A DNA stretch of 64,000 bases from an uncultured Clostridia bacterium. Lineage in GTDB: Bacteria > Bacillota > Clostridia > Christensenellales > UBA1242. This document shows, piece after piece, positions 1 through 64,000 of this stretch. A model generated the notes under the pieces. It ran no database searches. It saw only the letters and a program-made list of their open reading frames with translations, and was not told where the DNA came from. The stretch covers positions 48-64,047 of the forward strand of contig CALVIT010000001.1 in the NCBI GenBank assembly GCA_944331845.1, in the 5' to 3' direction. The position numbers and the translations under genes are program-made. Numbering within the stretch: the first letter of the stretch is position 1; every line of letters begins with the position of its first letter.

Positions 1-1
1 C

Positions 2-1525
2 ATAACTTATACTTGTGCCGATACTGTTGAAGCAACTGTCCGCTGGACACCTATAGGTACATCTTCGAGTTCAACACAAAGATTTACTGGAACATTTGAT
101 GGTAATAATTATAGTATTACCTTTACTCAAACTATACATATCACAAGTGCTTCAGGGGATGTCTATGGCGGACTATTTGGATATACTAGTGGCGCTACAA
201 TTTCTAATCTAGGAGTCAACTGGGCAGGCACTGATAGTGTAGATATTGAGATAGAAGGGGAAACCAAATCATACACAGGATTAATAGTATCATCATTTTC
301 AAGTACTGTTTATGCTGGAGGAATCGCGGGGTATGCTGGGACCATCAGCAACTGCTACAACACGGGAGCAGTAACGGCGGAGTCTACTTCAAAGTATGCC
401 TTTGCCGGAGGGATCGCGGGGTATGCTGGGACCATCAGCAACTGCTACAACACGGGAGCAGTAACGGCGGAGTCTACTTCTTCTTATGTCTATGCCGGAG
501 GAATTTCGGGGGTGGCTGATTCAACAACCATCAGTAACTGCTACAATACGGGCGATGTGAATGCGGAGTCTACTTCAAAGTATGCCTGTGCCGGGGGAAT
601 CTCGGGGGAGATTTATGATACAACCATCAGTAACTGCTACAACACGGGAGCAATAACTTCTTATGTTTATGCCGGAGGAATCGCGGGGGGGGCTGATTCA
701 ATAACCATCAGCAACTGCTACAACACGGGTAGTGTGACTGCGACTGATTCAAATTTTACCGGTGCCGGGGGAATTTTGGGGTATGCTTATTATTCGACAA
801 CCATCCGAAACTGCTATAACACTGGAGCAATTACGTCTTTAGACAGTGTCGGAGGAATTTTGGGGTATGATGATTCTGATGCAACCATCAGCAACTGCTT
901 TAGTATAGGTACAGCACCTAGTGCAACAGGTAGTACAACGAAAGTAGGTGGTATAGTAGGAAGTGGCGGAACTGTAAATAACTGTTATCATAATTATGCT
1001 TCAATATATGAATATGAATCAAGTAATCAAATTACAGGTAAAGGTACATATGTAAGTAATCTTACAGATTATCTAGTATATTCAAGCGCTAATGCAAATT
1101 CAATCGTTAATAACTATACTCAAGGGTTTGGCGGTAATCAATGGTATACTGATGAGACCGAAGACTATTCTTGGGACTTTGATACAGTATGGGCGATAGA
1201 GAGCGGTATCAATGGTGGTTTACCATATTTAATAGCCATTCCGCCACAAGGAGAAGGGACACAAGGAAGTACTGTACAGTTAACCATTGAATATAGCGGG
1301 AGTGCTAAATTCTTAATAGTGGTAGAATATGGAGATAGTGCGTGTGCATTCACATATAGTGGAACATTTACATTTAATGTAGTAGGTGCAGAGTGTAAAG
1401 TAGCGATAATAGGATACAATGGTGAAAGCACATTGACATTGAATGATGCTTTACAAACAATAAGTAATAATACTTACACAATAAGTCTAGAGGATACTAA
1501 TAACATAGTACTAACATTAGGATAA
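2..1525 (+). CDS. GLUG-motif repeat surface protein, C-terminal part (5' end lies outside the window)
   Basis: The frame is open from the window edge to TAA at 1525. Upstream of the track start (512) the same frame reads WTPIGTSSSSTQRFTGTFDGNNYSITFTQTIHITSASGDVYGGLFGY, colinear with the module heads of the 58021 ORF. Repeated ISNCYNTGAV...YAGGI(A/S)G units match the GLUG motif type. Confidence 0.85.
   Translation: MTYTCADTVEATVRWTPIGTSSSSTQRFTGTFDGNNYSITFTQTIHITSASGDVYGGLFGYTSGATISNLGVNWAGTDSVDIEIEGETKSYTGLIVSSFSSTVYAGGIAGYAGTISNCYNTGAVTAESTSKYAFAGGIAGYAGTISNCYNTGAVTAESTSSYVYAGGISGVADSTTISNCYNTGDVNAESTSKYACAGGISGEIYDTTISNCYNTGAITSYVYAGGIAGGADSITISNCYNTGSVTATDSNFTGAGGILGYAYYSTTIRNCYNTGAITSLDSVGGILGYDDSDATISNCFSIGTAPSATGSTTKVGGIVGSGGTVNNCYHNYASIYEYESSNQITGKGTYVSNLTDYLVYSSANANSIVNNYTQGFGGNQWYTDETEDYSWDFDTVWAIESGINGGLPYLIAIPPQGEGTQGSTVQLTIEYSGSAKFLIVVEYGDSACAFTYSGTFTFNVVGAECKVAIIGYNGESTLTLNDALQTISNNTYTISLEDTNNIVLTLG
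323..480 (+). repeat. Exact 68-bp direct duplication (323-390 = 413-480, 90-bp period) inside the GLUG gene
   Basis: The string atcgcggggtatgctgggaccatcagcaactgctacaacacgggagcagtaacggcggagtctacttc occurs twice, 90 bp (30 codons) apart. Confidence 0.9.
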
Positions 1526-1536
1526 GGAGATAGAAT

Positions 1537-2355
1537 ATGCAAAAGAATACAATGAGTAGAAAGCAATTAAGCATAATAGGGTTAAGTATAATGTTAGTGC
1601 TAGTGTTAGTATTAGGAATAACGCTAGGAGCGTTGAAAGACTCTAAGACTGCTACGGGAACGATAGTATTTACAGGTAATCTAGCGGTGGTGTTAGACCA
1701 CGGTAGTACAAGTGGTACAGTGAATGGGACAAATTTGGAGTTAGACTTGATACCTGACTATACTACGCTAAAGGAAGCGAGCGAGAGTGGGAATATATAT
1801 TTACAAGACAAAGAAGGTAAAGTTGTATCACTTAAGTGGGAAGATAGCGCAACGAGTGGTAATGCCTTAAAATTTAGAGTAATATCAGACGGTGCGACAA
1901 ATGCGTACATAAAGATGACTTTGACATTACAATACACAAGTGCAGACAATGCCCCAGCGACGGCGCAAGAATGGCAAGTTTATCCAAAGTTTGGAAGTGA
2001 ATCATACGAGTTAAAACCTACAATGATAGGGGACGGAGTGAATGAAGAGTACTCATACTACAATGCTACAGATGGGTTAATGATAAGTTACCCATTGATA
2101 ACCAAAGAAGGTAACACAGTTAGCAAAGTATATGAGATGTACTATATAGATACAGTAAATAGCGGACTCAAATACTTTGAACCAACAGATACAACTGCAA
2201 ACATCGAAGGGTATACAAAGTTAAATAAAGAGATAGTAGTAGGTGACATAATAAGCGACATACAATTTTTGATAAGTGGTGTAAATTCAGTAAGCACAGG
2301 CGATGAATTCAAACTCAATATTAAGTGTGAAGCGACAACATTTGTATCATTATAG
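1537..2355 (+). CDS. Hypothetical secreted or membrane-anchored protein, probably co-transcribed with the upstream GLUG gene
   Basis: AAGGAG RBS 11 nt after the GLUG stop. N-terminal K/R region followed by the hydrophobic stretch LSIIGLSIMLVLVLVLGITLGAL. No recognisable catalytic motif. Confidence 0.6.
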   Translation: MQKNTMSRKQLSIIGLSIMLVLVLVLGITLGALKDSKTATGTIVFTGNLAVVLDHGSTSGTVNGTNLELDLIPDYTTLKEASESGNIYLQDKEGKVVSLKWEDSATSGNALKFRVISDGATNAYIKMTLTLQYTSADNAPATAQEWQVYPKFGSESYELKPTMIGDGVNEEYSYYNATDGLMISYPLITKEGNTVSKVYEMYYIDTVNSGLKYFEPTDTTANIEGYTKLNKEIVVGDIISDIQFLISGVNSVSTGDEFKLNIKCEATTFVSL

Positions 2356-2815
2356 GTATAGTGTTATACACTGTAGGTATAGTTTTATACATAAATGCGA
2401 TTTAGAATTATTTTATAACAAGACTTTAAATATTGTAAGTATAGATAATTATTAATGTTATTTACAATATGGTTACAAAATAATATAGTTATGGAAGTTG
2501 TAAAATAGATACACAATAATAATTTTTCACAAAAAAATTATGCAGTTTATTGTAAGTTAAAATTTTTATAACCCAAATTATATTGATAATATTTGTTTGT
2601 TGTTGTGAGATAAATGTACAAAATAGCGTATTCAAATAGATTTTGTCAACTTAAATGCAACGCTAAAAAAATATAATTGTTAATTAATAGTTATAATAAA
2701 AATTGTAGATATGGTTGTCTACAATTTTTATTATACAACATAATATAAAATGTTTTGTTGTATTTTTTGTTATAAGAATTATTATTTGTGATAACTATTC
2801 GAATAATAACATAAC

Positions 2816-2872
2816 AAAAAAGACCAAAAGTTGAGCAAGTCCCTATGGGGTATTTCAAAATTTGGTTTTTTT
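2816..2872. terminator. Bidirectional rho-independent terminator candidate
   Basis: A-run, then the stem ACCAAAAGTTGA...TCAAAATTTGGT (two internal mismatches), then a T7 run. It lies between convergent genes ending at 2355 (+) and 2971 (-). Confidence 0.5.
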
Positions 2873-2970
2873 AATAATTTATATAATAGATAGAATTTAT
2901 TAATAATTAGTAATATACGATAGTTAATAATTGATTAATAGTTAATAATTTATACAATAGTTAGTTTTGC

Positions 2971-3693
2971 TCATTCACTTCGTGCGATAAAAACAAGTAG
3001 AAGGAATCTTAATAATTCAAGCACTGCAACAACAAAGGATGCGACATAAGTTAGAGCGGCGGCTTTAAGCACTTTGGATGCTCCAGCAAGTTCTGTCTCT
3101 GTCATAAAATTGCCACCTTCAAGCATTTTTAAAGCACGGGAAGATGCGTCAAATTCTACAGGTAGTGTAATAAGATTTAGCAGTACTGCTAGTCCGTAGA
3201 ATGCTACTCCTGACCATAAGAAAATCGAACCTAATACTCCGCCTGTTGCACTGAATGCGCCTAACAATATACCTATGATAACAAGTGGCCACAGTAAGGT
3301 AGATGCGAAGTTAGTTATAGGAACTAAAATTTGTCTAAAACCTAAGAACGCATAATGTTCTTTTTTTTGTATAGCGTGACCTACTTCGTGCATAGCGATA
3401 CCTAGGGCTGCAACTGAAGTGCTGTCGTAGACACCTTCTGACAATGCGATATATTTCTTCTTAGGGTGGTAGTGGTCGGTCAAATGCCCGTTTTCTCTTC
3501 TAAGTTCAATATCTTGTAGGCCTGCATTGTCAAGGACTGCTCGTGCTAACTGCGAAGCGGTCATACCGTTCTCTGTATCTATTTGACTATAGGTATTGTA
3601 AGTCTTAGAAACTTTTGTTTGAGCGTAGATACCTAGCACAATACCCGGTATCAAAAGTACGCCTAATAGAATATATAAAAAATATAAAACCAA
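2971..3693 (-). CDS. Membrane zinc metallopeptidase, YugP / Zn_peptidase_2 family
   Basis: N-terminal TM segment, HEVGH (HExxH) motif in AALGIAMHEVGHAIQ, C-terminal TM helices, size about 240 aa. Confidence 0.8.
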   Translation of the reverse strand: MVLYFLYILLGVLLIPGIVLGIYAQTKVSKTYNTYSQIDTENGMTASQLARAVLDNAGLQDIELRRENGHLTDHYHPKKKYIALSEGVYDSTSVAALGIAMHEVGHAIQKKEHYAFLGFRQILVPITNFASTLLWPLVIIGILLGAFSATGGVLGSIFLWSGVAFYGLAVLLNLITLPVEFDASSRALKMLEGGNFMTETELAGASKVLKAAALTYVASFVVAVLELLRFLLLVFIARSE

Positions 3694-4060
3694 TTCAAAA
3701 CTCCTTGCATATAATATATGCTAAATACTAAATATAATACTAATATTTTACATAAAATGTTTGTTATTGTCAAGAATTAATAGTGATAAATAATATAAAG
3801 TAAATAATTAAGAGTAGGTAAGTGCAAATTTTGAATATTTCTAGCATAAATAATAGTATTACAACACACACTATATAGCGGGAATGATGGTTAATTATGA
3901 TTGATTGAAGGCATATCTTACTATCATTAATTGAAGGCACAAATAAATTTATTAATCGTACTATTACAAATGATAGAGACTATAATATTATCAATTATAT
4001 GAGCAGTACTTCTGAGCAGTACTTTGATAATATCATAGGCATCACATCATACTAATAATT

Positions 4061-4160
4061 TATAGAACTATGCTATGATAAAGTATAGAACTATGCTATG
4101 ATAAATTGTGTACATTATATTATGATAAATTGTATTGTTGTATTATGATAGATTATGGGC
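4061..4160. repeat. About 24-bp degenerate tandem repeat (4 units ending in TATGATAAAttg)
   Basis: tatagaactatgctatgataaag / tatagaactatgctatgataaattg / tgtacattatattatgataaattg / tattgttgtattatgatagattat. The first two units are nearly identical. Confidence 0.7.
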
Positions 4161-4381
4161 GAAATATGTTCCGTGCGAGTACAATAATTTATGATAATTC
4201 TGTTATTACAATTTTGATATATAATGACAACATTTTATAAAATATTAATATTTTAGGGCAATGTATTCAAAAAATGCGTCTTTGTTACTCAAATAATGCT
4301 ATATAGTGGTATTTTATGTGTATATTGCTTGACAAAAGACGATAATATTTGATAAAATTGCATCAAAGGAGTTAGAATATT

Positions 4382-5134
4382 ATGGATTCAACATTGTTAA
4401 TCATTCTAATAGTGGTAGGCATACTATTTGTGATATTTTGCATAGCAGGGTTCATAAAATGGCGTGCTAATTGGCTTACTACTTGGTTTAATGTCAAAAA
4501 ATTAGACATCAATAAACCTATATTAGAATATGTAGAACTTTTGCTCGCTGAGAGAAATTTAGCAGATGTTCAAGTTAAGAAAGTAGGATTTTGGGCATCA
4601 CTTTTTATTGGAAATACCTACAGCGTATCCAAAAAATTGATAAGGGTTAGTTGGTTCGCGTCCAAACATTCATCAGTTGTTACTTTGGCGCAGGCTTGCC
4701 GTTTAGTGGGACTTGCCCAAATGCACGCTGATGGCGTGAAAGGAATTAAAGCAGTTGAAGCGTATAGATGGCTTAACTGGTTACCTATATTGTTATTGCC
4801 GTTAATAGTCATAGGACTAATTGTTGACCTTGTGGCATTTGAAAGTGTTGGTTTATACACTATAATATTTAGTGCGGTAGGTGTGGTATTAACTTTGATA
4901 ACATTTATACTAGGACTTGTAGCGATGAAGAAGAACTTTATGGCGTACAGAATAGGTGAAGAAATTATCACAGGATTGGGCGTACTCAAAGACACTGAAG
5001 AGAAAAAAATGCGTCAATTATTCTCCGCTTGGAAGAGTCTAGAAGTAGTCAACGCATTCTTGAACGCATTTGAATTAGTGTACTTTGTATTAAAAATTGT
5101 TTTTTCGAGCATAAAATTATTTGGGAGAAAATAG
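4382..5134 (+). CDS. YugP-like membrane protein lacking the HExxH catalytic motif
   Basis: Same topology and local similarity to the 2971-3693 product (LADVQVKK vs LQDIELRR; SKKLIRVS...VVTLAQACRLVGLAQ vs KKKYIALS...VAALGIAMHEVGHAIQ), but HEVGH is replaced by CRLVG. AAAGGAG RBS. Confidence 0.6.
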   Translation: MDSTLLIILIVVGILFVIFCIAGFIKWRANWLTTWFNVKKLDINKPILEYVELLLAERNLADVQVKKVGFWASLFIGNTYSVSKKLIRVSWFASKHSSVVTLAQACRLVGLAQMHADGVKGIKAVEAYRWLNWLPILLLPLIVIGLIVDLVAFESVGLYTIIFSAVGVVLTLITFILGLVAMKKNFMAYRIGEEIITGLGVLKDTEEKKMRQLFSAWKSLEVVNAFLNAFELVYFVLKIVFSSIKLFGRK

Positions 5135-5959
5135 ATGGATAATCAAAAATTCTTAAGTCGTGGAACAAAGACTTTTAGTGTGGTTACAAGTGTTCTTTTG
5201 TCACTCGCTATTCTCATTTTGGTCATAATAGGACTCATAGGGGGCGATTTCTTAACAGTATCCCTAATTGGTTCGTGTGTTATAGTGTTCTTGACTGCTA
5301 TATTTATTGGGGCAATGCAAATAAAAGTATTTGGAGACTACAAGAGTCAAAAAAAATACCTTTGTGCTGATGGCATATTCTATATTTGTCTTACAATTTT
5401 AGTTGCTATCACTGCTATTATGTACACTATGTTCAAAGATGCGAATGTAGACATTAGATATTTTATATTTGTATTTACTTTGGCATTTGCAGTCTGGAAG
5501 ATTATAATTGCAGTATTAGCATTTAAGAATAAATATTTCAATGCTTTTGCTGAATTGCTTATCGCTATATTTTGGATAGTTAGCGGTGTAGGCGTATTAC
5601 TAACTATATTTGATAACCTAGAGAATGTAGGACAATATGTATTGTGCATATCTAACTATTTGTTGTGCTTATCTACAATATTCTATATATTGTATTCATA
5701 TTCTTTCAAAGACCCTAACTATCTCATAACTGACAAAGCGCTGGAAATACTTGAGAAGGAGCAAATAGAGCGTCAACAGAGATTAAATAGATTCAATGGC
5801 GGATTTGGTGGGCAAGTGGCACAACAAACACAACAGACAAATTCTGCTGATGATGTTGAATCAAAGTTGAAGAAACTTCAAAATCTTAAAGATAAGGGCT
5901 TTATAACTGAAGAAGAATTTGAAGCGAAGAGAAAAGAAATTCTTAATAGCGAATTTTAA
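5135..5959 (+). CDS. Polytopic membrane protein with a C-terminal SHOCT domain
   Basis: Multiple TM helices. The C-terminus KLKKLQNLKDKGFITEEEFEAKRKEILN matches the SHOCT (short C-terminal) domain pattern. The start abuts the stop of the upstream gene. Confidence 0.65.
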   Translation: MDNQKFLSRGTKTFSVVTSVLLSLAILILVIIGLIGGDFLTVSLIGSCVIVFLTAIFIGAMQIKVFGDYKSQKKYLCADGIFYICLTILVAITAIMYTMFKDANVDIRYFIFVFTLAFAVWKIIIAVLAFKNKYFNAFAELLIAIFWIVSGVGVLLTIFDNLENVGQYVLCISNYLLCLSTIFYILYSYSFKDPNYLITDKALEILEKEQIERQQRLNRFNGGFGGQVAQQTQQTNSADDVESKLKKLQNLKDKGFITEEEFEAKRKEILNSEF

Positions 5960-5976
5960 AGAAAACAAATTATAAT

Positions 5977-6009
5977 AAAAAACTTTTGGCTTTTGTCAAA
6001 AGTTTTTTT
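5977..6009 (+). terminator. Rho-independent terminator
   Basis: Stem AAAAAACTTTTG / CAAAAGTTTTTT with an 8-nt loop and a T-run, 18 nt after the stop at 5959. Confidence 0.75.
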
Positions 6010-6038
6010 GTGTCAATGTAAGAAGTAGGCGTATTTTA

Positions 6039-6520
6039 TGTAAGGGAACTACCCGTTCCCTTACGAACCCTTAGGCAAGGGGTAGAGAGTGTAGGGGATT
6101 TTCCATCCCCTACGACCCTAGTACAAGAGCAGGGCTCTTGACTTGTGTACTAAAAGTACATTAAATGTACTTGAGTACGCAAGACTCAAATTATATTGCT
6201 TTTTGCTAGATGCAAAAAGTAAATATTATTAAGTTTTAAGCACGAGACTTGTATTGTGTGCATAACCAAATAAACAGGTCAAGGACAATGTCCTTCAACT
6301 TCGGGTGTGGGGGATGGGAAATCCCCTACAAACAAAGACAGTGCAAGGGGACTACTCTTATCTAGTACTTTTAGTGTAAGGGAACTACCCGTTCCCTTAC
6401 GAACCTTTAGGCAAGGGGAGTCCCCCTTGACCTGTGTACTATGGGTGCACATACCAAACTTAGGTGCGAAGAACTTATAATATTTTGCTTTTTGCTAAAT
6501 GCAAAAAGTAAATAACATAT
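6039..6520. repeat. Cluster of GC-rich stem-loop repeats (two degenerate units about 290-336 bp apart)
   Basis: The 44-mer tgtaagggaactacccgttcccttacgaaccYttaggcaagggg occurs at 6039 and 6374 with 1 mismatch. gctttttgctaRatgcaaaaagtaaata occurs at 6198 and 6487. The hairpin GTAGGGGAT-loop-ATCCCCTAC sits at 6091, with an inverted-loop copy at about 6309. Further hairpins are CAAGAGC-AGG-GCTCTTG (6124), AAGGAC-AAT-GTCCTT (6281) and CAAGGGG-AGTC-CCCCTTG (6411). Confidence 0.8.
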
Positions 6521-6548
6521 AGTCATACGCACACAAGATGTGCTAAAA

Positions 6549-6705
6549 TGTGGACAAAATAGTTAATTATATAATTATAATAGTTAAGAGATTATTAATT
6601 AGTTAACCAAAAACTTTGGTAAGACTGCACAAATTTAGAACAAATTAAGTATAAATGGGTAAAGTTATCCACATTTTGTGCACATTTGTGGATAACTTAT
6701 CCACA
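6549..6705. promoter_or_regulatory. DnaA-box cluster (three perfect TTATCCACA 9-mers plus one near-consensus box)
   Basis: TTATCCACA at 6665-6673 (+), TGTGGATAA at 6687-6695 (-), TTATCCACA at 6697-6705 (+), and TGTGGACAA at 6549-6557 (1 mismatch). Confidence 0.7.
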
Positions 6706-6878
6706 AATTGAAAAATTTGTATCATTTTGTCAAATATTGTCGCATTTTGATACTGCTATTTTTTGACTTACTAACAAGCAAATACTACATAAATTTATTA
6801 AAATTGTAATACTGATTTCATACATTTGACTTTTTTTGTAAAATGTTCTATTCTTGTATTGTTGAATAGGAGTTAGAT

Positions 6879-8933
6879 ATGAAAGAAAATTTACAACCAC
6901 TTTTTACGCCTTGGAAGATAGGCAATGTCGAGATTAAGAATAGAATTGTGCTTTGTCCAATGGGTGGAACTTCACTATTTGGGTGGATGGAACCTAACCA
7001 TTTTGATGAAGAGTCTGCAGAATTCTTCTTGGAGAGAGCGAGAAATAATGTTGGACTCATTATACCGGGCATTGCACCGCTCAAAGACACTATTGGCGGT
7101 CGTTGGCTTTATCAAAACAAAGGTATGTTTAAGAAATTAAAAGAGTATATGACAGAGATTCACAAGACGGGGGCAAAACTTTTTGTTCAGTTAACCGCTG
7201 GATTTGGTAGGTCATTTGCTATAACTGAGAGTTTAGAATTTTTGTTAAAAAACAAAGTCATTGGAGCGTTAGCGAAACCTATAATTAATGCTTCTTATTT
7301 GTGCGCTAGTCCTAGTGAACTTCCTTCTAGGTGGGCTGAAGACATTAAGGTTAGGGCTTTAACAAAGAAGGAAATTCTAGATATGATTGACGCATTCGCT
7401 AAGACTTCTAAACTATGTAAAGAAGCAGGAGTCGATGGCGTTGAAGTGCACGCTGTACACGAAGGTTATTTACTCGACCAATTCACAACGCAATATACGA
7501 ACCATAGAACTGATGAATATGGCGGAAGTTTTGAGAATAGGTATCGTTTCGCAGTTGATGTCGTAAAGGCGATTAAGAGTGCGTGCGGTCAAGATTATCC
7601 TGTGTCTTTGAGATACTCGGTTGTTAGTAAGACAAAAGATTTCTGTAGTGGGGCGATGCCTAATGAAGAATACAAAGAAGTGGGTAGAGATTTAGCAGAG
7701 AGCGAGAAGGCTGCTAAATATTTACAAGATGCAGGCTATGATATGTTAGATGCTGACAATGGTACTTACGATGCTTGGTACTGGGCGCATCCACCGGCTT
7801 ATATGCCACAAAACTGTAACCTTGAAGAAGTAGCACATATCAAAAAATTTGTTGACATACCTGTTGTTTGTGCGGGTAGAATGGATGTCAATGTCGGTGC
7901 TGAAGCGGTTAAAGATGGTAGAATTGATGGCGTAGGTTTCGCTAGACAATTCTTGGTCGATGGAGAGTGGGTAACTAAACTTATTGAAGGTAGAGAAGAA
8001 GATATCCAACCTTGTATATGTTGTCATAATGCTTGTTTTACTATGGCACACTACAAGGGGGTAGCAAATGACCAAGATTTTGATGATATTAAACATATGT
8101 CAAGATGCGCTTTGAACCCACAAACTATGCAACGCAAGAAGTTTGCTTTAACTAAAGCAAAGCGCCCTAAAACTATCGCAGTCATTGGCGGTGGAATTGG
8201 TGGAATGGAAGTCGCTAGAATTGCAACATTGCGTGGGCACAAGGTAACAATTTATGAGAAGACTAACTCCTTAGGTGGCGTGTTCGTACCAGCGGCAGCG
8301 TTTGATTTCAAAGAGAAGGACAGGGAGTTAATCGAATTTTATAAGCGACAAATTAGCAAGTTAAATATTGAAGTCGTTTATAATACTGAGATAATTGACT
8401 TAAAATCAATCAAAGCAGATGAGATAGTAATCGCTACAGGGTCAAAGCCTAGACAATTAAGACTACAAGGCATTGAAAATTCAATAGAAGCAGTTGAATA
8501 CTTAAGCGGACAAAAGCAAGTAGGTCAAAATGTTGTCATAATAGGTGGCGGATTGACTGGGTGCGAGATAGCGTACGACTTACATAGACACGGCAAGAAC
8601 CCTATCATTGTAGAAATGAAAAATGATTTAATGGCAGTCAAGGGAATTTGTCTAGCGAACTCTTCATATTTGAGAGATTATTTTAAACTACATAATGTAC
8701 TTATTTATTTAGAAAGTTCTGTAAAAGAAATTAAAGACAATTCAGTTGTCATCGTTGATAAATCTAATAATGAGCAAGAAGTCGCTAAGGATGATGTCAT
8801 TGTGTCAGTTGGATATAACCCTGCACCAATCGCTAAAGAAGGTAAGCATATCCATATCGTAGGCGATGCGTATAAGGTCGGCAATCTAAGGACTGTCATT
8901 TGGCGTGCGTGGGAAGTCGCTCGAAAACTTTAA
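6879..8933 (+). CDS. NADH:flavin oxidoreductase of the 2,4-dienoyl-CoA reductase / 2-enoate reductase family (OYE-like FMN domain + 4Fe-4S + FAD/NAD(P) domain)
   Basis: N-terminal OYE-type TIM-barrel motifs (IKNRIVLCPMGG, HAVHEGYLLDQF). Cys cluster CICCHNAC...RCALNP. C-terminal Rossmann motifs (IAVIGGGIGG and VVIIGGGLTG). Confidence 0.85.
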   Translation: MKENLQPLFTPWKIGNVEIKNRIVLCPMGGTSLFGWMEPNHFDEESAEFFLERARNNVGLIIPGIAPLKDTIGGRWLYQNKGMFKKLKEYMTEIHKTGAKLFVQLTAGFGRSFAITESLEFLLKNKVIGALAKPIINASYLCASPSELPSRWAEDIKVRALTKKEILDMIDAFAKTSKLCKEAGVDGVEVHAVHEGYLLDQFTTQYTNHRTDEYGGSFENRYRFAVDVVKAIKSACGQDYPVSLRYSVVSKTKDFCSGAMPNEEYKEVGRDLAESEKAAKYLQDAGYDMLDADNGTYDAWYWAHPPAYMPQNCNLEEVAHIKKFVDIPVVCAGRMDVNVGAEAVKDGRIDGVGFARQFLVDGEWVTKLIEGREEDIQPCICCHNACFTMAHYKGVANDQDFDDIKHMSRCALNPQTMQRKKFALTKAKRPKTIAVIGGGIGGMEVARIATLRGHKVTIYEKTNSLGGVFVPAAAFDFKEKDRELIEFYKRQISKLNIEVVYNTEIIDLKSIKADEIVIATGSKPRQLRLQGIENSIEAVEYLSGQKQVGQNVVIIGGGLTGCEIAYDLHRHGKNPIIVEMKNDLMAVKGICLANSSYLRDYFKLHNVLIYLESSVKEIKDNSVVIVDKSNNEQEVAKDDVIVSVGYNPAPIAKEGKHIHIVGDAYKVGNLRTVIWRAWEVARKL

Positions 8934-8947
8934 TACATTAATTATAA

Positions 8948-8974
8948 CTACAAAGACATTCTTTGTAGTTTTTT
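8948..8974 (+). terminator. Rho-independent terminator
   Basis: CTACAAAG-acatt-CTTTGTAG followed by T6, 15 nt after the stop. Confidence 0.8.
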
Positions 8975-9066
8975 GTAATATCTATAAAATTAACATATAA
9001 AGTGTGCATAAGTGCTTTTTTTGACAAAAAATTTGCACACTTTTTTGTTTTAAAATAGTAAAATAC

Positions 9067-9095
9067 TTTACAATTATTTATTTGTATAGTATAAT
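9067..9095 (+). promoter_or_regulatory. Sigma-A type promoter for the ABC exporter operon
   Basis: TTTACA, 17-nt spacer, TATAAT (9090-9095). Leaves a leader of about 100 nt before the ATG at 9203. Confidence 0.6.
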
Positions 9096-9202
9096 GTAAA
9101 AACATAAGAAATTTCATTCATATATTAATATATGGTGCCGATTTATAATTCGGTTTTCTTCTTTTCTAATAAGAAATAGTTTATATAAAAAAAGGAGTAG
9201 GG

Positions 9203-11026
9203 ATGTTAAGATTTTTGAAATATTTTAGGGGACTAGAATGGTTATTCATAGTCTTATTGATTGCCTTAAATGTAGGGCAAGCAATTTTAGATTTGACTTT
9301 ACCTGAATATATGGGCAATCTTGTTGACTTAGTTTTAGCGAAAGCGGGTACAAGTGAAGTAGTCATTGAAGGGTTAATTATGTTAAGTATAGCATTAGGT
9401 TCTATTGTTCTACTTATAGTGAGCGATTTTATCGCTTCAGTATTGGCTGCTAGGTACACTCGTAGGATGCGTGCGCTTGTGTATGATAAGGTTCAGTCAA
9501 TGTCTCAGGCGACTATGAATAATTTCACTACCGCTAGTTTAATAACTCGTTCTACTAATGATATAACACAAGTAGGTAACGCGTTGTCAATGGGCTTTAA
9601 AGTCGCTATATATGCACCTATTATAGCAATTTTTGCGTTTTTGAAGATTATTGACAAATCTTCTTCTTTGTCGCTTGCGACAGGTGTATCAATTATTGCG
9701 CTTGTGCTATTAATTGTTGTGGTATTTGGCTTTGCAGTGCCAAAATTTAAGAAAATTCAAAAACTCACTGATAAGGTAAATGGTATCAATCGAGAAAACC
9801 TTATGGGGTTGAGAGTTGTTAGGGCATACAATGCTGAGAACTATCAAAAAGATAAGTTTGAAGAGACTAACCAAAATTTAAGAAGAGAGAATACTATTGT
9901 CGGTAGGTTAATGTCTGGACTTAATCCTATTATGAACTTAATAATGAACGGTTTGAGTCTAGCGATTGTATGGATAGGTGCATACCTAATTAATGATGGT
10001 GCGCTAGACATACCTACGATGACTGAATTCACTATGTATGCAATGCAAGTTGTTATGGGCTTCTTGTTATTGAGTATCATATTTATTTTAGTACCAAGGG
10101 CGACTGTCTCATTAAAGAGAATCTATGAAGTACTTGATGCTAAAGAGAGTATTTTTGATGGAAAGGGTATCGAATTAAGCAAGATAAATGCACAAAATGA
10201 TAGTGATAGTAGCATAAATGCTGTAAATGCTATTGATTCTAATAAGAATGTAGAAGCAGTAAGTGAGAAGATACCTATAGTTGAATTTAGAAATGTTTGT
10301 TTCAAATATCCTGATGCGGAAGAGAGCGTTTTGAATAACATTAGTTTTAGTTGTTATACTGGGCAAACAATAGCATTTATAGGTTCAACAGGTAGTGGTA
10401 AGAGTACACTTATTAACTTAATACCTAGATTCTATGATGCGACAAGCGGGCAAGTTCTTATCAATGGTATAGATGTTAAAGATTATAAATTAAGCGAATT
10501 GCACGCTATGCTTGGTTATGTACCACAGAAGGGAATATTATTCAAAGGCACTGTTAGAGAGAATGTAGATTTTGGCGACAACAAAATAAGTGATGAGCAA
10601 ATAGAATGGGCATTAAAGGTCGCTCAATCTTATGACTTTGTCAGCAAGATGGGCGGACTAGATGCGGAGATTTCTCAAAATGGGTCAAACCTATCAGGTG
10701 GACAAAAACAGCGTTTGAGCATCGCTCGTGCTTTGGCGAACAAACCGCCTATATGTATATTTGATGATTCTTTCTCAGCACTAGACTATAAGACTGACAA
10801 AAAGTTGAGGGCTTCACTCAAAAAAGAAATGAAAGACAGTACAAAATTCATTGTCGCACAGAGAATAGGAACAATCAAAGATGCTGACTTAATCGTAGTG
10901 CTTGACAGTGGCGAAATTGTTGGAATGGGTAGACACGAAGACTTGATTAAGAATTGTCAGGTATATATCGAGATAGCAAATTCACAATTAAGTAAGGAGG
11001 AGATAAATGGAACAATCAAGAAATAG
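9203..11026 (+). CDS. ABC exporter, fused permease/ATPase subunit (heterodimeric multidrug-type, YheI/BmrC-like)
   Basis: Six-TM exporter domain, Walker A GSTGSGKST, signature LSGGQKQR, Walker B ICIFDDSFSALD. GGAG RBS. Confidence 0.85.
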   Translation: MLRFLKYFRGLEWLFIVLLIALNVGQAILDLTLPEYMGNLVDLVLAKAGTSEVVIEGLIMLSIALGSIVLLIVSDFIASVLAARYTRRMRALVYDKVQSMSQATMNNFTTASLITRSTNDITQVGNALSMGFKVAIYAPIIAIFAFLKIIDKSSSLSLATGVSIIALVLLIVVVFGFAVPKFKKIQKLTDKVNGINRENLMGLRVVRAYNAENYQKDKFEETNQNLRRENTIVGRLMSGLNPIMNLIMNGLSLAIVWIGAYLINDGALDIPTMTEFTMYAMQVVMGFLLLSIIFILVPRATVSLKRIYEVLDAKESIFDGKGIELSKINAQNDSDSSINAVNAIDSNKNVEAVSEKIPIVEFRNVCFKYPDAEESVLNNISFSCYTGQTIAFIGSTGSGKSTLINLIPRFYDATSGQVLINGIDVKDYKLSELHAMLGYVPQKGILFKGTVRENVDFGDNKISDEQIEWALKVAQSYDFVSKMGGLDAEISQNGSNLSGGQKQRLSIARALANKPPICIFDDSFSALDYKTDKKLRASLKKEMKDSTKFIVAQRIGTIKDADLIVVLDSGEIVGMGRHEDLIKNCQVYIEIANSQLSKEEINGTIKK

Positions 11027-12785
11027 ACATTCACATAGCCGTAATAAATATTCATTTAACGAGTCAATATACAAATTTATCTTGTACCTTAGACCTTACT
11101 ATGTGTGGTTAGTGCTAGCAGTGATATTCGCAGTAGGCGGTACGATTTGTAGTATCATAGGGCCTAATAAAATAGGTGAGATAACAAATATTATTGAAGC
11201 GGGAGTGCTGGGCGGAACGGGAATTGACCTAGCAGAAATTGTTAAGATAGGTATCCTACTTATAATTTTGTATGGTGTCAGTGCGCTTTTGTCTTTCTTA
11301 CAAGGATACATTATGACCGATGTCGTTCAAAGGTCTACAAAGAGAATGAGAACTGACATATACGCTAAGATAAATAGGTTGCCTTTATCGTATTATGATA
11401 GTCATACCTTTGGCGACACACTAAGTAGAGTTACTAACGATGTAGATACTATAGGTTTGTCGTTCAATCAGGCAACTGTAATGCTAATATCTGGTGTAAC
11501 ACTTGTATTGGGTGCACTTGTTATGATGTTCATAACCGCTTGGCAATTAGCACTTGTTGCGTTAATTTGTATTCCTATAGGTTCTGGACTAATGTCATTA
11601 ATTTTGAAGTTCTCACAGAAGTATTTTACGAGTCAGCAACAACAAATAGGCGATATAAATGGTATTGTCGAAGAATCTTATTCTGGACATAATGTTGTAA
11701 CTGCATTCAACGCTAAACAAAAAATGCAAGACAAATTTCAAAACACTAATAACAAATTATTTAAGTCTCAATACAAGTCGCAGTTTGTTTCTGGTATAAT
11801 GATGCCTATAATGCAGTTCGTGGGTAACCTTGGATATGTTGTAGTATGTATTGTCGGCGGTGTGCTTTATCTTAATGGACATATACAGATTGGGGCTATA
11901 ATTAGTTTTATTATATACATTAAATTGTTCACACAACCTTTGGCGACTATTGCTCAATCAGTGTCCAGTATGCAGTCTGTAGCGGCGGCAAGCGGAAGAG
12001 TATTTGAGTTCTTAGAAGAGAAAGAGATGCCACAAGAGACACCTAGACTATACTTAGATAATGTAAAGGGCGATGTCAAATTCGAGAATGTTGAGTTCGG
12101 CTATAGCGATGACAAGATGATTATCAAAGGGTTCAATGCGCACGCTTTGCCGGGTCAAAAAATAGCGCTTGTTGCTCCAACAGGGGCAGGAAAGACTACA
12201 CTTGTTAACCTTCTAATGAAATTCTATGATATAAATAGCGGAGATATCAAGATTGATGATGTATCTATTAAAGATTTGTCAAGAGAGAATGTTCATAAAC
12301 TTTTTGGAATGGTTCTTCAAGATACTTGGCAATTCGAAGGTAGCATATATGACAACATAGCATTTAATACACCTAATGCGACTAATGATGATGTTGTCAA
12401 TGCTTGTAAAAAAGTGGGGCTTGACCATTATATAAGAACATTACCACACGGGTATGACACTGTGCTTGATGACACTGTGTCATTGAGTGCCGGTCAAAAA
12501 CAACTATTGACTATCGCTAGAGCTATGGTTCACAATGCTCCATTGCTAATACTCGATGAAGCGACAAGTAGCGTTGATACTAGAACGGAGATAATTATCG
12601 CTAACGCTATGGATGAATTGTCGAAGGGGAAAACAAGTTTTGTTATAGCACATAGATTGTCAACAATCAAAAATGCTGACCAAATTTGGGTTATGGAAGA
12701 CGGCAAGGTTGCAGAAAGCGGTACTCACGATGAGTTATTAAAACTAAATGGTAGATACGCAGAATTGTATAATTCTCAGTTCTAA
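11007..12785 (+). CDS. ABC exporter, fused permease/ATPase subunit (YheH/BmrD-like partner)
   Basis: Overlaps the upstream gene by 20 nt and has an AAGGAGG RBS. Walker A APTGAGKTT, signature LSAGQKQL, Walker B LLILDEATSSVD. Confidence 0.85.
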   Translation: MEQSRNRHSHSRNKYSFNESIYKFILYLRPYYVWLVLAVIFAVGGTICSIIGPNKIGEITNIIEAGVLGGTGIDLAEIVKIGILLIILYGVSALLSFLQGYIMTDVVQRSTKRMRTDIYAKINRLPLSYYDSHTFGDTLSRVTNDVDTIGLSFNQATVMLISGVTLVLGALVMMFITAWQLALVALICIPIGSGLMSLILKFSQKYFTSQQQQIGDINGIVEESYSGHNVVTAFNAKQKMQDKFQNTNNKLFKSQYKSQFVSGIMMPIMQFVGNLGYVVVCIVGGVLYLNGHIQIGAIISFIIYIKLFTQPLATIAQSVSSMQSVAAASGRVFEFLEEKEMPQETPRLYLDNVKGDVKFENVEFGYSDDKMIIKGFNAHALPGQKIALVAPTGAGKTTLVNLLMKFYDINSGDIKIDDVSIKDLSRENVHKLFGMVLQDTWQFEGSIYDNIAFNTPNATNDDVVNACKKVGLDHYIRTLPHGYDTVLDDTVSLSAGQKQLLTIARAMVHNAPLLILDEATSSVDTRTEIIIANAMDELSKGKTSFVIAHRLSTIKNADQIWVMEDGKVAESGTHDELLKLNGRYAELYNSQF

Positions 12786-12828
12786 TTTTGTGATAAATAT
12801 ACTATAAGCGGAATAACGAATTAGTTAA

Positions 12829-12860
12829 AGCGGAATAACAGATAAGTTATCCGCTTTTTT
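12829..12860 (+). terminator. Rho-independent terminator
   Basis: AGCGGAATAAC...GTTATCCGCT stem (one bulge) followed by T6. Confidence 0.7.
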
Positions 12861-12876
12861 GTATCTAATTTAATGT

Positions 12877-13000
12877 AAAAAAACTTATGTAAGTATAAAA
12901 CATATATGTAGGTATAAAAACTTGTGTAGGTATAACAATTATTAGTAGATATAAAATATATAAGAAGCATAACAAAACATATATGTAAGTATAACAATTG
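12877..13000. repeat. About 20-bp periodic degenerate tandem repeat (consensus TRTGTARGTATAAMA), at least 6 units
   Basis: cttatgtaagtataaaa / catatatgtaggtataaaaa / cttgtgtaggtataacaatt / attagtagatataaaatata / taagaagcataacaaaa / catatatgtaagtataacaatt. Looser copies occur at about 13053 and 13098. Confidence 0.65.
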
Positions 13001-13270
13001 TATACAAGGCTAAATTATAATATATATGCTGTTATTTTTATATAAGTTTATTACTATTTGCGTGTAGGGGTATATACAAATTGTATGAGCCTTTATATGT
13101 GCGTAAGTAAATATAGGGAGTCATTGTACGAGAATACAAAAAAACATTTACTAGCATTATAATTAATTCAAAATAAAATTTTCTACAAAGAAACATTTTA
13201 TGATGGGAAGTTAAAGATAATTTTTTGAGATAAAAATACATATTTTATTTATTTTGACATACAATAAATT

Positions 13271-13741
13271 ATGTTAAATTTTATTAAAGAAAATTTGAGA
13301 CTTATTATTACTTGGGTAGTTATTATAGTTGTTGCAGTGCTTGGAAGTATTTTTGTGAACTTAGGTATGGATTGGTTTGACTCATTAACAAAACCTAGTG
13401 AGTGGGTACCTAATTTTGTTATACCTATTATTTGGACTGTAATATATTTATTATTTGCTATTGTATTTATATTCTTATACAAAAAAGAAGTTGTGAATAC
13501 TAAAATAATTGTTTTGGGTATTTTGAATGCGGTATTTAATGTATTATGGTGTTTGGTTTTCTTCACACTCAATCAACTATTGTTAGGCGAGATTGTTATC
13601 ATTATTAATGTAGTTTTGGGTGCTTTATTAGTTGCTGAACTAACAAAAACTCAATTATGGTATACATTTTTGTTGTGGGTATATCCTATTTGGTTGAGCA
13701 TTGCTACTTTATTAAATACTGCTGTTTGGATTCTAAATTAA
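13271..13741 (+). CDS. tspO: TspO/MBR family tryptophan-rich sensory protein
   Basis: Five-TM protein of 156 aa with family motifs: LTKPSEWVPNFVIPIIWTVIY, NVLWCLVFF, VYPIWLSIATLLNTAVWILN. Confidence 0.8.
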   Translation: MLNFIKENLRLIITWVVIIVVAVLGSIFVNLGMDWFDSLTKPSEWVPNFVIPIIWTVIYLLFAIVFIFLYKKEVVNTKIIVLGILNAVFNVLWCLVFFTLNQLLLGEIVIIINVVLGALLVAELTKTQLWYTFLLWVYPIWLSIATLLNTAVWILN

Positions 13742-14313
13742 TATCATTTAATTTATTTCACTACATAATTTTATCATAATGAATAAAGAGTAGGGAGAGT
13801 GGGTACTTTCTCTATTTTTTATATAAAATAGGTTGTAAATAAAATAACATATAATTGAAAGTGTATTCAATTATTATAAATACCTTATAATAAATATCAT
13901 AACACAAATCATATGATAAATTCTATATTATATATATATCATAATATAAATAATATAGTATAAAAATCATATTATTATAATTGTCATATAATATATACCG
14001 CATATTATATTAAATAATGTAATATTTAGTATTATAATAAGTATTGTTATTAATAAGTGTTATCATAAACACCATATAGTAAATACTATATAATTTATAA
14101 ATAAAATATAATTATAAATAACATAAAGATTATAAAAACACATATTAGATTTAAAGTAAAAAATAAAAACTTTCGTCATTATACACAAAATTTTTGGGAT
14201 ATTGTGTTGTTTTTTGTATAATTTAGGGCAAAATATATCATAAACTTAATAAATTTAGTTAGAAAAATTGTTAATTTATGGTATAATGAAATTTATACAA
14301 AGGAAGAAAGTTG

Positions 14314-16887
14314 ATGTTAACTGCACAAATTATTATAATGGCGGTGGTGGCACCGTTGCTTATTTTAGCATATTTATTTGTCAAATTTTATCTAAAAAAA
14401 GACATACCTTCGTGGCTTATTAAAGTATTTGCTGGAGTTTTGACTGCTGTATTTTTTGTTAGGTTTATGTCCGGTAATGATTTGATTAGGTATACGGTTG
14501 GTGGGGTAAGTGATATTTTTGATAACCCATCTACCAACTATTATGCTGTGATATTAGTTTGGTTTACCTATGTCAGTGTATTATTATTGAGTTTGCAACC
14601 TTACTTTAAGATAAAAACAGTCAATAATGTAATTAAATTTTTTGTACTACCTTTTATAATAATTGCGATGTTCTCAATCGTTATTAGTACTAAAGCAATA
14701 CTTGGGGCAGATGCTTATAGTGGAAATAATTTCCGTGGAATACTTATGGCGATAGAACTAAGTCTTATGTTACCACTTGCTGTTGTTGTATTCTGCGAAA
14801 ATGGTATGTTCAAAATTAGCAAAAGTGAGTTAAAATATTTAGCGATATCAATTATTCCTATCTTATTGGCAGTTATTCCAACTTATGCTTTGCAGGCATT
14901 CATAGGCACACCTATACAATTTAATCATGTCAAAGATTTTAATTTCATACATAGAATTGTATTGTATGGTGCTGTCATACTTCCTTTTTTGATTCATTTC
15001 GGGCTAAGAAAGCAAAATGAAGAAGTTATAAGATTTGCTATGCTATTCTTATGTCTAGGGACTTTGTTATCTTATTCACTATACAAAAAGTTTGATGATT
15101 TCGCTTCTATCACAGGTTTACCACTTCATTTGTGTAATACTGCGATGTATATACTTCCGCTTTGTTTACTATTTAAGTGGAGAAAATTATTCTACTTTAC
15201 ATATTTTATAAATGTTTTTGGTGCTTTCATCGCTATGATGTTACCAAACTATGGCGACAATGTAAATTTATTTAGCAGTGATATTGTTAACTTCTACATT
15301 AATCACTACATAGCATTCTTTGTACCTATTTTGCTTGTGTCATTGAAGGTCTTTCCACGACCAAAACTCAAAGAGTTTATTTATTCTATGGTCGCATTTG
15401 CGGTATACTTCATTGTTATCTTGTTCATTAATGCTTGGTTCTCGAATTATGGAAGCGTCGACTACTTCTTCCTTAACTCCGACTTTATCGCCGACAAACT
15501 AGGCGATTGGGCAGAGCGTACAAGAGACATAGTATGGTCATTCAGTATTGGAGAACTGACTTTCACATTCTATCCACTATATCAGTTCCTATTCTTTGTA
15601 GTGTATGTATTTATAGCACTAGGCGTATGGTTTGTATTTGAACAAAGTTATCAAATGGCAGACTTACATGTGGATATGAGAGCAAGGCAGGCAGAAATTA
15701 AATTAGACAAATTAGCGCTAGAATGTAGAATCGCTAACTTAACTACGGAGGAGAAAATGGAGAGAGATAATGCTGTACCAAAGATAAAACTCATTAACTT
15801 CACAAAAAGGTATGGCGAAAGTAATGTGTACGCTGTCAAGGATGCTAACCTAGAGATTGACGGCGGGGAGATATTTGGTTTCTTAGGTCCAAATGGGGCA
15901 GGTAAGAGTACTATCATAAAGTCTATTGTTGGAATACAACCTATTACAGAAGGGCGTATCGAGATATGCGGTTATGATGTCGAACTAGAACAGGTCAAGG
16001 CAAAAAGAGAGATAGGTTTTGTTCCTGACCACTACGCTTTATATGAGAAGTTAACAGGTAAAGAGTACATTAATTATATTGCTGATTTATATGATGTTAG
16101 TCTAGAAGATAGAAATAAGGCAATAGATAAATATGTCAAATTATTTGAATTGCAAGGTGCATTTGACAACCAAATGAAGACATACTCTCACGGTATGAAA
16201 CAGAAGATAACCATAATAGCAGCACTTGTTCATAACCCTAAAGTGTGGATTCTCGATGAGCCACTTACGGGACTTGACCCTAATAGCATTTATCAGGTCA
16301 AAGAGTGTATGAAAGAGCATGCTAAGGCGGGAAATATTGTTTTCTTCAGTTCTCACATTATTGATGTCGTTGAGAAAATATGCGATAGGATAGCAATAAT
16401 CAAAAAGGGTCAAATCCTATTAAATAAGAAAGTCGATGACATTGAGAAAGAAGGTTTGACTTTAGAGAAATTCTACTTAGACACAATTAAGTACGCTAAA
16501 AATGATGCTATCAAAGTTAATGACAAAGATAAAGAAGATAAAGCATCATTAGATGACAAAAATTCACAAACAAATCAAAAGCGAAGTATATGGGAAAGAA
16601 TTTTTAAACGCAAGGGCAATAAGAAAGGCGAGAATCAAAAAAGTATAGAAATTATCTCGGCTGAAGTTATACAAGATAACAAAAATAATGAAGATAATCA
16701 ACCTATAGACAATAATAGTGAGTCTACGACTACAGTAGATAAATTAGAAACTTCTAATGTAAAAGATGATGAGAAAGGTAAAAAAAATACAACTAAGCGT
16801 AAAACTACTACAAATACAACTAATCAAAAAACTACAAATGCTAAATCAAAAAGGGTAACAAATGACAAAAACAAAAAAGGTGAATGA
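14314..16887 (+). CDS. Fusion protein: N-terminal polytopic YwaF/TIGR02206-like membrane domain + ABC-2-type ATPase domain + K/N/T-rich tail
   Basis: About 470 aa of TM helices including LPLHLCNTAMYILPL. This is followed by Walker A GPNGAGKST, signature YSHGMKQK, Walker B VWILDEPLTGLD, and then a low-complexity basic tail of about 150 aa. RBS AAGGAAG lies 7 nt before the ATG at 14314 (the track starts at TTG 14311). Confidence 0.75.
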   Translation: MLTAQIIIMAVVAPLLILAYLFVKFYLKKDIPSWLIKVFAGVLTAVFFVRFMSGNDLIRYTVGGVSDIFDNPSTNYYAVILVWFTYVSVLLLSLQPYFKIKTVNNVIKFFVLPFIIIAMFSIVISTKAILGADAYSGNNFRGILMAIELSLMLPLAVVVFCENGMFKISKSELKYLAISIIPILLAVIPTYALQAFIGTPIQFNHVKDFNFIHRIVLYGAVILPFLIHFGLRKQNEEVIRFAMLFLCLGTLLSYSLYKKFDDFASITGLPLHLCNTAMYILPLCLLFKWRKLFYFTYFINVFGAFIAMMLPNYGDNVNLFSSDIVNFYINHYIAFFVPILLVSLKVFPRPKLKEFIYSMVAFAVYFIVILFINAWFSNYGSVDYFFLNSDFIADKLGDWAERTRDIVWSFSIGELTFTFYPLYQFLFFVVYVFIALGVWFVFEQSYQMADLHVDMRARQAEIKLDKLALECRIANLTTEEKMERDNAVPKIKLINFTKRYGESNVYAVKDANLEIDGGEIFGFLGPNGAGKSTIIKSIVGIQPITEGRIEICGYDVELEQVKAKREIGFVPDHYALYEKLTGKEYINYIADLYDVSLEDRNKAIDKYVKLFELQGAFDNQMKTYSHGMKQKITIIAALVHNPKVWILDEPLTGLDPNSIYQVKECMKEHAKAGNIVFFSSHIIDVVEKICDRIAIIKKGQILLNKKVDDIEKEGLTLEKFYLDTIKYAKNDAIKVNDKDKEDKASLDDKNSQTNQKRSIWERIFKRKGNKKGENQKSIEIISAEVIQDNKNNEDNQPIDNNSESTTTVDKLETSNVKDDEKGKKNTTKRKTTTNTTNQKTTNAKSKRVTNDKNKKGE

Positions 16888-18592
16888 TAATATTGATATT
16901 GACCAAAGTGCTTTGAAAGATAATTATGTCAAAGTCAAAGCGCTTGTTATGATGCAATTAAAAAATAAATTGAATCTAAATTTTTTGAAAAGCAAAAAAC
17001 AAGCATTTTTGCGAATTTCATTGATGGTATTAGGATTCATTTTATTGACCGCTGTTATATATTTATTATTCTATTTAGCATCAGTTTTTAGACTATTTTC
17101 ATTCGGGACACTGGTTCCTGTGAGTGTGCTTGTCGTAGTATTCTCATTAATGCTCGTATTATCTATAATCACTTGTACCTTTGGAATGATGAAAGCGTTG
17201 TATTTCTCAAAAGACAATCAAGTGTTGTTGACTTTCCCTGTATCTAGAACAAAAATATTTGTATCAAAATTCATTGTTTTCTACATAAATGAACTCATAA
17301 AAAGTGTTACATTTATATTGCCACTATTCATAGCGTTCGGGTTAGTCAATCATTTACCTATTTACTTCTATGTATGGCTGTTATTCTGCCTATTTATAAT
17401 AGCATTGATACCTGTCGCATTGGGGGCATTGTTGAGTATTCCACTTATGGCGATAACTATTGTTTTAAAGAAGAATAGAATCGTCGAGATAATATTCACT
17501 GTTATTGCTATCGCATTGATAACCTTTGTTGTAGTAGAGATTATTAAAGCAATACCTGCTGACATTAATATAGTAGGTAGTTGGGGTACATTATTCTGGG
17601 ATATACAGAGTTTCTTACAATCATTTAGTCAAATTTTTTATCCATTTACTGTGCTAACTGAGATGGTTGTAGGTACGGTTATAAATATGACCCCGCATGT
17701 TTTTACAATCAATACTCTCATATATCTTGTGTCTTACTTGGGCACTTTGGCGGTCATACTGACACTTGCATTATTCATATCAAGACCACTATTTTTTAAG
17801 ATGGCATCAAAACCCTTCGAATACCAGAAGAAAGATATCAAAAAACAAATCAAAAATCACAAATATTCTACAATTTTATCAGGTATACATAAGGAAATAT
17901 TAGATTTGTTTAGAAATTCTAACAAAGCATACAATCTATTATTTGTATTTTTGATTATACCTATAGCAATATTGTTATTAAATAAAGTATATTCTGCTAT
18001 GTCAATAAGGTTAATCGGGTCTTATATGACAATAGCATTCAATATATTGATAATGCTCTTGCTAGCATTATCAAGCAGTACAAACTTGAGTAAAGCATAC
18101 AGCGAAGAAGGGAATTCACATTACATATACAAAGTATCACCAAAACAATATTATCAACTTCTTATACCTAAGATTATTGTCAACGGCGTTGTTGTGATTA
18201 TATCACTTATAATAGCGGTATCAATATTGTGTGCTTTCATTAACATAAGTGTAGGTAATGCGATACTCCTAACATTATTTATATTATTTGCTTATATTGG
18301 GCATTTATTTTGGAGCGCAGAATTCGATATAATGAATCCGCAATTCGAACAATACCAAACAACGGGCAATAATTTTAACAACAAGAATGAAAATAAATCT
18401 GTAATTTCAGCATTCGCTATCTCATTTATAGTCGCTGGAGTAGCATACTTTTTTATGGTAGAGAATGTCAATTCTATGTATTATAAGGTACTTATATTCG
18501 CTACAATATTCGTTATATATAGGTTAGTGTTGTTTTTCAAAAAGGTTAACCTATACTACATTAACCCATACAATAAGGAGGTACACAAATGA
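16862..18592 (+). CDS. Polytopic membrane protein, putative ABC-2-type permease partner
   Basis: Overlaps the ATPase gene by 26 nt. At least 10 predicted TM helices; no soluble-domain motifs. Confidence 0.55.
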   Translation: MTKTKKVNDNIDIDQSALKDNYVKVKALVMMQLKNKLNLNFLKSKKQAFLRISLMVLGFILLTAVIYLLFYLASVFRLFSFGTLVPVSVLVVVFSLMLVLSIITCTFGMMKALYFSKDNQVLLTFPVSRTKIFVSKFIVFYINELIKSVTFILPLFIAFGLVNHLPIYFYVWLLFCLFIIALIPVALGALLSIPLMAITIVLKKNRIVEIIFTVIAIALITFVVVEIIKAIPADINIVGSWGTLFWDIQSFLQSFSQIFYPFTVLTEMVVGTVINMTPHVFTINTLIYLVSYLGTLAVILTLALFISRPLFFKMASKPFEYQKKDIKKQIKNHKYSTILSGIHKEILDLFRNSNKAYNLLFVFLIIPIAILLLNKVYSAMSIRLIGSYMTIAFNILIMLLLALSSSTNLSKAYSEEGNSHYIYKVSPKQYYQLLIPKIIVNGVVVIISLIIAVSILCAFINISVGNAILLTLFILFAYIGHLFWSAEFDIMNPQFEQYQTTGNNFNNKNENKSVISAFAISFIVAGVAYFFMVENVNSMYYKVLIFATIFVIYRLVLFFKKVNLYYINPYNKEVHK

Positions 18593-18987
18593 AAAAATCT
18601 GTTATAGTTGCAATCTTTGCAATCTTTGTGGCATCCATAATCGCTGTTGGGTTCTTTGGAATGAAACAAGTAGTATATAATGAGACTGTGTATGTTAGTA
18701 GTATAACTTGTATTAATGATAATGCTACAGATTTTGGGAACTATAAATTAATTCAAATACAATTCATTGATGGACAAGTTAATGGTGTACAATTAAATTA
18801 TAGAGTAGAACCTAGTAATGCTACAAATAATAAAGTGAGATTTGTCTATGACCCTAATCAAACTGTAGCAGAAGTTACGGAATTAGGGGCAGTCATCTTC
18901 CAAAGACCGGGAGTCATAACGATTGATATTCAATCGACCGATGGAACTATCGCTTCTGAGAAAGTGAAAATTGTAGCGATTAGATAA
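18589..18987 (+). CDS. Small N-terminally anchored protein with a possible Ig-like (Big_2-like) fold
   Basis: ATGA overlap with the upstream gene. N-terminal TM segment. C-terminal pattern VAEVTELGAVIFQRPGVITIDIQSTDGTIASEKVKIVAI resembles bacterial Ig-like domains. Confidence 0.45.
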   Translation: MKKSVIVAIFAIFVASIIAVGFFGMKQVVYNETVYVSSITCINDNATDFGNYKLIQIQFIDGQVNGVQLNYRVEPSNATNNKVRFVYDPNQTVAEVTELGAVIFQRPGVITIDIQSTDGTIASEKVKIVAIR

Positions 18988-19239
18988 TTTTAGATAATAT
19001 AAGGAAATGATTTAGACAATTTTATAAAGTAGATTAATGTTTAGGTTAAAATAATTAATATTGATAATCTATATGCTATAATTAATCTAATTTATATCAT
19101 CTACGCAGTTTTATTTATCTTAATAACCAAAATGTGCAAATCATTTTAATTGATTTGACAATAATTGGTAGTTTTGTTATAATGAGTAGGTTATTAATAA
19201 TATTTAATATTTTACAAACAATACTTAAGGAGAAGTTTA

Positions 19240-21404
19240 TGTTAAAATTTACAAAAATTTTGTTAAGTGCTATGATTATGTGCATACCTTTTGTATTAAT
19301 TGCATGCGGTGGCAAAGATGCAAAATTTGAAAGTATGGCAGTTAAAGCAGGCACAATACAACAAACCTATGTTGAAGGTTCAACTATTAATTATAACAAC
19401 CTTGTTGTCGTGGTTACATATAGCGACAAGTCAACTAAAGAGATTAAAAGCAGTGATTTAGACTACACAACTATCGACACATCCATTGTCGGCGTTCAAA
19501 CAATGACAATAACTTATAACGATGGTAAGGTTGACCACTCAATAGATTATGATATTGAGATTGTCGCAAGAGATGCGATTAGTTATGTACTAGAGATTGA
19601 GAATCCTTCATATTTGAGTAATTATAATTCTAACCAAACAACAGGTGGGTACTTATCTCCACAAAAACAAGAAGCATATTATGTTGGAAGCGCTAATAAC
19701 TTTGTGTATAGACCAGAAGTTACAGCAGTAACTATGGCAAATAGTGCTATTATTCTTAATGAATATGTTAGTGATAGTTTCGTTGAACTCAAGAATGGCG
19801 ATAGTTATCAAAGATTGAGCGATGTCAATGATTATGTTGTAGTTAACAACAATACACAAGAATTTGATTTCACACAAGATGCTGTAGGTAAAATTTTTAG
19901 AATTAATGTAACTATTGATGGTTATGTACCTATGGAAGGAAATCAATATTCAACAATGGAAATAAAAGTTGTTGATGGGTGGAATGTATATTCCGCTAAA
20001 GATTTGTACGCTTTTGATGACAGAGAGATGTCTCAAGGAATTCGTGAACAATACAATATTGATAACACTGTTTCAGGGTTAGTATTACAATCAAATATTC
20101 AAATAAATAAGGAAGATATTTTAGACGATTTCTTATTTAGTGATGAAGAGTGGGCGACAATCGCTAAAGCAAAAAATGAAGCACAATATAACATATTAGT
20201 TGAGAACAATATTGATGGTACACTCAAAGATAAAGTCGCATTATTTGAAAGAACACTTGATAAGAATGAAACTTTCACAATATATGGTAATTATTACACA
20301 ATAAGTTCTGAGAAAATACCTTATGCAACTATCGATACTAAAGGTAATTTTATACCAGGTGGAATCAATGGGCATTCAGAATTATTCTACGCAGTAGGTA
20401 CTAACGATGTAACTCAAGAAGAAAACTACAAGAATAATACAAGTTTTGTTGTTAATAACATTAGTTTCTTAGGAAATGCTAACAAGTCAAATGCTGGAGA
20501 AGGTACTGAAGAATTATTAACTACAGTTAAAGCCGGCGGTATTAGACTGGTTAAAGTTGGTAATACAAATACTGAATTCAACAATACTATTGTTAGGTCT
20601 CATTATATTAGTTTTTTAGCTAATCACGATGGCGATACTTATGAGATATCTCAAGCAAATGCTAAGACAACATTGAATTATGTTATATTTGACGATTCTT
20701 ATAATTCAAATATCTATAGTTGGGGTGGTGGACTTATGTACATTAACAATAGTTCTATCACTAATGCTGGAGGTCCTGCCATCATTGCAGACCATGTATA
20801 CAACAAGAACAAAGAGACAGTGGACGATGGCATAATTTGTGAAATCATCGTCAATAACTCAACTATTGAATCATTTGTCAATGGTACTGAATCTTGGTTT
20901 AAGCAAATGAACGCTACTGAATATGTAAGTTTATTCCAAGCAGTAAGTAGTGGTGTTATCCAACCACAATCAAATAATACTAAGACTTTAGCAGTAACTA
21001 AAGATGGTTATCCTTACATTAATATACAATGCCTATTCAAACATTCTTCCGCTGAGAGTGCTACTTCACTTCCTATTAGAGGTAAATTGACAATCGATGG
21101 AGTTAAAGTGATTGACTTCGAAGAAGAAGATATGGTATTTAAGGCAATGTCAGCGCAAGCATCAGCGAATGGTGCACCATTATTCACAGTTGATGCACAA
21201 AATACTTTGACAAGTGCTATAGGCAATATTGATTTAAGTTCAAATCCAATAACTGGTAGTTTAATAAGTGCACAAGGTGCATTGACCGCTGATAGTCCAT
21301 TCTTTGACACTAATGCTAGTGAAATCGGTTTGTATTTCCCTATTGAGAAAAATCAAGGATTTATGGGCATTGCATTAGGTTACTTTAATGTAGCACAAAA
21401 TTAA
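19240..21404 (+). CDS. Large lipoprotein with an N-terminal Big_3-like Ig domain and a beta-helix-like region
   Basis: AAGGAG RBS 7 nt before the ATG at 19240 (the track ORF starts upstream at 19134). Signal MLKFTKILLSAMIMCIPFVLIAC with lipobox LIAC. The pattern YVEGSTINYNNLVVVVTYSDKSTKEI...VGVQTMTITYNDG is Big_3-like. Confidence 0.7.
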
Positions 21405-21421
21405 ATAATTTTATAAATTAA

Positions 21422-21457
21422 AGGCATATTAGTTATCAAATTAATATGTCTTTTTTA
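21422..21457 (+). terminator. Rho-independent terminator
   Basis: AGGCATATTA...TAATATGTCT stem (one G-U pair) followed by T6. Confidence 0.65.
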
Positions 21458-21746
21458 TTTGATAATCAAGACTTATTGATGATAAAAATTTAGTCCTAAT
21501 ATTTATAAAGAATGTCAAAATTTATTTATTTATATATTTTGACAAAACACTACTTGAAGTTGTGTAAAAGTTAAACTTAATTATACTCTAATAGGTGAAA
21601 TCATAACACGAAGTTTATAATAATTTAAGTGTGTCGCAAATATATTTTTGATACTAATTTCCCAAAAATCTATTAAATACAAAGAATTTTAAGTGTGTTG
21701 TTATAAGAAAAAATTCTATTAATTTAACAAATCGCATTAAAATTAT

Positions 21747-21776
21747 TTGACTAAAAAATAAATATTGTGATATACT
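21747..21776 (+). promoter_or_regulatory. Sigma-A promoter of GLUG paralog 2 (TTGACT, 18 nt, TGaTATACT extended -10)
   Basis: TTGACT at 21747-21752 and TATACT at 21771-21776 preceded by TGa. The same architecture and a 20-nt identical core occur at 57595-57633. Confidence 0.65.
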
Positions 21777-21829
21777 AAAATTAACGAACAAAAGAAAGGA
21801 GAGAGAAATTATGTTACAAGAGAACAAAA

Positions 21830-24640
21830 ATGCTAGGGGGGGGGGGGCGTACTAAGACCCAAGAAATAGGGCAAACTAGCGACAAAATAATACATAATGA
21901 ATTAACCAATAAAAAGGTAAATAGCATTAATGATAACAAAGCAATCAATATTAATGATTACAACAATATAGAGAATAATAACTCTAATAATATTGATAAA
22001 ATCTATAAAATCAATAAGGTAAATTATAAAAATTGTAATTCTAATATAGATACTTATAATAAATTAGTTACAAAAAAGAATAATACATTTATAAAAACTG
22101 CGCTACTTATCGTATCGTGGCTTTTTGTGGTTGTATTAAGTATCTTTGTTTTATGCAGTGCTAATGCAAATTCAAATATGAATAAATTAAATACTCCTAA
22201 CAATGCTATAGCGGTAGGTAGTACAACAGATGATGGAACAACTGCTTCAAGTTTTGCAGGCGGTACAGGAGACCCTGACGACCCATATCAAATAGCAACG
22301 CCTATGCAGTTAAGATTATTATCAATAGATAGTAGTTATTGGGCAGATAGTTTTATACAAACAGCGAATATAACTTATACTACTGATAGTTGGAATCCTA
22401 TAGGAAATGCAACAACCAAATTTACTGGTAATTTTAATGGTGGTGGATATGTCATTAAATTTGATAAACAAATTTCATTTAGTAATTTTACTGGGAAGTT
22501 ATATTCAGGTTTATTTGGATACGTGCAACAAGGAGAACTTCTTAATATTAGCGTCAAATGGGAATCAGGCATTAATGCATCTGTAGATTTGAGTGGTATT
22601 GATGACATTGAACCCGAAGATATGCAGAAAGCAGGGAATTATAATGCTTATGTAGGAGGTATTGTTGGATATGCAATCAATGAAAATATATATAATTGTC
22701 AACTTAGTGTAGGAGAGATTATTGTTCAAGGAAATGTAAATAATATCTATGGCGGTAGCGGATGGGTTTACGCTGGTGGGATTGTAGGTTATGCTGTTTC
22801 AAATTCAATAATTAAGGGGTGTAAGAATGCAGGTATGGTATCTGCCTCTGCTAATGTGAATCCCCCATCTTGGGATCCATATGGCGCTGAAAATGCATTT
22901 GCTTATTCTGGCGGGATAGTTGGCTATGGAGAATGTAATATGTACAATTGTTTAAATCTAGGTGAAACTGATGCTGATTCTCGTAGTACTACTTATGGGG
23001 AAAATTTGTATTCATATTCCGGTGGAATAGCAGGGGTGTTAAATGGTGGAGCAATTTATAATAGTTATAATGCTGGAAATTGTAGCGTGAGTGGAAGTTA
23101 TTATTTCTACCTTGGTGGTATAGCTTCTGTAGCAGAATCTGTTTCCATTGTTAATTGTTTTAATGTAGGTGGTTTTGAGCCTAGTGGCATTGCACTTATG
23201 GCAGGAATATCGGGGAATGCTTCAGGAATAATTCAAAATTGTTTTAATACAGGTGATGTATCTAATTATTATGGAGATTATGGTAATTCTTCGGGGATAT
23301 ACAGAGGAACGGCAACAGCTGAAAATTGTCAATTTAGTAGTCCTAATGAAGAAGACAATATAGATGGAACAACTTATAATGCTGATTTAACCTCTAATCT
23401 TTTTCAACAAGAAAACACTTTTACAAACAGCGAAAATAATATGTGGCATAGTTCTTCTTATTGGGATTTTACAAATGAGTGGAATATTGATACTCGTGAA
23501 GGCATTAGCGAGAGCGAAAGAGTTAATAGTGGATATCCATATCTTCGTGCTATGGAAGAATATGCTATCACCTACACAGCAGGCGAAGGTACTGGGGATG
23601 AGAAACTGATATATTACGGACTTAAATCTTCTTCGCCACAAGCAACATTACCTAATGGCACAGCAAGCGAAATAGAGTTTGTAGCACCCGATGGAATGGC
23701 ATTTGATTGTTGGGTTGATGAAAGTGCTCAAACATATCAAAGTGGGCAACAAGTTACTTTGACAGAGAATTTAGTACTAACTGCTCAATGGAAAGTACCT
23801 TATATCGACTTTAATATTGCATTAGATTTTAATGGCGGAAAAGGTGGTACTGTTACACAACTTGAAGTTAAACAATCAGTACCACAAAAAACACAATTTG
23901 CGACTAATGAACTACCTACAAGAAGCGGGTATACATTTAATGGGTACTATACTTCTCAAACTAATGGTACAATGTATGTAAATAGTGCTGGGCAAGTCGT
24001 AAAAACTAATACAAGTGATTACCTAACACAAATACCAACATTATATGCTCAATGGGTAGCAAATACTTATACTATTGTATTTAATTCAAATGGTGGACAG
24101 GGTCAAACAATGCAGTCAATGTCAATGACTTATGACACACCAAAGAATTTGACAAAGAACGCATATAGTAGAGATGACTACACATTCATAGGTTGGGCGA
24201 CAACTAAAGAAAGGGCAGACAGTGGGCAAGTAGACTATGTGGATGAAGCACAAGTTAATATTGTAACTACTAACAATGATACAATCACACTCTATGCGGT
24301 ATGGAAGTCAAACTATGTAGGAGTTACATTCAATATCACAACGAATGTAGGGGTTATATTCAATGTCTATGATAGTGATAATAACTTTGTACAACAAATA
24401 TATATAGGTAAGAGCAAAAATAATGCAGAGCAGACTATAAGTACACAATTATTAAAAGGTAAGACTTACACAATTAGAATGAGTGCGTTCTCTTCTGCTA
24501 ATATAACATTAGATAGTATTAATTCAATGTCTGGGGTATCAATGAGTGGTAGGACATTGACTATCATAGTTAATGAGAGCAGTAACACAATTACAATGAA
24601 TGTCAGCGGTTACACTTTCGGTAATGGTATCATTGTGTAA
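21830..24640 (+). CDS. Giant GLUG-repeat surface protein with Listeria-Bacteroides (Flg_new) repeats. The likely true start is ATG 21811, out of frame at the G12 tract.
   Basis: N/K-rich N-terminus, then the TM/signal anchor ALLIVSWLFVVVLSIFVLCSANA, GLUG-type units (AGGIVGYA...NC.N.G), and GYTFNGYY / YTFIGWAT Flg_new repeats. The RBS AAAGGAGAGAG serves ATG 21811, which reads MLQENKNARGGGAY-stop with 12 G. Confidence 0.85.
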   Translation: MLGGGGRTKTQEIGQTSDKIIHNELTNKKVNSINDNKAININDYNNIENNNSNNIDKIYKINKVNYKNCNSNIDTYNKLVTKKNNTFIKTALLIVSWLFVVVLSIFVLCSANANSNMNKLNTPNNAIAVGSTTDDGTTASSFAGGTGDPDDPYQIATPMQLRLLSIDSSYWADSFIQTANITYTTDSWNPIGNATTKFTGNFNGGGYVIKFDKQISFSNFTGKLYSGLFGYVQQGELLNISVKWESGINASVDLSGIDDIEPEDMQKAGNYNAYVGGIVGYAINENIYNCQLSVGEIIVQGNVNNIYGGSGWVYAGGIVGYAVSNSIIKGCKNAGMVSASANVNPPSWDPYGAENAFAYSGGIVGYGECNMYNCLNLGETDADSRSTTYGENLYSYSGGIAGVLNGGAIYNSYNAGNCSVSGSYYFYLGGIASVAESVSIVNCFNVGGFEPSGIALMAGISGNASGIIQNCFNTGDVSNYYGDYGNSSGIYRGTATAENCQFSSPNEEDNIDGTTYNADLTSNLFQQENTFTNSENNMWHSSSYWDFTNEWNIDTREGISESERVNSGYPYLRAMEEYAITYTAGEGTGDEKLIYYGLKSSSPQATLPNGTASEIEFVAPDGMAFDCWVDESAQTYQSGQQVTLTENLVLTAQWKVPYIDFNIALDFNGGKGGTVTQLEVKQSVPQKTQFATNELPTRSGYTFNGYYTSQTNGTMYVNSAGQVVKTNTSDYLTQIPTLYAQWVANTYTIVFNSNGGQGQTMQSMSMTYDTPKNLTKNAYSRDDYTFIGWATTKERADSGQVDYVDEAQVNIVTTNNDTITLYAVWKSNYVGVTFNITTNVGVIFNVYDSDNNFVQQIYIGKSKNNAEQTISTQLLKGKTYTIRMSAFSSANITLDSINSMSGVSMSGRTLTIIVNESSNTITMNVSGYTFGNGIIV
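21836..21847 (+). repeat. Poly-G tract (12 G) in the 5' coding region
   Basis: Counted directly: G at 21836-21847. It lies between the RBS-linked ATG (21811) and the long ORF. Confidence 0.95.
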
Positions 24641-25159
24641 GTTGTAAAAAAATTATAAAATAATTATTTAAATATTTGGGGTTATAATAGGTGGATAATA
24701 CAAGGTTGTTATATACAAGAATTTATGGTATTATTAAAAGTATTTAAGCAATATGTTTTTAAGTTGTAAATATAAAAGAATTAGTGATAATACAATTTAA
24801 CAATAATATATTCAAATTATATATGCTACTTTTATTAAATAAAAATATTAGTTTTCCTTATAAAATACTGTATGAAATATTACAGTATTTTTTATAAATT
24901 ATATTATTTAAAATAATTTCAATATAATGGTTTTAAGGTAAAAAATTAAAATATATTAAATTTTTTTTAAAATTGACATATAAGTATACAAAAATATTTA
25001 TTTATGATATAATTATTTATAAATAAAGAAATATTATTTTAAGTTTTATTTGATTTTAGAATAATTTAATTTTTAAATTAATTAATGGTACCTAATCATC
25101 TTAGTTTGTTAATGAGTAATAATTATTGTATATGTTAGCAATATTTGGAGATTTATTAT

Positions 25160-25639
25160 ATGGAAATAAAAAAATTCAGTGAATTAACTATTGAACAAGT
25201 GAAATATATCGCTGATTCGAATTACAATTATTGGAAACAGATTAACCCTGACCTTAATTATGAAGAATCAACTTCAAATATTATTAGTATGAAAGAAAAC
25301 TATAATACTTTACCGCTAGGGCTAGCGTTAGTTGATAATGATAAATTAATTGGTTTTTGTACTTTAAGAACAAATCGTCTTAAACATCATCTTAACTTTA
25401 ACCCTTGGTTATGTAATTTATTAATTTTTGAAGATTATAGGGGCAAGGGTTATGGTAAAACTATGATAAACTATGCTTGCAAAAAAATTAAGGAATTAGG
25501 TTATGATAAGATTTATGCTTGGACTGACCAAGCGCCTGAGTTTTATAAGAAACTCGGTTGGCAATTTGTACAAAATGTTATTAAGAACGAAGGTTGGGAA
25601 GCATTACTTTTTGTGAAAGATTTAACTAATTTAGATTAA
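25160..25639 (+). CDS. GNAT family N-acetyltransferase
   Basis: Motif A YRGKGYGKTMINYACKKIKELGY. The TGGAG RBS favours ATG 25160 over the track start 25145. Confidence 0.75.
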   Translation: MEIKKFSELTIEQVKYIADSNYNYWKQINPDLNYEESTSNIISMKENYNTLPLGLALVDNDKLIGFCTLRTNRLKHHLNFNPWLCNLLIFEDYRGKGYGKTMINYACKKIKELGYDKIYAWTDQAPEFYKKLGWQFVQNVIKNEGWEALLFVKDLTNLD

Positions 25640-25820
25640 TCGAAAATGTATTTTGAGTTATTTTAAGTTTTAAATGTTATTATAAAAACTAAATAATATG
25701 TATTCATTCTTATTCAATTTATTAATACTGCAAGATTTATTAATATTTATAATCATTTTATTTATGCTATAGTTGTATACGATTTTATAATATATCACTA
25801 ATGTTAATAATATATAAAAT

Positions 25821-25860
25821 AAAAAATTGTTAATGATATCTTCTTCATTAACAATTTTTT
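25821..25860. terminator. Bidirectional rho-independent terminator
   Basis: Perfect 14-bp stem AAAATTGTTAATGA / TCATTAACAATTTT flanked by A- and T-runs, between convergent genes. Confidence 0.8.
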
Positions 25861-26047
25861 TAAACCAAAAATACAAATTTACAAAAATACAAATAAGTAT
25901 ATAAGAGTGAAGTCAAATTCTTTTTAGGTTAAAATACACATTATATAAATTGTAGATATTTAATCTCTATATTTTTATATTAATTTTATATTATTTCATT
26001 TATTCAAAAAAAATTATTATTTTGTTAAATGTTATAAAGTTATTAGA

Positions 26048-27310
26048 TTAGTTTTTTAATTTATCTTGTAAATGGGTTAGAGATATTAGTATTCCTAATT
26101 TACCATATTCGTAAGTTAAACCGCCTTGCATATATGCTGTGTATGGCGGGGTAATAGGTCCATCACAACTTAATTCTATTGTTGACCCATTTATGAAACT
26201 TCCGCTTGCCATTATTTCTTCGTGTGGATACCCTGGCATTTCGCTAGGCATAAGAGTTACAAAATTCTCAAGTGCTACGCCTTTTTGTATGCCTCGGCAA
26301 AACTCAATTAATTCTTCTGCTGAATTTAATTTGACTGTTTGAACTATATCTGTTCTTGGTTCGTCGTATTGTGGACTGACTTCGTATCCTAACTTTGTTA
26401 ATAGATAACTTGCTAGGGTCATTGACTTAAGGGCGGAGCATACTACGCTTGGTGCGTGATATATGCCTTTGTAGAATGAGAGTAGTTGATTCATATTCGC
26501 GCCTATGTCTTTAGCGACACAAGGGGCGGAGAATCTCTCGGCGACATCGTGTACATACTCTGCTTTGCCGACTACATAACCGCCTGTTTTTGCTTGGCCT
26601 GCACCTAAATTTTTCATAAGCGAGCCGACAATAATATCCGCTCCAACTTCTATAGGTTCTCTAGTCTCTACGAAGTCTCCATAGCAGTTGTCTACCATTA
26701 TTATGACTTCTTTGTCAACTTCTCTAATCTTTTTGCAAACATTCTCTATTTTGCTAATATCAAGACTTAGGCGGTCGCTATATCCTCGAGACCTTTGAAT
26801 CTCTACCATTTTGACCTTAGACTGCTTAAGTCTATTGATTATCTTATCAATATCAAAGTCATTGTCGACTAATTCTATTTGTTCAAAGTTTATTCCGTGC
26901 GCTAACAAAGAATTACGACTATTGCCTGTGAGTCCTACTATGCTCTTAAGGGAGTCATATGGTTCGCCTGTTATTGATATTAATGTGTCGCCGTATTTTA
27001 GTAACCCAAAGAATGTTATCGCTAATGCGTGTGTACCTGACATTATTTGTGGGCGGACAAGTGCATCTTCTGCCTTAAAGACTATGCTGTATACTTTCTC
27101 TAATTTGTCCCTGCCGACATCAAAGTACCCATATCCTGTGTTCTCGCAAAAATCTGTGGCATTCAATTTGACTTCGTGTAAGGCATTAAGAACTTTGGCG
27201 CTATTAAATAGACAAACTTCATCGTATTTTTTGAATATAGGTTCAAGTTCTTGTTCTGCTTGTTTTGTTAATTCTAATAGTTCTTGTGAAATATTTAATC
27301 CGTTAAACAT
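26048..27310 (-). CDS. YnbB / aluminium-resistance-type PLP enzyme (Met_gamma_lyase family)
   Basis: NSAKVLNALHEV...NTGYGYFDVGRDKLEKVYSIVFKAEDALVRPQIMSGTHALA...GEPYDSL matches the conserved N-terminal pattern of this family. Length 420 aa. Confidence 0.8.
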   Translation of the reverse strand: MFNGLNISQELLELTKQAEQELEPIFKKYDEVCLFNSAKVLNALHEVKLNATDFCENTGYGYFDVGRDKLEKVYSIVFKAEDALVRPQIMSGTHALAITFFGLLKYGDTLISITGEPYDSLKSIVGLTGNSRNSLLAHGINFEQIELVDNDFDIDKIINRLKQSKVKMVEIQRSRGYSDRLSLDISKIENVCKKIREVDKEVIIMVDNCYGDFVETREPIEVGADIIVGSLMKNLGAGQAKTGGYVVGKAEYVHDVAERFSAPCVAKDIGANMNQLLSFYKGIYHAPSVVCSALKSMTLASYLLTKLGYEVSPQYDEPRTDIVQTVKLNSAEELIEFCRGIQKGVALENFVTLMPSEMPGYPHEEIMASGSFINGSTIELSCDGPITPPYTAYMQGGLTYEYGKLGILISLTHLQDKLKN

Positions 27311-27533
27311 AATGTACCTCGTTTAATATATTATCATATTTTGTTCTATTAGTAAACAACTTTGTGTAGGTGGGGAGCATTTTAGTACAATATTTGTTAC
27401 ATTATTTATAAAAATTATAAAATGAGAAAATTATAAAATAATTTGCACATAATATAAAAGAGTCAAAAATTTTAATTAAAAATATTGATTTAATTGTTAT
27501 AGTATGGTATACTAATCTAAAGGAGATAAATTT

Positions 27534-27953
27534 ATGGGAAAGATTACAAGTTTAATATTTTTAGTCGCTGCTGCAGCATTGTTAGTTATCACTTACTTTT
27601 TTCCATTCTTTACATACAATATTGGGTCTTATAAGGGAGAAATGTTAGGACAAGATGTAGCGATAAGTTTTAACTTTAGCGGAGAATGCACTTTCAAAAT
27701 TGACGATAAGAAATATGAAGGTAAATATGAGATTAAAGATGGTGCAATTATTATAACTGAAATTGCTGGCATACCTTCAAATTTTAGTTTTAGCAAACTT
27801 AATTTCACAAACTCTTATACACTAGTTCCTGAATATACAGGAGATTTGTTAGAAGTTAAATTGGTAAATTATGTTGGTATTGGGTTTACTGCTATATATG
27901 CCTTTGTTGGCTTTATAAGTCTATTGGTATTTGTCATAAAGTTAGTTAAATAA
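27534..27953 (+). CDS. Small membrane protein, hypothetical
   Basis: AAAGGAG RBS. N- and C-terminal TM helices flank a domain of about 80 aa. Confidence 0.55.
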   Translation: MGKITSLIFLVAAAALLVITYFFPFFTYNIGSYKGEMLGQDVAISFNFSGECTFKIDDKKYEGKYEIKDGAIIITEIAGIPSNFSFSKLNFTNSYTLVPEYTGDLLEVKLVNYVGIGFTAIYAFVGFISLLVFVIKLVK

Positions 27954-28079
27954 ATTTGATTTATAATAGGTTCAATGATTAATAGTTATATTAGAATTAA
28001 TTACTAGATAAATTAAGTATTTGATGCTTTATGTAAAATTTATTCTTATTATATAAATATTTAATAATTTCACAAATTT

Positions 28080-28102
28080 CTACCGCTATTGCGGTAGTTT
28101 TT
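28080..28102 (+). terminator. Rho-independent terminator
   Basis: CTACCGC-tatt-GCGGTAG followed by T5. Confidence 0.7.
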
Positions 28103-28300
28103 GTTCTATAAATAGTTATTTTGTGTTATAATGTGTAGGCTGTTTAGTCGCGGGGGCGACTTTGTTATAAATACTTAAATTGCTGTAAGTTAATTATTAA
28201 GATATTTATAAGATAAATTGTATTAATATAAATGAAATAAAAATAAGATTAATCTTAATTATAATATGAATTTCGGGGATAAAATTGGTAGGATAAAATT

Positions 28301-30172
28301 ATGGTAGATTATGAGAATTTTGATGCGATTGTAATAGGTGCTGGGCATGCAGGAAGTGAAGCAGGTTTGGCACTTGCTAGACTTGGGCATAAAACTTTGG
28401 TGCTGTCTATTAATCTAGAAGCGGTAGGTTTCCTTGCTTGTAACCCTTCTATAGGTGGGTCTGCTAAGGGGCATTTGGTGTGTGAGATGGACGCATTAGG
28501 TGGACAAATGGGAAGGACTGCTGACCAAACAATGTTACAAATAAAAATGTTAAATGTGGGTAAGGGACCGGCGGTACATAGTTTGCGTGCACAAGTTGAT
28601 AAGGTGGAGTACCACAAATTGACTAAGCAAACGCTAGAAGAGCAGGACAACTTATACCTAAAACAAGGGGAAGCGAAAGAGATTCTAGTAGAGAATGGCA
28701 AAGTTGTTGGGTTGATAACTGCTTCTAATGAGAGATTTAACTGCAAAAGCATTGTTGTATGTACGGGTGTTTATCTTAAGGCTAGAATAATAACAGGCGA
28801 ATACATACAAGAGATTGGACCTAGCGGATTTAAGCAATCAAGTTATCTTAGCGACTCGCTTAAGAAACTAGGGTTTGAGTTAAGAAGATTCAAGACTGGT
28901 ACGCCACCTAGAATAGATGCTAGAAGTATTGACTTTACAAAATTAGAGATACAATACGGCGATGATAATATTCAATCTTTCTCTGTGTTAACAAAGAATA
29001 AGTTACCAAATATTAAACCTTGTTATCTAGTGTATACAAATGATAAGGCACACAAAGTTATTATTGATAACATAGATAGAGCACCGCTCTACAATGGGTC
29101 AATTCATGGTATAGGTGCTAGGTATTGTCCTTCTATCGAAGACAAAGTTATGAGATTTAGGGACAAAGAAAGGCATCAACTATTTTTGGAACCTGAGAGT
29201 GCAAGTACTAATGAATGGTATTTACAAGGATTTGGGACTTCGCTTCCTGTGGATGTTCAAAGAGATACTATTCAATCTATGGAAGGACTAGAGAACGCAT
29301 TTATAATGCGTGATGGTTATGCTATCGAGTATGATTGTATTGATAGTACTAGACTTCTTCCTACACTCGAGAGCAAGGACTATGAAGGTTTGTATTTTGC
29401 TGGGCAGATTAACGGTACATCTGGGTACGAAGAAGCGGGAGCACAAGGGTTGCTTGCTGGTATCAACTGCGCTATGAAGTTACAAAATAAAGAACCGCTA
29501 ATACTGAAACGCAGTGAGAGTTATATAGGCGTGCTTATTGATGACCTAGTAACTAAAGGCACTAATGAACCATATAGAATGATGACATCAAGAGCAGAAT
29601 TTAGACTACAATTAAGACAAGATAACTGCGACTTGCGACTCACAGAGTATGGGCATAGAGTGGGACTTGTTAAGGAAGAACAATATAATATATATCTAAA
29701 GAAATTAGATGCGATTAAAAAAGTCAAAGAGATAGCAAAAACAATTATAAAACCTAGTGAATCAATCAATAACTTCTTGGAGAGTCTTGGAGAAGCGAAA
29801 ATTGTTACGGGGATAACTGTCGAGAACCTAATCAAAAGGGCGAAGGTAGATATATTCAATCTAAATGATATCATACATTTATTCGATGGATATGATTATA
29901 ATGTTTTGAGCGAAGTCAACACTGAGATTAAGTACGAAGGCTACTTAAAAAGGCAATTAGTACAGATAAATGAGCAAAATAGGGCGGAGAATCAAAAATT
30001 GGATGCAGATATTGATTATATGAGTATTGACGGACTAAGGATAGAAGCAAGGCAAAAACTCAATAAGATTAAACCGCTCACTATAGGACAAGCAAGTAGA
30101 ATCTCTGGAGTAAACCCTGCTGATATATCTGTATTGTTAATCTATCTAAAGAAGATGAATAATCAAATATAA
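28301..30172 (+). CDS. mnmG: tRNA uridine 5-carboxymethylaminomethyl modification enzyme MnmG (GidA)
   Basis: FDAIVIGAGHAGSEAG FAD motif, GGQMG, TGTPPR, FFAGQINGTSGYEEAGAQGLLAGIN. Length 623 aa. Confidence 0.95.
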   Translation: MVDYENFDAIVIGAGHAGSEAGLALARLGHKTLVLSINLEAVGFLACNPSIGGSAKGHLVCEMDALGGQMGRTADQTMLQIKMLNVGKGPAVHSLRAQVDKVEYHKLTKQTLEEQDNLYLKQGEAKEILVENGKVVGLITASNERFNCKSIVVCTGVYLKARIITGEYIQEIGPSGFKQSSYLSDSLKKLGFELRRFKTGTPPRIDARSIDFTKLEIQYGDDNIQSFSVLTKNKLPNIKPCYLVYTNDKAHKVIIDNIDRAPLYNGSIHGIGARYCPSIEDKVMRFRDKERHQLFLEPESASTNEWYLQGFGTSLPVDVQRDTIQSMEGLENAFIMRDGYAIEYDCIDSTRLLPTLESKDYEGLYFAGQINGTSGYEEAGAQGLLAGINCAMKLQNKEPLILKRSESYIGVLIDDLVTKGTNEPYRMMTSRAEFRLQLRQDNCDLRLTEYGHRVGLVKEEQYNIYLKKLDAIKKVKEIAKTIIKPSESINNFLESLGEAKIVTGITVENLIKRAKVDIFNLNDIIHLFDGYDYNVLSEVNTEIKYEGYLKRQLVQINEQNRAENQKLDADIDYMSIDGLRIEARQKLNKIKPLTIGQASRISGVNPADISVLLIYLKKMNNQI

Positions 30173-30298
30173 TTTAGGTTTTGTTATTATGTTATTGATA
30201 AACATATTGATTATTAATGATTTACAACATTTGCATATAATTACTAATGATTTAATACAAAAAATTTGTTAATAATAAATATAAGTAATAGGTGAATA

Positions 30299-30955
30299 AT
30301 GAATAGTAAAATTAAAGAATTAATCAAAGACAAGAAAGTGGTATTAATGGATTTTGATGGAACAATCGTAGATACTGAACCATTGAATTACATAACTTGG
30401 TGTAGATGTATGAGTAAATTCAATTTACATTTTGATTTTGAAATATTTAAGAAGATTATTGGATATCCTGTAGACCAAATAGCCGAGATACTAGAGAAAA
30501 TATATAATCAAAAAATATCAAAAGAAGAATTTATGAAGGGTGTACCGTTCTTTGTGCAAACATTCAAAGAAGTAGAGAAAGAGAAAGGAATCAAAGTGCT
30601 TGACTATGTTAATGTGCTTATAGAAGATTACAAAGACATACCAAAATATGTCGTATCTAATCAATCAAAAGAGTTAATTAATATGACCTTATCAAAGTAT
30701 GGTTTGAGCGACAAATTCGTTGGCATCATATCTTGTATGGAAGAGAAAGTCAACAAAATTGACATTTATAACAATACTCTAAAGTACTTCGGGTGTTTAT
30801 CTAATGAATGCCTTTTGTGCGAAGATGCTCAAAAGTACATTGATGCGGGTAAGGCACTAGGAATGTCTACTATTGGTATTAAGCATTGCTACAATAATAT
30901 AAGTGCTGACTATGTGATTGAGATAGATGACATTCATGAGTACAAAGTACAATAA
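30299..30955 (+). CDS. HAD-superfamily hydrolase (beta-phosphoglucomutase-like subfamily)
   Basis: Motif I MDFDGTIVDTE. Cap region and a distal acidic motif (CEDAQKYIDAG). AGGTGA RBS. Confidence 0.7.
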   Translation: MNSKIKELIKDKKVVLMDFDGTIVDTEPLNYITWCRCMSKFNLHFDFEIFKKIIGYPVDQIAEILEKIYNQKISKEEFMKGVPFFVQTFKEVEKEKGIKVLDYVNVLIEDYKDIPKYVVSNQSKELINMTLSKYGLSDKFVGIISCMEEKVNKIDIYNNTLKYFGCLSNECLLCEDAQKYIDAGKALGMSTIGIKHCYNNISADYVIEIDDIHEYKVQ

Positions 30956-31032
30956 ACTTTTGTATAATTTTGTACATTTAGTATTGATATTTTGTAACAA
31001 ATATTATATAATACTATAAACGGAGAAAAATT

Positions 31033-32379
31033 ATGGAAATATTTAAAAAAGTTGCTAACAATATGAAGACACTTGTTAAGCCCGGCGAGATAGTTGGTGT
31101 TGCTTGCAGTGGTGGTAGAGATAGCATAAGTTTACTTCATTATTTGAATTCAATTAAGGAAGATTTAGACATTGAAGTTGTGTGCATCAACATTAATCAC
31201 AGTATTAGGGATAATAGCGATAGAGACTCTCGTTTTGTTGTTGATTTTTGTCAAGAGAATAGAATAAGATGCTACAAATTCGTTATTGACTCTTATAACA
31301 TAGCACGCACTCGACATTTGACACTTGAGCAGGCGGCAAGGGAAGGAAGATACGAAATGTTCCGCACTTTGATTAGAAAGGGACTTGTTGACAAAATCGC
31401 TTTAGGTCATCACATTAGCGACCAAGCAGAGACAGTGCTTATGCACATTTTGAGAGGTGCAGGTTTAAGCGGTGCTAGTGGTATGGCGATGTCAAGTGAA
31501 GGTATCTTTATAAGACCTATGCTCAATATTTCAAGACAAGAAATTAATGAATACATAATAGAGAATGACTTAAATTATGTTGAAGATGAGACAAATGCTG
31601 ATAGTACTTATACAAGAAACTTCTTAAGAAATGAAATTATGCCAAAATTAGAAGAGAAATTCCCTAATTGTCAAGAGAATATCGCTAACTTTGGAAATAT
31701 TTGTCGCAAAGATGATGAGTACATTGAGAGTCTAGTAACACTTGATGCAGTCATTGTTGATAAAGAAAATAAGATTGTTAAATTACCACGCAATTATTTT
31801 GTATACCCTGAGCCTATTGTCAATAGAATGATAAGAAAGGCATTCAATAGTATTGATATTTATGCTGATATTGAATCTAAACATATTGAAATGATTAAGG
31901 CGCTTGCTAAAATGGGTGAGAATGGGTCTAAGATAAGTCTACCAAATAAGATATTTGCAATATGCGAATATGACTACATAACTATCTATAAGAAAGTGCC
32001 GAAAGTTAACACTCAAACTTGGGTTTTTAAGTCTGGTAGAATTAAGATTGATGGTTTGGGCACTTTGATTGTCCGTAAGGCTAAAAACAATGAAGTTGAA
32101 GAAGGCGTATTGAAGTTTGATGCTTCTAAGTTGCCTAAAGGTGTGTTGTGGAGATTTAGAAAAGATGGCGACATTTTCGAGAAATTTGGTGGCGGTACTA
32201 AGAAGTTGAAGAGTTATCTAGTTAATAAGAAAGTACCTGCTAGATTGAGAGACAATATACCATTACTTGCTAGTGATAATGAAGTCTTTGTTATAGCGGG
32301 CGTTGAGATTAGCGAGAAAGTTAGAATTGATGAGAATTCAAAAAATATATATGAGGTTGTGTTAAATAAAAATGAATAA
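31033..32379 (+). CDS. tilS: tRNA(Ile)-lysidine synthetase TilS
   Basis: PP-loop VACSGGRDS, HHISDQAETVLMHILRG. The C-terminal domain with KKLKSYLVNKKVP is typical of TilS. Confidence 0.9.
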   Translation: MEIFKKVANNMKTLVKPGEIVGVACSGGRDSISLLHYLNSIKEDLDIEVVCININHSIRDNSDRDSRFVVDFCQENRIRCYKFVIDSYNIARTRHLTLEQAAREGRYEMFRTLIRKGLVDKIALGHHISDQAETVLMHILRGAGLSGASGMAMSSEGIFIRPMLNISRQEINEYIIENDLNYVEDETNADSTYTRNFLRNEIMPKLEEKFPNCQENIANFGNICRKDDEYIESLVTLDAVIVDKENKIVKLPRNYFVYPEPIVNRMIRKAFNSIDIYADIESKHIEMIKALAKMGENGSKISLPNKIFAICEYDYITIYKKVPKVNTQTWVFKSGRIKIDGLGTLIVRKAKNNEVEEGVLKFDASKLPKGVLWRFRKDGDIFEKFGGGTKKLKSYLVNKKVPARLRDNIPLLASDNEVFVIAGVEISEKVRIDENSKNIYEVVLNKNE

Positions 32380-32842
32380 AGCAAAGGGAATAGTTAAACA
32401 AAATATTAATGAAACTAACAATAAAATCATACAGAAGATATACGATGCTATTAACAAAGATGATTCTTTGGAATTGAGCGAATTATTGAAACATAAAATA
32501 AAAAATTATAATGAGAATTATTTATTCACTGCAGTAGATGCTAAGGCGAAGAAATGTTTTGATATTTTACTTGAAAACAATGCTAACAAAGAATGTTTGG
32601 GTAGAACATACTATGATGGGGAATATTGTGATGTTTCACCTATTGAACTAGCGTGTATGACAAATCAAATCGATTTTGTGCGTAAATTAGTTAACAATGG
32701 CGTGTCTCTTAAGAATAGAAATGGTGAAAATATTTTATATAAATATGGACAAAATATTTATAAAGATGACAAGGAAGAAATTAAACAATTAAGAAAACAA
32801 TTCATTAATAAATGTAAAGATTCTAGTTCAAATCTAGAATAA
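32372..32842 (+). CDS. Hypothetical protein with ankyrin-repeat-like segments
   Basis: Overlaps the tilS stop by 8 nt. SPIELACMTNQIDFVRKLVNNGVSLKNRNGENIL fits the ankyrin helix-turn-helix-loop pattern. Confidence 0.4.
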   Translation: MNKAKGIVKQNINETNNKIIQKIYDAINKDDSLELSELLKHKIKNYNENYLFTAVDAKAKKCFDILLENNANKECLGRTYYDGEYCDVSPIELACMTNQIDFVRKLVNNGVSLKNRNGENILYKYGQNIYKDDKEEIKQLRKQFINKCKDSSSNLE

Positions 32843-33056
32843 TTTCATTTTGTAATATTTATAAAATACGCAAAAAGTAATATTGAATGCTATTGTATTA
32901 TGTAGTATTTATTACAAAAATACAAAAAAATAATACAAATAATCAAAAAAAATGTGAATTCTTTGTAATTATATGCATAAAATAGTTTACAATTTATACA
33001 AAAATCATTAAAATATACCTAACCTAATTATTTTAGGTCTATTATGGAGAAAAGTT

Positions 33057-33629
33057 ATGAAAACAACATATAAAAGATGCCCTAGATGTGAATTAAATTA
33101 TATCAAAAAGGGTGAAGATTATTGTAGCGTTTGTATCAATGAGATGAATTCTAGAAATGATAGTTTGAATTGTGATGTCGACCTTGAGTTGTGTCCTATC
33201 TGCAAAACTAATTACATTACCGAAGATGAGATTATGTGTGCTTCTTGTGCTGCGGAGAAAGAAGCCGAAGGCGAAGATATTGATGATATCGACATCTCCG
33301 AATGGAACGAGTATATCAACGAAGATGGTATAGAGTTAGACAACGAAGAAGATGAGAATCTTGGACCAATGGCATCTATTGGGAATATCGATGATGGGTA
33401 TGATGCAGGTATGACAAATGACCTTGATATGGATGACATTTGCGATTTGAATTTTGATGAAATCGATGATATGGCGAAAGATGAATTCAGCGCTGATTTA
33501 GAAGAAGATGAAGACTACGAAGACGACTTTGAAGACGACTTCGATAATGATAGCGATGAAGACGACGATGATGACTTTGACGATGATATTGATGATGATG
33601 ACGATGAAGACGACGACGATGATAAGTAA
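33057..33629 (+). CDS. Double zinc-ribbon protein with an extreme poly-acidic (D/E) C-terminal tail
   Basis: CPRC...CSVC and CPIC...CASC pairs in the first 65 aa. The last 120 aa or so are dominated by D and E (DDDDDFDDDIDDDDDEDDDDDK). Confidence 0.6.
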   Translation: MKTTYKRCPRCELNYIKKGEDYCSVCINEMNSRNDSLNCDVDLELCPICKTNYITEDEIMCASCAAEKEAEGEDIDDIDISEWNEYINEDGIELDNEEDENLGPMASIGNIDDGYDAGMTNDLDMDDICDLNFDEIDDMAKDEFSADLEEDEDYEDDFEDDFDNDSDEDDDDDFDDDIDDDDDEDDDDDK

Positions 33630-33651
33630 TAAGGTAAATCAGTAATATTAT

Positions 33652-33678
33652 AACCACGGTTTTGAGCCGTGGTTTTGT
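33652..33678 (+). terminator. Rho-independent terminator
   Basis: AACCACGG-ttttgag-CCGTGGTT followed by TTTTG. Confidence 0.65.
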
Positions 33679-33728
33679 CTTATAAATTATATTTAACACT
33701 TTTGAATGATTTATCATAAATTATAGTT

Positions 33729-34787
33729 ATGAAAATAAGTGTTTGTATGATTGTTTTGAATGAGCAGGATACCTTATCTAGAATTTTATCTTGTGCTCAA
33801 AAGTTTGCCGATGAGATAGTTGTAGTGGATACAGGTAGCACTGATAATACTAAAGCGATTGCAAGGGAATTTACCGACAAAGTATATGGTTTTGAATGGG
33901 TAGATGATTTTAGCAAAGCGAGAAATTTCGCTTTCTCTAAGGCGACAATGCCGTACCTTATGTGGTTAGATGCCGATGACTATATAACCGAAGATAACAT
34001 TGATAAGATTTTACAATTCAAAGAGAATAAAGAAGATTTTGATGTCGCATATATGAATTATGCTACCGCATTTGACAAAGATAACAACGCTACCTTTTGT
34101 TACAAAAGGGAGAGAATAGTTAGAAATGCACCACAATTTCACTTTGTAGACCCTATTCACGAAGTCATCATACCTAGCGGTAAATTATTGCATTTAGATA
34201 TCACTATTGAGCATAGGAAAGTCAAACCATCTGACCCTATGCGTAATCTTAACTTATATAGGAAATTAAAAGAGAAGAATGTAAAATTCAGTCCTAGAAT
34301 GCAATTCTATTATGCTAATGAACTATTTTATACGGGAAATTATTTTGAAGCAATATGTGAATATGAGAATTATTTACAGAAGGACGCATTCATTGAGAAT
34401 AAGATACAGGCGTGTTTAAATTGTTCAAAATGCTACTATAATCTAAATAACACATTTAAGGCATATCAAATGTTATATAGTAGCTTTGTTTACGACAAGC
34501 CTAGAAGCGAAATACTTTGTCAAATAGCACTGTATTTGTGCAATGAGAATAAATTTGAACAGGCTAAGTTTTGGCTCAAACTTGCGATAGGCAAACCTAA
34601 TATTAATAGCGGGGCATTCATACTTGTAGATTGTTATGACTATATACCTTATTATAATATAGCGTACTGCGAGTATAGGCTCAAACATTACAAGAAAGCA
34701 AAGCATTATATGGGGCTTGCGCTTAAGTTAAAACCTAATGATGTCGCTACTAAGAAGAATTATGATTACTATAGCAGTCTTTGTTAA
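33729..34787 (+). CDS. Family 2 glycosyltransferase with a C-terminal TPR-like region
   Basis: ISVCMIVLNEQDTLSRIL...EIVVVDTGSTDNT...DFSKARN...WLDADD is the GT2 (GT-A) signature. The helical repeat tail contains NYFEAICEYENYL and YKKAKHYMGLALKLKP. Confidence 0.75.
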   Translation: MKISVCMIVLNEQDTLSRILSCAQKFADEIVVVDTGSTDNTKAIAREFTDKVYGFEWVDDFSKARNFAFSKATMPYLMWLDADDYITEDNIDKILQFKENKEDFDVAYMNYATAFDKDNNATFCYKRERIVRNAPQFHFVDPIHEVIIPSGKLLHLDITIEHRKVKPSDPMRNLNLYRKLKEKNVKFSPRMQFYYANELFYTGNYFEAICEYENYLQKDAFIENKIQACLNCSKCYYNLNNTFKAYQMLYSSFVYDKPRSEILCQIALYLCNENKFEQAKFWLKLAIGKPNINSGAFILVDCYDYIPYYNIAYCEYRLKHYKKAKHYMGLALKLKPNDVATKKNYDYYSSLC

Positions 34788-34885
34788 TTAACATTTAAAG
34801 TTTTAATATGATTGACAAAATATTAAATATATATTATACTATATCGTACACTTGTTGTGCGATTTTTTTGTGTTTTGAGGTTATA

Positions 34886-35506
34886 ATGGCTAATCTTGTA
34901 GTTCATATTGCTATAGCGCAAGAGTGGGCAAAAAAGAACAAAGTTAATAACTTTGATGATTTTGTATGGGGTGCTGTGGCGCCTGATATTATTGGTATAA
35001 TGAATCATAATTCAGTGATAACTCATTATGGAAATGTCGTTAAAGGCGATGACATTCTAGAGCATTGGGCGAATAAAGTCAATATTAATAAATTCTTAGA
35101 TAATAATGACATTAACAATGATTATATGTTAGGATATTTGCTACATTTGGTTGTCGATTATTATTTTTATAATGAATTTTTAAAGAGAAATATGATTTTA
35201 AATATGTGTAGCAGTGTTAAAGAATTAAAACAATACCTTTATCAAGCGTATGATTCAACTACTCAATATGTCAACAATGAATTTAATATTAGTTATAACT
35301 ACAAAAATCCATTAATGAAAGATATTAAATCTAAGTACGGTAATAACAATCTAGATGAGAAACCTATTTTGTATAGTTATGATGAACTTAAAGACTTCAT
35401 AACAAAAATGAGCGAATTTAATTTACAGGAATTAATAACGACAAGGAAAATGCGCAGATTATTTAATACAAGTTTAAGCGAAGGAAAGGACAATTATGTT
35501 AGATAA
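34886..35506 (+). CDS. Hypothetical protein, possibly a metal-dependent hydrolase (His-rich motifs)
   Basis: The GAGG RBS favours ATG 34886 (MANLVVHIAIAQEW) over the track start 34808. HIAIA...GAVAPD...HLVVDYYF resembles zinc phospholipase C-like or YdjM-like folds; this is a weak call. Confidence 0.35.
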   Translation: MANLVVHIAIAQEWAKKNKVNNFDDFVWGAVAPDIIGIMNHNSVITHYGNVVKGDDILEHWANKVNINKFLDNNDINNDYMLGYLLHLVVDYYFYNEFLKRNMILNMCSSVKELKQYLYQAYDSTTQYVNNEFNISYNYKNPLMKDIKSKYGNNNLDEKPILYSYDELKDFITKMSEFNLQELITTRKMRRLFNTSLSEGKDNYVR

Positions 35507-37886
35507 GTATAATTTTAAAGATAGTGAACCTAAGTGGCAAGAATTTTGGCAAAAAGAGCGTGTATATGCCTTCGACCCACAATCAACTAAACCTATATTC
35601 TCTATAGACAATCCACCTCCAACAGTTAGTGGACACATTCATATAGGACACATTTTCTCATATTCTCAAGCGGAATTTATCGCTAGATACAAGAGAATGA
35701 CAGGGTATAATGTATTCTATCCTTTTGGTTTTGATGACAATGGATTGCCAACTGAGCGTTTGGTTGAGAAAATGCGTGACATAAGAGCACACAATTTGCC
35801 TAGAGAAGAGTTTAGAGAAATATGTTTGGATGTCGCAAAACAATTTGAAGATGATTATAGAAGAATTTTCATAATGGCGGGAAATAGTGCTGATTTTGAC
35901 CTTAAGTATAATACTGTGAGTGATAAAGTGCAGATAGTATCTCAAAAGTCATTTCTAGATTTGTACAAAAAAGGACACGTATATTATGGCGACAAACCAG
36001 CGATTTGGTGCCCTGAGTGTAGAACTTCTATTGCACAAGCAGAACTAGAGAATAAAGAAATACCTTCAACATTCAACTATATGAATTTTGAGTGTGAAGA
36101 ATTGGGTAAGGCTTTAGAGATAGCGACAACAAGACCTGAAATGTTATGTGCTTGTGTTTGTGTATTTGTGCACCCTGAAGATGAACGCTTCAAAGAATTC
36201 GTAGGTAAAGAAGTGAGTGTCCCACTATACGGATATAAGGTGCCTGTATTGATGGATGAAATGGTTGACAAAGAGAAGGGTACAGGTGCTGTTATGTGTT
36301 GTACATTTGGTGATGAGACTGACCTTATGTGGCAACAAAAGCACAATTTACCTATTAAATTAGCAATTGATGACGGCGGAAGAATGACAGCATTAGCAGG
36401 CAAGTATGAGGGGATGAAAATTAAAGTTGCTCGTGCTGAAATAATTAAAGACCTACAAGAGAGCGGAAAACTCAATAAGAGCGAACAAATAGTTCACGCT
36501 GTATCAACACACGAGAGATGCGGAACACCTATGGAACTATTGATAAAGAAACAATGGTTTGTAGATTTATTATCACATAAAGATGATTTCTTAAAGATGG
36601 GCGAGAAAGTTAAATGGTACCCAGATTATATGAAGAATAGATACATTGATTGGGTATCAAATGTAGATAGAGATTGGTGTATATCTAGACAAAGATACTT
36701 CGGTGTACCAATACCTGTATGGTACTGCAAACACTGCGGTGAAGTCATTGTCGCTGATGAGAGTCAATTACCTATTAATCCACTTGTGGACAAACCGCCT
36801 GTATGTACTTGTCCAAAGTGTGGTTGTAGTGAATTTGAACCTGAGAGCGATGTATTTGATACTTGGTTTACTTCTTCTGTAACTCCACAAATTAACTGCG
36901 GTTGGGGAACTGAGAATTATGATAAGATGATGCCTATGAGTCTAAGAACAAATGCTCACGAGATTATTAGAACTTGGGACTTCTACACAATTGTTAAGTC
37001 ATTCTATCATTCTAATTGTTTGCCTTGGGAAAATGTTATGGTATCAGGTTTCGTTATGGCGGACAAAGATAATAAAATCTCTAAGAGCAAAAATAACTCA
37101 AAATTCAGCCCCGAGAGTCTATTCAATGAGAAGTCAGCGGACATAACAAGATATTGGGCAGCAACAGGTAGTCTAGGTAAGGACATTATATTCAGTGAAG
37201 GCGAATTTAAGAATGGTGCTAGACTTGTAAATAAAATTTGGAATGCTAGCAAATTCGTTTTATCATTCTTGGATGATTATGAAGTAGTCGAACCTAAGTT
37301 ATTGCCTATCGACAAATGGGTAATTGCTAAGTTTAACCAAATGCAGAAGTACTTTAGAAATTATATGGATAAGTACGAGATTGGTCTTGCTATGGCAGAA
37401 CTAGAGAAATATTTCTGGAACTTCTGCGACAACTACATTGAGATAGCAAAGAGAAGACTATACAATCCACAAATATTTGGACAGGATGCTACAGATAGTG
37501 CTAAATATGCTTGCTTTATGGTGCTTAAAGAAATGCTCAAGATGTTCGCTATATATATGCCTCATATTTGCGAAGAGATATACAAAGAATATTTTGAGAA
37601 ATACGAAGGCAAGAAATCAATTCATATAACTCAACTTCAAGAGATTAAAGTAGATGCGGAAGATGATATCTTAAGTCAAGGCGATGCAGTTGTTGAGATA
37701 GTATCTAGCATTAGAAAATATAAATCTGAGAACAACCTTTCACTAAAATTTGAGATAGAGAACTTAACTATAGCAGGGTACCCAGAATTTGTTAAAACCT
37801 ATGATGGCGACATTAAGGCAGTAGGTTGTGTTAAGAACATAACTTATGTTGACGCACAAAATAAAGAAGTTACAGTTAATAATTAA
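35496..37886 (+). CDS. valS: Valine--tRNA ligase (class I, DDNGLPTE-type)
   Basis: PPPTVSGHIHIGH (HIGH motif), FGFDDNGLPTE, WCISRQRYFGVPIPVWYC, DVFDTWFTSS, KISKSKNN (KMSKS). Assignment to Val rather than Ile or Leu rests on motif flavour only. Confidence 0.7.
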   Translation: MLDKYNFKDSEPKWQEFWQKERVYAFDPQSTKPIFSIDNPPPTVSGHIHIGHIFSYSQAEFIARYKRMTGYNVFYPFGFDDNGLPTERLVEKMRDIRAHNLPREEFREICLDVAKQFEDDYRRIFIMAGNSADFDLKYNTVSDKVQIVSQKSFLDLYKKGHVYYGDKPAIWCPECRTSIAQAELENKEIPSTFNYMNFECEELGKALEIATTRPEMLCACVCVFVHPEDERFKEFVGKEVSVPLYGYKVPVLMDEMVDKEKGTGAVMCCTFGDETDLMWQQKHNLPIKLAIDDGGRMTALAGKYEGMKIKVARAEIIKDLQESGKLNKSEQIVHAVSTHERCGTPMELLIKKQWFVDLLSHKDDFLKMGEKVKWYPDYMKNRYIDWVSNVDRDWCISRQRYFGVPIPVWYCKHCGEVIVADESQLPINPLVDKPPVCTCPKCGCSEFEPESDVFDTWFTSSVTPQINCGWGTENYDKMMPMSLRTNAHEIIRTWDFYTIVKSFYHSNCLPWENVMVSGFVMADKDNKISKSKNNSKFSPESLFNEKSADITRYWAATGSLGKDIIFSEGEFKNGARLVNKIWNASKFVLSFLDDYEVVEPKLLPIDKWVIAKFNQMQKYFRNYMDKYEIGLAMAELEKYFWNFCDNYIEIAKRRLYNPQIFGQDATDSAKYACFMVLKEMLKMFAIYMPHICEEIYKEYFEKYEGKKSIHITQLQEIKVDAEDDILSQGDAVVEIVSSIRKYKSENNLSLKFEIENLTIAGYPEFVKTYDGDIKAVGCVKNITYVDAQNKEVTVNN

Positions 37887-38026
37887 TTATTTTACAATGG
37901 AGTTCTTAAATAATATAATAAATTATTTGTTTTGTAGGTATGTGTGAAAATAATAATAAAATTTATACCTATAATTTAAAAAATGAAAAATATAAATTAA
38001 AATAATTGTCAAATATAACTTTATAA

Positions 38027-38052
38027 AAAATCCTGCATTAGCAAGATTTTTT
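38027..38052 (+). terminator. Rho-independent terminator
   Basis: AAAATCCTGC-atta-GCAAGATTTT (one mismatch) followed by a T-run. Confidence 0.6.
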
Positions 38053-38230
38053 AAGTTAATACAATAGTAATATTAATTATCAAAAAGTCTAATTTATTAA
38101 GTTATATGTAATATTTCTTGAAAAAAAATTATTTTATGTTATAATAATATGTAGATATAAAATTCTTATTTGTTTTTATATGTGTCATTAAATTTTATCT
38201 CGTATTTACTAGGTAGTTTAGAGGTGGTTG

Positions 38231-39880
38231 ATGTTATATAATTATTTTAAAAATTTAAATAGACTGTCACATTTTGTTTTAGTACTCATGATAATAATGT
38301 TTTCTTTTATATTTTTTGCTGGATGCCAAAGCACTGATAAAAAAGAATCATATTTAGATACGACGTATTTTTCAAATATTGAATGTGAATATGATGCTAC
38401 TAAAGATGAAACTGAAATTATTTGGAATGCAAAATTTACAAATAATACTATTTATAATTTTGAAAGTTTTGAAATAACTTTTAAATTGTATAATGATGGA
38501 GAGTTAATTGACACTAAATCTTGCAATTATGATTTTGAATTAAATCACGGGAAGGAATACATAGGAAAATTTCGTTTTTTTTATAATGGAGAAATTGATT
38601 CTGTTAAGTATGTTTCGTGGATAGCAAATTATAGTTCATTTTGGGATACATACAAAATTTGGATTATTGTAACGCTTATAATATCTTTAATTGCTTCAAT
38701 AATTTATATTATTATTATGATTGTTCAAGATTTAGAATTGTATGAGACATATGATTATGTATGTGATAATTTGTGGACTTTACTGATTTTATTGTTACCA
38801 TTTTGTGGTTCAATTTATGGGGTTATAGAATCTTCTTGGGTATCAAGTCTCGTAGTCTTAGCGGGTTTATGTATTACAATACTTATTGCATTGTTTGCTC
38901 ATTTTATTAAGTATTTAATTCAAGAAGTGGATTGGGGCGTAGGTAGAGGTTATAATTACTATCAATATACGAATAATAGTAAAAATAATAAAGATAAATC
39001 TTTTAATAATATAAGTGAGATTAAAGATTGTGTTAATGATTACGACAAATTACAACAATTTACAGTTGAAGAATTGAGAGATTATTGTAGAAATGAAGGA
39101 ATCAAAGGTTTTTCTAATCTTAACAAAAATCAATTAATAGATTTAATTATGTTATCAAATATAGACAATGTAAATAAATCAAAAAAAACAGATAAAGGCA
39201 ATGCTCATCATAAAGTAATAACATTCAATGATATTATTGGACTTGATGAAGCAAAGAATGCTTTTAGAGAAAAAGTAGTATTAGCATTTAAACACAAGGA
39301 TTTGTATGATAAGTACAATAAAAAGGCTGGGGGTGGTATTTTATTATATGGGTTACCTGGTACAGGTAAAACAATGTTTGCTGAGGCGGCTTCTAATGAG
39401 TCGGATTCTTTGTTTATTCCTATCAAATGTTCTGATATTAAATCAAAATGGTATGGGGAATCGGAGAGTAATGTTCAAAAGATTTTTGATAAGGCAAGAA
39501 AGGCAAAAAGGGCAATTATATTTTTTGACGAATTTGAAGCTATAGGGGCTAAAAGAACAGATAATGTAGATAATGGAAATAATGATTTGGTACCACAAAT
39601 ACTTGCTGAAATGCAGGGAATTAATTCAACAAATCAAGATAGTATAATTTTAGTTATCGCTGCAACAAACAAACCATGGGCTATTGATAGTGCATTTTTA
39701 AGACCTGGTAGATTTGATGAGAAAATATACATACCTTTACCTGATTTAATTGCTAGAGAACATATTTTTAAATTAAAATTAGATGGTATACCTCAAGAAA
39801 ATTTGGATTATAACTATTTAGCGGAAATAACAGAAGGGATCAACACTACAGACATTGTAGAATACAGTGATAAAAAATGA
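38231..39880 (+). CDS. Membrane-tethered AAA+ ATPase (classic Vps4/katanin/FtsH-like clade), truncated within the lid domain by a frameshift
   Basis: Lipoprotein-like signal FIFFAGC, an extracytoplasmic domain of about 100 aa, TM helices, a Rho_N/SAP-like segment FTVEELRDYCRNEGIKGFSNLNKNQLIDLI, Walker A GLPGTGKT, Walker B IIFFDEFE, and SKWYGESE. The ORF stops at 39878-39880 right after an A6 run. Confidence 0.8.
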   Translation: MLYNYFKNLNRLSHFVLVLMIIMFSFIFFAGCQSTDKKESYLDTTYFSNIECEYDATKDETEIIWNAKFTNNTIYNFESFEITFKLYNDGELIDTKSCNYDFELNHGKEYIGKFRFFYNGEIDSVKYVSWIANYSSFWDTYKIWIIVTLIISLIASIIYIIIMIVQDLELYETYDYVCDNLWTLLILLLPFCGSIYGVIESSWVSSLVVLAGLCITILIALFAHFIKYLIQEVDWGVGRGYNYYQYTNNSKNNKDKSFNNISEIKDCVNDYDKLQQFTVEELRDYCRNEGIKGFSNLNKNQLIDLIMLSNIDNVNKSKKTDKGNAHHKVITFNDIIGLDEAKNAFREKVVLAFKHKDLYDKYNKKAGGGILLYGLPGTGKTMFAEAASNESDSLFIPIKCSDIKSKWYGESESNVQKIFDKARKAKRAIIFFDEFEAIGAKRTDNVDNGNNDLVPQILAEMQGINSTNQDSIILVIAATNKPWAIDSAFLRPGRFDEKIYIPLPDLIAREHIFKLKLDGIPQENLDYNYLAEITEGINTTDIVEYSDKK

Positions 39881-40020
39881 TGGCAATTAAGCGTTCAATT
39901 AATAATTCTATTGAAAGTCCTATTACAATAAGTGATGTAGAAGAGGTTAAAAAAATAGTAAAATCAAGTGTTTCTTATGATGATATTAAAAAAATGGAAA
40001 ACTTTGTAAAAAATCAATAA
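39877..40020 (+). CDS. C-terminal lid fragment of the AAA+ ATPase, in a different frame
   Basis: MMAIKRSINNSIESPITISDVEEVKKIVKSSVSYDDIKKMENF matches the conserved AAA C-terminal pattern (A.R...It..Df..A...v.pSvs..d...ye.f). It overlaps the upstream stop as ATGA. Confidence 0.65.
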   Translation: MMAIKRSINNSIESPITISDVEEVKKIVKSSVSYDDIKKMENFVKNQ

Positions 40021-40304
40021 ATCTAAGACTTAATATATTAATAATTTTTGTATTTTTTATTATAAAAATTTTTCATACATAATTTATTTTAATTTGTTTA
40101 TAGGGAGATTATAATCAAAGTGCTTAAATATCGTACAATTTGTATGTAAAAAAAAAAGAGTATAACTGTAATTTTGTGCAGGTATACTACTTTTTTTATA
40201 TATTAAAATTAAAGTCTAAAATTATTTATAATTTAATATAACTTATATAAGTTTAATTAATTTTGCTCTTTTCATTATGTTATATAATTTCATAGATTTA
40301 AATT

Positions 40305-40820
40305 TTAATTATTTAAAGTGATATTTTTCTTTTTTGTTGTGCGTTTTTTTGTAGTGCTTTTGGGGGTAGAGATGTTAGATGACTTATTGCTTATAGAATT
40401 AGAAGAAGGAGTGTCATTAGATATTGTCAAAGTTATATTTTGTGGCGAGGTAGTGGCATTTTGTTTGTTACTTATATCCTTAGAATCAACTGATGACTCT
40501 TCGCTTTTTGTAGTTCGTGTATCACTTGTTATATTATCTTCTAATGTCGTATTGACGCTATCTTTTGCATTTTCGTTTCTCATTGAATCAGTTTTAGATT
40601 TTTTCGCTTTTTGGGGAAGCAAAGATAATTGCCCTTTTTTGATTAGCGTGTATGCTAGGAACCAAAGACCCGCTAGTCCTATTATTGTGTAAATGAATCG
40701 ACTAAAAAAATGTGATTGTGTTCCAAATATACCTGCGATTAAATCAAATTGAAATACACCTATACAAAACCAATTTATAGCACCGACAATTATAATTATC
40801 AAACTAATAAAATTAAACAT
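40305..40820 (-). CDS. DUF378 family membrane protein with an S/T/K-rich C-terminal tail
   Basis: The AGGTGA RBS favours the internal start MFNFISLIIIIVGAINWFCIGVFQFDLIAGIFG (DUF378 signature GAINW...FQFDL). The track's upstream extension has no support. Confidence 0.7.
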   Translation of the reverse strand: MFNFISLIIIIVGAINWFCIGVFQFDLIAGIFGTQSHFFSRFIYTIIGLAGLWFLAYTLIKKGQLSLLPQKAKKSKTDSMRNENAKDSVNTTLEDNITSDTRTTKSEESSVDSKDISNKQNATTSPQNITLTISNDTPSSNSISNKSSNISTPKSTTKKRTTKKKNITLNN

Positions 40821-40966
40821 ATTATCACCTACATTAAGTTTTGACATAAATATTTTTTTTAAACAAAATTGTAGGGAATTCGTAGGCTTTGTGTGCTTTT
40901 GTAATGGTAAATAACAAAATCGCATTGATTTACATATATTGATAAAGAAATTTAAGTGAGGTTTTG

Positions 40967-42070
40967 ATGAATTTTTGTAATTATAATAAATGTAATTGTT
41001 GTTGTAATCAATCAAATGTTGATAAGATAATTAAATGTCAAAAAGGTGTTAATGGGGCGACAGGTGCGACAGGGCCTGCAGGTCCTACCGGTCCAATGGG
41101 ACCAACGGGTCCAACAGGCCCTGCTACAATCACTGTGGGGACTATTACACTTCTACCTGCTGGGTCTACTCCAACAGTTACAAATAGCGGAACTAATCAA
41201 GTTGCGGTATTTGATTTTGGCATACCTGAGAGCGTTACGGGCCCAACGGGGGCAACGGGGGCGACAGGTCCAACAGGAGCTACAGGTGAGCAAGGTGAAC
41301 AAGGGGTACAAGGGATACAAGGCGAAGTGGGACCAACGGGCGCTACGGGACCATCAGGTAACAATGTATTTAACCCTTATGAAATATATGTAAGAAGCAA
41401 TACTGTTGGGGGAATAGGAACTCAAAGCAATCCATTACCTAGTATAGAAGACGCATTACAAGTTGTCGCTAATAATGGCACAATATATGTCTACGATGGC
41501 ACATATCCTATAGATACAACTAATACCATATCAAAGAATAATATCACATTGACTGCTAAACCAAATGCGACAATATTATTGACTTCTAATGTAGTTCCTT
41601 TCTTAATAACAGGCAGTGGAAATACGCTTGAAGGATTCACAATGACAAGTGACAATGTATATCCTAATGAGTTCATACAGATAGGTGGGAATAATAATGT
41701 CATACGGCACAACATAATTTATGGTCCTACGCAAAGTGGAAGTTCAGACACTTGGGTAGCGAATAGGGGTGTAGTGACTCAAGCGAGCACGCAAAATAAT
41801 TGGATAGATGACAATATCTTCTACTCTTTAAGACAAAGTGGATACTTGAATCCTAATTCTACAGGATATATAACTCATAATGTTGTATTTAATACAAGGG
41901 GTTGGGTAGTAGACAGTGCATTATTTCAATTCTCTGGGAATTCTTGGGGTGAACCAGAAAATGCTGTTGATATTGCTCTATTGAGTGGTACGACTTCGGG
42001 TGTGCCTTATGCTTCAGTCGCAGATTTACAACAAAATAATAGTAATGCAAATATAAGCGACCAAAGATAA
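40967..42070 (+). CDS. Collagen-like triple-helix repeat protein with a C-terminal right-handed beta-helix-like domain
   Basis: Cys-rich N-terminus (NKCNCCCNQ). Two G-x-y runs (GATGATGPAGPTGPMGPTGPTGP and GPTGATGATGPTGATGEQGEQGVQGIQGEVGPTGATGPSG) flank a spacer of about 35 aa. The C-terminal part carries parallel beta-helix-like repeats. Confidence 0.8.
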   Translation: MNFCNYNKCNCCCNQSNVDKIIKCQKGVNGATGATGPAGPTGPMGPTGPTGPATITVGTITLLPAGSTPTVTNSGTNQVAVFDFGIPESVTGPTGATGATGPTGATGEQGEQGVQGIQGEVGPTGATGPSGNNVFNPYEIYVRSNTVGGIGTQSNPLPSIEDALQVVANNGTIYVYDGTYPIDTTNTISKNNITLTAKPNATILLTSNVVPFLITGSGNTLEGFTMTSDNVYPNEFIQIGGNNNVIRHNIIYGPTQSGSSDTWVANRGVVTQASTQNNWIDDNIFYSLRQSGYLNPNSTGYITHNVVFNTRGWVVDSALFQFSGNSWGEPENAVDIALLSGTTSGVPYASVADLQQNNSNANISDQR

Positions 42071-42483
42071 TTAGTTTGAAATGAAGCAAGTATTATATGA
42101 TTTGTAGTTATAAATAAAAAACTAATAAGTAAAAAATGAAATAGTTATAGAAGCAAGAGATTTGCCTAATAAATAAAAAGGTGAACTCTTGTATTTTTTT
42201 GTAAGCATTAATAATCTATGCGATTAAAAATTAAATATTTTGATTATTAGATTATAAATAAAATGTTCAATTATAAGCCAAATATTGAATAAATTAGTTT
42301 TATTAACAAAATATAAGCATTTATTAGATATAGACAATTAACAATATATGAATAACTTATGTAATATTGTATATTTACGAACAAATATTATTTATGAAAT
42401 ATAAATGAATATGAATAGGGGTATTGAATAACCATAATAGAAGAGTAGATTGTGTCGGCAGTCATTTATAACTTGTAATCTAT

Positions 42484-42511
42484 AAAAAAGCCTTTTGCAT
42501 AGGCAAAAAGC
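42484..42511 (-). terminator. Rho-independent terminator (minus strand)
   Basis: On the minus strand: GCTTTTTGC-ctat-GCAAAAGGC followed by T6, about 200 nt after the stop of the 42716-44305 gene. Confidence 0.6.
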
Positions 42512-42715
42512 ATTATAAATTATAAAATACAATATAATTAACAAAAATAATTCATCTGCATTAATTGTTATAATAGTACAAAAATTGTTATTAATTATTA
42601 ATAACTTGATCATATAATTGACATAAAATACTAAATAATAATTACAAAGCAATACTAAATAATTTAATCAAATTTTATAAAGTTTTGTATACTCCTACAA
42701 TATTTACATCATCAA

Positions 42716-44305
42716 TTATTTGTCTTTGTATGTTTCAAGTTTTGCTAATTTTTTTTGTCTTCTTTCTTCTTCAATCTTCTTTAGTCTTTCATTATTACTT
42801 TGTATTTTTTTATTTCCCACAAAGAAGTCATAACATATAACTCCTAGACCTTGTAATAGATAGATATAATATTGGAAAATTCTATATATAAGCATTGCCC
42901 ACAGAGTCGTACCTGATGATAACGCAAAGTATGCAAACATTGTTGTATAAGTTACTTCCGCTACACCACCAGCACCTGGCCAAGGAATGTATGACAATAC
43001 CGCTTCAATAAGCACACACCATATGAAGACAGCGCTGTATATCTCGAATGAGAAACCGCCTTCATTAAACATACACACTACAAAAGTAGGTATAGCATAT
43101 CTTGTGCAGATGACAAGCAGTGTAGAACCTGCCATCATAAAGAAGTTTGGAATATTAGATACGAAATATCTAAATGTTTTTTGGTATTCGCCGACAAATC
43201 TCATAACCTTGCGATACAAAGATGTGTAGTCTTTGATTATACGCATTTTGAATAACAACTTCAAGATGCCGATTGTAACGATGGGACCTACTTTCTTACT
43301 AAATGAGAGTACGAAAACAAATAACATTATGCAGGTATTAATGACAATGCCCACAATAGCGGCGGAGTATACGCCTTTAGATAACCCGCCTGCAATTTTT
43401 TCGCTAAATATCAACACGCAAACAGATATAATAAATGTTACCATATGATTAAATATATATACAGCAAAAGGCATAGTTGAGGCGGTACTAGCGCGGATTC
43501 CTCGCTTTTTGAGATAATATATTTGCATAGGTTGCCCACCAGTTGATAAAGGTGTGATATTATCGTAGTATTTACCAATCGCTGCTACCTTGTAACTTAA
43601 GAAAGGGCGAGAATGACGGGTTGATTTCCATATCAAAATATAGTATCTCAGACCTTCAAATAACATAAGTAAAATAAAGGCAATAAATGCTAACAATAAA
43701 TACCACAAGTTAGCGACTTTAAACATTTGTGATATGGACACCATACCTTCTTCTTTAGAAGCGGATATCGCTACTGCTACAACAATGATGACAACATTTA
43801 TAATCAAAAATATTAGGCTGAGCGTTCTACTTTTTTTAGATTTTTGTTGTTTTGCTTTTTGTTCAGCGTCTTTGGCTATTTCTTCGGCTATCTTCTTCTG
43901 CTTGTTACGCTCTTCAATGCTTGAGTAAGTGCTAAATAATTCGTTATTAATTTTGGCTTTGTTGCTTAACTTAAATTTGAATTTATGATGAGTTGGTTTT
44001 AAATTTTTGACTATATGATTTTGTGTGTTGTAGAGTATAGGTTTGTTACAAATTTTGATTAGAGTATGCAGAGATTGATTTTGTGCAGGGTCATTATTAA
44101 GTGTTGCAGTGCTAGCATTATCTATATCTATTGTAGGTAAATCATTCGCATTTTGTTTTAAAGTATCTTTAGGTGTTATGTCTTGTGAATTTAATTTAGA
44201 TTGAGATTGGGTTAATTCTTCATTATCTTTAGCATTATTATTTAATTTTAAATTATTTTGTTTATCAACTTTATAGTTGTTCTTTCTCTTTAATTTTTTT
44301 GACAT
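42716..44305 (-). CDS. Flippase-like / LPG_synthase_TM (UPF0104, MprF-TM-like) membrane protein with a long basic N-terminal extension
   Basis: KVAAIGKYYDNITPLSTGGQPMQIYYLKKRG is the UPF0104 signature. About 8 TM helices. A low-complexity K/N/Q-rich N-terminus of about 165 aa. Promoter TTGACA-17-TATCAT and AGGTG RBS upstream. Confidence 0.7.
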   Translation of the reverse strand: MSKKLKRKNNYKVDKQNNLKLNNNAKDNEELTQSQSKLNSQDITPKDTLKQNANDLPTIDIDNASTATLNNDPAQNQSLHTLIKICNKPILYNTQNHIVKNLKPTHHKFKFKLSNKAKINNELFSTYSSIEERNKQKKIAEEIAKDAEQKAKQQKSKKSRTLSLIFLIINVVIIVVAVAISASKEEGMVSISQMFKVANLWYLLLAFIAFILLMLFEGLRYYILIWKSTRHSRPFLSYKVAAIGKYYDNITPLSTGGQPMQIYYLKKRGIRASTASTMPFAVYIFNHMVTFIISVCVLIFSEKIAGGLSKGVYSAAIVGIVINTCIMLFVFVLSFSKKVGPIVTIGILKLLFKMRIIKDYTSLYRKVMRFVGEYQKTFRYFVSNIPNFFMMAGSTLLVICTRYAIPTFVVCMFNEGGFSFEIYSAVFIWCVLIEAVLSYIPWPGAGGVAEVTYTTMFAYFALSSGTTLWAMLIYRIFQYYIYLLQGLGVICYDFFVGNKKIQSNNERLKKIEEERRQKKLAKLETYKDK

Positions 44306-44387
44306 ATTACACCTACACTATCTATAATGATATCAAACCTTATAATTTTTGTCAAGATAATATACTTATTTCTAGCATTTTAACTAA

Positions 44388-44420
44388 AAGAAACTAATTT
44401 AAATTCTAAATTAGTTTCTT
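44388..44420 (-). terminator. Rho-independent terminator (minus strand)
   Basis: Perfect stem AAGAAACTAATTTA / TAAATTAGTTTCTT. On the minus strand it is followed by TTTT. Confidence 0.7.
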
Positions 44421-44468
44421 ATTATTATTTAATTATATACATTATAATTCAAAATTAGTCTTATTATA

Positions 44469-45350
44469 TTAGTCTTTAATAATCTCATCATATAATTTTT
44501 GTACTTGGCTATCTTTAGTATTATCGAAGTCGTCGTACATTGCTCTTTTTTTGTCCCTTTCAATAAATTCATTTACTGAGAAATTCTCGTTTGTGTTCCA
44601 AACTTTTTGCGCATTTAATTTTTTGAACAACAAATAAGTTTTGAATAGAATATGTGGAGTGTTGATTTGGTTATCATAATCATATTCTTTAACATCGTTA
44701 TAAGTTTGAATCTCGTCAAAGAATTCTTTGGCGGTGTTATAATCTAGACATTCTTCTTGAACATTTGTAAGATAATCATTGAAGATGACAACATTTTGAT
44801 TTAAGTATGAATCCAAAAATTTGGCAACTTCAAGTCCACATCTATTCTCAGCATAAGCGGAGAAAGAATTTGGATGTGTGTAGCGACTTAGTCTTAAGTC
44901 TAACATATCATCGTAAGCGAAAGCAAATAATGTCTTGACCTTATCAATATTTCCGCTCTCAATAACCTTGTCAATAGCGTTGTGTAGCACTGGTCTTTTG
45001 AATAAGTAATCATTTACGAACCAACTTGTTTGCCCATCTTCTACCATTTGAGATAAGAAGAAATTAAGTTCTTCAGTAGTAGAATTAGTGATGAAATTTG
45101 CTAATTCAAGTTCTTTGTCTTCATATACTGAGATATTATAGATAATGTTATCCTTATAATACTCGTATTTAGTAAGCATAGGCATTTTTTTGATTAACTC
45201 GATAGTGCGATCAGTATCTTTGATTCTTAAGTGTATAATTTTGTCATTTGCTATCTTATCCCACATTGTAGAGCGAACTTTGTACTGAAGGGCATTTGCT
45301 TTGAGTATACTTTTTTTGTAATCTTCTAATAAATCATTAATATTTTTCAT
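44469..45350 (-). CDS. Hypothetical cytoplasmic protein
   Basis: GGTGG RBS 5 nt before ATG 45350 (MKNINDLLEDYKK); the track's GTG start lies inside the RBS. No motif recognised. Confidence 0.55.
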   Translation of the reverse strand: MKNINDLLEDYKKSILKANALQYKVRSTMWDKIANDKIIHLRIKDTDRTIELIKKMPMLTKYEYYKDNIIYNISVYEDKELELANFITNSTTEELNFFLSQMVEDGQTSWFVNDYLFKRPVLHNAIDKVIESGNIDKVKTLFAFAYDDMLDLRLSRYTHPNSFSAYAENRCGLEVAKFLDSYLNQNVVIFNDYLTNVQEECLDYNTAKEFFDEIQTYNDVKEYDYDNQINTPHILFKTYLLFKKLNAQKVWNTNENFSVNEFIERDKKRAMYDDFDNTKDSQVQKLYDEIIKD

Positions 45351-45471
45351 TTTAACCACCTTTGATTAATATTATAGCATAACTTAAATGATAAGTCAAT
45401 AGGCAAGATGTAGGGCAAAATAGATAATTAATATAAATTTTGTGAAAAATACAAAAATTATAAAAAAAGAC

Positions 45472-45500
45472 TTGACAAACAATCTTTATATATGTATAAT
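45472..45500 (+). promoter_or_regulatory. Consensus sigma-A promoter of rplJL
   Basis: TTGACA (45472-45477), exactly 17 nt, TATAAT (45495-45500), preceded by TG. Confidence 0.8.
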
Positions 45501-45506
45501 ACTTGT

Positions 45507-45667
45507 ACAAAAAATTATCGCCAAAGACAGCAAGTGGTTTATCCGCAAATTGCTTATGCAAACTTGCCGAGGAGATGTATAAGGTAATATGTCGTATGCA
45601 GGGTACGAAAACTATCTCTATGCTATCTCAATGTGGCATAGAGTTTTTTGTAACTATAGAAAGGAGG
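45507..45667 (+). promoter_or_regulatory. Ribosomal protein L10 leader with an intrinsic terminator/attenuator
   Basis: 5' UTR of about 165 nt between the promoter and the rplJ RBS. The hairpin CTCTATGC...GCATAGAG (45616-45643) is followed by T6 (45644-45649). Its position and layout match the Firmicutes L10-leader class. Confidence 0.65.
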
Positions 45668-45673
45668 ATGGAA

Positions 45674-46192
45674 ATGTCTGCTAATCAAGATAAGAAAAAA
45701 CTTATTGTAGAAGAGATTAAAGAAAAAATCGAGAAAGCAAAGTCAATAGTTTTCATTGATTACAAAGGTATTAATGTTAACAATGACATTAAGATGCGCC
45801 GTGATTTTAGAAAGAATAATTGTGATTACAAAGTTTATAAGAATAGACTTGTTTTGCGTGCGCTCAATGACCTTGGCATTACTGGATATGAAGACAGACT
45901 ACAAAATACTTTGTCTGTAGCATTTAGTTACAACGATGAGACAGATGCTGCTAGAGTTGCTAAAAATGCAATGAATGACAATCCAACTATCGCGATTAAG
46001 TTCGGTATTGTTGACAAGAAATTTGTAGATGAAGACGGTATCAAGGCTCTTGCAGAACTTCCATCAAGAGAAGTTTTAATAGCAAAGTTGCTTGGTCAAC
46101 TCAATGCACCTGCTCAACAACTTTGCAGTGTATTGTCTGCTACTTCAAGAAATCTTGTATATGCACTTGATGCTATTGCAAACAAACAATAA
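45674..46192 (+). CDS. rplJ: 50S ribosomal protein L10
   Basis: AAGGAGG RBS 6 nt before ATG 45674. MSANQDKKKLIVEEIKEKIEKAKSIVFIDYKGINVNNDIKMRRDFRKNN...YKVYKNRL is typical L10. The track's upstream extension is leader sequence. Confidence 0.9.
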   Translation: MSANQDKKKLIVEEIKEKIEKAKSIVFIDYKGINVNNDIKMRRDFRKNNCDYKVYKNRLVLRALNDLGITGYEDRLQNTLSVAFSYNDETDAARVAKNAMNDNPTIAIKFGIVDKKFVDEDGIKALAELPSREVLIAKLLGQLNAPAQQLCSVLSATSRNLVYALDAIANKQ

Positions 46193-46231
46193 TTATTTAT
46201 ATTTTATTAAAGTTAATTGGAGGAATTTAAA

Positions 46232-46606
46232 ATGGAAATTAATGAAATAGTTGAAGTTATTAAGGGTATGACCCTTACACAAGTTAGCGAACTTGTTAAA
46301 GCATTAGAAGAAGAATTTGGTGTTAGCGCTGCTGCTCCTGTAGCTGTTGCTGCTCCTGCTGCTGGCGCTGCTGCTCCTGCTAGCGAAGAAAAATCAGAAT
46401 ACTCAGTAGTTTTGAAAGAAGTTCCTGCTGATAAGAAACCAGCTATCATCAAAGCTGTTAAAGAAATCACTGAACTTGGACTTTTGGATGCAAAGAAACT
46501 TGTTGATGGCGCTCCTGCTACAATTAAGGAAAATGTATCTCCAGAAGCTGCTAAAGAAATGAAAGCTAAACTTGAAGAAGCTGGCGCTACTGTTGAACTT
46601 AAATAG
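46232..46606 (+). CDS. rplL: 50S ribosomal protein L7/L12
   Basis: [39 protein letters not shown], an Ala/Pro hinge, then [27 protein letters not shown]...[14 protein letters not shown]. Confidence 0.95.
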
Positions 46607-46627
46607 TCTATCCTATTTCTATAGATG

Positions 46628-46660
46628 AGTACCGACCTATAAGGGTTGGTACTTTTTTTT
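46628..46660 (+). terminator. Rho-independent terminator
   Basis: AGTACCGACC...GGTTGGTACT stem followed by T8. Confidence 0.8.
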
Positions 46661-46886
46661 ATGCCCATTTGTGAATAATGGGGGAGTATAGTTAAATAAG
46701 GGTATAGTATAAGTTAATAATTATAATATTTGTTTTATAACATTTAGTAATATAACTTCAATATACTTAATAGAGTATTTCTTTTTGTTGTCTTTTATAA
46801 ATTAGTTATAATTTTTATTAAAATATATTATATATTGTATCAATTTGGGACTTATCAAAATATATTAATTATATTGGAGGTCTATT

Positions 46887-47396
46887 ATGGATATTAATTT
46901 TACTGCGGGGAGAGAATATCCCGAAATTGTGGACGCCCGACCAAATGAATATTATGTGAGATTATTATACAATCTTAGAAGTTCTTACGAAAGTGAGTTA
47001 ACCGCAATCTTACAATATTTGTATCAACACGATGTACTCAAAGATAGCAATAAGGAAGTATCATATATTATTGAAGAGATTTCATTAGTTGAAATGCACC
47101 ATATGGGGCTTTTGGGCGAAGCAATAGTTGCTTTTGGTGGCAAACCTTGTTACATTAATTCAAATAATGAGAATTTCAATACTTGTTGTGTTGCATATTA
47201 CACTAACATTAAGCAGATTCTCGAAAAAAATATTATGGACGAAAAGAACGCTGTCGAAGCATATAGGCATACCGCTAGTTTAGTAGACAATGAAAGTCTT
47301 AAGAATTTGTTGTTGACTATCGCTGAAGATGAGTGTGTTCACATTAAAATCTTCCAAAGTTTATTAGATGATTTGGATATGTACAAGAGATATTAG
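46887..47396 (+). CDS. Ferritin-like / manganese-catalase-family protein (CotJC-like)
   Basis: GGAGG RBS. RPNEYYVRLL...SELTAILQYLYQ...SLVEMHHMGLLGEAIVAFGGKP and a distal EDECVH give an ExxH-type di-metal pattern, as in CotJC-type proteins. Confidence 0.55.
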   Translation: MDINFTAGREYPEIVDARPNEYYVRLLYNLRSSYESELTAILQYLYQHDVLKDSNKEVSYIIEEISLVEMHHMGLLGEAIVAFGGKPCYINSNNENFNTCCVAYYTNIKQILEKNIMDEKNAVEAYRHTASLVDNESLKNLLLTIAEDECVHIKIFQSLLDDLDMYKRY

Positions 47397-47571
47397 TTTT
47401 AATGAAATAACAAAATAAGATTTTACTTATTATTAACTATGATTAAATATTAAGACTAAAAATTAAATATATTATAATTTGTAATTATAGATTATATTAA
47501 TTTAGAGATAAAAAGTTATCAAATCTATCATATTTAAAATTAAATTACATATATATAACCTAGAGGTTATT

Positions 47572-48117
47572 ATGGAAAAATTTGATGATAGATTAGATGG
47601 TTTTACGGTCGCAGAATATGACGCATTAGCACAAGCATACAATGTAAATTCTGGCAAACAAAATAATAATGGTATTTTGGTAGAGAATAAATCTTTCTTT
47701 GATTCAGCACAAAATGAAAGCAAAATTTTTGGCGGAGATGATTTTGTAGCGACTCTTCCAACACAAGAATCAAATGTTACTAAACAAAATGATGTAGTTA
47801 ATTATGATGATAATGTGGTTGCTCCTGCACCTCAAATCTCTTATAGTGGTTTAAATGACAGTGAGAGAAAGTATCTTAATGACTTGATTCAAGATTTAAG
47901 ACAATATTACAATGATGACTATGGACTTAGTCAGTACTTAGGGCAAGAAGTGCAAGAAGTCGAAAGACCAATATTGTATTTTGTTAGCAAAAATAAAATA
48001 TTATCAAAGATTGTCAATTTGTTATGTTCAATATTTGATAAATCTCGTCTAAATAAAGAATTAAGTGAATTAGTCAATTCTTTGATATCATTATCAAAAA
48101 TTGTAAACGCAAAATAA
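47572..48117 (+). CDS. Hypothetical protein
   Basis: AGAGG RBS-like sequence before the ATG. No recognisable motifs. Confidence 0.45.
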   Translation: MEKFDDRLDGFTVAEYDALAQAYNVNSGKQNNNGILVENKSFFDSAQNESKIFGGDDFVATLPTQESNVTKQNDVVNYDDNVVAPAPQISYSGLNDSERKYLNDLIQDLRQYYNDDYGLSQYLGQEVQEVERPILYFVSKNKILSKIVNLLCSIFDKSRLNKELSELVNSLISLSKIVNAK

Positions 48118-48488
48118 TTATATTTAAGGCATAAATTAAATTAAAAATATACAACTTTTATTAGTTGTATATTTTTAATAAAATCATAATTAATAATATC
48201 ATAGAATATTTGCAAATATTATAGATAATTTATAATTTTATTGCAATGTTATTTTAAATATTAATAATCTAATGTATTTATCATATTATAATAAATATGA
48301 GATAATAGAATTATATCTATGAATTTTAATTATTTTAATATGATAATATATTTTACCTATTAATATTAAATAAAATATTAAATAATGATTATTCATAATG
48401 TGTTAAAGAATAAAAATTACAAAGAATGTAACAAAAATTGGTACAAGATATTAGGTATATTTAATGTGAATTTATCAATACTAATTAT

Positions 48489-48695
48489 ATGAAAGTAATT
48501 GAACAAATAGACAAGGCAACAAGCGAATTAAATGAAGCGGAGAAACAAATCTTAAATGAGCATACTAAGAAGACAGCAAATCAGTTGAGCCATTATCTCA
48601 ACTTAAAGAAACAAAAATTGTATTTGAAGAAAAAACTCAAACACAATCAAGTTGAAGAGATTAAGAAAGAGATTAAAGATGAGACAATATTTTAA
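48489..48695 (+). CDS. Small K/E-rich coiled-coil-like hypothetical protein
   Basis: ORF of 68 aa with no clear RBS. A strong terminator at 48779-48832 downstream suggests a real transcription unit. Confidence 0.3.
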   Translation: MKVIEQIDKATSELNEAEKQILNEHTKKTANQLSHYLNLKKQKLYLKKKLKHNQVEEIKKEIKDETIF

Positions 48696-48778
48696 ATTGC
48701 TATATTTATAGTAAATTAATATTCGATAATTTAATTCTAATATAATATGTAAGTTAAAAAATATTATTGTATTATTTT

Positions 48779-48832
48779 AAGCAATCATATTTAGCAAATT
48801 TTCGCAAATTTGTAGGTATGATTGCTTTTTTT
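48779..48832 (+). terminator. Rho-independent terminator (long compound hairpin)
   Basis: Perfect 11-bp stem AAGCAATCATA / TATGATTGCTT with an inner CAAATTT/AAATTTG stem, followed by T-run. Confidence 0.75.
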
Positions 48833-48926
48833 GTAGAATTTTGATACAATATATCATATACATTTTTGTTTATAACATCTAATTTGTGTTAATAAATTGT
48901 ATATAATAAATTATTGAGTGTGAAAT

Positions 48927-49871
48927 ATGGACAAATACGATATTATTAAGACAACAAAAACTTATCAAAAGGTTGTTGATGACTTTATAAATGGGAAGAT
49001 GAGTCATTGTAGTTTACTTATTACTCCTGACAAAATGTCAAGAGAGATTTTTGGCGTAGTTTTCGCTAGTCTACTCATTTGTCAAGATAAAAACGACATA
49101 ATTACACAAAATATTATCAAACATATTCATCCCGATGTATTTTTCTTACCAAAAAGCGGAATTTTGAAGGTAGAAGATGTAGAATTTGTGCTTGAAAGGT
49201 TGAATTATTATCCTATGGAAGCGGAATGCAAAGTATTTATACTTGAGAATTTCTCTTCTGCAACTGTGCAGGCGCAGAATAAATTACTAAAAACACTTGA
49301 AGAGACACCAAATAATGTGTACTTTTTGTTGTGTAGTGAGAAAGAAGATGGAATACTACCAACAATCAAATCTAGATGTCAAATTTTGGAATTAGAACCG
49401 CTAAGTGAGAATGCACTTAATATAATGTTAAGTGAATTTATGGTCGATGCTAAGACTATGGAAGTTGCCAAATTTTATGGTAGGGGAGAATTAGGTAGAA
49501 TTGAAGAAGCACTTACTGACCCAAATATTTTGAGTATGGTCGATTTGTCTTTTGATATTGTCAAAAATTGTAAGTCTTCAAATGATATTTTAAGTTTTGC
49601 TGTCCGTATAGAAAAATTTAAAAATAGTTTAACTAAATTTGTCCAAATATATAGTGATGTTATTCAGGAGATTTTGAGAATAAAAATTTTGAATACAAGC
49701 GAATACAAACTTTTGAATTTTAACGAACTTGTTAATAATTTTTCGGTAGATGCAATTTTAGTTTTACAAGATAGGTTAATTAAATTTTTAGAAATGTTAG
49801 ATAGATTTTGTAATCCTATTTTGGTTATTGATGAATTATTAATTCAAACTTGCAAATGTAAAATTATGTAG
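48927..49871 (+). CDS. holB: DNA polymerase III subunit delta'
   Basis: HCSLLITPD, HPDVFFL, KVFILENFSSATVQAQNKLLKTLEETP, LPTIKSRCQILEL (SRC motif). Gene order with ricT and rsmI matches Bacillus. Confidence 0.85.
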   Translation: MDKYDIIKTTKTYQKVVDDFINGKMSHCSLLITPDKMSREIFGVVFASLLICQDKNDIITQNIIKHIHPDVFFLPKSGILKVEDVEFVLERLNYYPMEAECKVFILENFSSATVQAQNKLLKTLEETPNNVYFLLCSEKEDGILPTIKSRCQILELEPLSENALNIMLSEFMVDAKTMEVAKFYGRGELGRIEEALTDPNILSMVDLSFDIVKNCKSSNDILSFAVRIEKFKNSLTKFVQIYSDVIQEILRIKILNTSEYKLLNFNELVNNFSVDAILVLQDRLIKFLEMLDRFCNPILVIDELLIQTCKCKIM

Positions 49872-50067
49872 TTAGTATATGTAACTTTATAAATATGTTA
49901 AAATATTCATATTTGATTGTATACATATTGCTACACTTACATATTACATTTTGAACATATCAAAAATTATACATTTGTATAATAATACATATGTATAAAA
50001 TGAATATATGAATAATTTATACATTTGTAAGACAATACAAATGTTAAAAATATATATAGGAGTGAAA

Positions 50068-50937
50068 ATGAGTAAATATTTAATAAAATCGCCTTATACA
50101 ATTCTAGTGAAGGTAGCACAAGCGGGAGATAATGAAGAGTACAGAGTTGGTGATTCGGTTATTATAGAAGATGACAATGGCAAGCACATTGTGAAGGTTG
50201 TAAAATCTTGCGAAAGAATAAATGCTGAACCATTATACACAATCTTACATAAAGCGACACAACAAGAACTTGACAACGAAAAAAATAATCAAGTCAAAAT
50301 TGACAAAGCATTCAAGTTATGTAATGACTGTATAGATAAGATGAAATTGAATATGAAGTTAAAGAAAGTATATGCAAATAATGATGCTTCTAAAATTTTG
50401 TTTTATTTCACTTCAAGTACTCGAGTAGATTTTAGGGAACTTGTAAAAAAACTCGCTAGCGAATTTGCTAGGACAAGAATAGAAATGCGACAAATCACAG
50501 AGCGAGAAGAAGTCGCTATGTTTGGCGGTGTGGGGCAGTGCGGGCGTGTTTGTTGTTGCGCTGATTTCCTAGAAGATTTTGGACAGGTCGCTATCAAAAT
50601 GGCTAAGAATCAAAACATAGCATTGAATCCTAATAAGGTCAATGGTTTTTGTGGTAAATTGTTGTGTTGTCTAGGGTACGAGAATCAAGATTATATAGAA
50701 GCAATGCAAGTTATGCCTAAGGTAGGGCAAGTCTTGAATCTTCCAGACGGAGCGAAGGGAGTTGTACATTTTAACCACCTTATAAAGAAGATTGTTAGGG
50801 TCGAAGTTCAAGATAATGATGAGATGATTATCAAAGATTTCACTTTAGAAGAATTAGCACAATGTAATGATGATTTGCCTAAAGGTTATGAAATAATCGA
50901 TTGTGATTATGACAAAAATAAATTTGAGAATAATTAA
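50068..50937 (+). CDS. ricT: PSP1-domain protein RicT/YaaT
   Basis: TAGGAGTG RBS before ATG 50068. PSP1 core FYFTSSTRVDFRELVKKLASEFARTRIEMRQI and the Cys cluster GQCGRVCCC...FCGKLLCCL. Confidence 0.85.
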   Translation: MSKYLIKSPYTILVKVAQAGDNEEYRVGDSVIIEDDNGKHIVKVVKSCERINAEPLYTILHKATQQELDNEKNNQVKIDKAFKLCNDCIDKMKLNMKLKKVYANNDASKILFYFTSSTRVDFRELVKKLASEFARTRIEMRQITEREEVAMFGGVGQCGRVCCCADFLEDFGQVAIKMAKNQNIALNPNKVNGFCGKLLCCLGYENQDYIEAMQVMPKVGQVLNLPDGAKGVVHFNHLIKKIVRVEVQDNDEMIIKDFTLEELAQCNDDLPKGYEIIDCDYDKNKFENN

Positions 50938-50949
50938 GTATGGTATTAT

Positions 50950-51633
50950 ATGGGAGAACTGAGAGAAGATAGTTTACTTATTGGAGAATATAAAGTATAT
51001 CAAGATGCTGACGCCTATTGCTTTACTAGCGACAGCGTTCGATTGAGCCGTTTTGTCGCTTGCAAAAATAGTGATAAGGTGCTAGAACTTTGCGCTGGAT
51101 GCGGTATTGTGTCTTTGCATAAATTCGCTGAGAACGAACAAAATGGCGACAATGGCAGGGGAGAATTTTACCTTGTAGAATTACAAAAAGTGCTGTACGA
51201 TTTGTTGACAAAGAATATAGCAGTAAATAATCTAAACGATGTTTTCTATGCTATTAATGATGATTTGAAGAACACTTTTAATCATACTAAGAAGGCGTAT
51301 TTTGATGTCGTCATTTGCAATCCGCCTTACGAAAAAAATTCAACAGGGTTCAAAAAACAAAAACAAAGCGATATGATAGCAAGAGCAGAGATTACTACAA
51401 ACTTCGATGAGATAACAAACATTGCTGGAAGTGCATTAAGATTTGGCGGTGCATTTTACTTTTTGTGCAAAAGTGAAAGGTTATTTGAAATATCTAATAC
51501 TATCAATAAATATAATATGATTATTAAGGTAGTTCATTTTATTAAAGGTGGCGGAAGATTTAGACTATCGCTTGTCAAGGCGGTTAAGGGTGCTAAAGAT
51601 GGTTGTCAATTCGATGTGTACAAAGAGTGTTGA
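50950..51633 (+). CDS. N6-adenine methyltransferase, tRNA1(Val) m6A37 TrmN6/YabB-like
   Basis: SAM motif VLELCAGCGIVSL and catalytic DVVICNPPYEK (NPPY). Its position between ricT and rsmI matches yabB in Bacillus. Confidence 0.7.
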   Translation: MGELREDSLLIGEYKVYQDADAYCFTSDSVRLSRFVACKNSDKVLELCAGCGIVSLHKFAENEQNGDNGRGEFYLVELQKVLYDLLTKNIAVNNLNDVFYAINDDLKNTFNHTKKAYFDVVICNPPYEKNSTGFKKQKQSDMIARAEITTNFDEITNIAGSALRFGGAFYFLCKSERLFEISNTINKYNMIIKVVHFIKGGGRFRLSLVKAVKGAKDGCQFDVYKEC

Positions 51634-51931
51634 TATGTGGATAACTGCATATATTTGTAGGGTTTATGTTATGAATTTGTATTATAATTGATAGTATTTA
51701 GTAGTATAGATGTAGATATAGAATAACAATTTTATTTTAAGTATAGTATAATCATATTTATTTTAAGAATGTATAATTATAATTTATTTAATAAATGTAA
51801 TCATTATATTATTATACATTTTTAGTAAAATTGAATTTTAGTTTTAGTAAATTTTAATTGTATCAAAAATTACAAAATAAATTTAGTTTATCTTTAAATG
51901 AAGGTAATAGTACAATTTAGGTAGGGCAATT

Positions 51932-52753
51932 ATGGATAGTAGAGAGTATTCATTTTATTTTGTAGGTACGCCGATAGGAAATTTTGAAGAAATGACATAT
52001 AGGGCAGTAGAGATTCTAAAGTCGGTCGATGAGATTTGGTGCGAAGATACAATTCATTCAAAACCACTTTTGAATAAATTTAATATCAACAAACCTTTAC
52101 AATCATTTCACAAATATAGCGATGAGAGCAAAGTAAATGAGTGTATTAGTAAGTTGTTGAGTGGCAAAAAGATTGCCTATATATCCGATGCTGGTATGCC
52201 TTGCATTAGCGACCCAGGGGCGAGATTAAGTAAAGCGATGATTGATAATAATATTGACTATACCGTTGTGTCTGGGGCGTGTGCGTGCATAAATGCACTC
52301 ATATTGAGCGGGCTAGATTGTGATAACTTCTATTTTGTTGGGTTTCTAAAGGATAAACAAAAAGAGAAGAAACAACAAATTGATAATGTCAAAGACTTAA
52401 AATGTACTTTAGTATTCTATAGTAGCGTACATAATATACAAAAGGATATAGACTATTTGCTAGATAATTTAGGCGATAGACAATGTGCTGTTATGAGAGA
52501 AATAACAAAATTGTATGAGAGTGTTGTGCGTGGTAAACTGAGCGAAATTCAACTTGACGCTATCAAAGGAGAGTATGTCATTGTCGTTGAAGGTAAAGAA
52601 GAAGAGAAGAGCAATTTGACAATGGAAGAATTTTTGTGCGAGAGATTAAAGACGCTTGACGGTAAGACGGCGGTTAAAGAGACTGCTAAAGAATTTGGAA
52701 TACAAAAAAATGAAGTATACAAATTGTATATAGAGAAGTACAAAGATTTTTAA
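51932..52753 (+). CDS. rsmI: 16S rRNA (cytidine1402-2'-O)-methyltransferase RsmI
   Basis: FYFVGTPIGNFEEMTYRAVEILKSVDEIWCEDT and ISDAGMPCISDPG are tetrapyrrole-methylase-fold RsmI signatures. Confidence 0.9.
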   Translation: MDSREYSFYFVGTPIGNFEEMTYRAVEILKSVDEIWCEDTIHSKPLLNKFNINKPLQSFHKYSDESKVNECISKLLSGKKIAYISDAGMPCISDPGARLSKAMIDNNIDYTVVSGACACINALILSGLDCDNFYFVGFLKDKQKEKKQQIDNVKDLKCTLVFYSSVHNIQKDIDYLLDNLGDRQCAVMREITKLYESVVRGKLSEIQLDAIKGEYVIVVEGKEEEKSNLTMEEFLCERLKTLDGKTAVKETAKEFGIQKNEVYKLYIEKYKDF

Positions 52754-52982
52754 TTATAATTATAGAGATATATAATAAGTGTATAAAAGATTAATATATA
52801 AATAATAAATAATTAATTATATTATACATTTTAACTTTCGTATTATATAATTTTTATTATTAATTTGTAAGTTAAGTTATTACAATATTAAACTTAAGTA
52901 TCCCTTATTATGTTGCGTAAAAATATTTTTTATCTAAAATTGTAAGAAAATTTAAAAAAATCTTATAATCATATTAATCTAG

Positions 52983-53011
52983 TTGACTTTTGTAATATAA
53001 TAGTGTATACT
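52983..53011 (+). promoter_or_regulatory. Sigma-A promoter of the lipoprotein gene
   Basis: TTGACT (52983-52988), 17 nt, TATACT (53006-53011). Confidence 0.6.
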
Positions 53012-53055
53012 CTCTCATGAGAGTAATAAGTACTCATTGTAAAAGGAGAAGAAAT

Positions 53056-53763
53056 ATGGAATCAACAAAAACTAAAAGAATAATAGTGTCAGCACTTGTT
53101 GCTTTGATGCTTATTTCAAGTGTATTTATCCTATCTGCTTGTGGATCAAAGGAAATTAAAGTTTCAAATTATGCCGAATTAATCGAGGCTATGTCAGGTG
53201 AATATGAAGTAATTAAACTTACTGATGATATCATCATTGAAGACACTATTGCCGTTGCTAGAGAAGTTGTATTAGATTTGAATGGTAAAAAGATATATAA
53301 CACAACTGATGTATGGGATACACAAAATAATAATTGGTCAGTTATCTCAGTTAGAGAGAACGGTAACTTAACTATTAAAGGGGAAGGAACAATCCAAGCA
53401 AAAGAGAACGACTGCTACGCAGTAGATGTTATGGATGGCGGAAACCTTGTCGTTGAAGGAGGAGAATTCGTTGGTAATATGCACGCAGTATATGTTTATG
53501 AAGGTAGCGCTGAAATAAAAGGCGGGAAATATTCTGTTCAACAAATTTATTCAGCAGAGAAACCATATGAATTTGTATTAAATCTATATGACGCAAATAG
53601 AACTAACGGAACTGCAATCATTACTGTAACAGGTGGTACATTTGTAGGATTTAATCCACAAAACAACCAAGCAGAAGGGCCTGAAACAAACTTTGTTGCT
53701 GAAGGATATGTTGCAGAATTAGCAGAAGGTAGCACAGATACTTATGTTGTTAAAAAAGCATAA
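53056..53763 (+). CDS. Lipoprotein with a small beta-helix-like domain
   Basis: AAAGGAG RBS before ATG 53056. Signal MESTKTKRIIVSALVALMLISSVFILSAC (lipobox LSAC). Repetitive G-rich beta-strand pattern (GEGTIQA...GGNLVVEGGEFVG...GSAEIKGGKY). Confidence 0.7.
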   Translation: MESTKTKRIIVSALVALMLISSVFILSACGSKEIKVSNYAELIEAMSGEYEVIKLTDDIIIEDTIAVAREVVLDLNGKKIYNTTDVWDTQNNNWSVISVRENGNLTIKGEGTIQAKENDCYAVDVMDGGNLVVEGGEFVGNMHAVYVYEGSAEIKGGKYSVQQIYSAEKPYEFVLNLYDANRTNGTAIITVTGGTFVGFNPQNNQAEGPETNFVAEGYVAELAEGSTDTYVVKKA

Positions 53764-54123
53764 TTATCATTGTTAATTTTGTATGAGTAATAAATTTATT
53801 AAAACAAAGCAAATATTAATCTAGAATTATTCGCTTTGTTTTTTTATATAATTTTATTATAGATTGATGTAATTCATTCTTATGATTATTGTATATTTGA
53901 TAAATTATATAAAAATAAGTTAAATAGGTACGAATAATTTTTGTTATTATATATTAAATAGTTTTATAAAACCATTAAAATTATTTGACTAAAAATTAGG
54001 TGTTAAAATGCACTATATTTAATCAAGACATATAATTATGTTTTTAACTCTTTTGCAAAAGTGTTAATAACATATTTGTGGACTAAAAAATTTGGGCGTG
54101 CATATAATATTACAGGTGATATT

Positions 54124-54417
54124 ATGAATAAATTAATTGTTAAAGTGGGGTACAATGATAGTTTATCTAAAATAGCAGAGCGTTATAATTTAACAACAAA
54201 AATTTTGAGTTCCGCTAATAACAATATAACTGAAGTTGAGGAAGGAGATTATTTGATTATTCCTTTTAAGGCGAAGGCTATTCACACTGTGCGACCTCTT
54301 GAGACTTTAAATGAAATTGCACAAAAATATTGTGTAAATGTGGATAAGTTAAAAAGTGATAACAACATTGTTGCTCCGCTTTTTGTCGGGCAACAAATAA
54401 TTATTATGGATGATTAA
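54124..54417 (+). CDS. Small tandem LysM-domain protein with no signal peptide
   Basis: AGGTGA RBS before ATG 54124. Two LysM-type units (VKVGYNDSLSKIAERYNLTTKILSSANN and HTVRPLETLNEIAQKYCVNVDKLKSDNN). Confidence 0.7.
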   Translation: MNKLIVKVGYNDSLSKIAERYNLTTKILSSANNNITEVEEGDYLIIPFKAKAIHTVRPLETLNEIAQKYCVNVDKLKSDNNIVAPLFVGQQIIIMDD

Positions 54418-54784
54418 TTAGATTATTTAATGTTAATTATATTAAATGATTTTAATTATTATAGATTGAGTGTAATTTTATTTTTAATAATTTAACATTA
54501 TTAATCTTTTAGTAATAAGTTTAGATTAATATTAAAATATTATAGAATTAGTATGCATAATATAGAAATAACATTATCATATTTGATAATGCTATTTTTA
54601 TTTTATTAGTTAAATTTGTGTTAAAACATTTAATTTTGTAGAATATGCATTCTATAGATATATTACTTACTAAAATTGTATTGATAATAAAAATTCTTAA
54701 CTTTAACTATATTATTGCTGTCTATTAATAGACTAATTATTGACATTATATTTATTTTTTGATACTATAGATAAGTAGGTTATT

Positions 54785-55522
54785 ATGGAAATTAAAGAAA
54801 ATAATGGTGGCACATATATTCTGTGGGTATTTATAATTGTTGGGTGTCTATTAATATGCGGGGGAATAGCGTTAGGAATTTATAATTGGGTGCAGTCAAA
54901 AAATTATGTCAAGGTCGATGCGGTTATTGTTGGTATAGATGTTTCTTATGATAGTAGTGGGGATAAGCATCATTCTGTAACAGTTGAATTCGAGTATGAA
55001 GGTAAAATTTATAGCAATATTCCTACAAGTTCATATAATAGTGATATGTATGTAGGGCAAGTTATTAGCGTATTGTGCAATAAAGATGACCCAACGAAAT
55101 TGCAGAGTAAGATAATATGGATTATTGTGCCTTGTATTCTTTTTGGAATGGGAATATTATTAGTTTTAATTATTTATATATTTTTACACAAAGTTATTAT
55201 CAAAAAACGGGGCGAAAAGTACGCTCGCAAAAATGGCGAAGTCTTGTATTGTACAATAACTTCAGTTAAACCTGACACTTCATATCGAGTGAACGGGCGT
55301 TTTGTTAACAATATTATAGAATGTGTCCCGTTGTACGAAAAAGCGGAGAAATATATGAGCAATCCTTATAGTATGAAATATAAAGTTATGGTAGGTAGCA
55401 TTGTCAAATTATATCGTGATAGAAATAATCATTCAAATTATTATGTTGATTTAAAGTCTATTGAGCCACCTACCATATATAATGATGACAAACAAAATAT
55501 TAATTCTAATAATGAAATCTAA
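54785..55522 (+). CDS. DUF3592-like membrane protein
   Basis: TM, a beta-rich segment (VDAVIVGIDVSYDSSGDKHHSVTVEFEYEGKIYSN), TM, and a second similar soluble segment. Promoter TTGACA-17-TACTAT upstream. Confidence 0.5.
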   Translation: MEIKENNGGTYILWVFIIVGCLLICGGIALGIYNWVQSKNYVKVDAVIVGIDVSYDSSGDKHHSVTVEFEYEGKIYSNIPTSSYNSDMYVGQVISVLCNKDDPTKLQSKIIWIIVPCILFGMGILLVLIIYIFLHKVIIKKRGEKYARKNGEVLYCTITSVKPDTSYRVNGRFVNNIIECVPLYEKAEKYMSNPYSMKYKVMVGSIVKLYRDRNNHSNYYVDLKSIEPPTIYNDDKQNINSNNEI

Positions 55523-55879
55523 AATAAATATAAATATAATAAATAAATATGTATTTAACTTATTATATTTAATAATATAGATAAAAAATGTAAAAGTGTT
55601 ATAGTGTACATATAATAAAGCAATTTTTTTATTAATAATACATATAAAAAATTACTATTTATTAAATAATTTCTATTATTTTATTTTAATAATTCTTAAC
55701 TTTTATATAATCAATTATATCAGGTATTTTATAGTAAGTTATACTAATAACTAATTTACTAAAATTTTAAGCATTTTAGTTTTTTGCTATGTCATTAAGT
55801 GTAAACTATTTTTTATGTCTATTAATTTTTATATCTATTAATCAATAAGTATTAAAAATTAATTACATATAAATGCTAA

Positions 55880-57436
55880 TTATTTATCGCTTGTTTGTAT
55901 TTGTGTTTGTGGAAGTTCTTTATTCCTTTGTTTTGGTTTGGAGAATTCAAGTAACATACTCTTAAAGTCTATCACTTTAAATATTACTGATAATAATATA
56001 AAGCATACTGCACCGCTGATACTTCCAAATGCTAATGCAAAAAATTTAGGGCAGAAGGCGTCAAAGATATTAAATGTGAATATTGTAAATAGTAGACTTG
56101 GTACTGCTAGACAACTCATTACAAATATTTTTTGTATAATATTTGTTTTGATTTGCAATTTCTTTTGAATTAATCTTATATTCAATGCACTTGATATGGT
56201 CATACAAGCACCTGTGCCTACTATTAATGATAAGACACCTATAAGTTGTGTTGTTGTTAAAATAATTATAATTAGGGCGATAGCACCAATTACATAGTTA
56301 ATAAATGATTTCGATTCCATACCTAGTGCATTAAGAACAGTTGATGAAATATTTGATAGTGCTAATGGTATCATTAACCAAGCGGAGTAGAGAAGAAAGA
56401 GTCCTGCTCTCTCATTATTATACACAAAGAGCCCTATGTCTTGCCACATTCCCATATAGAGCGGTATTATCATCATTGATATGAATAGTGAGAATGTGAA
56501 CGAGATATTGATTTGTGAGGTAACTGTGTCTTTGTTTTGTTGTGCATATTGTGAAGATAATTCCGGCAGAAGCACCATAGCAAGCGACCCTACAAGTGTA
56601 GAAGGGACAAATAGTAGTGGCATAGTCATACCAACTGCGATACCAAATTCTGCTAACGCCTGTTCGTTACTTAGTCCTGCTAGCACTAATTGCATAGGTA
56701 TGACTATAGCGATTATTGGATGTAGAACGCTTGTTGCTACTCTAACTCCTGTGATAGGGGTAGCACTTTTTAGTATCTTGCGGTATTGTAGGTGCGGACT
56801 TGCTAATCTATTTCCTTTGTAGAAATAGTAGAAGATAACCATCAGTGCAGAGAATAGACAAGCGATTGATAGAGATATACCCGCTACGACTCCGCTAGAT
56901 AGAGATTGCCCTACGGTGTAAGCGATAATGAAGAAGAATAAAATTCGAAGCACTTGCTCGACAAATTCGCTTAAGCCGACAATGAAATAGTTTTTTTTGC
57001 CCCACAAGGCACCACGAAACGAAGAATATATGGCGGAGAAAATAACAGAAGGAAGCAAAGTTAGAATAATTATTACAGTTCTAGGGTCGGCAAAAATTTT
57101 CTCTAGTGGAGTATGAAATACGAAAATCAGTAGGCATAGAATGATAGACAGTATGAGAGATATCACTAATGTAGCAGTTGTAGCGCGATTAATGGCTTGA
57201 TTATCCTTCTTTGTCTCATAAATAGCGGTGAACTTCGATAGGGTCAAAGGTAGTCCACTCGATACAAGCATCATAAGCACACCTATGATAGACAGGGCGA
57301 CTTGATAAATGCCTAGCATTTCTGCGCCCATTTCCCACGACAAATATATTCTAAATACAAAACCTAATATTCTTGTTAAGATTGAGAATATTGTTATTAA
57401 CGCGACCGCTTTAATTAAATCACTGAATTTTATCAT
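55880..57436 (-). CDS. MOP-superfamily polysaccharide / lipid II flippase (SpoVB/MurJ-like)
   Basis: About 14 TM helices. The N-terminus LITIFSILTRILGFVFRIYLSWEMGAEMLGIYQVALSIIGVLMMLVSSGLPLTLSKF matches the SpoVB / polysaccharide-biosynthesis-protein pattern. Confidence 0.7.
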   Translation of the reverse strand: MIKFSDLIKAVALITIFSILTRILGFVFRIYLSWEMGAEMLGIYQVALSIIGVLMMLVSSGLPLTLSKFTAIYETKKDNQAINRATTATLVISLILSIILCLLIFVFHTPLEKIFADPRTVIIILTLLPSVIFSAIYSSFRGALWGKKNYFIVGLSEFVEQVLRILFFFIIAYTVGQSLSSGVVAGISLSIACLFSALMVIFYYFYKGNRLASPHLQYRKILKSATPITGVRVATSVLHPIIAIVIPMQLVLAGLSNEQALAEFGIAVGMTMPLLFVPSTLVGSLAMVLLPELSSQYAQQNKDTVTSQINISFTFSLFISMMIIPLYMGMWQDIGLFVYNNERAGLFLLYSAWLMIPLALSNISSTVLNALGMESKSFINYVIGAIALIIIILTTTQLIGVLSLIVGTGACMTISSALNIRLIQKKLQIKTNIIQKIFVMSCLAVPSLLFTIFTFNIFDAFCPKFFALAFGSISGAVCFILLSVIFKVIDFKSMLLEFSKPKQRNKELPQTQIQTSDK

Positions 57437-57603
57437 AAGATAATATATTCTAGTCGATAGGTAATTATGTTTTTTATGTTCAAAATATGAATTATAGATA
57501 CAATGGAAATGATAAATTGTGTGCTATGTGTATTAATATCGCATTAATAAATAAGTTCAAAATAAAATGATAATAAAATTTCTCGAAAATAGTATAAAAT
57601 TAT

Positions 57604-57633
57604 TTGACTAAAAAGTTTTATATGTGGTATACT
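57604..57633 (+). promoter_or_regulatory. Sigma-A promoter of GLUG paralog 3 (TTGACT, 18 nt, TGgTATACT)
   Basis: TTGACT at 57604-57609 and TATACT at 57628-57633 preceded by TGg. Same layout as 21747-21776. Confidence 0.65.
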
Positions 57634-57691
57634 AGCAATAATAAACAAAACAAAGGAGAGAGTGTATTATGTTACAAGAGATGAAAACGCT

Positions 57692-57702
57692 GGGGGGGGG
57701 GG
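57692..57702 (+). repeat. Poly-G tract (11 G) in the 5' coding region
   Basis: Counted directly: G at 57692-57702, 21 nt after the RBS-linked ATG at 57669. Confidence 0.95.
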
Positions 57703-58020
57703 CGTTCTAAGACCCAAGAAATAGGGCAAAATAACACAAAAATAATACATAATGACTTAACTAATAATAAGTTAAATAACAATCAAAGAAACGATATAAT
57801 CAACGATATTGACAACTCAAATTGTGAGAAAAAAACACATACAACTAACATAAATAATGAGAATCAAGCAAAAAGTGTCAGTGAAATTGATTATAAGGAT
57901 ACTTATAATGAAGTTAGAACTCTAAATACAATAAATACAAATAATAAAATAAATAAAAAACTAAATAATGCACACAATATTACCGAGATTGAATTTGCTA
58001 GAGACGGTGCAGATTATAGT

Positions 58021-61000
58021 ATGCGAGCAAACAATGGAGGTAATGAAATGCGCAAACAAGATACATACAACGAAATAATGGATAGAAGAGTAGAAGAGAC
58101 TAGTATAGACAACAATAGTGGTCTTTTTGTGGATACAACAAATGTAGGAAAATATACTAAAAAAGAAGAAAAGGTCTTGTCTAGAGTACAAGCATTACAC
58201 AAGCGAGCAGGACACATACGCTCAAGGGTAGGGCAAAGTGCTAGTATAGGTGTACAACACACAAATACCTTTATGCGCTCTACAGTACAATTAGTATTGT
58301 GGTTATTAGCATTTGTCATGAGTCTAACAATGGTATGTTGTCTTAGTACAAATAAAGGCACTTTGAATGAAGTGAACGCAGTTAGTGGGACTGCTATCTC
58401 TACAGTGGATGAATTGAAAGCGGTGGCAAATAACTTAAGTGGTAGTTATTACCTAGCGAATGACATAACAGTAACTGACAGCACTTGGACCCCTATAGGC
58501 ACATCTTCAAGTAGTACATTTAAAGGCACATTTGATGGTAATGGCTATAGTATCACCTTTACTCAAACTATACATATCACAAGTTCTTCAGGGTCTGCTT
58601 ATGGCGGATTATTTGGTTATCTTACTAGTGCCACAATTAAGAATTTGGGTGTCATATGGTCAGAAGATAGCATAGATATTAATATAAATGGCGAAACAGA
58701 ACCATACACAGGCTTAGTAGTATCTTCTAAATCCAGTGTCCATGCCGGGGGGATCGTGGGGTATGCTTCTGTTTCAATCATAAGTAACTGCTACAATATG
58801 GGTGCAGTGAGTGCAGAATCGGCATCTTCTACTGCCTATGCAGGCGGAATTGTGGGAAATAATAATAATTCTTCAATCATCAGCAACTGCTACAACACGG
58901 GTGCAGTAAAGGCGACTGCTTCTGCTTCTTCAAAGACTGCTTATGCAGGCGGAATCGTAGGGGATTCAGATAATCCCATCAGCAACTGCTACAACACAGG
59001 TGCAGTGAGTGCAGAATCGGCATCTTCTACTGCCTATGCAGGCGGAATCGTGGGGGATGCGGGTAATCCCATCAGCAACTGCTACAACACAGGTGCAGTA
59101 AAGGCGACTACTTCTGCTTCTTCAAAGACTGCTTATGCAGGTGGCATTGCGGGGAATGGTGGTTATGGTACAACCATCAGCAACTGTTTTAGTATAGATC
59201 CTAACCTTAGTGATAGCATTAATACATCACCTAGTGCAGAAGTGAATAAAGCAGTCAATCTTACAAATGTAGGTGGTATAGTAGGAAGTGGCGGTACGGT
59301 AAATTATGGTTATCATAATTATGTAAGTTTAGATAATATCAATAAAGGTACCTATGTAGAGACCCTTGCTAGTTTCCTTGTATATTCAAATAATAATGCT
59401 AGTATAATAATTGATAATTATAAGTTTGGTTTTACAGTTAATACTATTAATTATGGATGGGACTCTGCTTGTACTTGGAATTTTGACATTATATGGAAAG
59501 TAAATACTGATGCTAGTACAAGTAATACTCAACCTTTAATTATAAATATGAGAATTCCACAATTTAGTGGAGAGGGGACCGCAGATTCACCATACATAAT
59601 TTCCAATTCTGACGATTTAAAGTCGTTGTCAAGTGCAGTTAGTGTGGGGCTCTTGAATGATTCCTATTATAGAGTAGAGTCACAAAATCTAAATAAAGTG
59701 ATAGAAATAACTGACAATACCTGGACCCCTATAGGTACATCGTCAAGTAGTGCATTTACTGGAACATTTGATGGTAATGGGCACAGTATCACTTTTACGC
59801 AGACTATATATATAACAAGCAGTTCAGGTGATGTCTATGGCGGACTATTTGGATATGCTAGTGATGCGACAATATCTAATTTAGAAGTTAACTGGGCAGG
59901 TACTAACACGATTAGTAATTATACAGGTCTGATAGTATCTTCTACAACTTCTACTGCCTATGCTGGGGGAATAGCGGGGTATGGTGAGAAAATTAGTAAT
60001 TGTTATAGCACGGGAGCAGTGACTGCGACTTCTACTCATACTTCTTCTAATGCCTATGCAGGAGGAATCGCGGGGTATTGTGGAACCATCAATAGTTGCT
60101 ACAATGAGGGAGCAGTGACTGCGATTTCCACAACTTATGATGCCTATGCAGGTGGAATTGCAGGAAAAGTGGTAGACCTTATATGTAATTGCTACAACAC
60201 GGGCACAGTGACTGTGACTGACTCAAGGTATGCCTATGCCGGAGGAATTTCTGGCAAGGCTTCGTCTTCAACAACAATCATTAACTGCTACAACACTGGC
60301 GCAGTGGATGCAACTTCTACATCTTCTTTTGTCTATGCAGGCGGAATCGTGGGATATGCAGAAGAGGCAACCAGTAGCAACTGCTACAACACTGGCGCAG
60401 TGGATGCAACTTCTACATCTTCTTCTGTCTATGCAGGCGGAATCGTGGGGTATGCAAAAGAAGCAACCAGTAGCAACTGTTTTAGTATAGATCCTAACCC
60501 TGATGATGATATTGATACAACACCTAGTGGTAAAACTGTAGGTGCTATAGTAGGAAGTGGCGGTACAGTAAATTATTGTTATCATAATTATTCATCAATT
60601 AATACAACAACTACTGGAACTGCAACGATTTATAATTCAAATTTGGCAGGTTTAGTAAAACAAAAAGATGAGTTTCTTGCATTAACTTGGGACCCTATTT
60701 ATCTTTGGAACTTCAACATTGTATGGGAAGTAAATACTGATGATAGTACAAGTACTACTCAACCATTGATAATTAATATAAGGGTTCCATTTACAGGAGC
60801 AGGTACTGAAGAATCTCCATATATAATATCCGATTCTGATGATTTAAAGTCATTGTCATATGGAATCAACTTGGGACTCTGGAATGATTCGCATTTTAGA
60901 GTTGAGTCACAAAATCAAAATAAAGTGATAGAAATAACTGACAATACCTGGACCCCTATAGGTACATCGTCAAGTAGTGCATTTGAAGGCACTTTTGATG

Positions 61001-63699
61001 GCAATGGCCACACCGTTAAATTTGCTCAAACTATACAGATTACATGTACCTATGGCGGATTGTTCGGATATACTAAGGGGGCTGCAATCAAGAATTTAGG
61101 GGTCAACTGGGCAGGTACTAATAAGGTCAGTGAGTATACAGGCCTAGTAGTATCTCCTACTTACAGGAATATCTATGTAGGTGGTATCGCAGGATATTCT
61201 GATTCAACAACATTCAATAACTGCGACATCACGGGTAGCATTACTGGTTCTTCGAATGGATATGTAGGTGGAATTGTTGGGCAGGCCATTATTGATACAA
61301 CCATCAGTGACTGTAACAACAAAGGGACAGTAAGTTCGATTTCTCCTGATGATTCTGCCGGTGTAGGAGGAATCGCGGGGTATGCTTCTTCTACAATCAT
61401 CAGCCACTGCGACAATATTGGTAATTTGTTTGCGACTGCTCGTAATGCCTATGCAGGTGGAATTTCTGGCAATGCTTCGTCTTCAACAATCAACAACTGC
61501 AAAAATACAGCGGAAGTAGTTGCAGAATCCACTGATCGTAGTTCTTCTTATGCCTATGCAGGAGGAATCGCGGGGTATGCTTATTCTTCAACCATCAGCG
61601 TATGTGATAACACAGGTGCAGTTAGTGCAGATTCTAATTCAAAAGATAGTGATGCCTATGCCCATGCTGGAGGAATTGTGGGAGGTGCTCCTTCTACAAC
61701 CATCAGTGACTGTAACAACACACCTGTAGATACAAATACAGTGACTGCAAATTCTTATAGTTCTTATCGTTCTAACTATTCTGGGTTCAAATATTCTTCT
61801 GCCTATGCTGGCGGAATTGTGGGGCGGGATGGAAACATCATCAACTGTAACAACACAGGGACAGTAAAGGCAGATGCGTCTAAGCCTGTTAATTATTATG
61901 ACGTTTCCCCTTTTGCCTATGCAGGTGGAATTTGTGGGAGTGATGGAATCATCAGTAATTGTCATAATGAAGGGGCAGTGAGTGCAACTGGTGATTCTGC
62001 TCGTATTTATACAGGCGGTATCGTGGGATATAGTAGAAAAACAATCAGTAACTGCTATAATATAGGCGTTGTAAGTGTAGATGGGAGTTCTTCTGCCGAT
62101 GTCGGGGGAATCGCGGGGTATGCTTATTCTTCAACAATCAACAACTGCTACAACACTGGTTCAGTGACTGCGACTACTCCTTCTGCTACTAATGCCGGGG
62201 GGATCGTGGGGTATGCTTCTTCTTCGACCATAAGTAACTGCCACAATAAGGGTGCAGTGGATGCGACTTCTACTTATATTTCTTCTAATGCCTATGCAGG
62301 AGGAATCGCGGGGTATGCTTCTTCTTCTTCTTCTATTACCATCAGCAACTGCTATAACACAGGTGCAGTGAAAGCGACTACAACTGATTCTTCTGCTAGA
62401 GCTCATGCCGGGGGGATAGTGGGGTATGCTTCTTCTTCTATTACCATCAGCAACTGCTATAACACAGGTGATGTAACCGTGACTATTAATGATTTTTCTG
62501 CTAAATCTAATACTGCCAATGCTGGTGGAATTGCAGGGTATGCTTCATCTTCAACAACCATTAGCAATTGCTACAATATAGGTGCAGTGAAAGCAACTGC
62601 GACTCGTACTTCTTCTAATGCCTATGCAGGCGGAATCGTTGGGCAAAATGCAAACATCAACAACTGTTACAACACAGGTAAAGTGACTGTGTCCGCATAT
62701 TCTTCTGCCTATGCTGGGGGAATTGTGGGAAGTGGCGGAACAATCAGCAACTGCTTTAGTATAGATTCTAACCTTAGTGATAGCACTAATACCGCACCTA
62801 GCGCTACTGGAAGTACAAAAAATGTAGGTGGTATCGTAGGAAATAGTGGGACTGTAAATAATAGTTATCATAATTATAGTGGTTTAAGTACTACAACTGG
62901 TTATGTACTAAATTTGGAGAACTTCTTAAAATATCCAAATAATAACAATAGTATTAATTCTAATGTAATTCAAGATAATTTCACATTAGGTTTTGGCACA
63001 TTATCTAATGGGACTTATCAATATCAATGGGATGATACTTCACCTTGGGACCTTATGAGTGTATGGGGCATAGATACTCGCACGGATATAAATGAAGCAG
63101 ATAGAATAAATGGTGGGTTACCATATTTGAAGTGGTTTGAAGAAGACTATATAACTTATGTTGTAACAAATGGCGATACCACTGAAGAAAAACGTGTATT
63201 TTGCGGAATAAAGGGGACAGTGACTTCGGTAATTGTTGTTAGTGTACAAAATGCTGGGTTAACGATTCCAAATGGTACAATATTTAGTAATTGGGTAGAT
63301 GTGGAAGGGAAGACCTATAATGTAGGAGATACAATACCTTTCACAGAAGGTATAGTATTAAATGCAGTATTAATTGAAATGCCAATGGTAACATTCAATG
63401 TTACAAATAATGTGTGCGCAATATTAAATGTTTACGATAGTAATGATAATTTCGTACAACAAGTATTTATTGATAAGAATTCTTCCCAACAAACTATAAG
63501 TACATATTTATTGAAGGGGGAAGTTTATACTGTAAGGATAAGTGTATTCTATACTGCTAATATAACATTGGATACTGATAATTCAATGACTGGAGTATCA
63601 ATGAGTGGTAGGACATTGACATTCGAAGTTAGTGATAGTGGTAATACAATTACAATGCAGATAACAGGCTTTAGCGGGGGGAATGGTATTGTGGTTTAG
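58021..63699 (+). CDS. Giant (at least 1892 aa) three-module GLUG-repeat surface protein. The frame is open upstream to 57685 and the likely true start is ATG 57669, out of frame at the G11 tract.
   Basis: The frame of 58021 has no stop back to 57685 and encodes RSKTQEIGQNNTKIIHNDL, homologous to the N-terminus of the 21830 ORF. TM anchor VQLVLWLLAFVMSLTMVCCL. Three modules, each with a TWTPIGTSSSS.F.GTFDGNG head and many NCYNTGAV...AYAGGIVGY units. The C-terminal domain is shared with the 21830 product. Confidence 0.9.
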   Translation: MRANNGGNEMRKQDTYNEIMDRRVEETSIDNNSGLFVDTTNVGKYTKKEEKVLSRVQALHKRAGHIRSRVGQSASIGVQHTNTFMRSTVQLVLWLLAFVMSLTMVCCLSTNKGTLNEVNAVSGTAISTVDELKAVANNLSGSYYLANDITVTDSTWTPIGTSSSSTFKGTFDGNGYSITFTQTIHITSSSGSAYGGLFGYLTSATIKNLGVIWSEDSIDININGETEPYTGLVVSSKSSVHAGGIVGYASVSIISNCYNMGAVSAESASSTAYAGGIVGNNNNSSIISNCYNTGAVKATASASSKTAYAGGIVGDSDNPISNCYNTGAVSAESASSTAYAGGIVGDAGNPISNCYNTGAVKATTSASSKTAYAGGIAGNGGYGTTISNCFSIDPNLSDSINTSPSAEVNKAVNLTNVGGIVGSGGTVNYGYHNYVSLDNINKGTYVETLASFLVYSNNNASIIIDNYKFGFTVNTINYGWDSACTWNFDIIWKVNTDASTSNTQPLIINMRIPQFSGEGTADSPYIISNSDDLKSLSSAVSVGLLNDSYYRVESQNLNKVIEITDNTWTPIGTSSSSAFTGTFDGNGHSITFTQTIYITSSSGDVYGGLFGYASDATISNLEVNWAGTNTISNYTGLIVSSTTSTAYAGGIAGYGEKISNCYSTGAVTATSTHTSSNAYAGGIAGYCGTINSCYNEGAVTAISTTYDAYAGGIAGKVVDLICNCYNTGTVTVTDSRYAYAGGISGKASSSTTIINCYNTGAVDATSTSSFVYAGGIVGYAEEATSSNCYNTGAVDATSTSSSVYAGGIVGYAKEATSSNCFSIDPNPDDDIDTTPSGKTVGAIVGSGGTVNYCYHNYSSINTTTTGTATIYNSNLAGLVKQKDEFLALTWDPIYLWNFNIVWEVNTDDSTSTTQPLIINIRVPFTGAGTEESPYIISDSDDLKSLSYGINLGLWNDSHFRVESQNQNKVIEITDNTWTPIGTSSSSAFEGTFDGNGHTVKFAQTIQITCTYGGLFGYTKGAAIKNLGVNWAGTNKVSEYTGLVVSPTYRNIYVGGIAGYSDSTTFNNCDITGSITGSSNGYVGGIVGQAIIDTTISDCNNKGTVSSISPDDSAGVGGIAGYASSTIISHCDNIGNLFATARNAYAGGISGNASSSTINNCKNTAEVVAESTDRSSSYAYAGGIAGYAYSSTISVCDNTGAVSADSNSKDSDAYAHAGGIVGGAPSTTISDCNNTPVDTNTVTANSYSSYRSNYSGFKYSSAYAGGIVGRDGNIINCNNTGTVKADASKPVNYYDVSPFAYAGGICGSDGIISNCHNEGAVSATGDSARIYTGGIVGYSRKTISNCYNIGVVSVDGSSSADVGGIAGYAYSSTINNCYNTGSVTATTPSATNAGGIVGYASSSTISNCHNKGAVDATSTYISSNAYAGGIAGYASSSSSITISNCYNTGAVKATTTDSSARAHAGGIVGYASSSITISNCYNTGDVTVTINDFSAKSNTANAGGIAGYASSSTTISNCYNIGAVKATATRTSSNAYAGGIVGQNANINNCYNTGKVTVSAYSSAYAGGIVGSGGTISNCFSIDSNLSDSTNTAPSATGSTKNVGGIVGNSGTVNNSYHNYSGLSTTTGYVLNLENFLKYPNNNNSINSNVIQDNFTLGFGTLSNGTYQYQWDDTSPWDLMSVWGIDTRTDINEADRINGGLPYLKWFEEDYITYVVTNGDTTEEKRVFCGIKGTVTSVIVVSVQNAGLTIPNGTIFSNWVDVEGKTYNVGDTIPFTEGIVLNAVLIEMPMVTFNVTNNVCAILNVYDSNDNFVQQVFIDKNSSQQTISTYLLKGEVYTVRISVFYTANITLDTDNSMTGVSMSGRTLTFEVSDSGNTITMQITGFSGGNGIVV
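60283..60474 (+). repeat. Tandem 96-bp (32-codon) duplication inside the GLUG gene, about 96% identical
   Basis: Units 60283-60378 and 60379-60474 (NCYNTGAVDATSTSS[F/S]VYAGGIVGYA[E/K]EATSS) differ at 4 nt. Confidence 0.9.
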
Positions 63700-64000
63700 T
63701 AAGTGAGAGTATTTAAGTATAATTAGATTATAATTAGGTATAGTTATAGTGTAAGTATTTGATTATAAGGTATAACATAATGTATACAATATGATAATTA
63801 AGTATTTAATAGCATAATCAAGTATACAATAAGTTAAATTAAGTATACAATATGATAATTATGTATTTAATATTATAATATAAAGTGTTAAATATGTAAT
63901 TAAAAGTATTTATAATACGAGATATTGCTACTAGATATTATCTCTTGCACTCTTAAATATAATATTGTAGTGGTAATAATATTTGTTATGGGTTAAGAAT

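Follow-up and report, generated by a model that had tools for sequence, protein, structure and literature searches.

The REP, REPIN and BIME sequences of Proteobacteria are mobilised by Y1 transposases of the RAYT type, and GTAG-headed REP-like hairpins are, to our knowledge, poorly documented outside this group. STAR elements of Staphylococcus aureus share with the locus described below the arrangement of short GC-rich repeats at regular intervals between the genes of an AT-rich Bacillota genome, and strain-dependent array lengths; STAR units are direct repeats and not perfect hairpins, and we know of no sequence similarity between the two. REPs are defined by a 5'-GT(A/G)G head placed directly before a GC-rich palindrome (PMC2817692). 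Group 1 RAYTs have been reported in Clostridia (PMC5581495), and BOX elements, in which a short internal module occurs a variable number of times, reside in a low-GC Gram-positive host (PMC3049150).

The locus lies in a stretch of 64 kb from an uncultured Clostridia bacterium of gut type (the window, analysed over its full length). The hairpins clustered at 6034-6574 probably represent a nest of copies of a lineage-specific mosaic palindromic repeat, non-coding and non-autonomous, resembling both MITEs and REPs. The cluster is located in a 919-bp gap (5960-6878) which separates a SHOCT-domain gene (5135-5959) from a 2-enoate-reductase-like flavoprotein gene (6879-8933), and which is the largest in the window, as stated in the preliminary description, provided that a 118-aa ORF at 54061-54417 counts as a gene. 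The hairpins listed in that description were all found in place (Table 1), although the loop-inverted copy of H2 at 6307-6329 contains one G.T pair and is not perfect. The 44-mer repeated with one mismatch is present as well, its copies beginning at 6039 and 6375, not 6374, and the segment CTTGACYTGTGTACTA occurs twice, at 6137 and 6426.

Table 1. Features of the hairpin cluster and its upstream flank (positions in the window)
Feature	Position	Strand	Remark
Terminator-like hairpin AAAAAACTTTTG-N8-CAAAAGTTTTTT followed by T	5977..6008	+	12-nt arms, 100% complementary
Truncated type-1 arm head	6034..6082	+	94% to 6370-6418
Hairpin H1, GTAAGGGAAC-TACCC-GTTCCCTTAC	6040 and 6376		
Complete two-arm palindrome, type 2	6086..6334	.	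covariance-model units, arm alignment, DNA fold
Terminal hairpin H2, GTAGGGGAT-TTTCC-ATCCCCTAC, REP-like	6091..6113	+	GTAG head plus GC-rich palindrome; head definition PMC2817692
Second hairpin h2, CAAGAGC-AGG-GCTCTTG	6124..6143	+	3' arm overlaps invariant CTTGAC
Promoter-like TTGACT-17-TTAAAT	6138..6166	+	-10 weak, not conserved between arms
AT-rich hairpin S, TTGAGT-ACGCAAG-ACTCAA	6171..6189	+	poorly conserved among copies
Central hairpin T, TTGCTTTTTGC-TAGAT-GCAAAAAGTAA	6196..6222	.	symmetry centre of two-arm element
Core of hairpin T, CTTTTTGC-TARAT-GCAAAAAG	6199 and 6488		
Second hairpin of inverted right arm, AAGGAC-AAT-GTCCTT	6281..6295	-	adjoins inverted TTGACC motif
Terminal H2 of inverted right arm	6307..6329	-	- strand GTAGGGGATTTCCCATCCCCCAC; + strand with G.T pair
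Half-H1-like GCAAGGGGACTAC	6344..6356	+	direct repeat with 6040-6052
Type-1 arm (unit B)	6370..6517	+	covariance model 6410-6517
Hairpin CAAGGGG-AGTC-CCCCTTG	6412		
Degenerate inverted arm sharing T of unit B; right edge of cluster	6479..6574	-	31.5 bits, E 6e-5

The density of GC-rich hairpins is unusual, as had been claimed. When perfect hairpins were scanned for (stem ≥6 with ≥3 G/C, loop 3-8), 14 of the 45 entries of the 64 kb fell in 6030-6530; nine distinct perfect GC-rich hairpins are found there in 500 bp, and the next densest 500-bp bin of the window holds 3 entries. According to shuffled sequence, chance matches to the long hairpin sequences are expected 0 times. The G+C content of the element is 0.40-0.45, against a window mean of 0.32. 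RNA folding of the 501-nt stretch, compared with dinucleotide shuffles, gave z values of -12.4 and -12.3 for the + and - strand (-206 and -190 kcal/mol, respectively), and the 249-nt palindrome at 6086-6334 folds as DNA at -60.8 kcal/mol, with z = -10.9.

The building blocks are homologous arms of about 130 nt, which align mutually in both orientations. Where two degenerate units had first been described, three to four arms are present, one of which is inverted. A covariance model built from 14 units, and run with filters off over the 64 kb, recovers + strand arms at 6121-6228 (92.4 bits) and 6410-6517 (89.9 bits), the inverted arm at 6190-6299 (-, 50.6 bits) and the degenerate inverted arm at 6479-6574 (-, 31.5 bits); no further arm was detected elsewhere in the window. 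Each arm opens with a terminal GC hairpin, which is H1 in type 1 and the REP-like H2 in type 2, followed by a linker, GA(AC)CC.TAG, and by a second GC hairpin of 6-7 bp, the 3' arm of which runs into an invariant CTTGAC. A variable stretch, the AT-rich hairpin S and half of hairpin T (TTGCTTTTTGC-loop-GCAAAAAGTAA) complete the plan. In the two-arm element, a left arm (6086-6222, +) and a right arm (6196-6334, -) have the central hairpin T in common. T is made up of 11 pairs, including one G.T on the + strand, and its stem is invariant in the 14 units. The terminal inverted repeats of this element are 60 nt long (6090-6149 / 6271-6330) and 73% complementary. The truncated head to its left includes H1 (6040-6064), the linker GAACCCTTAGG and a half hairpin, CAAGGGG. 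Unit B, to the right, includes H1 at 6376-6400, the CAAGGGG hairpin at 6412-6429, TTGACC at 6427-6432 and a T hairpin, TTGCTTTTTGC-TAAAT-GCAAAAAGTAA, at 6485-6511. Between the H1 and H2 subfamilies, and among second hairpins, stems have changed on both sides with pairing left intact: paired double changes are seen at position 4 (A-T versus G-C) and position 10 (C-G versus T-A), together with one paired indel.

Copies of the repeat reside in a related genome. By scanning species-representative genomes for GTAAGGGAACN5GTTCCCTTAC, nine copies with the same loop were identified, spread over 5 contigs of a single MAG (uncultured Eubacteriales CASDSK01, 31% GC), in addition to two unrelated hairpins with another loop. 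Coding DNA of the MAG is 70-84% identical to that of the window, and the MAG thus represents a sister species or genus. Downstream of H1, the MAG has the modules of the window in unchanged order. The covariance model found 12 units scoring >100 bits in 45 kb of the MAG, all of them intergenic, and intergenic regions of up to 1.3 kb are nearly all composed of element mosaics. TRF periods of 186 bp and 18 bp correspond to tandem units and to a small hairpin, CAAGGGCTATCCCTTG, present in 1-3 copies, respectively. Almost all units are in direct orientation within the arrays, and most arrays point into the 3' ends of convergent genes. H1 and the linker are 93-98% identical between window and MAG, and the H1 at 6040-6064 matches the nine MAG copies at 25/25 positions. 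This level exceeds coding identity, as expected of an end recognised by a protein. Tandem 186-bp units pack several MAG regions (L003 3440-4770, L004 3286-3830 and 6782-7260, L006 3830-4485), and further modules occur in the arrays, one of which is a terminator-like hairpin, itself repeated, joined to GGCGTCAGCATTGCCCAGCACAAGGGCTATCCC. Where synteny between window and MAG breaks, arrays are found; in L006, for example, the order is window 8937, array, window 30982.

Beyond the MAG, the searches were negative. No copies were found in the DNA compared from two more distant relatives, whose oxidoreductase proteins are 82% (L011) and 77% (L012) identical to that of the window. JGI metagenome scans with the T hairpin and H1 were empty, scans of viral contigs with H1, H2 and the h module of the MAG returned only an unrelated solitary hairpin (L015), and BLAST of the element against phages and plasmids gave no match. 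A literature search for the hairpin sequences retrieved only unrelated primers, and concatenated stop-free translations of the element had no hits among 5.8 billion proteins. Small conserved peptides were considered and discarded, as short ORFs of the unit, compared by eye, are not conserved between window and MAG. An association with tRNA, tmRNA or rRNA genes was discarded as well, a single tRNA-Ser (L004) lying far from the arrays.

The locus is an insertion relative to the MAG. The orthologous gap of the MAG lacks the element, and the flanking DnaA boxes and the downstream promoter can be aligned. The reverse is also true, since three MAG arrays occupy places where the window has plain AT-rich spacer (42070-42716, 25639-26048, and downstream of 13741). 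Orthologous sites of the two species are therefore polymorphic for the element, each species having it where the other does not, as is known for MITEs. Within the species the locus varies too, at least three structural alleles being distinguished (the window and at least two others). In two metagenomic contigs with flanks almost identical to the window (L009, L010) the gap measures 746-747 bp, against 919 bp in the window, and contains one chimeric two-arm element, with a type-1 left and a type-2 right arm; the about 95 nt which follow resemble the ancestral spacer of the MAG. In a third contig (L014) the half-H1 is joined to unit B, which is equivalent to the loss of 6053-6356 between imperfect 13-nt repeats at 6040 and 6344. 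L013, L014 and L016, which derive from three independent short-read assemblies of the window's species, all end inside the element, and an N-gap in scaffold L009 adjoins it. Such breaks are typical of repeats, but could be caused by local duplication alone. At its end, L016 carries a variant continuation, GTAAGGGAACTACCCGTATTT, which from its sequence hints at another allele or copy.

The boundaries show no clear target-site duplication when the window is compared with L010, L014 and the empty site of the MAG; the only candidate is the imperfect 13-nt repeat 6040/6344, for which a deletion fits equally well. As for other copies, they are many in the sister-species MAG, but within the window's own 64 kb the repeat occupies one locus only. 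Taken together, modules dispersed and in tandem in the sister genome, the insertion relative to the MAG and the polymorphism within the species support the suggestion, made in the preliminary description, of a REP- or MITE-like palindromic repeat family.

The element shares with REPs, REPINs and BIMEs the nature of short, GC-rich extragenic palindromes, and copy sets which differ between lineages. The GT(A/G)G head is present in H2 (GTAG-GGGAT..ATCCC at 6091; GTGG/GTAG at 6307) and in one MAG copy (L005:820), and is missing in H1, which has a GTAA head, and in the small CAAGGG hairpins. As in REPINs, an inverted pair of H2 bounds a longer hairpin-forming doublet (6090-6330), and as in BIMEs, units are clustered into mosaics with other motifs. 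Yet, with arms of about 130 nt and a doublet of about 250 bp, the element is longer than REPINs, which measure roughly 70-110 bp; and MAG arrays are made of direct tandem units, not of units in alternating orientation. REP/RAYT systems have a cognate, single-copy Y1 transposase gene with the repeats on its flanks; no RAYT gene was found among ORFs of the window or beside the MAG arrays. REP-type repeats are present in tens to hundreds of copies per genome, to be compared with nine exact H1 and 12 strong units in 45 kb of a fragmentary MAG.

Similarities to MITEs (Neisseria Correia, B. cereus bcr1, enterococcal/pneumococcal RUP-type) are equally evident. The element is non-coding and shorter than 300 bp, has terminal inverted repeats and a strongly paired fold, is polymorphic in its insertions between strains and species, and, as Correia elements, carries a promoter-like -35 motif. 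In contrast to MITEs, no target-site duplication was seen in the alleles compared, and each end is a perfect hairpin in its own right. Phage and plasmid collections did not reveal a parent IS whose ends match. The modular build, the variable copy number of CAAGGGCTATCCCTTG in the MAG and the strain-to-strain length variation at a given locus recall pneumococcal BOX (boxA-boxB(n)-boxC), the comparison being one of build only; the set of modules is different, and tandem units of the MAG are 186 bp long. By analogy, the element would fit MITEs for its inverted ends and insertion polymorphism, REP/REPIN/BIME for the GTAG head of its GC hairpins, its inverted doublet and its mosaic clusters, and BOX for the modular length variation in a low-GC Gram-positive. 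Membership in any one family cannot be claimed, because neither a target-site duplication nor a cognate transposase was seen in the DNA compared, and the count in the genome of origin is limited to 64 kb. Judged by eye against their general features, attC/integron sites (no attC core sites seen), CRISPR (no spacer-repeat organisation seen) and IS200/IS605 PATEs (the ends of the element are inverted repeats, not the unlike ends of IS200/IS605) were set aside.

Two arms inverted around T constitute the long palindrome of about 250 bp at 6086-6334, with truncated and single arms at its flanks. Copies may have been spread or rearranged by a trans-acting enzyme recognising the terminal hairpins, one candidate being a Y1 transposase of the RAYT/IS200 type with specificity for hairpins, another the transposase of an IS, and recombination, slippage or template switching between modules would contribute. 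Y1_Tnp genes, or genes of other transposases or RAYTs, are missing among the 38 ORFs of the window and the 10 ORFs beside MAG arrays, and the neighbours of the element and of the arrays are all housekeeping genes. At most, the element could provide a cruciform or hairpin block, or a weak internal promoter. It most likely is near-neutral passenger DNA, since it sits after the terminator-like hairpin at 5977-6008 and well upstream of the promoter of the next gene. This terminator-like hairpin belongs to the SHOCT-domain gene, is conserved in conspecific contigs, and precedes the element by about 25 nt; the conserved promoter of the oxidoreductase gene is at 6826-6854. Several observations weigh against the reading as mosaic repeat copies: in the window's own 64 kb a single locus is known, dispersal being seen in the MAG; no transposase or RAYT gene was found in the window or beside the MAG arrays, and no clear target-site duplication at any boundary; the metagenome and viral scans gave no further copies; the element is GC-richer than its genome, unlike classical AT-rich MITEs; and H1 and the T stem, with its invariant + strand G.U, are conserved across species, which could instead reflect a cellular function.

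If the reading as a mosaic repeat is right, the family is previously undescribed and resides in an uncultured lineage of Eubacteriales; short-read assemblies are interrupted by its members (three contigs stop within the present one), which also enlarge intergenic space in MAGs, coincide with synteny breakpoints in the sister species, and may serve as strain-typing markers. A GTAG-headed REP-like hairpin in Clostridia would be a modest addition to REP/RAYT biology, and no long-standing question is opened by it. A bolder hypothesis is that the hairpins are the recognition ends of an undescribed hairpin-specific mobilisation system of low-GC Clostridia, for example a Group-1-RAYT-like Y1 transposase acting on modular arms of about 130 nt, and that the elements carry a functional, inward-facing promoter, so that spread and tandem amplification would rewire transcription and mark synteny breakpoints. 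We regard this hypothesis as unlikely.

Not much should be expected, either, of the hypothesis that the host selects the element as a cis-acting site, either because it offers a DNA-binding protein (a nucleoid protein, gyrase, an IHF-like protein or a regulator) arrayed binding sites or cruciforms, or because it forms a block of hairpins stabilising mRNA, or insulating, between the upstream terminator and the oxidoreductase promoter with its DnaA boxes. It would account for the conservation of H1 between species, higher than that of coding DNA, and for hairpins kept perfect through compensatory change. As REPs do in 3' UTRs, four of the six MAG array ends lie within 0-76 nt of stop codons, and REP/BIME sequences are known to be bound by proteins (PMC2817692). 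However, the orthologous site is empty in the sister species and the structure varies between conspecific strains, with the neighbouring promoter and the DnaA boxes unchanged, which indicates that no locus-specific role is required. Moreover, the element is located downstream of a terminator-like hairpin with a T-run, and is thus probably outside the upstream mRNA.

The units might alternatively be a multi-copy family of sRNA genes, and not selfish DNA, each arm having a sigma-70-type promoter (TTGACT-17-TTAAAT / TAATTT) and directing the synthesis of a hairpin-rich transcript (S and T). The promoter-like sequence pointed out in the preliminary description is indeed present. All 14 units, which come from two species, contain CTTGAC without change, the 17-nt spacer varying freely, the G.U in the invariant T stem of the + strand corresponds to an A.C mismatch on the other strand, and the + strand folds somewhat better than its complement (see the energies above). 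The site is weak, though, with only the -35 half conserved, and was not reported by a promoter scan. The TTGACT at 6138-6143 doubles as part of the 3' arm of h2, and the TTAAAT hexamer lacks the A at position 2. The -10 hexamers match TATAAT at about 3/6 positions and vary by arm (TTAAAT, CATACC, CATATC, TAATTT, TCATTT, TAAGGT), at a distance of 17 nt, or 19 nt in MAG variants, from the -35. On sequence grounds, promoter function is possible but unproven. A further point against it is that all GC-rich hairpins lack a T-run, in agreement with the preliminary description; the T hairpin at 6196-6222 passes a lenient terminator scan (3 GC pairs, tail ATATTATT). In the MAG, T is followed by an A-rich tract, and no hairpin of the element has a GC-rich stem directly before a proper U-tract, the mark of an intrinsic terminator. 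The family shows no covariation and no Rfam match, arms are inverted and truncated, and MAG arrays face the 3' ends of convergent genes. sRNA genes are, all considered, quite improbable. The strand bias of G.T pairs, tried as a clue to an RNA strand, was dropped, being inconsistent from hairpin to hairpin.

The other proposal of the preliminary description, a single large and ornate structured ncRNA of the ROOL/GOLLD/OLE/raiA/HEARO class across about 6039-6520, was prompted by GC-rich hairpins so closely packed in an AT-rich genome, and agrees with the very low folding energy, but is extremely improbable and largely refuted, because the gap contains no match at gathering score to any Rfam 15 family, those five among them, the two strands do not differ in how well they fold, as would be anticipated for palindromic DNA, hundreds of bases are deleted or replaced in conspecific strains, the locus is empty in the sister species, and conservation is limited to local hairpins, in modules reshuffled, inverted or truncated from copy to copy. 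The best Rfam 15 score in 5800-7000 is 30.7 bits to a plant miRNA-precursor model having a gathering score of 230; this model is the sole source of hits with E<0.01, on both strands of the long palindrome (30.7 and 24.4 bits). Throughout the window, the only hit at gathering score is an L10 leader at 45503, and the search of six MAG loci at gathering and permissive thresholds yielded nothing relevant. RNAalifold run on the 14 units, with a covariation term of -0.03, retains just two local hairpins, h2 and T, and no long-range structure.

A few additional features of the contig may be mentioned. A cluster of DnaA boxes resides directly to the right of the element (6545-6705). Three of the five perfect TTATCCACA boxes of the 64 kb are found there within 41 bp, at 6665(+), 6687(-) and 6697(+), and TTGTCCACA occurs nearby, at 6549(-). 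The MAG of the sister species keeps the cluster in front of its oxidoreductase ortholog. No switch of GC skew is seen at the cluster, and mnmG/gidA lies 22 kb away; the boxes may represent a DnaA-regulated promoter or a DnaA titration cluster. GLUG motifs are found in two proteins (512-1525 and 58021-63699), one of which is 1892 aa long, and the same contig encodes a collagen-repeat protein (40964-42070) and a protein with Listeria-Bacteroides repeats (21830-24640), and thus hosts several large surface-type repeat proteins. Finally, the Zn_peptidase_2 gene is a single ORF of 240 aa in the window (2971-3693, -), and is called as fragments of 117 and 113 aa in the conspecific contigs L009 (2285-3007) and L010 (704-1426), which, on the basis of the sequences, suggests a frameshift or stop variant between strains.

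Follow-up and report, generated by a model that had tools for sequence, protein, structure and literature searches.

A compact DnaA-box cluster of the extra-origin type predicted upstream of an oxidoreductase gene in an uncultured Clostridia lineage

Experimental work on clusters of DnaA boxes located outside the origin of replication has covered only a small number of model bacteria (B. subtilis, E. coli and Streptomyces), and our literature search found no paper on extra-origin clusters in Clostridia. In B. subtilis, the removal of all six such clusters resulted in over-initiation or early initiation of replication (Okumura et al., PMC3245932), and several of the six regulate the neighbouring gene (PMC3245932, PMC2533591). 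The genes next to extra-origin clusters differ from one Bacillus species to another, and the clusters nearly always lie near oriC (PMC3245932, PMC2533591). A score, A, has been defined as the summed affinity of four successive boxes (TTATNCACA, with at most one mismatch) divided by their mean distance, and a threshold of A greater than 0.3 was found to pick out precisely the eight B. subtilis regions to which DnaA binds stably, whose values range from 0.36 to 1.64 (Ishikawa et al., PMC2533591). In E. coli, the datA locus contains five high-affinity DnaA boxes outside oriC and restrains initiation (PMC3245932).

For comparison with a second E. coli element, we read the DARS1 core from the MG1655 genome as TTATCCACT-N5-TGTGGATAA-N3-TGTGTATTA, with boxes II and III head-to-tail. 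The boxes of datA are spread over approximately 1 kb and need an essential IHF site. DnaA-regulated promoters include the autoregulated dnaA promoter and those of sda, ywlC and yydA in B. subtilis, as well as that of nrdAB in E. coli.

The box array and described DnaA elements

The DNA analysed here (the window, a stretch of 64,000 nucleotides from an uncultured Clostridia bacterium) is essentially the whole of a 64,083-bp MAG contig. An earlier note on this DNA had reported three exact DnaA-box 9-mers within 41 bp, and all three were found, with the coordinates and strands given for boxes 1, 2 and 3 in Table 1, where the corresponding sites of two related species (loci L002 and L003) are also listed. 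The window contained five exact boxes, whereas dinucleotide-preserving shuffles gave an expectation of 1.04, and no shuffle out of 100 had as many as five. At the background rate of the shuffles, a 64-kb window should contain 1.4e-7 triplets within 41 bp, which bears out the earlier statement that such a group is beyond chance. One-mismatch boxes were at chance level, with 31 found and 25 expected.

A fourth member of the cluster had been proposed at 6549 (TGTGGACAA). This 9-mer exists, but it belongs to a class that occurs at chance level and it is unconserved in either relative, and we did not retain it as part of the cluster. A better placed fourth site had been overlooked: box 1b (TTGTGCACA) sits inside the 13-nt spacer between boxes 1 and 2. 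With this site included, the four box starts (6665, 6676, 6687 and 6697) are 11, 11 and 10 bp apart, the gaps between boxes are 2, 2 and 1 bp, and the orientations are + + - +. This phasing amounts to about one site per helical turn, so that all four face the same side of the helix.

A perfect 12+1+12 palindrome, ATTTGTGGATAA-C-TTATCCACAAAT, contains boxes 2 and 3, as had been described for the last two boxes, 1 nt apart. The label "head-to-head" that had been attached to this pair is ambiguous, because boxes 2 and 3 are divergent; the head-to-head pair of E. coli DARS1 (TTATCCACT-N5-TGTGGATAA) matches the relative orientation of boxes 1 and 2, and is opposite to that of boxes 2 and 3. Boxes 1 and 2, for their part, make up an inverted repeat of 12 nt whose arms are 13 nt apart.

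Table 1. Coordinates of the features in the window, with the corresponding sites in two related species.
Feature	Position	Strand	Description	In L002 and L003
Conserved non-coding block	6560..6664	.	105 bp; includes AACCAAAAASTTTG and TTTAGAACAAA	
DnaA box 1	6665..6673	+	TTATCCACA, perfect	Identical in L002 (5733) and L003 (9540)
DnaA box 1b	6676..6684	+	TTGTGCACA, 1 mismatch to TTATNCACA; head-to-tail with box 1, 2-bp gap	L003 (9551) identical; L002 (5744) degraded to TTTTCAACA, 2 mismatches
DnaA box 2	6687..6695	-	TGTGGATAA on the + strand, perfect	L003 (9562) identical; L002 TTTTCCACA on the box strand
DnaA box 3	6697..6705	+	TTATCCACA, perfect; divergent from box 2, 1-bp gap	L003 (9572) identical; L002 (5764) ATATCCACA, 1-nt spacer deleted
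Four-site core	6665..6705	.	41 bp	
One-mismatch box	6549..6557	-	TTGTCCACA; probably outside the element	Unconserved in both
Promoter-like site	6826..6854	+	TTGACT-17-TATTCT, immediately upstream of the oxidoreductase ribosome-binding site	
Oxidoreductase gene	6879..8933	+	684 aa, OYE/FMN and pyridine-nucleotide-disulphide-oxidoreductase; Pfam PF00724, PF07992	

The cluster had an A score of 4.875 in both the window and L003 and of 0.81 in L002; elsewhere in the window, no site scored above 0.26. Among 200 windows simulated from a Markov model, the highest A was 0.10 on average, 3% reached 0.3, and none exceeded 1.25. The cluster exceeds the sequence criterion for stable binding about 16-fold, the criterion being one that was derived from B. 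subtilis. Like the B. subtilis clusters, it is intergenic, it consists of at least four TTATNCACA-type boxes outside oriC with A greater than 0.3, its neighbouring gene is unrelated to replication, its placement is lineage-specific, and its contig carries genes that lie near the origin in B. subtilis. Unlike the B. subtilis clusters, it is more compact and closer to the consensus (three perfect boxes in 41 bp and an A of 4.9 compared to a maximum of 1.64), and its host belongs to an uncultured low-GC lineage of Clostridia. It is predicted from the sequence and overturns nothing already known.

Our preferred interpretation, which we hold with moderate confidence, is that these boxes make up an extra-origin cluster like those of B. 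subtilis, acting as a DnaA sink and/or as a regulatory site. We infer that DnaA binds to the cluster. The four 9-bp sites, three of them perfect and placed one per turn, would hold a short, stable DnaA group on one face of the DNA, and the cluster would most likely serve as a high-affinity chromosomal sink and regulatory site for DnaA that helps to restrain initiation at oriC.

The cluster has in common with the cores of E. coli DARS1 and DARS2 three strong boxes in mixed orientation that include a convergent (head-to-head) pair, which here consists of boxes 1 and 2 (or 1b and 2) and in DARS1 of boxes I and II. A DARS- or datA-like element, in which convergent boxes would force a head-to-head contact between DnaA molecules and thereby ADP release or ATP hydrolysis, could be proposed on these grounds. 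However, the order in DARS1 is I-N5-II-N3-III with II and III head-to-tail, whereas the gaps in the cluster are 2, 2 and 1 bp and its last pair is divergent, and the cluster does not have the DARS core geometry. The resemblance to datA is that of a group of DnaA boxes outside oriC, although the cluster spans only 41 bp. Furthermore, to our knowledge the Firmicutes are without Hda and IHF, and we know of no RIDA/DARS or datA cycle in them, a view echoed in PMC3245932. We consider a DARS- or datA-like function very unlikely.

Several other box-like sequences were observed in the window. At 6549, the sequence TGTGGACAAAATAGTT resembles what we take to be a Tn7-end motif; a reading as a Tn7 end was dropped, as transposition genes are absent nearby and the sequence is unconserved. 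A single perfect DnaA box is located at 51636-51644 (-), at the stop codon of the yabB-like methyltransferase gene and upstream of rsmI; it is kept in L003 (21419-21427) as ATGTGGATAA, and the sequence immediately downstream diverges. The L10 leader (RF00557, 45503-45659) contains TTATCCGCA at 45539-45547 of the window and a perfect TTATCCACA at 12279-12287 of L003, which we take as a coincidental match within a structured RNA leader and not as a DnaA site.

Genomic setting and the question of an origin

The earlier note had preferred an extra-origin cluster or a DnaA-regulated promoter over oriC, and had named a GC-skew switch at about 6.7 kb as the finding that would mean oriC. This switch was looked for, and there was none: all 2-kb bins across the window, and all 1-kb bins over positions 1 to 14000, had a positive GC skew, and therefore the + strand is the leading strand throughout, with no origin-type switch at 6.7 kb. 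The genes run mostly in the + direction, as had been noted for those beside the cluster and as we found to hold for the whole 64 kb. Similarly, the statement that dnaA and dnaN are absent from the vicinity could be extended to all 64 kb, in which Pfam scans of ORFs of at least 110 aa not nested in a larger gene detected neither; a rep gene was likewise not found in the 64 kb, nor a parS site in the window. Run-on TAG/TAA triplets of the DnaA-trio kind did not adjoin the boxes, and a distinctive AT-rich unwinding element was not seen there. The flank downstream of the boxes had been called very AT-rich. It was found that 6706-6878 is 77% AT, and the other intergenic regions of the window are 67 to 88% AT, most of them above 80%, which makes this flank ordinary; it is also unconserved in L003. 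The distance from the cluster to the oxidoreductase gene, previously given as about 170 bp, is 174 bp to the ATG.

The genes on the contig include mnmG, tilS, a class-I aminoacyl-tRNA synthetase gene, rplJ-rplL with the L10 leader, and holB-yaaT (PSP1)-yabB-like methyltransferase-rsmI, and oriC is absent from the 64-kb contig. In B. subtilis, mnmG, tilS, rplJ-rplL and holB-yaaT-yabB-rsmI lie origin-proximal. Genes for GLUG-motif repeat proteins are found at both ends of the window (2-1525 and 58021-63699), which suggests that the window represents a whole MAG contig broken in repeated GLUG genes.

A dense array of DnaA boxes beside AT-rich DNA could be the origin of the chromosome, half of a bipartite origin, or what is left of a plasmid or phage origin; phage genomes also hold dense arrays with the same flanks, and the close boxes with a period of approximately 11 bp are like the low-affinity arrays in the oriC core of E. 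coli. Unlike an oriC core, however, the cluster is accompanied by no skew switch, dnaA, dnaN, DnaA-trio repeats or distinctive AT-rich element. oriC was ruled out by the skew, the gene content, the missing DnaA-trios and the ordinary AT content. A plasmid or phage origin relic was likewise rejected, as no plasmid similarity was found, the phage matches cover the boxes only, and the exact three-box arrangement had no copy in viral contigs. The explanation as an origin is already largely refuted, and we regard it as scarcely credible in any of its forms. The preference expressed in the earlier note is in agreement with these results, and with the A score and the conservation of the cluster.

The phage arrays are described here as an observation in their own right. 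In pig-gut Gokushovirinae/Microviridae, non-coding arrays (MG945568.1, 606-677; MT135265.1, 572-643) contain four perfect TTATCCACA boxes and one or two one-mismatch boxes, with the perfect ones in the same orientation at a period of 10-11 bp, and the flank AAGTTATCCACATTTT of box 1 in the window also flanks boxes in these arrays. Lactococcus phages of the AM1 group have three perfect boxes in 43 bp (1506-1548 in Lactococcus phage AM1, KY554768.1). The flank AAGTTATCCACA is common to the dense perfect-box arrays of the pig-gut Gokushovirinae and the Lactococcus AM1-group phages. Among the papers listed in a literature search, none joined "DnaA box" with Microviridae or Gokushovirinae.

Conservation in related species

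Homologues were collected by a scan at one genome per species, which gave 80 loci with relatives of the oxidoreductase that are 68 to 83% identical. Of these 80 loci, only the two closest (L002 and L003) had exact DnaA boxes in the 800 bp before the oxidoreductase gene, and none of the 78 more distant orthologues had an exact box within that distance. The carriers of the cluster are thus three species, that of the window and those of L002 and L003, and oxidoreductase homologues at least 82% identical were found in these three species only. Loci of relatives anchored on tilS (79 to 89% identical) contained neither the cluster nor the oxidoreductase gene in the fetched flanks, and therefore the element appears to be confined to a narrow lineage.

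The 41-bp core is identical at 41 of 41 positions between the window and L003 (L170 is identical to L003), and L002 is identical at 35 of 41 positions to the window or to L003. The block adjoining the core on its upstream side (6560-6664) is 65 to 71% identical in an ungapped alignment of the three species, with TTTAGAACAAA and AACYAAAAASTTTG as invariant stretches. In contrast, the four-fold degenerate sites of the oxidoreductase gene are 27 to 36% identical between species (about 32%), which means that they are saturated. Because the core and the adjoining 105-bp block are conserved while the four-fold sites are saturated, both are under purifying selection, and for the cluster this selection is strong in all three species.

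The L002 boxes have changes at box positions 1 and 3 (TTTTCCACA and ATATCCACA), for which the pairing partner is uncompensated. TTTTCCACA still fits the DnaA consensus form TTWTNCACA. The L002 variants appear to lie at positions that DnaA tolerates, and they fit or nearly fit the consensus. Changes that are both tolerated and uncompensated argue for independent protein sites and against a hairpin.

This bears on the possibility that the locus is the operator of another dimeric transcription factor, or a DNA or RNA hairpin, and that the match to the DnaA box is coincidental. The perfect 12+1+12 palindrome and the 12-nt inverted repeat would be expected of such elements, and single-strand folding gave z-scores of -2.4 to -4.1. 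However, the two repeat pairs differ (one convergent with N13, the other divergent with N1), such that a single dimer cannot recognise both, and three copies match the universal DnaA 9-mer exactly. As for a hairpin, the changes in L002 break the pairing without compensation, and the covariation term of RNAalifold was unfavourable. A hairpin or RNA element was rejected on these uncompensated changes and on the absence of a terminator or terminator-like T-run and of an Rfam family, the Rfam hits being far below threshold and located in neighbouring repeats; there is also no adjacent regulator gene. An operator of another factor or a hairpin is, in our estimation, highly improbable.

The block at 6560-6664 contains no ORF by eye and gave no Rfam match. 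There is a possible AT-rich stem at approximately 6562-6611, in which two pairs are changed on both sides among the three sequences; covariation gives no support for a structure.

A pattern scan of metagenomes with TTTAGAACAAA-N18-22-TTATCCACA returned 88 loci, none of them homologous and most of them marine coding sequence. Five of the metagenome contigs (L120, L139, L148, L153 and L160) share an unrelated non-coding group of boxes, TTTTCCACA ... TTATCCACA ... TGTGAAAAC ... TTTTCCACA, which is probably the origin region of another organism, found via a chance match to TTTAGAACAAA.

The oxidoreductase gene and candidate roles of the cluster

The oxidoreductase is of the 2,4-dienoyl-CoA reductase / 2-enoate reductase type. 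Among solved structures, its closest matches are NCR (6qkg) and 2,4-dienoyl-CoA reductase (1ps9), and it does not reach the NCBIfam cut-offs set for BaiCD and bilirubin reductase. Its gene adjoins the cluster in all three carrier species, in two different left-hand contexts. In the window, two Zn-peptidase genes and a SHOCT gene are followed by the module of cluster and oxidoreductase gene and then by ABC transporter genes; L002 has the left side of the window, with tilS after the oxidoreductase gene; and in L003, a DUF378 gene of the opposite strand lies on one side of the module and rplJ on the other. As the surrounding genes differ among the three species, the cluster and the oxidoreductase gene have kept together in at least one relocation, and the module has the same tilS/rplJ neighbourhood in each of its three positions.

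The oxidoreductase gene is preceded in the window, L002 and L003 by a -35/17/-10 arrangement of the form TTGACW-17-TATYCT. The end of box 3 is 120 bp from the -35 in the window, 72 bp in L002 and 372 bp in L003, and the boxes never overlap the promoter-like site. At the boxes themselves, no convincing and conserved promoter was found; TGCACA-18-TATAAA and TTGAAA (after box 3) were rejected as promoters, as both are weak and unconserved matches. With the oxidoreductase promoter 70 to 120 bp downstream of the cluster in two of the three species, DnaA on the boxes may modulate this promoter as well. The position of the boxes would allow upstream activation or modulation in these two species, and it is not the placement of a classical operator. 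Moreover, the cluster does not appear to be an intrinsic operator of the oxidoreductase family, because it does not overlap the promoter-like site, its distance is variable and the 78 other orthologues are free of exact boxes over the 800 bp upstream.

An alternative to the preferred interpretation is that the cluster mainly serves the oxidoreductase promoter as an upstream element dependent on DnaA, which when bound between about -80 and -165 would raise or dampen transcription and so couple expression of the flavoenzyme to replication status, in the manner of sda, ywlC and yydA in B. subtilis. The same gene is directly downstream in all three carriers, including the relocated pair in L003, the conserved -35/-10 is 72 to 120 bp downstream in two species, and the further conserved 105 bp upstream would be expected of a composite regulatory region; regulation of a neighbouring gene by several of the six B. 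subtilis clusters is a precedent for such a role. In having boxes upstream of a sigma-70-type promoter-like site, at the same gene in three species, the locus is like known DnaA-regulated promoters. It is unlike them in that the boxes are 72 to 372 bp from the -35 with no overlap, and that orthologues elsewhere are without boxes (0 of 78 with an exact box within 800 bp upstream). In addition, the co-movement of cluster and gene in a single relocation is weak evidence, with an estimated 35-50% chance of occurring without a functional link, four near-perfect sites exceed the usual need of gene regulation, and there is no obvious reason for DnaA control of an enoate-reductase-type enzyme. We consider a role mainly in promoter control unlikely, although it is an alternative that deserves serious weight.

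The interpretation as a sink, for its part, has to accommodate several observations. One 41-bp cluster would be a small sink, and in B. subtilis over-initiation required the removal of six; retention with the oxidoreductase gene through relocation fits gene regulation at least equally well; the element is limited to a narrow lineage; and the conserved 105-bp block beside the boxes goes unexplained. The sink and the promoter-control roles would not be mutually exclusive, and the sequence by itself cannot separate them. A bolder proposal is that the module of approximately 150 bp formed by the 105-bp block and the four sites might be a dedicated cis-acting controller of DnaA in Clostridia, an independently evolved counterpart of datA and DARS tied to a redox flavoenzyme, that couples initiation and redox metabolism; we regard this as improbable.

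What sets the extra-origin cluster apart is its compactness, its near-perfect consensus, the phasing of one site per turn with mixed orientation, and the persistent linkage to a flavoenzyme gene, together with full conservation of the core between the window and L003 despite saturated neutral sites. It would offer a minimal and clean 41-bp test piece for what a small DnaA array does outside the origin, be it titration, control of transcription or chromosome organisation. If regulation of the flavoenzyme were true, replication status would be linked to redox metabolism in gut anaerobes.

Two further observations concern the neighbourhood of the module. The tilS/mnmG/rplJ gene order is heavily rearranged among close relatives (tilS 79 to 89% identical; window 1-45000 compared to L002, L003 and L176-L182), and approximately 22 kb, from the ABC transporters to mnmG and HAD, separates the oxidoreductase gene from tilS in the window and not in L002. 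Between the SHOCT terminator and the conserved block, the window contains two copies (6020-6532) of a hairpin-rich repeat of approximately 290 to 340 bp with stems of the GTAAGGGAACTACCCGTTCCCTTAC, GTAGGGGATTTTCCATCCCCTAC and GCAAGGGG...CCCCTTG type, for which there was no Rfam match. The repeat is missing at this position in L002 and L003, and the L002 copy (7950-8500) lies between the oxidoreductase gene and tilS, at the rearrangement junction; the repeat has the appearance of a dispersed, MITE/REP-like element specific to the lineage.

Follow-up and report, generated by a model that had tools for sequence, protein, structure and literature searches.

Most documented homopolymer contingency loci come from a handful of Gram-negative pathogens and from mollicutes, and the phase variation known in commensal or environmental Clostridia mostly involves invertible promoters. 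The genes described here belong to a family of GLUG-repeat proteins. Two complete copies, A and B, lie in the window (the whole 64,000-nucleotide stretch of DNA that was analysed, from an uncultured Clostridia bacterium), and each carries a long run of G shortly after its start codon. Several described systems share part of this layout. The opa genes of Neisseria are multi-copy genes for surface proteins, with their own promoters, a conserved 5' end and CTCTT repeats in the region coding for the leader peptide. The likeness to the GLUG family, as proposed here, lies in a frame-shifting repeat just past the start codon, in independent switching and in combinatorial expression. However, the opa repeat is a pentamer and that of the GLUG family a homopolymer. 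In the Gram-negative pathogen, the Opa products are small beta-barrels of the outer membrane, whereas the GLUG products, from an uncultured Clostridia-like lineage of low GC, are 900-2000 aa long and have an N-terminal transmembrane (TM) anchor.

Neisseria pilC and the contingency genes of Campylobacter jejuni carry poly-G early in the coding sequence, where frameshifting turns expression ON or OFF. The GLUG run has the same early coding position, but those loci are single or scattered unrelated genes, whereas the GLUG genes are paralogs with one promoter-RBS-start-run module. In the vlp genes of Mycoplasma hyorhinis (poly-A), the fim genes of Bordetella (poly-C) and the tpr genes of Treponema pallidum (poly-G), the homopolymer is placed upstream of the promoter hexamers or between them and affects transcription. 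Like the GLUG genes, they form families with conserved 5' regions in which a homopolymer sets expression, as it would in the GLUG family. A switch of this promoter-spacer type was nevertheless rejected here, the GLUG run lying past the ATG, 59-60 nt 3' of the -10 hexamer, and the 18-nt spacer between -35 and -10 being free of runs.

Three further systems offer points of comparison. In lic1 (licA) of Haemophilus influenzae, two of three reading frames have a start codon ahead of a CAAT repeat, and two registers can give full-length product (PMC2212159). A similar arrangement is seen in copy A and on the related contigs L002 and L007, where two ATGs stand in different frames before the run and the run, as assembled, puts the second of them in frame. 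However, licA has a tetranucleotide repeat and encodes a cytoplasmic choline kinase, and the second GLUG ATG is a candidate start only, without a Shine-Dalgarno sequence. The pmp genes of Chlamydia encode paralogous large repeat-rich surface proteins, and several contain long poly-G whose frame state differed from one sequencing effort to another (PMC3323650). The GLUG genes share the large repeat-rich paralogs and the long poly-G, but Pmps belong to the autotransporters and come from a Gram-negative, obligate intracellular bacterium, whereas the GLUG products have no autotransporter domain. To our knowledge, no common promoter-to-run cassette has been described for pmp genes. A Firmicutes precedent for a 5' homopolymer in a surface-protein gene is Listeria monocytogenes inlA, in which the 5' poly(A) frameshifts at about 1000 times the point-mutation rate and gives an 8-aa product (PMC2831843). 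There a single gene carries a short A run, whereas a G11-14 run is found across the GLUG gene family.

Anatomy of the cassette in the two copies

The 5' regions of copy A (21738-21926) and copy B (57595-57781), like all gene and cassette features of the window given below, lie on the forward strand and align by blastn at 83.2% identity over 191 nt (E 1.3e-48). A preliminary description had proposed a common cassette of promoter, RBS, start and G tract at these two loci, aligning almost base for base. The cassette is real, as the alignment, the block identities and a promoter scan agree, but the wording overstates the likeness, for the spacers between the invariant blocks have diverged. Similarity sets in exactly at the first base of a 20-mer that is identical in both copies (20/20), and continues in the blocks TGTGnTATACT (10/11), AAAGGAGAGAG (11/11) and ATGTTACAAGAG (12/12) and, after the G run, in the coding blocks CGTWCTAAGACCCAAGAAATAGGGCAAA (27/28) and AAAATAATACATAATGA (17/17). 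The spacers between blocks are identical at merely 4/8, 12/18, 3/5, 8/13 and 3/8 positions. The similarity is thus a mosaic of conserved blocks and diverged spacers. Read from the sequence, the mosaic favours selection on the functional elements, and diverged spacers beside invariant elements fit poorly with wholesale recent conversion. In the coding blocks 3' of the run, synonymous sites match as well, which would favour either conversion or a constraint at the nucleotide level. Beyond the 5' cassette, the two genes are alike in DNA only at a 3' domain (24323-24598 in A and 63388-63657 in B, 75% by blastn).

The promoter elements are placed in the same way in both copies. In copy A, the 20-mer TAAAATTATTTGACTAAAAA (21738-21757) consists of an A/T-rich, UP-like stretch and the -35 element TTGACT (21747-21752), followed 18 nt further on by the hexamer TATACT (21771-21776) within a TRTG-type extended -10, TGTGATATACT (21766-21776). 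In copy B, the 20-mer (57595-57614) includes TTGACT at 57604-57609, and an 18-nt spacer leads to the hexamer at 57628-57633 in the extended -10 TGTGGTATACT (57623-57633). A consensus promoter scan gave TTGACT-18-TATACT with an upstream TG, at 10/12 matches in A and B alike, and TGTG and TATA(C/A)T are invariant in the cassette alignment A3. The 20-mer itself is conserved across eight cassette copies. It was correctly described as common to both GLUG copies, but a third exact copy (53976-53995), 5' of a small LysM gene (54124-54417), had been missed, which brings the exact matches in the window to 3, where 0.19 are expected even when up to 3 mismatches are allowed. This third copy has no -10 at 16-18 nt, and the nhmmer cassette profile matched only its UP/-35 part. 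The LysM gene is likely to be transcribed from TGGACT-18-TATAAT at 54079-54108. The 20-mer is therefore also found outside GLUG genes.

Downstream of the putative promoter, the Shine-Dalgarno sequence AAAGGAGAGAG (21795-21805 in A, 57652-57662 in B) pairs with an assumed 16S 3' end at -13.4 and -9.4 kcal/mol, respectively. Main cassette ATGs, computed against this same assumed end, range from -9 to -13 kcal/mol, which places them in the top 5% or so of ATGs, the mean for window ATGs being -2.6 kcal/mol. The main start reads ATG TTA CAA GAG (MLQE) in both copies (21811-21822 and 57669-57680). The G run follows, beginning at codon 9 in copy A (12 G, 21836-21847) and at codon 8 in copy B (11 G, 57692-57702). 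The sole other run of at least 8 G in the window is a G8 at 685-692.

Past the run, copy A has the conserved codons RTKTQEIGQ..KIIHNELTN (21848-21926), and the remainder of the gene (21927-24640) encodes an Asn-rich tail, one TM helix (ALLIVSWLFVVVLSIFVLC), an ectodomain with GLUG and Flg_new repeats (Pfam PF07581 and PF09479) and the conserved C-terminal domain. In copy B, the frame is open from the run for 1998 codons (57703-63699), the conserved block reaching to 57781, and the product has the tail, a TM helix, many GLUG repeats and the C-terminal domain. A further GLUG paralog, recognised by Pfam, lies at 2-1525, with its 5' end beyond the window, whose source contig is just 64,083 nt long. 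Scores with the Glug profile (cut-off 20.5 bits) were 22.7 bits for copy A, 135 for copy B and 73.7 for this paralog. In products A and B, the single N-terminal TM helix precedes the GLUG and Listeria-Bacteroides repeats, and Lys residues before the helix predict an N-in topology, which would place the repeats at the surface. Only Glug and Flg_new were matched by Pfam in the products, with no autotransporter domain, and neither the conserved C-terminal stretch of about 100 aa nor the N-terminal module matched a family in the Pfam or NCBIfam libraries.

Reading frames and run lengths across the family

In both copies, the MLQE ATG (21811 and 57669) is out of frame with the long ORF and meets a stop 2 codons past the run. 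The frame from this ATG is 14 codons long in copy A at G12 (MLQENKNARGGGAY, then a stop) and 13 codons in copy B at G11 (MLQEMKTLGGGAF, then a stop). Since the MLQE frame needs 11 or 14 G in A and 10 or 13 in B, each run is one G over, and both genes are read as OFF. The off frames of copy A reach TAA and TAG within 2 and 7 codons after the run, and the gene is open solely from the second ATG (21830-21832), which lies in the +1 frame (ATGCTAGGGG) and at G12 is in frame with a 936-aa ORF. Shine-Dalgarno pairing at this second ATG is at background level (-2.9 kcal/mol). The arrangement recurs in L002 and L007, and the second ATG is missing from B, L009, L010 and L088. In copy B, the ORF frame has no ATG upstream of the run, and its first in-frame start codon is at 58021. 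From the run to this internal start the frame stays open for 112 codons in DNA of about 27% GC, which indicates that the sequence after the run is coding. That MLQE is the proper start is supported by the strong Shine-Dalgarno pairing and by the family member P0004, which reads in frame from it (MLQEMKNARGGGRSKTQEIGQ...); P0004 is a protein N-terminus only, and its 11 G are deduced from the peptide.

The cassette is by no means confined to the two window loci, an outcome that would have spoken against the preliminary description. On related metagenome contigs, the module with a G10-G17 run was found at about 10 further GLUG-family gene starts, namely on L002, L007, L005 (three), L006, L009, L010 (two), L088 and L008, and four more members (P0004, P0246, P0128 and P0184) can be deduced from protein N-termini. 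On L008, an A27 stands in place of the start region. Matches to the nhmmer cassette profile were confined to GLUG-family gene starts (E 1e-12 to 1e-26) and the partial LysM site, so that, this site aside, the cassette is specific to the GLUG gene family. More than one paralog occurs in a single genome, each with its own predicted promoter and run: two complete copies lie 36 kb apart in the window, L010 also has two, and the 11.6-kb L005 has three. The sample that gave L007 also gave contigs identical to the window. In the 154 kb of related DNA, 17 runs reach 9 G or more; every one belongs to a cassette and lies on the coding strand.

Wider searches gave little beyond these relatives. An exact pattern, ATGTTACAAGAGN{5,35}CTAAGACCCAAGAAA, had no match in 185,579 species-representative genomes or in JGI metagenomes. 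The looser pattern TTTGACTWAAAAN{62,90}G10 hit 44 JGI loci, which were set aside as poly-G artefacts, telomere-like repeats and unrelated genes, with no cassette among them, and had no match in viral contigs. A protein-pattern scan of species representatives found one near relative only, "uncultured Clostridia bacterium BRZ_MD__bin13" (L011), where the match lies at the contig edge and the 5' end is thus absent. An N-terminal protein search returned P0001 alone and missed the long family members. No contig was recovered for the proteins of copy A and of the ORF at 19134-21404, or for P0004 and P0005. An intergenic motif near the L005 locus L005c, TATAGRTTRGTGTAA, was not enriched in the window.

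Run lengths across the family are not spaced by multiples of three (10+, 11, 12, 12, 13 at several loci, 14 and 17), as read from short-read metagenome assemblies of low coverage, where long runs of G are prone to error. The main ATG is in frame at L005b/L006, L009/L010b, L010a and P0004, and out of frame in window A, window B, L002, L007 and L088. The multigene family with ON and OFF run states that the preliminary description had proposed is thereby borne out among paralogs, and also at one orthologous locus, flanked by the same genes, where L009 and L010 have G13 and are ON (MKMQKNKILGGGGVDR...), and L088 has G14 and is OFF (MRIQKNKILGGGGGR, then a stop), the alleles compared being non-identical.

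It is unlikely that the out-of-frame states are homopolymer miscalls, with all genes truly in frame from MLQE and OFF a sequencing or assembly error of one extra G, even if the run were still mutable. Out-of-frame loci are exactly ON+1 in 6/6 cases and ON-1 in none, a pattern that a systematic over-call could also yield. Contig coverage is about 4-9x, judging by contig names, low-complexity artefacts adjoin the run in L008 and at the ends of L005, and P0005 and P0093 represent one locus with differing N-termini. However, in-frame G13 and G14 runs came from the same pipelines at four other loci, window B and L003 concur at 11 G, and L002, an ortholog of copy A at 81% identity, shares its 12 G. 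Loci recovered twice had equal run lengths (L005b and L006, L009 and L010b, window B and L003), which is uninformative to the extent that these assembly pairs may share samples.

Very unlikely is a fixed poly-Gly linker, in which the cassette would be kept by shared ancestry or gene conversion and the G run would have no switching role. It is supported by the match at synonymous sites in the coding blocks 3' of the run, by the restriction of DNA likeness between A and B to the 5' and 3' ends, and by the differences elsewhere, which are mostly non-synonymous, as recent conversion predicts. On the other hand, the functional elements are invariant amid diverged spacers, and the lengths differ by non-multiples of three, which truncates ORFs. 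Moreover, GGG makes up 16-19% of Gly codons in the window, yet the cassette runs are pure G at about 14 loci, which argues that the DNA homopolymer, rather than a poly-Gly peptide, is selected.

Non-heritable recoding, in which RNA-polymerase slippage or ribosomal frameshifting on the run would supply product from out-of-frame alleles, so that the run would tune the level of expression without a heritable ON/OFF state, is highly improbable. Every out-of-frame allele is in the same +1 register, and the run of type-2 cassettes is followed at once by a perfect 8-bp hairpin, GTAGATAG-nnnn-CTATCTAC, with varying loops and a fold z-score of -2.6. In contrast, a conserved RNA structure was rejected for type-1 cassettes, the type found in the window, in which the fold is neither conserved nor significant (z -0.5 to -1.8) and the helices of A and B form in differing registers. 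Both off frames stop within 2-7 codons, and the existence of in-frame alleles makes recoding unnecessary. Rfam gave no match in the cassette leader, its sole match over the window being an L10 leader at 45503-45659. A G-quadruplex of the run and a downstream GGG was dropped, because L007 has no such GGG.

A putative switch module and its meaning

The reading that we hold to be probable is independent slipped-strand phase variation in a paralogous family of putative surface proteins. The cassette would serve a lineage-specific family of membrane-anchored GLUG-repeat proteins as its common module for expression and switching. Each paralog would be transcribed from its own near-consensus, sigma-A-type promoter (A/T-rich stretch and TTGACT, an 18-bp spacer and TGTGnTATACT), which may place the family under common control. 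The strong Shine-Dalgarno sequence and ATG TTA CAA GAG follow and, 4-5 codons on, 10-14 G in a row, which encode Gly. The product continues with a conserved short peptide and an Asn-rich tail that is hypervariable, then one TM helix (predicted N-in) and a large GLUG ectodomain. Replication slippage at the run would add or remove G. In the OFF state, ribosomes starting at the strong ATG would reach TAA or TAG 2-7 codons past the run, and a further slip would restore the frame and the ON state. The rate and reversibility of this slippage, like switching within a clone, are inferred. As promoter and run are separate for every paralog, the paralogs would switch independently, and a population would show differing combinations of proteins. 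Expression of copy A through the second ATG would be leaky and low at most.

A bolder version of this scheme is doubtful. It would make the cassette a portable three-state "dimmer" (high from the first ATG, low from the second, Shine-Dalgarno-less ATG, and off), recombined onto different GLUG bodies via the conserved 5' block and 3' domain, with the Asn-rich tail swapped wholesale between alleles, and the first contingency-locus family for the uncultured Clostridia lineage. If the dimmer were real, the ON+1 excess at the out-of-frame loci would reflect selection for the low state.

As far as its sequence can be read, the layout is that of a textbook slippage-driven on/off switch, and what is new is the GLUG family and the lineage; a literature search on GLUG and phase variation found no earlier report for either. 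As the mechanism is textbook, the finding widens the range of the phenomenon and adds nothing in principle. There are also practical consequences. Gene callers mis-annotate the GLUG cassette genes, giving starts like MLGGGG... or internal Met or TTG codons, and metagenome assemblies break at the cassettes. For the organism, a promoter-to-poly-G module on a whole family of very large GLUG proteins suggests stochastic surface variation in an uncultured lineage, and the pressure behind it could be attack by phage, host, antibody or predator.

The 5' cassette of two GLUG genes

Two GLUG genes of the window, copy A and copy B, become alike at the exact first base of a 20-mer, TAAAATTATTTGACTAAAAA, and within the window blastn aligns 21738-21926 with 57595-57781 at 83% identity over 191 nt (E 1e-48). 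The preliminary description had these regions aligning almost base for base. Their relatedness stands, but the match is not uniform, being a mosaic of near-invariant blocks and diverged spacers. The blocks are the 20-mer (20/20 identical), TGTGnTATACT (10/11), AAAGGAGAGAG (11/11), ATGTTACAAGAG (12/12), CGTWCTAAGACCCAAGAAATAGGGCAAA (27/28) and AAAATAATACATAATGA (17/17), while the spacers between them retain only 4/8, 12/18, 3/5, 8/13 and 3/8 identical positions. The shared promoter proposed earlier was recovered at both copies by consensus scan, as TTGACT-18-TATACT with an upstream TG (10/12). Because the conservation is mosaic, the sequence argues that promoter, Shine-Dalgarno site and start are held by selection. 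It also suggests conversion or recombination acting on the pair, since the coding blocks are fully identical at synonymous sites, nearby differences are mostly non-synonymous, and the copies are alike only at their two ends. Beyond the cassette, DNA similarity is found only at the 3' end (24323-24598 against 63388-63657, 75%, blastn).

The Pfam GLUG motif is matched by all three window paralogs, including the one at 2-1525, and copy A additionally matches the Listeria-Bacteroides repeat. In translation, copies A and B present a short conserved peptide after the G run, an Asn-rich tail, one hydrophobic helix preceded by Lys, and a large repeat ectodomain. As described earlier, the tails before the helix are of unequal length, about 85 aa in A and 200 aa in B. 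The same 3' segments code for the last 100 or so residues, a conserved domain that all family members share (VTFNITTNVGVIFNVYD...GNGI(I/V)V, with the latter motif closing the protein); it matched no Pfam or NCBIfam model and may be a sorting or anchoring domain. Among related metagenome contigs, the tail is swapped wholesale between alleles L009 (1724-1930) and L088 (293-560), whose ectodomains are at least 90% identical, and in database protein P0246 the first 85 aa or so of the tail resemble A and the rest resembles B (juxtamembrane motif EEKVLSRVQ.LHKRAG), which together suggest recombination inside the tails.

The surroundings are ordinary chromosome of about 31% GC, with gidA, tilS, valS, ABC transporters, a MurJ-like flippase and an L10 operon together with its leader. 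The window was taken from a MAG contig 64,083 nt long, and among named genomes the closest is 'uncultured Clostridia bacterium BRZ_MD__bin13'. Unrelated to the cassette are a collagen-like G-x-y repeat protein (Pfam Collagen; 40964-42070) and a protein of 190 aa whose CxxC pairs are accompanied by an extremely acidic tail of poly-Asp/Glu (33057-33629).

Three exact copies of the 20-mer occur in the window, where 0.19 would be expected even with three mismatches allowed. The third, at 53976, was overlooked in the preliminary description. With three preceding bases it spans 53973-53995 and stands 130 nt before a small gene with a LysM domain (54124-54417); this 23-mer, CATTAAAATTATTTGACTAAAAA, is common to copy A and the LysM site. 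No -10 element was found at the proper distance from this 20-mer; a second promoter-like site near the gene, TGGACT-18-TATAAT, lies at 54079-54108. The LysM-site copy may be what is left of a cassette, or a regulator or UP site that the genes share, or the scar of a recombination event.

G runs and reading frames in the window

Copy A carries 12 G at 21836-21847 and copy B 11 G at 57692-57702, and no other run in the window is longer than G8. The only other run of at least eight, a G8 at 685-692 (GCG GGG GGG GCT) in the GLUG repeats of the 2-1525 paralog, could be a second slippage-prone site. At the MLQE start codons, 21811 in A and 57669 in B, Shine-Dalgarno pairing is strong, -13.4 kcal/mol for A and -9.4 kcal/mol for B, where the average over all ATGs is -2.6 kcal/mol. 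Neither start shares the frame of its long ORF, the frames read from them translating as MLQENKNARGGGAY and MLQEMKTLGGGAF, each ending at a stop. Each run holds one surplus G, the in-frame lengths being 11 or 14 in A and 10 or 13 in B.

A second ATG of copy A, at 21830 (ATGCTAGGGG), lies in the +1 frame and has background pairing (-2.9 kcal/mol). At G12 it is in frame with the 936-aa ORF, and for this reason ORF lists and database entry P0002 begin with MLGGGG. The ORF frame of copy B has no start codon until 58021, yet beginning at the run it goes 112 codons without a stop although the DNA is very rich in AT, and the stretch after the run is therefore coding. The MLQE start itself is validated by a related database protein, P0004 (MLQEMKNARGGGRSKTQEIGQ...), which is in frame from it.

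Cassettes and run lengths across the family

The cassette extends beyond the two window loci and heads further GLUG-family genes on related contigs, which upholds its reading as a family-wide module. These are L002 (G12; an ortholog of A, protein 81% identical), L007 (G13; its sample also yielded contigs identical to the window), L005 (11.6 kb with three cassettes, of which two have G13 and the third has its run cut by the contig end), L006 (further copies), L009 (G13), L010 (two cassettes, G14 and G13), L088 (G14) and L008 (G17). The hits of an nhmmer profile of the module were these gene starts (E 1e-12 to 1e-26), with a partial match at the LysM site and no others; protein N-termini add four members (P0004, P0246, P0128, P0184). 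Type 1, the window's type (MLQE..G(n)..RTKTQEIGQ), and type 2 (MK(L/M/I)QKNK(M/I)L-G(n)-VDRLLSTSNNN) have promoter, Shine-Dalgarno site and run position in common. All 17 G runs of at least nine in 154 kb of related DNA lie in cassettes, on the coding strand, and GGG makes up only 16-19% of Gly codons; what is conserved is thus the homopolymer itself, not a poly-Gly peptide. This codon usage, together with the out-of-frame run lengths, speaks against a fixed poly-Gly linker without switching, which we regard as quite improbable.

In the off frames, stops follow 2 and 7 codons past the run in type 1 and 1-2 codons past it in type 2 (TAGATAG). Type 2 has a perfect hairpin directly after the run, (G)TAGATAG-nnnn-CTATCTA(C), with loops GTTA, TTTA and GAGA and a fold z-score of -2.6 (L005 8541-8562; L009 1723-1744; L010 166-186; L088 292-313); its 5' arm contains TAG in both off frames. 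Transcriptional or ribosomal recoding at the run would be favoured by this hairpin, but no fold of type 1 is either significant or conserved, and such recoding appears very improbable.

The main ATG is in frame (ON) at the type-2 loci L005b/L006, L009/L010b and L010a, and out of frame (OFF) in window A, window B, L002, L007 and L088. One orthologous locus, flanked in each case by an identical upstream gene end and by DnaB_2/IstB genes downstream, is ON with G13 in L009 and L010; in L088 it is OFF with G14 (MRIQKNKILGGGGGR and a stop), an internal TTG having been called as the ORF start. The alleles differ and do not represent a single clone; at the level of sequence they are the best single evidence for a run-length change. 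Agreement of run lengths at one locus is a comparison between assemblies that may share source samples.

The out-of-frame cassettes are exactly one G too long in 6/6 cases (window A, window B, L002, L007, L088, L008) and one too short in 0/6; in three of the six, this register is that of the second ATG without a Shine-Dalgarno site. The excess could stem from a bias in mutation, from selection that favours a state of low expression, or from systematic over-calling of homopolymers. Miscalls as the origin of the out-of-frame states, which we hold to be unlikely, would accord with this pattern, with low coverage, and with low-complexity artefacts in L008 and at the L005 ends.

Contigs begin or end within cassettes at L008 2700-2757 and 1-46 and at L005 1-44 and 11600-11609. 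In L008, about A27, then GGA and G17, stand in place of the start-codon region, and the contig opens with a second copy of this sequence; such anomalies are probably assembly artefacts at a repeated low-complexity module. At the locus of P0005 and P0093 (L007 10001-10021), the NCBI/ENA MAG version reads MRGGRGRTKNQQ and the metagenome scaffold MLGGGGRTKNQQ; in one of the pair of assemblies the run is either broken or wrongly called.

Phase variation and known systems

Classical slipped-strand phase variation is, with good confidence, the most likely mechanism. Transcription of each paralog would start at a strong predicted promoter of its own, the length of its own G run would decide whether it is translated or aborted, and independent runs at several paralogs would yield combinatorial expression. 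The earlier proposal of a family with independent ON/OFF switching and combinatorial variation thereby gains in silico support, as each paralog has its own predicted promoter and run, and both ON and OFF lengths are seen. The vlp, fim or tpr kind of promoter-spacer switch was rejected because the run follows the ATG; autotransporter identity was likewise rejected for the GLUG proteins, in which Pfam gave no autotransporter domain.

Neisseria opa is a gene family with its own promoter and early coding repeat in each copy, and the GLUG cassettes are like it in both respects. They would also work like pilC and the Campylobacter poly-G genes, like the Chlamydia pmp genes, which carry long poly-G runs (PMC3323650), and like inlA, a Firmicute precedent whose 5' homopolymer is a poly(A) run (PMC2831843). 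A, L002 and L007 each place two ATGs in different frames before the run, the second a putative start lacking a Shine-Dalgarno site, and in this they recall H. influenzae licA, with start codons in two frames 5' of its repeat (PMC2212159). In an unrelated organism of about 34% GC, a prepilin-type gene (KGFTLAEVLV...) on L059 (also L077) is preceded, at a distance of about 100 nt, by TTGACT-17-TATAAT, a Shine-Dalgarno site and an ORF of 13 codons with G10 (9779-9862), possibly a separate poly-G switch.

A literature search found no GLUG proteins linked to phase variation. The cassettes alert to systematic mis-annotation and assembly breaks at such sites, and they would bring a family of giant GLUG proteins, from an uncultured lineage of Clostridia, within the range of homopolymer contingency loci.

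Follow-up and report, generated by a model that had tools for sequence, protein, structure and literature searches.

The window, a stretch of 64,000 nucleotides with a G+C content of about 31%, holds two large genes on its + strand, gene 1 (para1, 21811-24640) and gene 2 (para2, 57669-63699), and each of them opens with a short leader that runs into a long tract of G. The MnmG protein of the window is 87-88% identical to those of uncultured Clostridia/Eubacteriales metagenome-assembled genomes (MAGs), and given this identity the assignment to Bacillota in the original prediction was right.

Upstream of gene 1, a putative sigma-70-type promoter lies at 21747..21776 (TTGACT, 18 nt and TG-n-TATACT with an extended -10; 10/12 matches, TG present), and the same hexamers occur in para2 and in the related leaders L031, L033, L034a, L034b, and L035 described below. 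It is followed by the Shine-Dalgarno (SD) sequence AAAGGAGAGAG at 21795..21805, whose GGAG core is 9 nt from ATG 21811; an identical copy stands in para2 at 57652-57662, and close variants are present in all related leaders. From this RBS-linked start the leader reads ATG TTA CAA GAG AAC AAA AAT GCT AGG GGG GGG GGG GCG TAC TAA, a 14-codon dead-end ORF (MLQENKNARGGGAY, 21811..21855) that enters a homopolymer of exactly 12 G at 21836..21847, the proposed slippage site, and terminates at TAA 21853-55. The body of gene 1, 930 codons after the tract (21848..24640), belongs to a long ORF of 936 aa (21830..24640) in the +1 frame relative to ATG 21811, and a tract of 11 or 14 G fuses the two frames. 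The RBS, the leader with its G run and stop, and the fusion at 11 or 14 G had been predicted, and direct reading of the sequence confirmed them.

A second start, ATG 21830 (21830..21832), is in frame with the main ORF only at G12 (or 9 or 15), and at G13 no start is in frame. It had been claimed to be the only in-frame ATG at 12 G and to have no usable RBS, and both points hold: before the tract no other start is in frame with the main ORF, its distance from the SD is 28 nt, and only AAGAGAA precedes it. The next in-frame start is GTG 22127, within the membrane helix, and the 93 codons from the tract to this first alternative start are all open, for which the chance probability is ~7e-5. Two ATGs in different frames, one with an RBS and one without, precede the tract in para1-type leaders only, a layout that might allow a two-start switch of the lic1 type; in place of ATG 21830, para2 and L035 have ACG, and L034b has ATA.

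The main ORF of gene 1 encodes an N/K-rich cytoplasmic tail, a membrane helix, GLUG repeats, Flg_new repeats, and a C-terminal beta-rich domain that is common to the para2 protein. The hydrophobic core TALLIVSWLFVVVLSIFVLCS, followed by ANA and read by eye at 22097..22159, would act as a signal anchor or signal peptide. When joined to ATG 21811, the product would carry the peptide MLQENKNAR-GGG-R.../TKTQEIGQTSDK. Gene 1 scored 22.7 bits for Pfam GLUG (PF07581, cut-off 20.5), 62.3 bits for Flg_new (PF09479, Listeria-Bacteroides repeat) and 35.7 bits for TIGR02543, and gene 2 scored 137.7 bits for GLUG. Both products combine domain scores above gathering with a putative N-terminal export or anchor helix recognised by eye, as expected of GLUG/Listeria-Bacteroides-repeat surface proteins.

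A PDB sequence search gave no match for the protein, no database record was found for the exact products of either gene, and 5.8 billion clusters yielded only five relatives. As assemblies break at the cassette genes, protein databases contain next to nothing of the family. A more distant homologue, P0002, has neither a G tract nor a Gly run, which shows that the protein can do without the tract. Between the window and L031, the N-terminal tail shows 14, 15, and 21 differences by codon position, with 10 synonymous vs 27 non-synonymous codons; these differences show that the tail evolves fast, and the codon-position test otherwise contributes little to what the open frames already indicate. In the nearest MAGs, the syntenic site with its 10-kb flanks had neither a GLUG gene nor the leader, and all of its G runs were shorter than 8.

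Gene 2 repeats the same design. Its promoter (57604..57633, TTGACT ... TG-g-TATACT) matches that of para1, and its RBS-linked ATG opens a 13-codon dead-end leader ORF (MLQEMKTLGGGAF, 57669..57710) containing a run of 11 G at 57692..57702, a length on which contig L005 agrees. With G10 or G13, ATG 57669 would be fused to an open frame of 1998 codons (57703..63699) that reads RSKTQEIGQ... as far as its stop and specifies a giant protein with GLUG repeats and a hydrophobic helix at 58282-58344 (by eye). This main frame is closed just upstream of the tract by TGA 57682-84, and its first start codon is ATG 58021; the intervening 106 codons are all open (chance P ~4e-5). Para1 and para2 differ little or not at all in promoter, RBS, ATG, MLQE leader and tract or in the 24 nt that follow it, while the surroundings have diverged. 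An internal GGAGGT, 6 nt before the in-frame ATG 58048 (58036..58050), is a candidate tract-independent start that would give a shorter cytoplasmic tail; the stretch is conserved in L035, where the gene caller took the equivalent ATG, and it could leave para2 expression largely independent of the tract. A third GLUG gene runs off the left edge of the window, and the sole other contig of that locus begins inside the gene.

The original prediction held a 12-G run to be highly improbable, and the composition of the window bears this out. In 64 kb, 1e-4 runs of at least 12 G are expected, and for runs of at least 11 the expectation is 5e-4 vs 2 seen; in 200 shuffles of the window the longest G run was 10 (mean 6.3). 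The only other G runs of at least 8 in the window are the G11 of para2 and a G8 at 685-692, and no C run of at least 6 occurs. Both tracts exceed the length from which G/C runs are slip-prone (8-9 or more), far beyond the compositional expectation.

A tract of G11-G14 is found at the equivalent position, between diverging flanks, in six related leaders that come from five other metagenome samples: G12 in L031, in L032 and L033, and in L034a, G14 in L034b, and G11 in L035. Contigs in the assembly of what appears to be the same sample as the window (five of its other contigs are 100% identical to the window) include L003, which covers 11 kb of the para1 locus with 2 SNPs (99.97% identical) and has G13 instead of G12. 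Taken together, the eight leader sequences represent seven independent alleles and the L003 variant, all of them assembly consensuses and some at low coverage (5.9x for L034, 2.2x for L035). In 8/8 the RBS-linked ATG is followed by the tract at a distance of 23-27 nt and the body is in frame for one length class only; the dead-end leader ORFs have 12-19 codons, and both off-frames stop within 2-8 codons past the tract. No stop interrupts the main frame between the tract and the body, and most copies lack a usable alternative start; para2, L034a, and L034b have a main-frame stop immediately before the tract and then no start for 25-106 codons. The exact leader pattern had no match in genome contigs, JGI metagenome contigs (two patterns) or viral contigs.

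The phase of the alleles also varies: five need one G fewer, two (L003 and L034a) need one more, and one (L035) is in frame. The in-frame allele, with G11 (protein P0077), reads MLQEMKNARGGGHSKTLEIGQ... from the RBS-linked ATG, and this reading, MLQEMKNARGGGHSK..., is very close to the fused product that had been predicted. Its frame is restored by two extra bases before the tract and not by the G count, and a TAG 108 codons in breaks the extension upstream of the internal ATG. A +1 phase common to all alleles was also considered, and was rejected on finding L034a (+2) and L035 (in frame). A further gene, P0003, has two frame-breaking tracts, one of them an internal G14. The Logan contigs of ERR4096348 stop 60-67 nt before each tract, which is compatible with length heterogeneity but proves nothing.

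These features probably represent a conserved hypermutable poly-G contingency switch, of the slipped-strand on/off type, on a family of surface-protein genes. The proposed cassette would comprise a sigma-70-type promoter, a strong RBS with its ATG, a leader of about 8 codons, the poly-G tract and a conserved N-terminal tail, and would head at least two GLUG-repeat surface-protein genes here, with paralogues of these in related Clostridia of the gut. Slipped-strand mispairing at replication would add a G to the run or remove one, presumably at a high rate. Since the tract separates the only well-placed start from the gene body, each 1-nt change would move the body in or out of frame. At G11 or G14, gene 1 would be fully translated from ATG 21811; at G12, the state of the window, a 14-codon dead-end peptide would be made and the body could be reached via the RBS-less ATG 21830 only, with weak or no expression; and at G13 there would be no start codon at all. 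Gene 2 is out of frame at G11, the state of the window, and would be ON at G10 or G13, although a shorter form may still be made from ATG 58048. Cells of one population would then differ, heritably but presumably reversibly, in whether they display or hide each large protein, which is taken to be exposed at the surface.

Several observations favour the contingency switch. As at known contingency loci, the tract lies between start and body, the off-frames end early with the downstream ORF intact, and length and phase vary with the flanks conserved. The original prediction of slipped-strand switching gains support from the retention of the tract in the paralogue and six leaders, at G11-G14 and in all three phases. 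The comparison with relatives, which had been named beforehand as a test, points the same way, with G12 vs G13 in nearly identical assemblies. The nature of the products, GLUG/Listeria-Bacteroides-repeat proteins with an N-terminal membrane helix, also supports a switch, by analogy with a class that is usually switched in this manner. The G12 state may be weakly ON and not necessarily OFF, because 3/3 independent para1-type alleles (window, L031, and L032/L033) put ATG 21830 in frame. Counting against the switch, the lengths seen at the para1 locus in assemblies are G12 and G13, with no G11 or G14, para2 has G11 in both assemblies, and the uniform G12 of the three independent para1-type alleles exceeds the uniformity expected of a hypermutable tract, unless G12 is selected or a mutational optimum.

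Two other kinds of element were considered and rejected. For an inverton, inverted repeats should flank the promoter region, but those detected upstream of the two genes were all short (13-23 nt), imperfect (74-92% complementary) and A+T-rich. For a riboswitch, attenuator or frameshift stimulator, RNA folds of three leaders were no better than shuffles (z -1.1 to -1.9); Rfam gave no match on the leaders, and its sole match in the window was an L10 leader.

The variation can also be read at the RNA level, a reading we regard as unlikely. The gene would be kept one G too long, and RNA polymerase would slip on the C12 template and omit one G from the transcript or add two, or else the ribosome would shift +1 on GGG-G; the outcome would be a constitutive low-level expression without any heritable switch. 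Runs longer than the 8-9 bp RNA-DNA hybrid can realign without mismatch, which counts for such slippage, and documented bacterial elongation slippage takes place on A/T runs, G/C runs being poorer substrates, which counts against it. The transcript slippage that rescues frameshifted poly-A genes in Buchnera, as cited in PMC2831843, would be a precedent. One G too many is found in 5/7 independent leader alleles, and likewise in the internal G14 of P0003; the binomial probability of at least 5/7 in one given phase is 0.045, but this becomes borderline when one corrects for having chosen the phase, and the para1-type alleles have a common origin. The phase is moreover not conserved, L034a and L003 being in the other off-phase and L035 in frame. 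No stimulatory hairpin or conserved structure past the tract emerged from the folds described above, and neither a stop nor a known hungry codon abuts the shift site, the zero-frame stop coming two codons after the last GGG. If true, recoding would be programmed on a G11-14 run in a portable 5' cassette common to a Clostridia surface-protein family, and would explain the +1 phase of most alleles, including the internal tract.

Somewhat less probable again is that the tract is stable and simply encodes Gly3-4, gene 1 being translated from ATG 21830 and gene 2 from ATG 58048, with the RBS-linked ATG making a short upstream peptide only. The uniform G12 in frame with ATG 21830, in three samples, would fit, as would the GGAGGT before ATG 58048 and its conservation in L035. 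However, ATG 21830 is SD-less and sits inside a translated leader ORF, and the strong RBS with ATG 21811 is the most conserved part of the cassette. L034a, L034b, and para2 have no main-frame start before the tract, yet show 25-106 open codons after it. Nor is a 12-14 nt G run at 31% G+C neutral glycine coding; the tract-free homologue also lacks the Gly run, the internal G14 breaks the frame of P0003, and G13 occurs in L003.

Off-by-one homopolymer lengths can arise in low-coverage Illumina metagenome assemblies, and the real tracts might all have been reported one base too long, leaving ordinary in-frame ORFs from the RBS-linked ATG. Removing one G brings 6/8 leader sequences and the internal P0003 tract in frame, two assemblies of apparently one sample disagree on length, contigs break near tracts, and L034 and L035 are the low-coverage cases. 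G-tract lengths in databases are known to be unreliable, and an Illumina artefact on G templates has been described (PMC9187656). Illumina adds one base per cycle, and in the synthetic G11/C11 controls of that study the right length was obtained for 94-97% of molecules, the errors being mostly omissions (2.7-5%) and less often additions (0.5-1%); a systematic +1 is thus the unlikely direction. The same correction would throw L034a and L035 out of frame, and five independently built ENA and Logan contigs match the window base for base. We give this explanation a slightly smaller chance than a stable tract.

Decay of pseudogenes, in which indels at a fragile homopolymer inactivate paralogues and no adaptive switching occurs, would agree with the two frame-breaking tracts of P0003, the nonsense codon in L035 and the missing GLUG gene at the syntenic site of the nearest MAGs, but is very improbable against intact ORFs of 930 and 1998 codons at 31% G+C whose only defect is the tract, and against a tract, promoter and RBS that are conserved across diverged paralogues and samples, where an unselected G12-14 would be expected to erode.

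The contingency switch can be compared with several known systems. At the contingency loci of Campylobacter, Neisseria, and Helicobacter, ON and OFF are set by tract length modulo 3. In lic1 of Haemophilus influenzae, CAAT repeats follow start codons in two frames and give strong, weak or no expression, and in the opa genes of Neisseria, which form a family of paralogues, CTCTT repeats lie where the leader peptide is encoded. The para1-type leader resembles lic1 in its two ATGs in different frames with one RBS, which predicts three expression levels, and the cassette genes resemble opa as paralogous surface-protein genes, each with its own repeat in the N-terminal leader coding region. Unlike in lic1 and opa, the repeat unit is 1 nt and not 4 or 5, the use of ATG 21830 is presumptive, and this ATG is missing in para2, L034a, L034b, and L035. 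Long G/C runs within the reading frames of several surface or surface-modifying genes per genome, against an A+T-rich or moderate base composition, are likewise found in Campylobacter jejuni, Neisseria meningitidis, and Helicobacter (for example in hmbR; PMC3786947, PMC8355987); those are Gram-negative pathogens with tracts scattered in unrelated genes and with measured switching rates, whereas here a promoter-RBS-leader cassette is duplicated.

Closer in lifestyle is Bifidobacterium breve UCC2003, in which the sortase-dependent pilus genes bbr_0113 and bbr_1889 carry an intragenic G10-12 replication-slippage switch, and most of the population has a tract length other than that of the reference (PMC9187656). 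Both are Gram-positive gut commensals with a surface structure under control and several loci per genome, which allows combinatorial states (PMC9187656). In B. breve, G10-12 lies inside the first gene between secretion signal and body, and as here the out-of-frame ORFs are split, the second one without an active start. The B. breve tract follows the signal peptide, whereas here only 8 codons separate it from the ATG and both the long cytoplasmic tail and the membrane helix come after it, and a G12 is far more anomalous in Clostridia of 31% G+C than in high-G+C Actinobacteria. Heterogeneity and in vivo enrichment were measured in B. breve, and the product there is a pilin, here a GLUG-repeat protein. 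In Gardnerella piotii, nanH3 has a poly-C of 8-14 just after the signal peptide (bioRxiv 10.1101/2020.09.16.300947). It shares a 5' homopolymer in a gene for a large secreted or cell-wall protein; most lengths lead to truncated peptides of ~40 aa, and the majority length is strain-dependent. It differs in that the tract is ~100 nt into the ORF of a single gene without a shared cassette, in an Actinobacterium, with the variation shown by clone sequencing. Orsi et al. (2010, PMC2831843) argue that homopolymeric tracts are a general regulatory device with a preference for the 5' end, and found poly-G/C tracts to be generally under-represented. Like the window genes, inlA of Listeria monocytogenes encodes a Bacillota surface protein and undergoes frameshift inactivation at a 5'-proximal homopolymer (PMC2831843); unlike the short A7 of inlA with its low reversion, G11-14 is a length class with much higher slippage rates.

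The slippage mechanism itself is well known, including in Gram-positive gut commensals. A literature text search for GLUG together with phase variation found no publication, so the remark on novelty in the original prediction holds as far as the literature was checked, and no such switch has been reported before in this lineage and gene family within the same scope. Gene callers mis-start or split the cassette genes, having chosen ATG 21830, ATG 58021, TTG 6001 (L034) and an ATG within the membrane helix. Counting tract lengths in the reads of metagenomes that already exist would provide a marker of how populations change within a host. For gut Bacillota, most descriptions of phase variation concern invertible DNA, the inverton being the usual switch in Clostridioides and Bacteroides, and repeat-based contingency genes have been found chiefly in Gram-negative pathogens, Mollicutes, and a few Actinobacteria. 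If the contingency switch is real, an uncultured low-G+C lineage of gut Clostridia would vary its surface by the strategy of Campylobacter and Neisseria, presumably against antibody, phage or niche pressure.

The original prediction described a ribosome-binding site whose ATG runs into 12 G in front of a long surface-protein ORF in the adjacent frame, and direct reading of the sequence bears it out. In gene 1, on the forward strand, the ribosome-binding site (AAAGGAGAGAG, 21795-21805) has a GGAG core that ends 9 nt upstream of ATG 21811; the leader opened by this codon reads MLQENKNARGGGAY, enters a run of exactly 12 G (21836-21847), and stops at TAA 21853-55. The main ORF, listed from ATG 21830 to 24640 on the same strand (936 aa), lies in the frame one base downstream of that of ATG 21811, and therefore the loss of one G or the gain of two would fuse both, as had been predicted for 11 or 14 G. 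ATG 21830, said to have no ribosome-binding site at a usable distance, is indeed 28 nt from it and within the translated leader. After it, the main frame has no start before GTG 22127, which falls within a hydrophobic helix (22097-22159), so that the export signal is kept only if initiation takes place at or before the tract. The claimed improbability of such a run also holds, as G runs of at least 12 are expected 1e-4 times per window, and in 200 shuffled versions G runs reached a maximum of 10.

The gene 1 product carries GLUG and Listeria-Bacteroides (Flg_new/TIGR02543) repeats. Between the tract and these repeats lie an N/K-rich tail of 83 residues and then a membrane helix ending ANA. The predicted N-terminal peptide of the product is MLQENKNAR from ATG 21811 versus MLGGGGR from ATG 21830, and those predicted for the tail include TKTQEIGQTSDK and IIHNELTNK.

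Besides this G12, the only long G run in the window is a G11 (57692-57702), located before gene 2, a paralogous GLUG ORF. Gene 2 has the same promoter as gene 1 (TTGACT ... TGnTATACT, 57604-57633) and the same ribosome-binding site (AAAGGAGAGAG, 57652-57662), and the 24 nt on the 3' side of the tract are identical between the two genes (CTAAGACCCAAGAAATAGGGCAAA). From its RBS-linked start, ATG 57669, it reads MLQEMKTL and then the tract; in the 11-G state, the leader has 13 codons and stops at TAA 57708-10. The +1 frame is closed just 5' of the tract by TGA 57682-84, and from the tract it is open for 1998 codons to 63699, encoding a giant GLUG protein (GLUG 137.7 bits). This frame contains 106 codons without a start before ATG 58021 (probability of being open by chance ~4e-5), and the corresponding stretch of gene 1 between the tract and the first alternative start contains 93 (~7e-5 at window composition); the other two frames between tract and body hold 9-26 stops in the two genes. 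Because the stretch is open against chance, it is coding, and initiation upstream of the tract is therefore required at least in a subset of cells or part of the time.

Within the N-terminal extension of gene 2, an internal GGAGGT (58036-58041) is followed after 6 nt by the in-frame ATG 58048, and this arrangement (58036-58050) is kept at 443-457 of L035, a contig from another assembly. L035 has a TAG between extension and body, and its gene is called from the ATG matching 58048. In gene 2, ATG 58048 could be the start of a shorter, tract-independent form, and the gene looks like a cassette (promoter, ribosome-binding site, ATG, leader, and tract) fused onto an older start. Just 3' of the giant GLUG gene is an A+T-rich intergenic tandem array of six 20-nt units (63782-63903).

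The window contains a second A+T-rich intergenic tandem array (19-nt units, ~5 copies, 12875-12997) and an imperfect GAT/GAC/GAA-rich tandem repeat (33507-33624) that gives a 190-aa ORF (33057-33629) its acidic D/E C-terminal tail. An ORF with collagen triple-helix repeats (40964-42070; Pfam Collagen, 45.5 bits) and a minus-strand ORF (40305-41015) overlap at their starts by ~50 nt. The 858-aa ORF at 14311-16887 has both a TMEM164-family membrane domain and an ABC ATPase domain, and 3' of it is a multi-pass membrane protein of 576 aa (12TM_1 by precomputed annotation).

Five contigs 100% identical to the window were found in ENA assembly ERZ28614525 (SAMEA6814688) and the Logan assembly of ERR4096348, from which we infer that the window derived from sample SAMEA6814688. 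MnmG shares 88% and 87% identity with its counterparts in two uncultured Clostridia/Eubacteriales MAGs, and further relatives, more distant, are gut MAGs of rabbit, goat, and horse; at the syntenic site, the nearest MAGs have no GLUG genes, no leader, and no G run of at least 8. Contig L003 of ERZ28614525 spans window 11126-22130 and differs from it at two SNPs and by a single indel, an extra G that gives G13 against the G12 of the window and puts neither ATG in frame with the gene 1 body. Both SNPs are just 3' of the tract (L003 10780-10800; window 21905-21915) and are the same as in the allele of contig L031 (aacctataataagg), which suggests either a second allele co-resident in the sample or recombination between cassette copies. 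The gene 2 tract on contig L005 is G11, as in the window. Two Logan contigs end 67 and 60 nt 5' of the tracts; breaks in the ENA contigs fall within both GLUG genes.

Exact-pattern scans of GTDB genomes, JGI metagenomes, and IMG/VR gave no match, and protein searches with the N-terminal region found only five relatives among 5.8 billion clusters, the contigs of four of which carry the cassette. All cassette-borne products are paralogues within one GLUG-type family; promoter hexamers, ribosome-binding site, and ATG are kept in all leaders, while leader codons and post-tract sequence vary by subtype. The comparison of tract lengths that had been proposed gave G11 to G14 among these leaders. In gene 1 of the window (SAMEA6814688, inferred), L031 (ERZ16268295), L032 (ERZ17292905), and L033 (ERZ16268236), the RBS-linked ATG is 25 bases from a G12 tract, which has one G too many for fusion with the main ORF and puts the second ATG in frame; L003, with the same 25 bases and G13, has one G too few and no start. 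Gene 2 (the same inferred sample; 23 bases, G11) has one G too many. Contig L034 (ERZ24773316) bears two cassettes: L034a (24 bases, G12) has one G too few and its sole downstream ATG within the membrane helix, and L034b (27 bases, G14) has one G too many. In L035 (ERZ24773262; 25 bases, G11), the RBS-linked ATG is in frame and reads MLQEMKNARGGGHSKTLEIGQNNTKIIHNDLT..., one frame over 637 codons except for one TAG (GAG in the window); this contig has a coverage of only 2.2x, and what sets its frame apart from that of gene 2 in the window is a pair of extra bases 5' of the tract, not the G count. L034 also has an intergenic G14 (in 11983-12103, without a match in Rfam) after a terminator-like hairpin 3' of a cation-ATPase gene; beyond this run, the last ~100 nt of the contig are unusually rich in G+C. 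The run may be a promoter-proximal tract or a structured RNA, or may have arisen in assembly.

The GLUG gene on L032 and L033 (P0003) has a second, internal G14 run (L032 765-778; L033 782-795) within an AGGIVG motif of the repeat body. This run is an expanded GCG-GGG-GGG that shifts the frame by +1 in both samples, and the gene potentially has two switches in series. The in-frame, unexpanded counterpart in the window is a G8 (685-692) in the same GCG-GGG-GGG context, encoding ...GGIAGGADS... in a GLUG gene that crosses the left window edge (bases 2 to 1525 are open in frame 2). A distant homologue (P0002, contig L036) has neither a G run nor a Gly run; its A11 run (L036 70-80), beginning 14 nt after the ATG and read in frame as MKYETKKKS, could represent an analogous homopolymer in the equivalent gene position. 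An A10 run is found at window 40148-40157.

These features agree with a slipped-strand contingency switch that sets the reading frame, and comparative evidence supports this originally proposed interpretation. A long homopolymer has kept its position while the genes duplicated and diverged, and lies between the sole well-served start codon and a long ORF that is intact; the off-frames stop immediately; alleles differ in length, by one base between near-identical contigs, with all three phases represented; and the products are large surface proteins of a multigene family. As for other regulatory devices, no inverton repeats were found upstream of either gene, no Rfam family in the leaders, and no RNA structure beyond shuffles in the three leaders that were folded. 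Recoding on the tract, by transcriptional slippage or +1 frameshifting, would agree with the finding that in five of seven alleles (P = 0.045 for a phase chosen in advance), and likewise in the internal P0003 tract, the run exceeds the in-frame length by one G, but is unlikely because the other two phases also occur and no stimulator was found. A stable polyglycine with downstream starts is improbable, as it fails for gene 2, L034a, and L034b. We consider it very unlikely that lengths are systematically miscalled by +1 and most copies are plain in-frame genes, since Illumina controls were 94-97% correct on G11/C11 with errors biased to omission (PMC9187656), and the same correction would break L034a and L035. 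Pseudogene decay is scarcely credible with frames of 930 and 1998 codons intact and promoter and ribosome-binding site conserved.

With a contingency switch, and by analogy with two-start repeat switches, gene 1 would be ON from ATG 21811 with G11 or G14, weakly expressed or silent with G12, from ATG 21830 only, and OFF with G13. All three independent alleles of the gene 1 type are G12, and the second ATG is present in this subtype only, which hints that G12 may not be a null state.

The mechanism is long established, with precedents in the poly-G/C tracts of Campylobacter, Neisseria, and Helicobacter (PMC3786947, PMC8355987). Homopolymeric tracts have been argued to be a general device, with Listeria inlA as an example in Bacillota (PMC2831843), and Gardnerella nanH3 has a poly-C tract (bioRxiv 10.1101/2020.09.16.300947). 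The biologically closest precedent is the pilus genes of Bifidobacterium, with intragenic G10-12 tracts, in which the reference genome does not show the length that predominates in the population, and the ON length becomes enriched in the mouse gut; a G-template sequencing artefact was also reported (PMC9187656). The original prediction knew of no such description for GLUG-repeat proteins of Bacillota, and a literature text search found no paper containing “GLUG” and “phase varia...” together. What is new here is the lineage, an uncultured, low-G+C gut Clostridia; the gene family under such a tract, the GLUG-repeat proteins; and the layout, a duplicated promoter-RBS-leader-tract cassette.
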